Source: an uncultured virus (IMG/VR IMGVR_UViG_3300006217_003352) (taxonomy: Duplodnaviria; Heunggongvirae; Uroviricota; Caudoviricetes). Taken from it: a DNA stretch of 20,000 nt. The notes under the pieces are model-generated. The model worked only from the letters and a program-made list of their open reading frames with translations. It was not told the origin of the DNA and made no database searches. The position numbers and the translations under genes are program-made. The DNA lies in the IMG/VR virus record IMGVR_UViG_3300006217_003352; one strand, given 5' to 3'. This document shows, in pieces, positions 1-20,000 of the stretch; the first letter of the stretch is position 1, and each line of letters begins with the position of its first letter.

Positions 1-154
1 AACCCAAATTAAACCGAATGTACATCGGAAAGCAAGGAAAATTACCGAAGTTCCGAAGATTATAAGAAAGCCACCGAAAGCAATCTGTAATTACGGAAGT
101 GTAAGCGTAAGCAACTTTTAATGGAAATCTTACGCTCTTGTAACGACAAAAATC

Positions 155-192
155 ATAGGAAAGTGCGTGCGATTTTGCATATACTTTCCTAT
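155..192. repeat. Long inverted repeat/hairpin (ATAGGAAAGT...ACTTTCCTAT) in the non-coding region downstream of the portal
   Basis: Perfect 10-bp arms at 155-164 and 183-192, extendable inward with G-U pairs on the + strand; followed by TGTTTTCT, so it could be a terminator for a + strand transcript. Confidence 0.55.
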
Positions 193-340
193 TGTTTTCT
201 ATACTTTTATTTCCTATACTATACTTTATGTACTTCTGCCCCAGATAAACGAGTTAAAGCGAATATCTGTGACAGAAATAACGATAAAGCGGAATTATTG
301 CCGCAGAAATGGCGATTTTCGCCGTTGCCGCGACGTTGCG

Positions 341-2200
341 TTATTGCGAGTTGATGCCGCGAGTTTGAAGCGTGTCGATAAGCCTTTCGAGCGCGAATTT
401 GAAAGGAACGTACAAATCTTCGTTTAGAAGTTCTGATACGCTCTGGAAGCGATTGTTGCGCATCTCTTGGGTATTTGTATGCGGAACGCCGTTGAAGTCC
501 GTAGACAGGAATAAGAACGACTTGCCGTACTCTTCGGGCAGGTTATCAAGCATACCTATCGGGATTAGGTCGTTGAGCGTGATCCCAAACTCTTCTTCCG
601 TTTCACGCCGCGCTGCGCGTTCGGCATCTTCCCACGTTTCGATATGCCCGCCGGGACTGCCGACCTGATTATTGTCGTCGCGGTTCCCGACGAGTATCTT
701 TCCATTCTTGACTACGATTACTCCTACGCCCGTTGCGCCGTCGTATAGAGTATCTGCATTATCGGTCTTTCCGAGTTGTGCAAGGATGTTCCCGAACGGT
801 TCTTCGCGTTGCGGTAATTCTTCGTCTTCAATACCAAACTTGCCTTCTTCCTTCAAGCGTTTACGCTCTTCGGCAGGGTCAAGAACGCCCATATCAATGT
901 AGAGTTGAGCGGTCTGCGCCCGAACCAAATCCGCCTGCGCGTTGGTCTGTTCAATCGTGGCGCGCTCGCTTTCTTTCTCGTTCCATAACGGCTCAAATTC
1001 GAGTTCGTAATCGGGCTTCCCTTTTATCTCGCCCGTATTGATACCTATCGTTATGATTGCGTCGATGAGCGAACACAGATTGTCTTTGACCTGCGACTCA
1101 CGGATTTTGTCTACGAAGCTGTAATAGTTTTCCATATCGCTCTCGCCCGTCGAGTTCATACCTGCAGGCGAGCGACCGAACAGTTTTGTCTGCGGAATTT
1201 CCGTAAGCGCCGACAGCATATTGCAGGCGGAATCTATGACTTCCTTAACTCCCGTAAGGGACGTGCTTTTGAAATCGTAATCTTCGCCGTCGTTGTCGAT
1301 CGCTATGGAATTGAGAATACCCCGCGCCATATCAATTATTTGCAGACGTTTGAGCGCTTGCTCTTCGCCTTCGTCGGTAGCCAGCAGTTGCGCAAGGTTC
1401 TTCATCTTGTATACCGCCTGTACGCTACGTTCGAGTAATTTAACCGCGTCGCCGTGAGACGTTATCGTTTCGCGCAGGGCGCGTTTGATACGGTTATATT
1501 CTGGAACACCCCAGAACCTGTAATCCGTTGTGCTTGCCTTTTCGGGCATCTTCCCATTGCGGTACAGAAGGCATCTGCTTTCGTGTACGCGGAACGAACC
1601 GTAAATGCTGAACACGTTGTAGTATTCAGGCATACGGAACTTTGAGCGTTGCGCAACTCCCGATACGCCGATTCCCCTGTACATCGAATGATAATCAGGC
1701 GTTACAACGGAGCGGTCATACACGACGATTTCATCAATTCTCCTTGCCGCCGTCCAGTTTACTGGTTGTGACAAATCGTTGATGCCATCGTCGATAATCA
1801 TAACTGCAAGGGCGCCGCCGTACAGTCTGGACCATTTCAGGCTTTCTTCCGCCGTCGTAAAGTATTTCAACTTCCTGACCTTTTTCTGGATGTACTCTTC
1901 TACCGCGTTATCTGCGATGTTCAGATGATACCCTTTCTTGACCGCTTCCTGCGCGGGAATGTCGATTATCTTTGCAAATAAGCCGTTCGTTTCGTAATGG
2001 CTCGTCAATACCGTATCAGGCGTTAAGTTTTCCGCACTATAACGATAGGCTTCCGAGTTGTCCTGCCCTGTTCCGTACTTGTTCAGCAAATTAACATAAC
2101 CGTCTGCACGGAATGGCTTACGTTCTGCAGGCTGCGTGATCTGCTCGTTATTACGTTTGAGCTGTTCTAACTTTGCCTTGTTTTCGTCCGTTAAATGCAC
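341..2200 (-). CDS. Phage portal protein (DUF1073-like) with C-terminal Nudix hydrolase domain
   Basis: GTG start with AGGAGG RBS; lies immediately after TerL; DUF1073-type segments (WSRLYGG, IPQTKLFGRSPAGMNSTGESD, FEPLW); the last ~130 aa contain a complete Nudix box GGHIETWEDAERAARRETEEEFGI (nt ~581-652). Confidence 0.88.
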   Translation of the reverse strand: MHLTDENKAKLEQLKRNNEQITQPAERKPFRADGYVNLLNKYGTGQDNSEAYRYSAENLTPDTVLTSHYETNGLFAKIIDIPAQEAVKKGYHLNIADNAVEEYIQKKVRKLKYFTTAEESLKWSRLYGGALAVMIIDDGINDLSQPVNWTAARRIDEIVVYDRSVVTPDYHSMYRGIGVSGVAQRSKFRMPEYYNVFSIYGSFRVHESRCLLYRNGKMPEKASTTDYRFWGVPEYNRIKRALRETITSHGDAVKLLERSVQAVYKMKNLAQLLATDEGEEQALKRLQIIDMARGILNSIAIDNDGEDYDFKSTSLTGVKEVIDSACNMLSALTEIPQTKLFGRSPAGMNSTGESDMENYYSFVDKIRESQVKDNLCSLIDAIITIGINTGEIKGKPDYELEFEPLWNEKESERATIEQTNAQADLVRAQTAQLYIDMGVLDPAEERKRLKEEGKFGIEDEELPQREEPFGNILAQLGKTDNADTLYDGATGVGVIVVKNGKILVGNRDDNNQVGSPGGHIETWEDAERAARRETEEEFGITLNDLIPIGMLDNLPEEYGKSFLFLSTDFNGVPHTNTQEMRNNRFQSVSELLNEDLYVPFKFALERLIDTLQTRGINSQ

Positions 2201-2221
2201 GGCTTTTACCTCCTTGTCGAA

Positions 2222-3649
2222 TTAAGATATTAACGCCCCAATATTGAAGACGTTTCCGTTGAAATAGATATTTGCTTGCGTGGTCGAGTCTACTTGGTCG
2301 TCGTGTGCGCCGTTCGGGAACACCGCAAACTCTTCCACATAATCGTGTACCCACGCCGCAATGGACGGGTCTGGTATATACAGATTGCCCGCTTCTGCAA
2401 GCGGTGTAACCGCCGTAGCACGAACAACCTTACCGCCTTCGGGTTCAACAGGAACAAGCCCGCTGATTTCCTTTTTGAGTACGTTGATGACCGCAGGACC
2501 GTTTGCTTTGTCTTCCACGAGTTTTGCTATTGCCTGCGGCCATTTTGCCGTAAGGGACTTGATAGCTGCAAGCGTTTCCGTGAAACTCATTTGACCGCGT
2601 ACTTGGTCGAGCAAATAACGGTCTGCACCGATTTTGCCCCAAACCTGACCGACAACGTAGTCCGATTCTTTCTTGTCTTTGAACGTGCAGTCCCACGACT
2701 GTATAACTTGGTCGAACTTCTTGGGCAGAACCTTGTAGTATTTCCACCAACCGCGACGGAACATTCCGCCTTCGCTCGGAGATGGCGTTTGCATATACAG
2801 GGATGCCCACGCATAACTGCCGACCGCCTTTTTCGTTTCTTCCGCCCACTTTTCGTCATAACCGCCTGCGGGCCATAATGCCTGCCCGTGCTTACGATTA
2901 AGCAAGTCGTGATCTTCGTCGTCGCAAATTGCCGGGAGCGAAAGTATTTTCCAATCTTCGGGTTCTCCGTTTTCTGGATTGAGCAACCACCCCGCTAAAT
3001 CGTTTTCGTGCCATCTGGTAAGAATGATAATGATTGCGCCGCCTGAATGTAGACGGGTACGAATATCGGACTGATATGCTTCTATTGCACGTTTGCGGAA
3101 TGTTTCTGATTCCGCTTCTGCTCTGTTCTTGATAGGGTCATCTATAAGCAGCAGGTCTGCGCCTTTACCTGTTATAACACCGCCGATACCGGCAGAAATC
3201 ATACCGCCGTCATAGCCTTGCAGATTCCAGTTGGTCTTTGTGGCTTGCGACATAGACAGGTTGATTCCGAACAATTTTTGTCCGAACTCAAATACTTTTG
3301 ACCTGTTCGCTTCGCCAAATTCTTTTGCAAGTTCGTCGCCGTAGGAAACCTCAATGACGCGCTTGTTCGGGTTCTTCCCCAGATAGTACGACGGAAACGT
3401 CTTTGTAACCGTCATAGACTTACCGTGTCGGGGCGGCATAAAAATCATAAGCCGTTTCGTTTCCCCTGTTAAAACCTTTTCAAGTTCGTCACAGACGAGA
3501 TTTAAGTGGTCGGCTCTTTGCCACCTGCCGTGATGTACTAACTCAACGTAATTTGCGTAATGCCTTCTGGCGAGTTCGTACTTCGCAGCTTCGCCGGCTG
3601 CCATAAGGTAATTCTTCGAGAACTTGCCGTTAGTCGTCGCTATCGCCAT
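2222..3649 (-). CDS. terL: Terminase large subunit
   Basis: Walker A (MPPRHGKS), Walker B (LLLIDDP), coupling motif (LTRWH), C-terminal RNase H-like nuclease (QSWD...HDDQVD). The start is uncertain; ATG at 3649 was chosen because it overlaps the terS stop. Confidence 0.93.
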   Translation of the reverse strand: MAIATTNGKFSKNYLMAAGEAAKYELARRHYANYVELVHHGRWQRADHLNLVCDELEKVLTGETKRLMIFMPPRHGKSMTVTKTFPSYYLGKNPNKRVIEVSYGDELAKEFGEANRSKVFEFGQKLFGINLSMSQATKTNWNLQGYDGGMISAGIGGVITGKGADLLLIDDPIKNRAEAESETFRKRAIEAYQSDIRTRLHSGGAIIIILTRWHENDLAGWLLNPENGEPEDWKILSLPAICDDEDHDLLNRKHGQALWPAGGYDEKWAEETKKAVGSYAWASLYMQTPSPSEGGMFRRGWWKYYKVLPKKFDQVIQSWDCTFKDKKESDYVVGQVWGKIGADRYLLDQVRGQMSFTETLAAIKSLTAKWPQAIAKLVEDKANGPAVINVLKKEISGLVPVEPEGGKVVRATAVTPLAEAGNLYIPDPSIAAWVHDYVEEFAVFPNGAHDDQVDSTTQANIYFNGNVFNIGALIS

Positions 3650-4133
3650 TATGCTCAACCGCATACGCGGCGAGTGCTTGCAATTCTTCTTCCGATAATT
3701 TGCTTAAATCGACATTGCCGACATTCCCAGACAGTTCAATCTTCTGGGTTTGCGCCCACTCTCCTGTATGCTTACAGCGATTGTTGAGCCAGTACATAAT
3801 CGCCATTGTGTCCGGTGGAACGTGCTTCGCGCTTTCTTTAACTTTGACGGGTCTAACATTTCCGTCTTTGTCCGTTTCCACCAGCGTTTCCTTTTCCTTA
3901 ACGTCATAGCCGAGCGCCCGCTTATAAAGAGATTTCTCTATCTTCGCGTCTGCCGCTTCTTTCCCTACTGTTAGCGCCTGTAAGAACGACGGGTATTCTT
4001 GCTTCCACCTGTGGAGCGTCCTGACAGATATTCCAAAGGCTTCCGCAATCTCATCATCAATCGCACCCTTCGATGCAAGCGACCACGCCCAATCGTCGTG
4101 ATATTCGGGATTATATTTCGGGGTCGGGGGCAT
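3630..4133 (-). CDS. terS: Terminase small subunit (N-terminal HTH)
   Basis: HTH (DDEIAEAFGISVRTLHRWK), SLYKRALGY and PPDTMAIMYWLNNR motifs typical of TerS; directly upstream of TerL; GGAGG RBS. Confidence 0.85.
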   Translation of the reverse strand: MPPTPKYNPEYHDDWAWSLASKGAIDDEIAEAFGISVRTLHRWKQEYPSFLQALTVGKEAADAKIEKSLYKRALGYDVKEKETLVETDKDGNVRPVKVKESAKHVPPDTMAIMYWLNNRCKHTGEWAQTQKIELSGNVGNVDLSKLSEEELQALAAYAVEHNGDSDD

Positions 4134-4134
4134 A

Positions 4135-5070
4135 TCAGTTACCTCCTAAATAATCTGCCGCCCAAAGTTCAATGGCTTTCCATTTGCTTTTGGCGTTTAC
4201 ATCGCCGCTTTCAATCATTTTCTTAATTGCCATCGTGATGATTTCCGCCGCTTCTTTGGGGATTGCGCTGCTTCCGAGAACGGACGTGATCTGTACCCAT
4301 TCCTGCTTATCGTCGAATTGCAAATCGTCGAACAGTTGCTCTGTTCCTTTAATCATAGCGTGAATAGCCGCGCCCGTGTTCTTGACGTTTGCGAACTCCT
4401 GATATTTTGCAAGAGCGTCGATAAAAGGCTTATGCTGTTCTATATCGCAAGCGCCGATAAAATCAGGTTGCTGTGAGCGTAATGCTTCGACAAGTTTATC
4501 AAGGTCTTTGACTTGATGCGGCAGGAACGTAAATACAATATTCTTCCAATCGTACTCGACTGTCGGGGACAGAAGTTTTTCGAGTTCTGCAAGGGGTTCG
4601 CCCAAGATGTCCTTTCCGATGTAACTTTCCAGCATATCGTCAACGTCGTCTATCAGTTTAACGATTTCTTTCAGCGTGGACTGGTCGTCGAAGCCGCTAA
4701 TGGCGTTATGCGCAAGTTGCTTTGCCGCAATCTGTGAGCGTGTCAACCCCGTAACATCGAGTATCACGTAGATTTCGTTTATAACGCCCGAATCCTTTGC
4801 GGACCGGATTCTGTGATGTCCCGATATGATTTCGATTTTGCCGTCAACGAGAGCGCAGAAAGGCAGGCTTTCAAGTTGCCCGCGTTTGCGGATGTTGTCT
4901 GTAAGCTGCTTCTGCATCTCGTTCTTCATTATTCGAGCATTGATGTCCTGCTCGCGCAGCGAAGTAAGCGGAACTTTGGCTATAATCAAGCCGTGTCCGA
5001 GTTCAAGCATCTGTTCATAGGAAACAGTCTTTACTTCTGCGCTTTGGTTTTCTGTCGTTCCGTTTGCCAT
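4135..5070 (-). CDS. ParB/sulfiredoxin-like N-terminal domain protein
   Basis: ParB-N motifs NARIM...IISGHHRIRSA...AHNAISGFDD; ATG at 5070 has an AGGAGGAG RBS (the track's 5091 start is less likely). Confidence 0.8.
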   Translation of the reverse strand: MANGTTENQSAEVKTVSYEQMLELGHGLIIAKVPLTSLREQDINARIMKNEMQKQLTDNIRKRGQLESLPFCALVDGKIEIISGHHRIRSAKDSGVINEIYVILDVTGLTRSQIAAKQLAHNAISGFDDQSTLKEIVKLIDDVDDMLESYIGKDILGEPLAELEKLLSPTVEYDWKNIVFTFLPHQVKDLDKLVEALRSQQPDFIGACDIEQHKPFIDALAKYQEFANVKNTGAAIHAMIKGTEQLFDDLQFDDKQEWVQITSVLGSSAIPKEAAEIITMAIKKMIESGDVNAKSKWKAIELWAADYLGGN

Positions 5071-6464
5071 CTCTCCTCCTTCAAGAGCCATTCTTCAAGC
5101 GTTTGCCGCTCGTTACGGTCTTTTAAGTCCGACTCGTATGTGAGTTTGAACCCATACTTCTTGTCGGGAACTTTCTTTGTCAGTTTCATAACCCCGCGCA
5201 TTTCCTTTGCTTCGGGGTATTTTGTCATCTGCACCGTTTTAAGGTGGTGCGCCTTCTCGCGTTCAATGTCGTTGCATTGACTGTAAATAAACGGCTTATT
5301 CTGCGCAAGCATCGTTAAGAGCCTGCCCAGTCTGTACTTCTTATGCGGAACAGTCATTCCATACATAAGGAATACCGCGTCGCTTACCTGTGTACCAAAC
5401 GCGCCCATAGTGAGCGCAGCTTTGTCGATTCCGAATACTCCCGCAATCATCTTGTCGATGAACACGGCAGTGTTAATCTGCGCCGCAGACCCGACAAAAT
5501 TGTGCGTCCATAACTGCCGATAGTATTGAGCGTTTGCCCTATCGATCGTCTGTAATGCAATTTCGCTGTCTTTCGTGATAACGTAATCTCGCGGAAGCAT
5601 TGAACATTCAAGCGGTTCAAGCCGACTTTCGTTCGGGCGCGTAATTTTCTTTCCGTGAGCCAAAGCGGTGGCTTCTTCTGGTCTGTTCGACGTGATGTAC
5701 ACGTTAACGCCTTCACGCACTCCGTATCTGGCGAAAATGGGACTTCCCGCCGTTTGATACGGCGCGTTCTCTTCATAGCAAATTAAAAGGGCTTTCGCGT
5801 CTTTGCACTTTTCGTACAAATCGTGAAGCCCTGTCTTTACGTCAAAGATACCGTACTTCGGTTCTTTCCAAGTCATCTTACCGCCCGTGTCATACCACTT
5901 TTCAAATCCTGCCGTATACGTGGGCGGATTTGCGATAATCAACGTGTGCGGATCGTCGATACACTCATCAAGATGTTCCCACATATCAAGCGCACGGTAA
6001 TTCATACCTTTGAGCGCCGAACGCGCCCTATCGAGTTGCTCATTCAATGATTTGATATGCTCGGTTCTACGATGCTGCAAATCGAGTAAGATATTGTAGA
6101 AGTAGTCTTTTCCCGCCTGCTTTGCGGTTCTCAATACGAGTTGAGCATAGAGCGCCGTCGCAGGGTCGCATAGTTCTTCGTCCGTAAATCCTTCCGCTTT
6201 GATTTCCAGTTCTTCGAGCGTCTTTCCCATAATAGCGTAACCCATTATGCTCGTGAACATAGAAACGTCGCTTGCTTCTATCTGCGAACCCGAATAACCA
6301 ACCTGCGCTGCAAGGTGCGACATAGCAAATGCGCCGGCGCAAGGCTCTACTACTTTTGAATAACCGCTCTTCTTTGCGTTTTCGAGTAACGGTTTGAGAA
6401 ACTTTTGCTCCTGCGCTACGAGCGTTCCCAGAAACAATGCGCCGGGGTTTTGAAATCGCGCCAT
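5031..6464 (-). CDS. Putative N6-adenine (Dam-like) DNA methyltransferase fused to a GNAT-like C-terminal domain
   Basis: SAM-binding motif I VVEPCAGAF, motif II IEASDVS, catalytic motif IV variant IIANPPTY; the C-terminal ~170 aa has a GNAT-like pattern (VFIDKMIAGVFG...VPHKKYRLGRLL). GGAGG RBS. Confidence 0.7.
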   Translation of the reverse strand: MARFQNPGALFLGTLVAQEQKFLKPLLENAKKSGYSKVVEPCAGAFAMSHLAAQVGYSGSQIEASDVSMFTSIMGYAIMGKTLEELEIKAEGFTDEELCDPATALYAQLVLRTAKQAGKDYFYNILLDLQHRRTEHIKSLNEQLDRARSALKGMNYRALDMWEHLDECIDDPHTLIIANPPTYTAGFEKWYDTGGKMTWKEPKYGIFDVKTGLHDLYEKCKDAKALLICYEENAPYQTAGSPIFARYGVREGVNVYITSNRPEEATALAHGKKITRPNESRLEPLECSMLPRDYVITKDSEIALQTIDRANAQYYRQLWTHNFVGSAAQINTAVFIDKMIAGVFGIDKAALTMGAFGTQVSDAVFLMYGMTVPHKKYRLGRLLTMLAQNKPFIYSQCNDIEREKAHHLKTVQMTKYPEAKEMRGVMKLTKKVPDKKYGFKLTYESDLKDRNERQTLEEWLLKEERWQTERQKTKAQK

Positions 6465-6483
6465 CTATAAGCCCTCCTGTAAC

Positions 6484-6512
6484 TTGTTAGTTTCGCCTGT
6501 AATTGATATAAT
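6484..6512 (+). promoter_or_regulatory. Sigma70-type promoter of the nuclease moron
   Basis: TTGTTA (6484-6489), 17-nt spacer, TATAAT (6507-6512) with extended -10 TG; AAGGAG RBS at 6533-6538. Confidence 0.7.
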
Positions 6513-6547
6513 ATTAACTACGATAAATAAATAAGGAGACATCGTTT

Positions 6548-7156
6548 ATGCAAGTTTTAACAGGCAATGAGCATCTGAAATTTGACGGTATGCCTATCAA
6601 TAGGTTACTGTCTGACTTCTGGAAATGGAACTCTTCAGATTTGCTCAATAACACAATGCGCGGCGCATTTGCGGAGTTCATTATCGCAACCGCGCTCGAC
6701 CTTGACTTAACCACCACTCACGTGGACTGGGAGTCGTATGACCTTCTATGGGAAGATAAGAAAATCGAAGTCAAATGCTCCGCCTATCTTCAATCGTGGT
6801 ACCCCAAAAATCAACCCGACAAGTATTCAAAAATCATCTTCTCGATCTCGCCGGCGTATGACTGGATTCCAGACGAAGCGCGGTATGATTACGACAATCA
6901 CAAACGCCATTCAAACGTCTATGTATTCTGCCATTACAAAAGCAAGGAACGCGCCCCAGAAAATCCGCTCAATCTGAATAACTGGGACTTTTACGTTCTT
7001 GCTACCTACAAAATTGATGCCATCTTTGGTATGCAACGCAGTATCTCTCTATCTGGTCTGATAAATCGCGGCAAGCCTACCAAATGCGATTATGCAGGCA
7101 TACGCGACGCTATCGAGAAAGAATATCAAGACTACTTACATCACGAACAACAATAA
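6548..7156 (+). CDS. Putative PD-(D/E)XK restriction-like endonuclease (copy A, catalytic motifs intact)
   Basis: RGAFAEF (motif I Glu), SYDL (motif II Asp), IEVK (motif III); has its own promoter, RBS and terminator; antisense to the surrounding operon. Confidence 0.7.
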   Translation: MQVLTGNEHLKFDGMPINRLLSDFWKWNSSDLLNNTMRGAFAEFIIATALDLDLTTTHVDWESYDLLWEDKKIEVKCSAYLQSWYPKNQPDKYSKIIFSISPAYDWIPDEARYDYDNHKRHSNVYVFCHYKSKERAPENPLNLNNWDFYVLATYKIDAIFGMQRSISLSGLINRGKPTKCDYAGIRDAIEKEYQDYLHHEQQ

Positions 7157-7160
7157 GAAA

Positions 7161-7190
7161 AGAAGCGGCTACTTAATCGTAGTCGCTTCT
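7161..7190. terminator. Probable bidirectional intrinsic terminator
   Basis: AGAAGCGGCTAC-TTAATC-GTAGTCGCTTCT 12-bp stem between the convergent nuclease gene and the tRNA; U-rich tail on the - strand. Confidence 0.7.
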
Positions 7191-7225
7191 ACACTTTATT
7201 GTCGGTCTTACAATGAAGACCTATT

Positions 7226-7301
7226 TGGTCCGCCCAGAGGGACTCGAACACCCCAACCCGCAGATTAAGAGTCTGCTGCTCTACCGTTGAGCTATAGGCG
7301 G
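7226..7301 (-). tRNA. tRNA-Lys (anticodon CUU), CCA encoded, irregular T-stem
   Basis: Reverse complement folds as CCGCCTA/TGGGCGG acceptor, GCTC/GAGC D-stem, GCAGA-CT-CTT-AA-TCTGC anticodon arm, TTCGAGT T-loop, discriminator A and CCA; 76 nt. Confidence 0.92.
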
Positions 7302-7748
7302 CTATAATAAGTCGAACAACGTCATTTGCTTTTGCTGTGCTTCTGGCTTTTTGCCCGACTTACACGTTGAACTGTCTTGCAATTCAGGTATCGCCATTCC
7401 CGTGCGAGCCTGCCACCATTCAGCAAATACCAAGCGATGACACCACTCGTCGGGGATTCTGACATCTTCGTAACAACACAGAACAATGTCTTTGTTAAAT
7501 GACAGATACGGTCGCAGAAGGCTTTTCGCCCGTTCAATGCCCACTCTGTCAAGATGTGCAAAGAACTTTGGAGTGAATACCGCCCTATCGTTCTCACTGA
7601 ACAAATAACCGGGCGGCGCGAACTCTATGATGTTTCCGCTTAACTTGTACTTTAACGGAAATCTGGGCGCGCCCCTTGTTATGCCCACAACCGTGTAATT
7701 GCCCGATTGCAATTCGGGGTTTTGGTAACGACTGGTAAATATCTTCAT
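7302..7748 (-). CDS. DUF488-like protein
   Basis: MKIFTSRY start (ATGA overlap with the upstream ORF); IVLCCYE...WCHR motif characteristic of DUF488-type proteins. Confidence 0.7.
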   Translation of the reverse strand: MKIFTSRYQNPELQSGNYTVVGITRGAPRFPLKYKLSGNIIEFAPPGYLFSENDRAVFTPKFFAHLDRVGIERAKSLLRPYLSFNKDIVLCCYEDVRIPDEWCHRLVFAEWWQARTGMAIPELQDSSTCKSGKKPEAQQKQMTLFDLL

Positions 7749-7981
7749 ACCGCCATCCGTAACACCGCACTCTGCAATACCGCAATACCTTTTTTGATAG
7801 CAGCGTCGGTGTCCTTTCCCAACTGTCTGTAAAATGACCCGTGAACCATACACTCGTATGCCAACTGCATATCGTTTGCTTCTTGACGGGTAATCCCGAT
7901 TTTGAAGTCTTTTGCGATACGCAACGCTGCCTTGTGATTTCCCGATAAAAACATTTGCTTTACGATTTCTGTCTTTGTCAT
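7745..7981 (-). CDS. Hypothetical phage protein (78 aa)
   Basis: Purine-rich RBS-like AAGGGG, promoter just upstream, stop overlapping the DUF488 start. Confidence 0.7.
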   Translation of the reverse strand: MTKTEIVKQMFLSGNHKAALRIAKDFKIGITRQEANDMQLAYECMVHGSFYRQLGKDTDAAIKKGIAVLQSAVLRMAV

Positions 7982-8011
7982 TTTAGGTAGCCCCTTGTTT
8001 TTCTTATCTTC

Positions 8012-8040
8012 ATTCTAACACAGGTACTACCGAATAGCAA
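8012..8040 (-). promoter_or_regulatory. Sigma70-type promoter (proximal)
   Basis: TTGCTA (8040-8035), 17 nt, TAGAAT (8017-8012) with extended -10 TG. Confidence 0.55.
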
Positions 8041-8130
8041 ACGGATTTCGTGTATTTTTGCAAAATATTTTTGCAATAAACGATTTTATTTACCGCCTTT
8101 TTTCGGGGTGACATAACATTCAACGCTATC

Positions 8131-8176
8131 ATCATACAACTTTGCTTTTCTTTTGTCAATGCCCAAAAACTGCCCT
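8131..8176 (-). promoter_or_regulatory. Probable late promoter with upstream GGGCA direct repeats
   Basis: TTGACA (8159-8154), 17 nt, TATGAT (8136-8131); two GGGCA repeats just upstream of the -35, immediately after the late-activator gene. Confidence 0.65.
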
Positions 8177-8182
8177 TGCATT

Positions 8183-8779
8183 TTAGAACAGAATGATGTC
8201 CGAAAGGTCGATACCAAAGAACAGTCCCGAAAGGTCCTGTATGGCTACGTTCAAATCTTTGAACACCGTGCGTGTATTGATATGTTCAATGTCTGCTACG
8301 TCGTCGGGGCTTCCTACGTTGTCCGTAAGGTACATCGCTTCCAATACTCTCCACCTTCTCCTAACCTCTTCCCTCTCCGAGTTAAGGCACTTGTTCTTGT
8401 AGAGTTCAAGCATTGTGTCAATGTGTCCCAGTACCGTTTGCGTGAACACCATTCTGTCTTTGATGCTTTCCACCTTACGGCTTTCAAGGTTATCCATTCC
8501 CATACTCTCAAGGAATATCAACTCCTCTTCCGAAAGCAACTGCGTCAATTCGCTGACCGCGTTCCCGGCATAACTTTTCAACCACCTGTACTTTTTCACA
8601 AGTAGCCGCGTATTTTTCATACGGAAATCTTTTGCTTTTGCTCTCTGCTCTTCCATCTGGCGGTTGAACATTTCGATTGCTTTCTCCGTCGCATACTTCG
8701 AGATGAGATTAAGTACATTCTTCGGGATTGCCGAAAAATCATCCTGCGGCTTTTCTGTTGTTTTCGTTTCTTTGCTCAT
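8183..8779 (-). CDS. ArpU/RinA-like late transcriptional activator
   Basis: C-terminal sigma region 4-like HTH (RWRVLEAMYL...DDVADIEHINTRTVFKDLNVAIQDLS); canonical position at the end of the early operon; AGGAG RBS. Confidence 0.7.
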   Translation of the reverse strand: MSKETKTTEKPQDDFSAIPKNVLNLISKYATEKAIEMFNRQMEEQRAKAKDFRMKNTRLLVKKYRWLKSYAGNAVSELTQLLSEEELIFLESMGMDNLESRKVESIKDRMVFTQTVLGHIDTMLELYKNKCLNSEREEVRRRWRVLEAMYLTDNVGSPDDVADIEHINTRTVFKDLNVAIQDLSGLFFGIDLSDIILF

Positions 8780-8828
8780 AAGGCTTCTCCTTTCTGTGGC
8801 TGTATTCTTTACCTACCGGAGCAGGGAC

Positions 8829-9617
8829 TTAAAACAGTCCCCACTCCGCAAACTTCTCAAACCCACCCTTCTTCATAATGAAGTCTCTTGCCACTTCTAC
8901 AATTTCCGAATAGGGCTTGCCGTCGATTGTGTCGTCGCCTATGGCGCAGCACAATTCTACTGTCTTTCCTGTTTCCTGCGCTTTTAAGAACGCATAGATG
9001 TTTACCGATACGTCTGCTTTCGACAAATCCTTGCCGTGAAGCCCGCCGCCCGTTACTCCGTCCGCCATATCTGAACCGAGTTTCCTGTTCGTCGCGCCCG
9101 TGTCTACATTCGTTCCCCCTTCCCAATCCCCAAGCGGATTGACGATGGCTTTCGGGTAGACCTTCCTGATGTAATCGCTTTCGCAGTTGCTCTGACAGAT
9201 TATCATTCTGTCGCCGTCGAGAATGTACTTTCCGTCGTAAGGCACCATTTCGTAAATGCCGTGCGCCATATTCGATAATGCTCTTTGCTCTACCGTAAGC
9301 GGTACGCCCTTGAAAATGCCGTTGTCGCCGCACCTGATCTTGCCGCTTTGATTTTCTGCGAGATGAACATCTTGCTTTGCCTGTGCAATATCTACATTCA
9401 ATTCCGCGTCGCCTGTAATTCTTGTAACGGCCGCATAAATCTTTTCAGGGTCAATTACTACGGAACTTTCCGTGATAATATGACACGCGCCGTGTCCGAT
9501 AAGAACTTCAACTGCAACCTTCGGGTTTTTTTCTTGCGCATAAGCAAGGTCTACAATAGCACCTGCAATTCTGTCTGCCACCTTATCGGGATGGCTGGGG
9601 TTTACTTTTTCAATCAT
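8829..9617 (-). CDS. metK: Compact phage S-adenosylmethionine synthetase (MetK-like)
   Basis: EKVNPSHPDKVADRI (cf. ESVxxGHPDKxxDQI), CGDNG (cf. GAGDQG), YDGK, DTGATNRK (cf. DxGLTGRK), GGGLHGKDLSKAD (cf. GGGAFSGKDPxKVD). Confidence 0.85.
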   Translation of the reverse strand: MIEKVNPSHPDKVADRIAGAIVDLAYAQEKNPKVAVEVLIGHGACHIITESSVVIDPEKIYAAVTRITGDAELNVDIAQAKQDVHLAENQSGKIRCGDNGIFKGVPLTVEQRALSNMAHGIYEMVPYDGKYILDGDRMIICQSNCESDYIRKVYPKAIVNPLGDWEGGTNVDTGATNRKLGSDMADGVTGGGLHGKDLSKADVSVNIYAFLKAQETGKTVELCCAIGDDTIDGKPYSEIVEVARDFIMKKGGFEKFAEWGLF

Positions 9618-9943
9618 TGTTTGTCTCCTTTATTTTGATTTTTTTGTTCTTCGAGTTTTCTGTAAGCGCCCGCCGCCGTGAACATTACCTGCATAAGTTC
9701 GTCAAGCCTAACTGCAAGCATAATCTTCTCTTCCGGCACCGAGATAGATACTGTACCCAATTCGTAACTCGCTTTAATGTTTCCTTCGAGTACCTTGTGC
9801 TTAAACGTCTTTCCGTCGTCGTTGAAAACGAATCTTGCCACGTTTACCTTTGCACTTGCACCATCAAGCGGTCCTTCCTTCGGGTCGGTGTTTACCACCA
9901 CTTCGCACTCTTTACGTGCTTCCTGCTTTTCCTGCTGTTCCAT
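9614..9943 (-). CDS. Hypothetical phage protein
   Basis: ATG at 9943 with AGGAG RBS; ATGA overlap with the metK-like gene. Confidence 0.7.
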   Translation of the reverse strand: MEQQEKQEARKECEVVVNTDPKEGPLDGASAKVNVARFVFNDDGKTFKHKVLEGNIKASYELGTVSISVPEEKIMLAVRLDELMQVMFTAAGAYRKLEEQKNQNKGDKQ

Positions 9944-9957
9944 AGTCAAATCTCCTA

Positions 9958-10239
9958 TTATATTTTTTCGCCCAGAGAGCAAAATTGACTTTCTTCAAAT
10001 GTTCTTGCCGCGCCGCCTTCAAAATGACTGTTTTTGTCACACCACTTTTCTTCGACGTGGTAGAACTTGCAGTCCTTGCATCGGACTATTGTTCTCTTGT
10101 TCCAATATTCTACCGCTTCCGATCTGAAACTAAATGTCGGACTTGATGCACCGCAGTCCCTGCAGACCGCTTTCATCTTTTTCCTTCCTATAATTTCTGC
10201 AACTCCGCCGCAAAACGGACATTTGTTCAATCCTTCCAT
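9958..10239 (-). CDS. Lar-family restriction alleviation / zinc-ribbon protein
   Basis: LNKCPFCGG...CRDCGAS...EAVEYWNKR Lar signature plus a second CKDC..WC..FCS Cys cluster; AGGAGG RBS. Confidence 0.75.
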   Translation of the reverse strand: MEGLNKCPFCGGVAEIIGRKKMKAVCRDCGASSPTFSFRSEAVEYWNKRTIVRCKDCKFYHVEEKWCDKNSHFEGGAARTFEESQFCSLGEKI

Positions 10240-10248
10240 TACTACCTC

Positions 10249-10650
10249 CTAAAACGGTAAATCGTCATTATCGTCATAAGCGTTTTGGGCAGGTCTCTCA
10301 TCAGGTATATCGTCAGGGTAGTAATCATTGTCAGTCTTCGGAGTAAGGAAGTCCACATCCTGAACGATAATATCAACCGTATTATGCTTCACTCCCTTAT
10401 TGTCTTCATACGTTCTCGTTTCGATATTGCCCGTAATTCCGACCTTATGTCCTTTCTTGCAATACTTCCCTATCGTTTCCCCTAAACCTCGCCACACTAC
10501 GCAGTTGAAGAAATCCGTCTTGCGTTCCCCATCGGAGCCGTAGTAGTTGCGTTTAACCGCTATAGAGAACCTGCACACAGATACCCCACTTGCCGTTTCG
10601 GTTAATTCAGGGTCTCGCGTGAGATTTCCGATAAGTTCTACCTTATTCAC
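10249..10650 (-). CDS. ssb: Single-stranded DNA-binding protein
   Basis: NKVELIGNLTRDPEL OB-fold start, acidic tail ending DDLPF; GTG at 10650 with AGGAG RBS. Confidence 0.95.
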   Translation of the reverse strand: MNKVELIGNLTRDPELTETASGVSVCRFSIAVKRNYYGSDGERKTDFFNCVVWRGLGETIGKYCKKGHKVGITGNIETRTYEDNKGVKHNTVDIIVQDVDFLTPKTDNDYYPDDIPDERPAQNAYDDNDDLPF

Positions 10651-11072
10651 TCTGCTTTCTCCTTTGCCTGTCTGAAATAATTCTTCCAATCTTCCGAACA
10701 GTCAATCTCGTTCTGCTCGAACAGGTCTTCGATTTCTTCAATGAGCCGATTGACTTTTGCTCTACCGTCGTTATCCAAATAAGAATTACACGTTTCGTAA
10801 CAATACTTGGGCGGATCTACCCTTACCCCGTCAATCACTTCAAAGAACAGGAAACCGTCGAACAGTCCGCTGCATTGAAGATATTGCGGAAAAAGAGCCT
10901 GCGCCAGTGTCCTGATCTCCGTCGTCGAAACTTCCTTGACGTTCTTTTTAGCAATCCTTTCTACTTCTTCCCTGCTGAAATCGTAGTAGGAATAGCCCTT
11001 GCTTGTGATATTCTTCTTTCACTCCGTATAATCTACGGACAGGTCTTTGTTTAGTTCTATTCTTGTCGTCAT
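10647..11072 (-). pseudogene. Hypothetical gene (142 codons) interrupted by one in-frame TGA at codon 18
   Basis: AAGGAG RBS and ATG at 11072 give MTTRIELNKDLSVDYTE*KKNITSKG..., which continues in frame into the 10647..10838 ORF; TGA at 11021-11019. Confidence 0.75.
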
Positions 11073-11082
11073 AGCCTTCTCC

Positions 11083-11373
11083 TTAATCCAAATAATTCTT
11101 TCCGATGATTTTCATAAACTCTTCTCGGCTGTGAGTTTCCTCGAACTTTGCCTGACATTCTCGCTTTAACTTCAAATCAACTTCTCGGTTGAAATGCACT
11201 CCTTCGTTCGACATATTGTGGTGGAATCCGCACAGGAATACTTTGAACCCGTGCTTCTCGCTTTGCTTCCTGTTTGCCGTCCCGCCGAAAATATGATGCA
11301 AATGCAAATTATAGGTGGACCGGCAGAAATAACAGCATCTGGGCGCGTCGCTATTCTGCAAAATACTTTTCAC
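11083..11373 (-). CDS. HNH-like/zinc-binding phage nuclease (Ref-like)
   Basis: CYFC...HLHHIFGG...LCGFHH...GVH pattern; GTG at 11373 overlapping the upstream stop (GTGA). Confidence 0.65.
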   Translation of the reverse strand: MKSILQNSDAPRCCYFCRSTYNLHLHHIFGGTANRKQSEKHGFKVFLCGFHHNMSNEGVHFNREVDLKLKRECQAKFEETHSREEFMKIIGKNYLD

Positions 11374-11654
11374 TGATCCACACGCTCCCACAACGCTATC
11401 ATCTTGCCCGACATAATGCACTTTCTCTTTCCTACCACTTTTACCTTCCCTTCGTCCTTTAACTCTGTCAGGCGCGGCGCAACGAAATTTCTGTCGTAAT
11501 ATTTGATAATTCCTTCGTCAAGCAAAGCCTTTACGATTTCGCTTACCGTCATCTGCTTGTCTCCAAGAACAGCGAGAATAACATCGCTTCTATCTGCCCG
11601 CTTGCTTGTCACTGAATCATATCCGGCTCGTCGTGTTTCTTCTACGATACCCAT
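11370..11654 (-). CDS. Winged-helix DNA-binding protein
   Basis: MTVSEIVKAL...VAPRLTELKDEGKVKVVGKR wHTH pattern; AGGAGG RBS. Confidence 0.7.
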   Translation of the reverse strand: MGIVEETRRAGYDSVTSKRADRSDVILAVLGDKQMTVSEIVKALLDEGIIKYYDRNFVAPRLTELKDEGKVKVVGKRKCIMSGKMIALWERVDQ

Positions 11655-11789
11655 ACTTCAACCTCCTGTTTTAATTGATATTTTGATTGCTTTATTACTT
11701 ACTGATTGCCACTGGTTGCCTTTTGGTAACGCCCAGCGGATAAAGTGTTTATCTACCAAGAAATGCCCAAATAGCCGCTTTACAGCCGT

Positions 11790-12212
11790 CTAACCGTTAA
11801 CTTCCGTTAGCGTAACAACGACCTTCGGTTCATCTGCGTACAGTTTCTTAACCGACAGTTCATAGATTTGAGCATCATCCTTGTATGCAATGCCATTCAG
11901 CGAGTCCAACACTATCTTTGCGAGATTGTCGCAATCGACTTTCTTTGTGTACTTGATCTCGCCGGCAAGCATTAACGCTCTGTTCTTTTTACTCGTCGAT
12001 TTCGGAATAGGAAAGAAAGCAACGATTTCTGCCTGAATTGCGCCTTCGAGAAAGGTCTTGTCTTTGCATATCTGATACATCACTCTGACGTAATTCTCAT
12101 AGGTTGCCGTTTCTTTGGGAGTATAAGCGTGAGCGAATCCGCCCTGCATTGTTACTTTCGGGCGCATCTTACCTTTCGGCTGTCCGGGAATGGTAAACGT
12201 AACACTTTTCAT
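11790..12212 (-). CDS. rusA: RusA-family Holliday junction resolvase
   Basis: IPGQPKGKMRP, KVDCDNLAKIVLDSLNGIAYKDDAQI catalytic Asp pattern. Confidence 0.92.
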   Translation of the reverse strand: MKSVTFTIPGQPKGKMRPKVTMQGGFAHAYTPKETATYENYVRVMYQICKDKTFLEGAIQAEIVAFFPIPKSTSKKNRALMLAGEIKYTKKVDCDNLAKIVLDSLNGIAYKDDAQIYELSVKKLYADEPKVVVTLTEVNG

Positions 12213-12397
12213 CTGTCTGCCGTCTCCCCGTTTCTGTCTGTTACAATTACCGTGTAATCTACCGACTTCCCTGTTTCGGTGCGCTTCTTTTTGCCCTGTC
12301 TGACCGTATAACCGTTTTCAAACAGAATTGCCGCAACGGTTTTTCTGTCGTCTTTGCTGAATATTTTCAACTCTGCGATGAACTCTTCGTTTTTCAT
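12209..12397 (-). CDS. Hypothetical phage protein (62 aa)
   Basis: Start and stop overlap both neighbours; AGGAG RBS. Confidence 0.7.
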   Translation of the reverse strand: MKNEEFIAELKIFSKDDRKTVAAILFENGYTVRQGKKKRTETGKSVDYTVIVTDRNGETADR

Positions 12398-13281
12398 CAG
12401 TCATCTCCTTCTAAAAATGATTTCATTTTGTCGAATCTCTCTTTGGCTTCAATTCGTCTTCTCGATGAACCTTCAAATTTAATCGGATAGCACATTTCAA
12501 ATACCCTGTCATAGATTCGAGCATACCGAATGTCCGTGTTCTCCTTCATTTCTTTTAACGTCAAGTTTGTCGTGAGTATGATAGGTTTCTGCGAACGGTA
12601 TCTGCTGTCAATCACGTTGTAGACTTTTTCCAATGCAAAGTCCGTATTTCGCTCGGCGCCCAGATCGTCTAATATGAGTAAATCAGGCTCCGTCAGTCTG
12701 TCAATCAGTTCTTCTTCGTCTCCATTCTTGAAAGACGAAAACTGCTGCAGTATTTTAACGAACGATGTCATTACCACTGGACGAAGGCAACTCATAACGT
12801 GATTTCCAATGCAAGCAGCCGCAAACGATTTTCCCGTGCCTACGTTCCCGTAAAATAATAGTCCTTGATTATCTTCAAGCATCTGTTGGAACGCTCTGCA
12901 ATATTTAGCACACGCATTGTAGATTTTTCTGTTATCGTCCGTGATGTCGAAGTTCTTGAACGTCGCCTTATAAAAAACTTCGTCCATAAGCGATACACTG
13001 CGCAGTCTTGCAATTCTCGCCATTTTTTCTTCATACCGTTTCTGCTTTTCTATTCGCTCTTTCTCATCACGAATGCACTTGCAATCACGTGAAGTTAAAA
13101 TCTGATGTCCGTGCCATTCAAAGTATTCTCGCTTCGGCTCTTTACACTTGCCGCAATGTAGGAACCCGTCTTTCATAAAGTCGCCTTCCTTTTCAGGGTT
13201 AGCATCTATTGACCGTTTGCAGGCGAGTTCCATCGTTTCAAGCCAGTTTTGCTCGTCAAGTATCGAACCTATCTGTTTCAT
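12397..13281 (-). CDS. DnaC/IstB-like AAA+ helicase loader
   Basis: N-terminal Zn motif (CGKC...CKC), Walker A GNVGTGKS, Walker B LLILDDLG, TTNL, RIYDRV. Confidence 0.92.
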   Translation of the reverse strand: MKQIGSILDEQNWLETMELACKRSIDANPEKEGDFMKDGFLHCGKCKEPKREYFEWHGHQILTSRDCKCIRDEKERIEKQKRYEEKMARIARLRSVSLMDEVFYKATFKNFDITDDNRKIYNACAKYCRAFQQMLEDNQGLLFYGNVGTGKSFAAACIGNHVMSCLRPVVMTSFVKILQQFSSFKNGDEEELIDRLTEPDLLILDDLGAERNTDFALEKVYNVIDSRYRSQKPIILTTNLTLKEMKENTDIRYARIYDRVFEMCYPIKFEGSSRRRIEAKERFDKMKSFLEGDD

Positions 13282-13289
13282 ACCTCCTC

Positions 13290-14000
13290 CTATTCGTCAA
13301 ACGGATTTCTTCCGTCATCCGGCGTGTCGTTCTGCGCCGTAAACAGTTTCGGGTATTCCTTTTGCGCTTTATCTACCACCCAGTTGAGAATGGCGCGGTA
13401 GTCGCTTTTATAGGTCTTTCCGCTACTCCCTTTGTAGTTATCAAGCAACTCGATGAGCTTCTCCGTCGCTTTCTCTCCGTACTTATCAACAAGACTTTGA
13501 TACTCGCGCTCCTCCATACTGACAAACTCTGCATATTTCTTTTTGCTGGGGTCGTCGTCAGTTTTCTTTTTACGTTTCGGCGCAGGATTTCCCTGTTCTT
13601 CCGTCTGCGGTACGTTTTCCTCTATGTCCGGCTTATCAGGTGTGAGCGTTCCCCGTTTATCGAAAACGGGTTTCGCTCTTCCCGCAAAGTTGTCAGACCA
13701 TACTATCTTTCTCGTAGTCCACAACTCTTTGTCTATCGCGTCGATATTTGCAAGTAGGTCTAAAATTGCTATTGCCTTATCCTTGTCAACTCTCGCAAGC
13801 GATACAAAATACTCCCAATCTTTCAGTACCGAAAAATCTGCATAAAGTTCTTTCTGCGTACCCATAAACTCCAACAGCTTGAACCATAACGCATAACCGT
13901 CATTTCCAAAACTGTTCTGCACCGTAAACAGGGTAGGACCAGTCGCAGCGTGAACGTCGTGCGTAAAATAATCGACCCCTATTTTTGGCAATCTTCCCAT
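13290..14000 (-). CDS. Phage replication initiator (DUF4373/Lin1244-like N-terminus)
   Basis: MGR..KIGVDYFTHD...FGNDGYALWFKLLE N-terminus, YKSDYRAILNW C-terminal domain; upstream of the DnaC-like loader. Confidence 0.78.
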   Translation of the reverse strand: MGRLPKIGVDYFTHDVHAATGPTLFTVQNSFGNDGYALWFKLLEFMGTQKELYADFSVLKDWEYFVSLARVDKDKAIAILDLLANIDAIDKELWTTRKIVWSDNFAGRAKPVFDKRGTLTPDKPDIEENVPQTEEQGNPAPKRKKKTDDDPSKKKYAEFVSMEEREYQSLVDKYGEKATEKLIELLDNYKGSSGKTYKSDYRAILNWVVDKAQKEYPKLFTAQNDTPDDGRNPFDE

Positions 14001-14018
14001 TATGACGCTCCTCGCGGA

Positions 14019-14939
14019 TTATTCTGCGTCGCCGTTGTCGTCGCCTTTGTTGCCGCCGCTTTTATCCTGCTCGATTTGAGCCATAATTCTGTCGTATTGC
14101 GCTTTCTTTAATTCCGTAGTGGATTCTACGTTTTCTGCTTTAAGGAACTCTTTGACTTTGGCATTTCCCGCTTCCTTTCCGCCGTAAACTTCCTGCGCAA
14201 ATGCGAACATTTCTTTTCTTTCGTCCTGCGTAATAACTCTGTTGTCTTCGGGAAGTTCAACGGTTGTCTCCCCTTCCACAACCACGCCGTCTGCGTCGAT
14301 AACCTGAATCTTTCCTTCATCATCTGCGCGAACGAGACCAGACGAAATGAGTTCTTCTTCTGCATACAACCCTTCGTAATCGGAAGGGAACGCATCGCGC
14401 AAACACTGGGCAATGGCAACTTTGTTTATCATCGTCGCCGGCTTACTCTTCCAGTTCGCCATACCCTTGTTGTATTCAGAAAGCGAAACCTCTCTGAACG
14501 CTTCCAACTTGATGTTTTTCTTGATGTAGAAAACGCGGCACCATCCGCCGATAAGTTCTTCCGTAGGATACAGGCAGCATCCTTTCTTCTGAACCACCGT
14601 ATTCCCGCGAACGACAACGATGCCGTCTTCCTTTCCGAGATAATTCGGGTTCAGGAAAGCCCGCTTATTGTAGGAATCCTTGCCTACAACCATCTGCGCA
14701 GGCTCGTCTTTGCTGTACTTGATGAGATAAACTTCTCCGTTTGCCAGCGGATTGAGTTTCTGCATCTTGCAGGTGTTGATAAACATAACCAACTCTTGAT
14801 CCGTAACCAGTTCGGAACGTCCTCTGACAAGATACTTCTTTACGAAGTCTATATCGAGTTGTACGCTCGTGCCGCAGATTTCGTAACTTACCTGCAAAGC
14901 GTTCTGCTCTACCGTACTTAAAGCCTTATTCTGTTCCAT
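14019..14939 (-). CDS. bet: RecT/Bet-family single-strand annealing recombinase
   Basis: CKMQKLNPLANGEVYLIKY, GGWCRV, WKSKPATMINKVAIAQCLRDAFP motifs. Confidence 0.9.
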   Translation of the reverse strand: MEQNKALSTVEQNALQVSYEICGTSVQLDIDFVKKYLVRGRSELVTDQELVMFINTCKMQKLNPLANGEVYLIKYSKDEPAQMVVGKDSYNKRAFLNPNYLGKEDGIVVVRGNTVVQKKGCCLYPTEELIGGWCRVFYIKKNIKLEAFREVSLSEYNKGMANWKSKPATMINKVAIAQCLRDAFPSDYEGLYAEEELISSGLVRADDEGKIQVIDADGVVVEGETTVELPEDNRVITQDERKEMFAFAQEVYGGKEAGNAKVKEFLKAENVESTTELKKAQYDRIMAQIEQDKSGGNKGDDNGDAE

Positions 14940-14954
14940 TTTGAAAACCTCAGA

Positions 14955-15674
14955 TTATTTCCTGAAAGATAATTTTGCGACAGATTTGTACTGGATGCCG
15001 GGTATCTTAATCTGCCCTTTCGATGCCCGAATGAGTTTGAGAATTGCTTTCGTATCTACGGGTCTGATGCACATACCCGCAAAATCGACGGGAACTTTGC
15101 CGTCGTCTACCGCCGTGATTTCCCAATCGATACTGGACGACGTGCCGTCCGCCTTAATCTTCGGCGCTTCCACGATTACGTTCCTGCTCGCGCTGTCTAC
15201 GATGTCCGCTTCCATAAGCGCCGCTTCCGCTTCATCCTGCTTGCCGCTCGCTTCGAGAGCCATTGCTTCCTGCAACTTCTTTTCAGCTTCCGCTTCGGCA
15301 AGACGTTTTACGCGCTCTTCCTCTTCGCGTCTTTTGCGTTCCTGCTCCATTACGTAGTCGCCCATAACCTGCTTGACCGTTTTCTCTGCTGCAATGAGCG
15401 GCGCGAGCATTTCTTTTTCACGGGTGCAGATGTTCTGGTGCGCTTCGTGAGCCGCCTTCTTCATCGGTGCAAAAAATTCGATAATCTGCGCCGATTTCTG
15501 TTTGATGAGCCTTCCGAACGCCGCAGCGTCTTCGTAGTCGCCTTGCGTTGCAATCGTAATCTGCCCCGCTCTCTCTTCGACTGCGGTGACTTCTCTGCTC
15601 ATCTCCGCTTCCGCAACCGTTTTACCTTCAACAACTTCGGGCAATACGGCCACAACCTGTTCTTCCTGTTCCAT
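14955..15674 (-). CDS. Coiled-coil phage protein of the recombination module
   Basis: ATG at 15674 with AGGAGG RBS; long helical E/K/A-rich region and IPGIQY C-terminus; lies between the exonuclease and recombinase genes. Confidence 0.7.
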   Translation of the reverse strand: MEQEEQVVAVLPEVVEGKTVAEAEMSREVTAVEERAGQITIATQGDYEDAAAFGRLIKQKSAQIIEFFAPMKKAAHEAHQNICTREKEMLAPLIAAEKTVKQVMGDYVMEQERKRREEEERVKRLAEAEAEKKLQEAMALEASGKQDEAEAALMEADIVDSASRNVIVEAPKIKADGTSSSIDWEITAVDDGKVPVDFAGMCIRPVDTKAILKLIRASKGQIKIPGIQYKSVAKLSFRK

Positions 15675-15684
15675 TTGAAACCTC

Positions 15685-16293
15685 CTACTGATTTTTTTTG
15701 ATAAAGCGGTACACATCAAGTAACTCGGTAAATACCTTCCAACTTTCTGCATCTGTTATCGGGTGCTGTTCCGCGTGATACGTCCCGTCTTTTCTGGATT
15801 GAATGATGAGTTTGCGCTCAAACTTTACATCGTGGCTTTCAAACGCCTTTTTGTACGCTTCGAGCTGAACTCTTGTGAGTACCTTCGCAACCGTCGCGGT
15901 AGTCTTGAAATCGACCAGCGTCGGCACGTCGTCTATATAGCACGGCAAATCTGCCGTTCCTGCATAGTTAAGCGTTTTGTGATATATTCTGCACTCCGTC
16001 TTAATGGGTACAGGCTTAACTTCGTCTATCCACTTTTTGAACCCGTCGAAGTAGCCACGCAACTCCTTACTGATGTCTTCAATTCCAAACAACAGGTAGT
16101 TTTCTACCGCTGCGTGGACTATCGTTCCTCTGTTTGCGGCTTTGTTCAACGTATCTGTGTCTATTCCGCCGTAATGCGCTGCCGACAACGGTTTCATTAT
16201 TTCTGACACGCTTGGTACAACAAATCCGTTTACCGTGTACGTGTGTGTTTTCTCGCAAAACTGCAATTCTTTAAGTTCGGGTAGATTTATCAT
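15685..16293 (-). CDS. PD-(D/E)XK (Cas4/YqaJ-like) exonuclease
   Basis: PSVSEI, RGTIVH, YAGTAD, VDFKT, QLEAY motifs; partner of the RecT/Bet recombinase. Confidence 0.85.
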   Translation of the reverse strand: MINLPELKELQFCEKTHTYTVNGFVVPSVSEIMKPLSAAHYGGIDTDTLNKAANRGTIVHAAVENYLLFGIEDISKELRGYFDGFKKWIDEVKPVPIKTECRIYHKTLNYAGTADLPCYIDDVPTLVDFKTTATVAKVLTRVQLEAYKKAFESHDVKFERKLIIQSRKDGTYHAEQHPITDAESWKVFTELLDVYRFIKKNQ

Positions 16294-16420
16294 TCTTTGC
16301 TCCTTTTGTCATTATTCCGACGTTCAACTTTTCCGCTGATGCCATAGCCGCATTGAGTTCGCTTTCAGACTTGATCCCGAAAACTTCTTCGAGATATTTC
16401 AAAATGCTTTCCTTCGTCAT
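16271..16420 (-). CDS. Small hypothetical protein (49 aa)
   Basis: ATGA overlap with the upstream gene at 16417-16420; fills the operon gap. Confidence 0.55.
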   Translation of the reverse strand: MTKESILKYLEEVFGIKSESELNAAMASAEKLNVGIMTKGAKNDKSTRT

Positions 16421-16920
16421 AAGCCTTCTATCGCCGCCTTCGTTTTCGTACACAGCAATTTCAGCCCGCTTACCGACTCGACAAGCCTATCGAGATATTT
16501 CAGGATTTCGTCAATCGAATGTACATTCTGCGTAGAAATGCCTTCCGTTGCCGCAATGTTTATCAACTGTCTTTTAACTTCCGATAATTTCCCGTCTTCA
16601 AGATTGTTCAGCAATCGCAGAACCACCGTTTCAAGGCTGGGGATTTCAGTCGCAAGCGTCAGGCAATCTCCTATCGGACAATCGTGCTTGCAATACATCG
16701 TTTTTAATTGCGGTGCATTATACAGGTCTGCCATCAAATTGACTTTATCGACGGGGACAACTTTCGTATTTCCTAACTCATAATCCGCAAGCGATGAAGG
16801 ACTTACGCCGAGCAGGTCTGCGGCGCTTTCGCGGCTCCGTAGTCTCTCGTCGTATAAAGCGGCTTCTTTTCTACACTTGAAGTAGATGTTTTCGTTAGGT
16901 TTCGTAGAGTCGTTTCCCAT
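16417..16920 (-). CDS. XRE-family HTH regulator (CII-position)
   Basis: SRESAADLLGVSPSSLADYELG HTH, YCKHDCPIG motif; directly downstream of cro. Confidence 0.8.
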   Translation of the reverse strand: MGNDSTKPNENIYFKCRKEAALYDERLRSRESAADLLGVSPSSLADYELGNTKVVPVDKVNLMADLYNAPQLKTMYCKHDCPIGDCLTLATEIPSLETVVLRLLNNLEDGKLSEVKRQLINIAATEGISTQNVHSIDEILKYLDRLVESVSGLKLLCTKTKAAIEGL

Positions 16921-16948
16921 TGTGAATTTACCCCGTTTGCGATATAAT
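16920..16948 (+). promoter_or_regulatory. Candidate PRE-like promoter, antisense to cro and pointing to cI
   Basis: TTGTGA (16920-16925), 17 nt, TATAAT (16943-16948). Confidence 0.5.
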
Positions 16949-16971
16949 GTAATTGTTAAAAGCGAAGGCAG

Positions 16972-17196
16972 TTAAAAATTACAGAACTGTAATTCAGAGT
17001 TAAAAAAAATATCGTTGAACTCACTAAACGTAAGGTTTAGCGTCCGCGATACTCTAACCATCTCTGCCGGCGTGAAGTAAACTTCGCCCCTTTCTTTCTT
17101 CGCATAGGTGTCAATAGACTTCTCTATCAATGATGCCATATCGGTTTGCGTTTTGCCGTTCTTAACTCTTACCGATTTTAACAAATTCGTATTCAT
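16972..17196 (-). CDS. Cro-like HTH repressor
   Basis: LLKSVRVKNGKTQTDMASLI...YAKKERG XRE HTH; divergent from cI. ATG 17196 (GGAG RBS) is preferred because ATG 17229 abuts the -10 box. Confidence 0.82.
   Translation of the reverse strand: MNTNLLKSVRVKNGKTQTDMASLIEKSIDTYAKKERGEVYFTPAEMVRVSRTLNLTFSEFNDIFFNSELQFCNF
16977..16994. promoter_or_regulatory. Operator palindrome AATTACAG-AA-CTGTAATT
   Basis: Perfect 8-bp inverted repeat with a 2-nt spacer, inside the 3' end of cro; a near-identical copy lies at 17236-17253. Confidence 0.75.
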
Positions 17197-17229
17197 AGCG
17201 TACTCCGATGAATTTTTGTTTGTACTCAT

Positions 17230-17258
17230 ATTCTAACTTACAGAACTGTAATTGTCAA
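17230..17258 (-). promoter_or_regulatory. Early lytic promoter with the operator filling its spacer
   Basis: TTGACA (17258-17253), 17 nt, TAGAAT (17235-17230); operator ACTTACAGAACTGTAATT at 17236-17253. Confidence 0.82.
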
Positions 17259-17369
17259 ACGGATTTACGGTGTAAAATTATAATTTTTAAGAAAAAAATC
17301 AATATGACTGTAATTTGCTATCTTATTCGGTCAAAAAATATTAAAATGGTAATTATGGAGGTCAAAACA

Positions 17370-17726
17370 ATGGATAACTTCTCAAACAGACTTTTGGCAG
17401 CAATCGAATATCGCGGTGTTTCCCAGAAGTGGCTTGCAGACAATGCGAACACTACTGAAGCCACCATATCCCGATATGTTAACAACAAGGCATCCCCTTC
17501 AATATTGATTGTCCTTCGAGACGTTGCATCTGCTCTCAAAGTGTCGTCTGATTACCTTATCGGGTTGACAAACTTACCGCAGAGCAAAGACAATATAAGC
17601 ATCGAAGAAAAAACAATCATAGATGTTTGGAACAGGGTTTCTGCTGATGATAAAAAAGTATTCTTTGCTTTGCTTGACAAGTATCTTACGCAGAAAGAAA
17701 AAGACGCATTGCGCGACGGAGACTAA
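17370..17726 (+). CDS. CI-like XRE repressor
   Basis: FSNRL...SQKWLADNANTTEATISRYVNN...VSSDYLIG; ATG 17370 with GGAGG RBS; divergent from cro. Confidence 0.88.
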   Translation: MDNFSNRLLAAIEYRGVSQKWLADNANTTEATISRYVNNKASPSILIVLRDVASALKVSSDYLIGLTNLPQSKDNISIEEKTIIDVWNRVSADDKKVFFALLDKYLTQKEKDALRDGD

Positions 17727-17728
17727 CT

Positions 17729-18292
17729 ATGAACAGATTATATACGGGCAACGAACATTTTACTTATGACGATATGCCAGTCAACCGTCTTCTTTCCGAT
17801 TTTCTTATGTGGGTATCGTCTGACCTAACGAACAGCGTAACGCGCAGCATACTTGCGGAATATATCGTTTCAAGCGCTCTTGATCTTGACGTAACTTTAC
17901 GCCAGTCGAAAGAACCTTACCGCATACCGTATAATGGCAACGTAGTTGAAGTTAAATCGTCTGCTTACATTCAGTCATTACAAAGCGACATTCTTTCGTC
18001 TCCTGTTTTTGGTATTGCTCCAACCTATGTTTTTGACGATAATGAAATCGTGAAGCGCGAACGCAAATCGAAATTATATGTCTTCTGCCTACTCGATTGT
18101 CTTAACCGCGAAATGATTGATCCATTGCATCTCGAACAGTGGAAATTCTACGTTCTTCCTACTTCTATACTGAACGAACAATGTGGCGAACAGAAAACTC
18201 TGACACTCAATGCCCTGAAAGCACTCAACCCGACAGAAGCAACATACGAAACGCTTAAAAGCGTGATAGACAATTATGCAGAAAGAATCTAA
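17729..18292 (+). CDS. PD-(D/E)XK-like protein (copy B, paralog of 6548..7156, motif II Asp absent)
   Basis: Collinear similarity with copy A along the full length (TGNEH, MPxNRLLSDF, SSDL, ALDLD, EVKxSAYxQS, YVFC, PLxLxxWxFYVL); YRI replaces YDL. Confidence 0.75.
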   Translation: MNRLYTGNEHFTYDDMPVNRLLSDFLMWVSSDLTNSVTRSILAEYIVSSALDLDVTLRQSKEPYRIPYNGNVVEVKSSAYIQSLQSDILSSPVFGIAPTYVFDDNEIVKRERKSKLYVFCLLDCLNREMIDPLHLEQWKFYVLPTSILNEQCGEQKTLTLNALKALNPTEATYETLKSVIDNYAERI

Positions 18293-20000
18293 ACTTAACA
18301 AGAAGGCTGCCCTTTATGTACGCGTATCTACCAATATGCAAATCGACAAGGACAGCCTTCCTTTACAAAAAAACGACCTTGCTAACTATGCAAAGTACGC
18401 TCTTGATATTTCGGAATACGAAATCTTTGAAGACGCAGGCTATTCCGCAAAAAATACTGACAGACCGCGCTATCAACAGATGATGTCACGATTGCGAACT
18501 GGCGAATTTTCTCATCTCATCGTGTGGAAGATTGACCGCATTTCCCGTAACCTGCTTGACTTCGCCGCAATGTATGAAGAACTAAAACGTCTCGGTGTAG
18601 TTTTCGTAAGCAAAAATGAACAGTTCGATACATCAACTGCAATAGGCGAAGCAATGCTGAAAATCATTCTTATATTTGCCGAACTTGAACGTAAGATGAC
18701 ATCGGAGCGAGTTACTGCAGTTATGGTTTCTCGCGCAAATAACGGTCAATGGAACGGCGGACGTGTCCCCTTCGGCTATGCCTATGACAAGGTTACTAAA
18801 ATCTTTTCCGTAAATGAAACGGAAGCCGCGACTGTTCGTGCAATCTATGACAAATACGAAGAAACCCATTCTCTTCTGCAGACGTGCAAGTTTCTGAATG
18901 AAAACGGACTTTCCACACGTAGCGGAATAGCGTGGAATCCAACAACAGCAAGAACTATGCTCTCTAATCCGTTCTATATAGGAAACTATCTCTACAACAA
19001 ACACGATTTGAGCAAAACAAACTATCGCCTGAAAACCAACCGCCGCCCCGAATCGGAGTGGATTCTGGTTGAAGACCACCACGTTCCTATCGTTGACCGC
19101 GAACGCTGGGAGTCCGTAAACGACCAACTAAAAGCAAATCGCCGCAGCAACAAGGACGGCCCGCGTACATACACGAGAGTAAACACTCACATCTTCGCAG
19201 GCATTCTTATCTGCGGTAAATGCGGTTCGCAAATGTGCGCAACTATTGACCGTGAACGCGATGGCGGCTATCGCCCTTCTATTTATCTATGCTCGCGCCA
19301 CCGCCGCTTTAACGATTGCCCTAACAAATACATTTCCGACATCGTGGTAGGACCGTTCATTCTAAACTACGTGGCAAACATCATAAAAGCGCAAAATAAT
19401 TTCGGCGCAACAACAAGCCTTGAAACTTTTGAGAAAAAACTTCTTCGCGGCGATGTGTTCTCTGGCGTGAAAGGCATAGACAAAGCGGGTCTGCAGGAAA
19501 TGTATGATATGCTCCGCGCCGGCAAATTCGGCACAGATATATACGAGCCTAAAAACGTAACTATTGACGACACCGCCATAAATGAGCGCGATCTATTGCT
19601 TACAGAGAAACGAAAAAAAGAACGTGCGCTTGCACGTCTCAAAACTTTGTATCTTTACAGCGAAAGCGATATGCCCGAAACGGAATACTTCATTGAACGC
19701 AAAGCCATTACTGACGAACTCGAACAAATAGACGCTCGGCTTGATGAGATAGAAAAAAACGCTTCCGCTTCATTCTCTATCTCTGACGAGGACTTTATCG
19801 CAAAAGCGTCTTACTTTATAATGAGCCAACAACTACTTACAAAGCGGTATGTGAACTTTGATACTATGATACGGAAAATCGACACGAAAATCATCAAGGA
19901 TTTCGTCAATTCAGTCATTAAAAAAATTGTAATTCTGGATGGCAAAATTCTTTCTATCCGTTTCAAAAACGGCATTGAACACAAATTTCTGTACGAATAA
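18276..20000 (+). CDS. Large serine recombinase (integrase)
   Basis: ALYVRVST catalytic Ser, DAGYSAKNTDRP, KIDRISRN, recombinase domain (PFGY, LSNPFYIG), Zn ribbon CGKCG...YLC...C, coiled coil; complete, with TAA at 19998-20000. Confidence 0.95.
   Translation: MQKESKLNKKAALYVRVSTNMQIDKDSLPLQKNDLANYAKYALDISEYEIFEDAGYSAKNTDRPRYQQMMSRLRTGEFSHLIVWKIDRISRNLLDFAAMYEELKRLGVVFVSKNEQFDTSTAIGEAMLKIILIFAELERKMTSERVTAVMVSRANNGQWNGGRVPFGYAYDKVTKIFSVNETEAATVRAIYDKYEETHSLLQTCKFLNENGLSTRSGIAWNPTTARTMLSNPFYIGNYLYNKHDLSKTNYRLKTNRRPESEWILVEDHHVPIVDRERWESVNDQLKANRRSNKDGPRTYTRVNTHIFAGILICGKCGSQMCATIDRERDGGYRPSIYLCSRHRRFNDCPNKYISDIVVGPFILNYVANIIKAQNNFGATTSLETFEKKLLRGDVFSGVKGIDKAGLQEMYDMLRAGKFGTDIYEPKNVTIDDTAINERDLLLTEKRKKERALARLKTLYLYSESDMPETEYFIERKAITDELEQIDARLDEIEKNASASFSISDEDFIAKASYFIMSQQLLTKRYVNFDTMIRKIDTKIIKDFVNSVIKKIVILDGKILSIRFKNGIEHKFLYE

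What the first reader, a model, noticed from the sequence alone, without database searches (positions are those of the whole stretch)
6548..18292. Two paralogous PD-(D/E)XK proteins 11 kb apart: an intact nuclease and an apparently dead copy wired into the cI-integrase operon
Seen: ORFs 6548..7156 and 17729..18292 align end to end. Copy A keeps E (RGAFAEF), D (SYDL) and EVK. Copy B keeps E and EVK but has Arg where the metal-binding motif II Asp sits (PYRI). Both are on the + (lysogenic) strand. B starts 2 nt after the cI stop and overlaps the integrase start, a slot often taken by ImmA-type proteases or exclusion genes. Established: PD-(D/E)XK catalysis needs the motif II Asp. Inference: A may be a prophage-encoded anti-phage or restriction nuclease and B a pseudo-nuclease regulator, e.g. 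a dominant-negative antidote that heterodimerises with A, or a DNA-binding decoy tied to repressor expression. This would be an enzyme/pseudoenzyme defence or addiction switch, and I do not recognise it as a described system.
Basis: partly seen in the sequence, partly recalled or inferred. Interest (0 to 1): 0.85.

Follow-up and report, generated by a model that had tools for sequence, protein, structure and literature searches.

The report
Prophage nuclease with a dead twin
A dormant virus in a gut bacterium carries both a DNA-cutting enzyme and a disabled but carefully preserved look-alike wired to its repressor gene, a pairing that arose more than once in related viruses and probably lets the disabled copy bind and restrain the working one.

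Summary
Observation confirmed. A (6548-7156) and B (17729-18292) are 39% identical PD-(D/E)XK-fold proteins whose relatives carry Pfam PF26887 (T4 DenB-like; direct likeness to DenB weak), in a Brigitvirus-like prophage. The motif II Asp is kept in 216 of 230 aligned rows; all 14 exceptions are B's clade (Arg/Lys). B has dN/dS 0.07-0.09, like A (0.06): a maintained pseudo-enzyme, not a decaying gene. The cI slot is the family's usual home: 34 related records have an intact copy there, 33 of them alone. A is the later, mobile moron. Dead cI-slot copies arose at least twice, by different substitutions, and all 10 records spanning both slots also hold an intact copy. A natural active+dead fusion exists. 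The A:B model passes (0.70, controls 0.00) but may only echo the family's homodimer. Best reading: B, made with cI, heterodimerises with A and damps it (0.35); rivals are separate jobs without binding (0.28) or a working one-site heterodimer (0.22). Against a strict antidote: intact copies live alone in cI operons, and a 93%-identical A sits in a fragment without B. No activity was tested; no description found in ten literature searches.

The parts
6548..7156 (+). Copy A: intact PD-(D/E)XK nuclease of the PF26887 (DenB-like) group, 202 aa, E43/D65/E74/K76; a stand-alone moron against the lytic direction
   Evidence: DNA identity with a copy in an unrelated phage runs only from the ribosome site to just past the stop
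6484..6512 (+). sigma-70-like promoter candidate for A (TTGTTA-17-TATAAT, TG before -10)
   Evidence: 2 sites found against 1.6 expected in shuffles, so position is suggestive only
7161..7190 (+). 12-pair hairpin right after A's stop, terminator candidate
   Evidence: 5 found against 1.3 expected
17729..18292 (+). Copy B: pseudo-nuclease, 187 aa, Arg65 in place of the motif II Asp; also N35S, G39S, W61K, W84L, W25L (A numbering)
   Evidence: dN/dS 0.07-0.09
17370..17726 (+). cI-like HTH repressor, 2 nt upstream of B
18276..20000 (+). large serine integrase, start overlapped by B
   Evidence: Resolvase, Recombinase, Zn ribbon
16972..17199 (-). Cro-like HTH, divergent from cI
5031..6464 (-). DAM-like-phage1 + GNAT-phage-like protein (putative DNA modification), divergent from A; context, not shown to belong to the pair
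   Evidence: PF22555, PF22559; present also in single-copy phages such as FP_Brigit
7226..7301 (-). tRNA-Lys(CTT) just downstream of A; context

Best explanation
B is a catalytically dead, selectively maintained dimer partner that restrains A. History (inferred from trees and contexts): these prophages normally carry one intact DenB-like PD-(D/E)XK nuclease in the cI operon; some gained a second intact copy as a self-promoted moron among the lytic genes; the cI-slot copy then lost catalysis but kept its fold and N-terminal dimer surface. Working (inferred): B is made together with cI in the lysogen and pairs with A, so most A sits in one-active-site heterodimers that nick or do nothing; when the cI operon is shut off (induction, or takeover by an incoming phage) A dimers form and cut DNA, for host DNA breakdown or abortive defence. 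Shown: fold, lost residues, purifying selection, co-occurrence, repeated origin. Inferred: binding, direction of control, substrate.
For: B dN/dS 0.075 (CI 0.034-0.142), 0.070, 0.091, 0.086 in four pairs, A 0.063. All 14 non-Asp rows of 230 are B's clade, nested among Asp-keeping sisters. All 10 records with a dead cI-slot copy that span both slots hold an intact copy: G000, G014/G497 (probably one genome), G502, G503, G504, the L001/L008 contig, G500, G501, G545, G935; of 34 records with an intact cI-slot copy and at least 15 kb upstream, 1 has a second copy. By 70%-identity clusters 5 of 5 against 1 of 9, Fisher p 0.003; without G545, found through its partner, p 0.007. A second lineage lost catalysis by other routes (E43K, E74Q/D/N/C/Y/T, K76E/R/S/G, D65A/S/G/H) and falls apart from B on the tree. 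A 154-aa B-lineage derivative keeps 18-20 of 40 interface positions but 2 of 19 active-site-face positions, has dN/dS 0.049, and replaces B in a phage whose A is 100% identical: a near interface-only protein. A:B model 0.70, best of 3 controls 0.00 (mark reached by 116 of 157 solved and 2 of 215 mismatched pairs; runs share at least 86% of contacts; partner pLDDT at least 82), two-fold interface through the N-terminal hairpin and helices; the closest solved folds dimerise by an N-terminal helix (PMC11347163). T4 denB is lethal in E. coli (PMC2175332).
Against: 33 of 34 intact cI-slot copies have no dead partner, and FP_Brigit has one intact copy, so family members are tolerated in lysogens without a brake. 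A 93%-identical A lies in G505 (15.7 kb, 29% complete) whose HTH-ImmA region holds no family member. Two-intact pairs exist: G519, and probably P0016/P0133 (same longest-contig length 46,236). With only two independent origins counted the co-occurrence is not significant (p 0.055 at 9 clusters, 0.4 at 4 clusters). B shows no interface-biased conservation (26 of 40 against 82 of 114), the dead half of fusion P0230 shows the reverse (8 of 37), and the other dead copies reach only nominal p 0.03-0.07, two not at all. The complex pass is expected for any cousin of a homodimer (10 of 12 close cousins passed in calibration); A:A and B:B were not run. G064 and G498 have a dead copy and no A found, though their contigs end before A's slot.
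Confidence: 0.35

Rival explanations
1. Division of labour without binding: the ancestral cI-slot protein had a cutting job and a non-cutting job (DNA binding, help for repressor or integrase, decoy for a host nuclease sensor); A took over cutting and B keeps only the other job.
For: Explains co-occurrence, purifying selection and repeated origin equally well; the slot is held by the family across many phages, often fused to an ImmA/IrrE peptidase with HExxH, which points to a regulatory link with cI; B keeps R38, E43, E74, K76, Y80, Q82.
Against: Does not explain why the 154-aa derivative, which lost nearly the whole DNA-facing surface, is still conserved, nor the active+dead fusion P0230.
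Confidence: 0.28
2. A:B is the working enzyme: an asymmetric heterodimer with one active site (nickase or structure-specific nuclease), so B switches A on only while cI is expressed, for example to attack incoming phage DNA but spare the prophage's own lytic DNA.
For: P0230 fuses an intact domain to a dead one in fixed 1:1 ratio; the 154-aa dead gene lies in tandem with a 180-aa Asp-keeping gene under selection (dN/dS 0.038); two-intact pairs look like the intermediate; model passes; inactivating one site of heterodimeric BbvCI gives nickases (PMC6326814, abstract start).
Against: A occurs in a fragment without B; identical A is paired with two very different dead proteins (32% identical to each other); dead copies diverge faster than partners (32-44% against 62-75% identity in the second lineage).
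Confidence: 0.22
3. B is a redundant relic kept in frame only for translational coupling of cI and integrase, on its way to loss.
For: Tight 2-nt gap and 17-nt overlap; faster divergence of dead copies; redundancy predicts loss of catalysis when a second copy arrives; real broken copies exist (G543, G812, G821).
Against: dN/dS 0.07-0.09 over the whole gene, at synonymous distances up to saturation; an open frame alone would not keep amino acids; core residues invariant.
Confidence: 0.08
4. B is still a nuclease, with another acidic residue completing the site.
For: E62 lies three residues before R65 in B, and E44, E74, K76 are kept.
Against: E62 is Ile in two B-clade members and is present in Asp-keeping sisters too, so it is no compensating gain; W61, W84, N35, G39 are lost in step; the PD aspartate binds the metal in the closest solved family and active-site changes abolished activity there (PMC11347163). 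Side-chain geometry of the B model could not be inspected.
Confidence: 0.05

Closest known systems
T4 endonuclease IV (DenB, NP_049887.1; Pfam PF26887 Phage_T4_End_IV)
   Same: PF26887 is precomputed on most relatives, including one 98% identical to A, and on the top Atlas clusters at 46-82% of members; similar size; E, D and EVK motifs in the same order.
   Different: Direct profile match is weak (probability 14.5%, 42 columns); DenB is a single gene of lytic T-even phages that cuts dC-containing ssDNA and spares glucosylated hmC DNA (PMC1635256); no dead partner appeared in the passages read; here the genes are in a temperate phage's immunity operon.
BisI-family modification-dependent endonucleases (NhoI, Eco15I), I-Ssp6803I, PvuII
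   Same: Best structural matches to the A model: I-Ssp6803I Z 9.8 (rmsd 4.7, 131 aligned), NhoI Z 8.7 (7.6, 137), Eco15I Z 7.8 (8.0, 123); small stand-alone dimers joined through an N-terminal helix.
   Different: 11-15% identity; BisI enzymes have QxK, A has EVK; they are homodimers with two live sites; substrate not transferable.
Faecalibacterium phage FP_Brigit gp02 (HOS62_gp02)
   Same: 44% identical to A, same cI-[X]-serine integrase slot as B, same overall gene order.
   Different: Single, Asp-keeping copy annotated as hypothetical; no second copy.
Type IIT heterodimeric restriction enzymes (BbvCI, Bpu10I)
   Same: Two homologous PD-(D/E)XK subunits in one dimer; one dead site gives a nickase (abstract start).
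   Different: Both subunits are naturally active and adjacent; the dead variants are engineered; here one is naturally dead, 11 kb away and under repressor control.
XPF-ERCC1 and MUS81-EME1; RecB/RecC (recalled, no call)
   Same: Active nuclease paired with a dead homologue.
   Different: Cellular repair enzymes with extra domains, obligate complexes; unrelated origin.
ImmA/IrrE anti-repressor peptidases (PF06114)
   Same: Same gene slot; fused N-terminally to intact family members in several related phages.
   Different: B has no peptidase domain or HExxH.

Membership tests
PD-(D/E)XK superfamily (copy A) | restriction-endonuclease core fold | tested here: met
   model pLDDT 79.6; the top 16 VIA rows are nucleases of this fold or look-alikes, best Z 9.8; Foldseek best E 6.8e-3
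PD-(D/E)XK superfamily (copy A) | helix Glu, motif II Asp, (D/E)xK conserved | tested here: met
   E43 228, D65 216, E74 229, K76 229 of 230 rows
PD-(D/E)XK superfamily (copy A) | Mg-dependent DNA cleavage | not testable with these tools
   needs assay
active PD-(D/E)XK nuclease (copy B) | motif II Asp | tested here: not met
   Arg65; clade-wide R/K
PF26887 Phage_T4_End_IV | match to the family model | tested here: inconclusive
   precomputed on P0001 (98% to A) and on B's Asp-keeping sisters, absent on B's dead relatives; the session's Pfam copy gave no hit for A or B
T4 DenB orthologues | sequence homology over the whole length | tested here: inconclusive
   hhalign probability 14.5%, E 0.0019, 42 columns at the motifs only; tblastn of A in the phage collection found no T-even phage (3 records); no PHROG hit
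T4 DenB orthologues | dC-specific ssDNA cleavage | not testable with these tools
   needs assay
BisI family | PD-QxK active site | tested here: not met
   EVK in A and in 229 of 230 rows; QVK/QIK in NhoI/Eco15I
BisI family | cleavage needs modified cytosines | not testable with these tools
   needs assay
Type II toxin-antitoxin module | two adjacent co-transcribed genes | tested here: not met
   11 kb apart in separate units; adjacent only in the 154+180 aa variant
Type II toxin-antitoxin module | toxin neutralised by direct protein binding | tested here: inconclusive
   model passes, 0.70 against 0.00; toxicity untested
Type IIT heterodimeric REase | two catalytic subunits | tested here: not met
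   B lacks the Asp
ImmA/IrrE anti-repressor | Peptidase_M78 domain with HExxH | tested here: not met
   none in B; present in fused relatives
catalogued defence systems (PADLOC 2.0) | match to a system model | tested here: not met
   0 families for A and B at E up to 1; library dates from 2023

The most novel reading that the evidence does not exclude
Temperate phages have repeatedly evolved a split nuclease/pseudo-nuclease switch: a dead homologue co-expressed with the repressor heterodimerises with a free-standing active nuclease elsewhere in the prophage and so ties DNA cutting to the lysis-lysogeny state, a phage counterpart of enzyme/pseudo-enzyme pairs in which the antidote (or activator) is the toxin's own homologue, with every stage visible in nature (one intact, two intact, intact plus dead, interface-only remnant, fused pair).
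Probability: 0.5. Interest if true: 0.85.

Novelty: new variant of a known kind. Interest (0 to 1): 0.72.

Why it matters
It would show a new way for a prophage to carry and gate a DNA-destroying enzyme, with control by a dead homologue under repressor timing instead of by a methylase, an unrelated antitoxin or a sensor domain. It gives a natural series for how pseudo-enzymes arise, caught at least twice in one phage group. It also points to an unstudied, large family (3,828 representatives at E up to 0.001) that routinely fills the cI-integrase slot of gut Clostridia prophages, sometimes fused to ImmA, and is a ready candidate for defence screens.

Tried and rejected
Foldseek against viral models gave no row at E up to 0.001. 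Expression: 4 of the 20 holder runs were laid; three cover all 30 bins evenly, as DNA carry-over would; in X5 one contig bridges 17380-20000 (cI, B, integrase) and 7 of 30 bins are empty, but contigs cannot show transcription or rank genes and the runs were found with that very stretch; nothing is shown for A. Net charge does not separate dead from intact copies, so no support for a DNA-mimic reading. Interface-biased conservation is not significant for B (the 19 'site' positions were my choice). Genome surveys gave few cases: 3 of 117 in the family, 6 of 401 in the order, 7 of 399 in the class (2 genomes not scored). Five short records and three were too short to test co-occurrence; G527 and G532 were dropped from the 36 intact-slot records for having under 15 kb upstream; L012, L013, L014, L023, L024 lie in records not held and L099 was not searched, so their second slot is unknown. 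The Fisher values printed used hand-set cluster numbers and are replaced. A fixed link to the DAM-GNAT gene was rejected: single-copy phages have it too and the second lineage and G505 lack it beside the moron. Literature: searches (0 papers; 0 papers) showed no description of this pair in their listings; subscription journals are not covered and no supplements were read. Earlier scan notes: nothing by sequence or place.
Full report
Observation. Both ORFs are at the stated places on the + strand and align end to end at 39% identity, E 6e-42. A has E43, D65, E74, K76; B has Arg at 65. B begins 2 nt after the cI stop and overlaps the serine integrase start by 17 nt. The window is the early and packaging half of an apparently whole prophage of about 64 kb on contig C2 (extent judged by eye from ORFs), with the gene order of Faecalibacterium phage FP_Brigit; near-identical loci are in genomes labelled Christensenella.

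Family. The session's Pfam, PADLOC and PHROGs copies name neither protein, but most homologues carry the precomputed PF26887, which the Atlas names Phage_T4_End_IV. A direct comparison of a 45-row profile with T4 DenB is weak and limited to the motifs (probability 14.5%, 42 columns), so DenB's dC-ssDNA specificity (PMC1635256, passages) and lethality in E. coli (PMC2175332, passages; PMC12916289, passages) are leads only. The A model (pLDDT 79.6) matches PD-(D/E)XK enzymes: I-Ssp6803I Z 9.8, NhoI 8.7, Eco15I 7.8. The family is large (3,828 representatives).

B is dead, and kept. D65 is D in 216 of 230 rows; the 14 others are B and its close relatives, one clade (12 full-length rows, support 99) nested among four Asp-keeping sisters of 55-68% identity. 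B's clade also changes N35, G39, W61, W84 and W25, which the sisters keep. A nearby Glu is not a compensating gain. dN/dS is 0.075, 0.070, 0.091 and 0.086 (the last at saturated dS) for B pairs, 0.063 for A, 0.018-0.034 for the integrase. B is therefore a maintained pseudo-enzyme.

Which copy is the newcomer. The slot after cI is the family's usual place in this phage group: FP_Brigit and dozens of viral contigs have one intact copy there, some fused to an ImmA/IrrE peptidase with HExxH. A has its own promoter candidate and hairpin and a 93%-identical copy in a phage of another type, with DNA identity confined to the gene. A and B are not sisters. Pairs of two intact copies exist (G519; P0016 with P0133 by equal contig length), and an A-clade and a dead B-clade protein share another contig length (57,119). 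The likely order is one intact, two intact, then loss of catalysis in the cI slot (inference).

Repeated origin. G501, G545 and G935 have dead cI-slot copies that lost the ExK motif, with an intact copy 9-12 kb away on the same strand. They group away from B (two are long branches, so their exact place is unsure), and their relatives show many different inactivating changes. A 154-aa B-lineage derivative without motif II lies in tandem with a 180-aa Asp-keeping gene, both under selection (0.049, 0.038); in G500 this pair replaces B while A is 100% identical. P0230 is a natural fusion of an intact and a dead domain. All 10 records with a dead cI-slot copy that reach both slots have an intact copy; 1 of 34 with an intact cI-slot copy has a second. 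At 70% clusters this is 5 of 5 against 1 of 9 (p 0.003); counted as two origins it is p 0.055, and with 60% clusters p 0.048 to 0.4. Dead-copy records whose contigs stop short (G064, G498, G499, G936, G937) cannot be scored; in G064 and G498 no other copy was found in the assembly.

Binding. The A:B model scores 0.70 against 0.00 for the best of three controls (mark reached by 116 of 157 solved and 2 of 215 mismatched pairs; runs share at least 86% of contacts; partner pLDDT at least 82), with a two-fold interface through the N-terminal hairpin, the first two helices and residues 141-144. BisI-family enzymes dimerise through an N-terminal helix too (PMC11347163, passages). Close cousins of true partners pass this test, so the result shows that B keeps a usable family dimer surface, not that A prefers B. 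Interface-biased conservation is absent in B, nominal in five other dead-copy comparisons (p 0.03-0.07), absent in two, and reversed in P0230.

Mechanism. I rank a brake by heterodimer first (0.35): it fits the interface-only remnant, the swap of dead partners under one A, and cI timing. It is weakened by the many unpartnered intact copies and by A without B in a fragment. Division of labour without binding (0.28) and a working one-site heterodimer (0.22) remain close; a relic (0.08) or a still-active B (0.05) are unlikely. Some role through dimerising with an intact copy thus has about 0.55. Substrate and purpose (defence or lytic DNA breakdown) are not shown; RNA runs did not settle expression.

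Known or new. It works like active/dead nuclease heterodimers (XPF-ERCC1 and RecB/RecC recalled, no call; BbvCI nickases, PMC6326814, abstract start) and like an antitoxin, but fails membership of type II TA modules, type IIT enzymes, BisI and ImmA. Ten searches of the open library listed no account of this pair; the Brigit paper's passages do not mention the gene (PMC5883640); PMC12704722 (passages) added nothing; supplements were not read and could hold annotations.

Noticed in passing
L044:9632-10600, L047, L051, L055, L088; P0038, P0044, P0162: ImmA/IrrE peptidase (HExxH intact) fused in frame to an intact DenB-like nuclease right after cI; the junction looks like a kept ribosome site and start, so both long and short forms may be made.
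   Followed up: partly
P0230 (381 aa): Natural tandem fusion of an intact and a dead domain of the family; no genomic context available.
   Followed up: partly
L023:9544-10552, L105:1856-2864, L161:3766-4774: Tandem 154-aa remnant plus 180-aa Asp-keeping family genes between cI and integrase; with A this gives three copies in G500.
   Followed up: yes
L164:880-1491 (G505): 93%-identical A inserted between a sigma-70 region 4 activator and an HNH gene in an unrelated phage with DNA polymerase A, D5 primase, SNF2, ImmA and UmuCD-like genes.
   Followed up: partly
window 341-2200 (-): Portal-like ORF of 619 aa with a C-terminal extension bearing a Nudix-like motif (seen by eye, motif recalled, not scanned).
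   Followed up: no
window 4135-9617 (-): ParB-like, DAM-like+GNAT, DUF488-like and SAM-synthetase-like genes, a putative DNA-modification cluster around A's insertion; the second lineage has PglD-like acetyltransferase and PIG-L genes beside its moron instead.
   Followed up: partly
window 7226-7301 (-): tRNA-Lys(CTT) gene next to A.
   Followed up: no
G000:C2, about 19-21 kb before window position 1: A 432-aa and a 144-aa ORF that look like a diversity-generating retroelement's reverse transcriptase and accessory protein (by eye; Brigit has a DGR).
   Followed up: no
L090:9974-10558 (G543); G812, G821: Frameshifted or stop-split family copies without a partner: ordinary pseudogenes or assembly errors, distinct from the in-frame dead copies.
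   Followed up: no
L031:759-1331, L033:7524-8096: Distant family members with altered motifs (helix Glu lost, Asp to Glu, AVK) in non-phage-looking contigs; possibly a further dead lineage.
   Followed up: no
window 7671-8058: A short contig of high word depth in RNA run X5 over the 78-aa ORF and DUF488-like start; meaning unknown.
   Followed up: no
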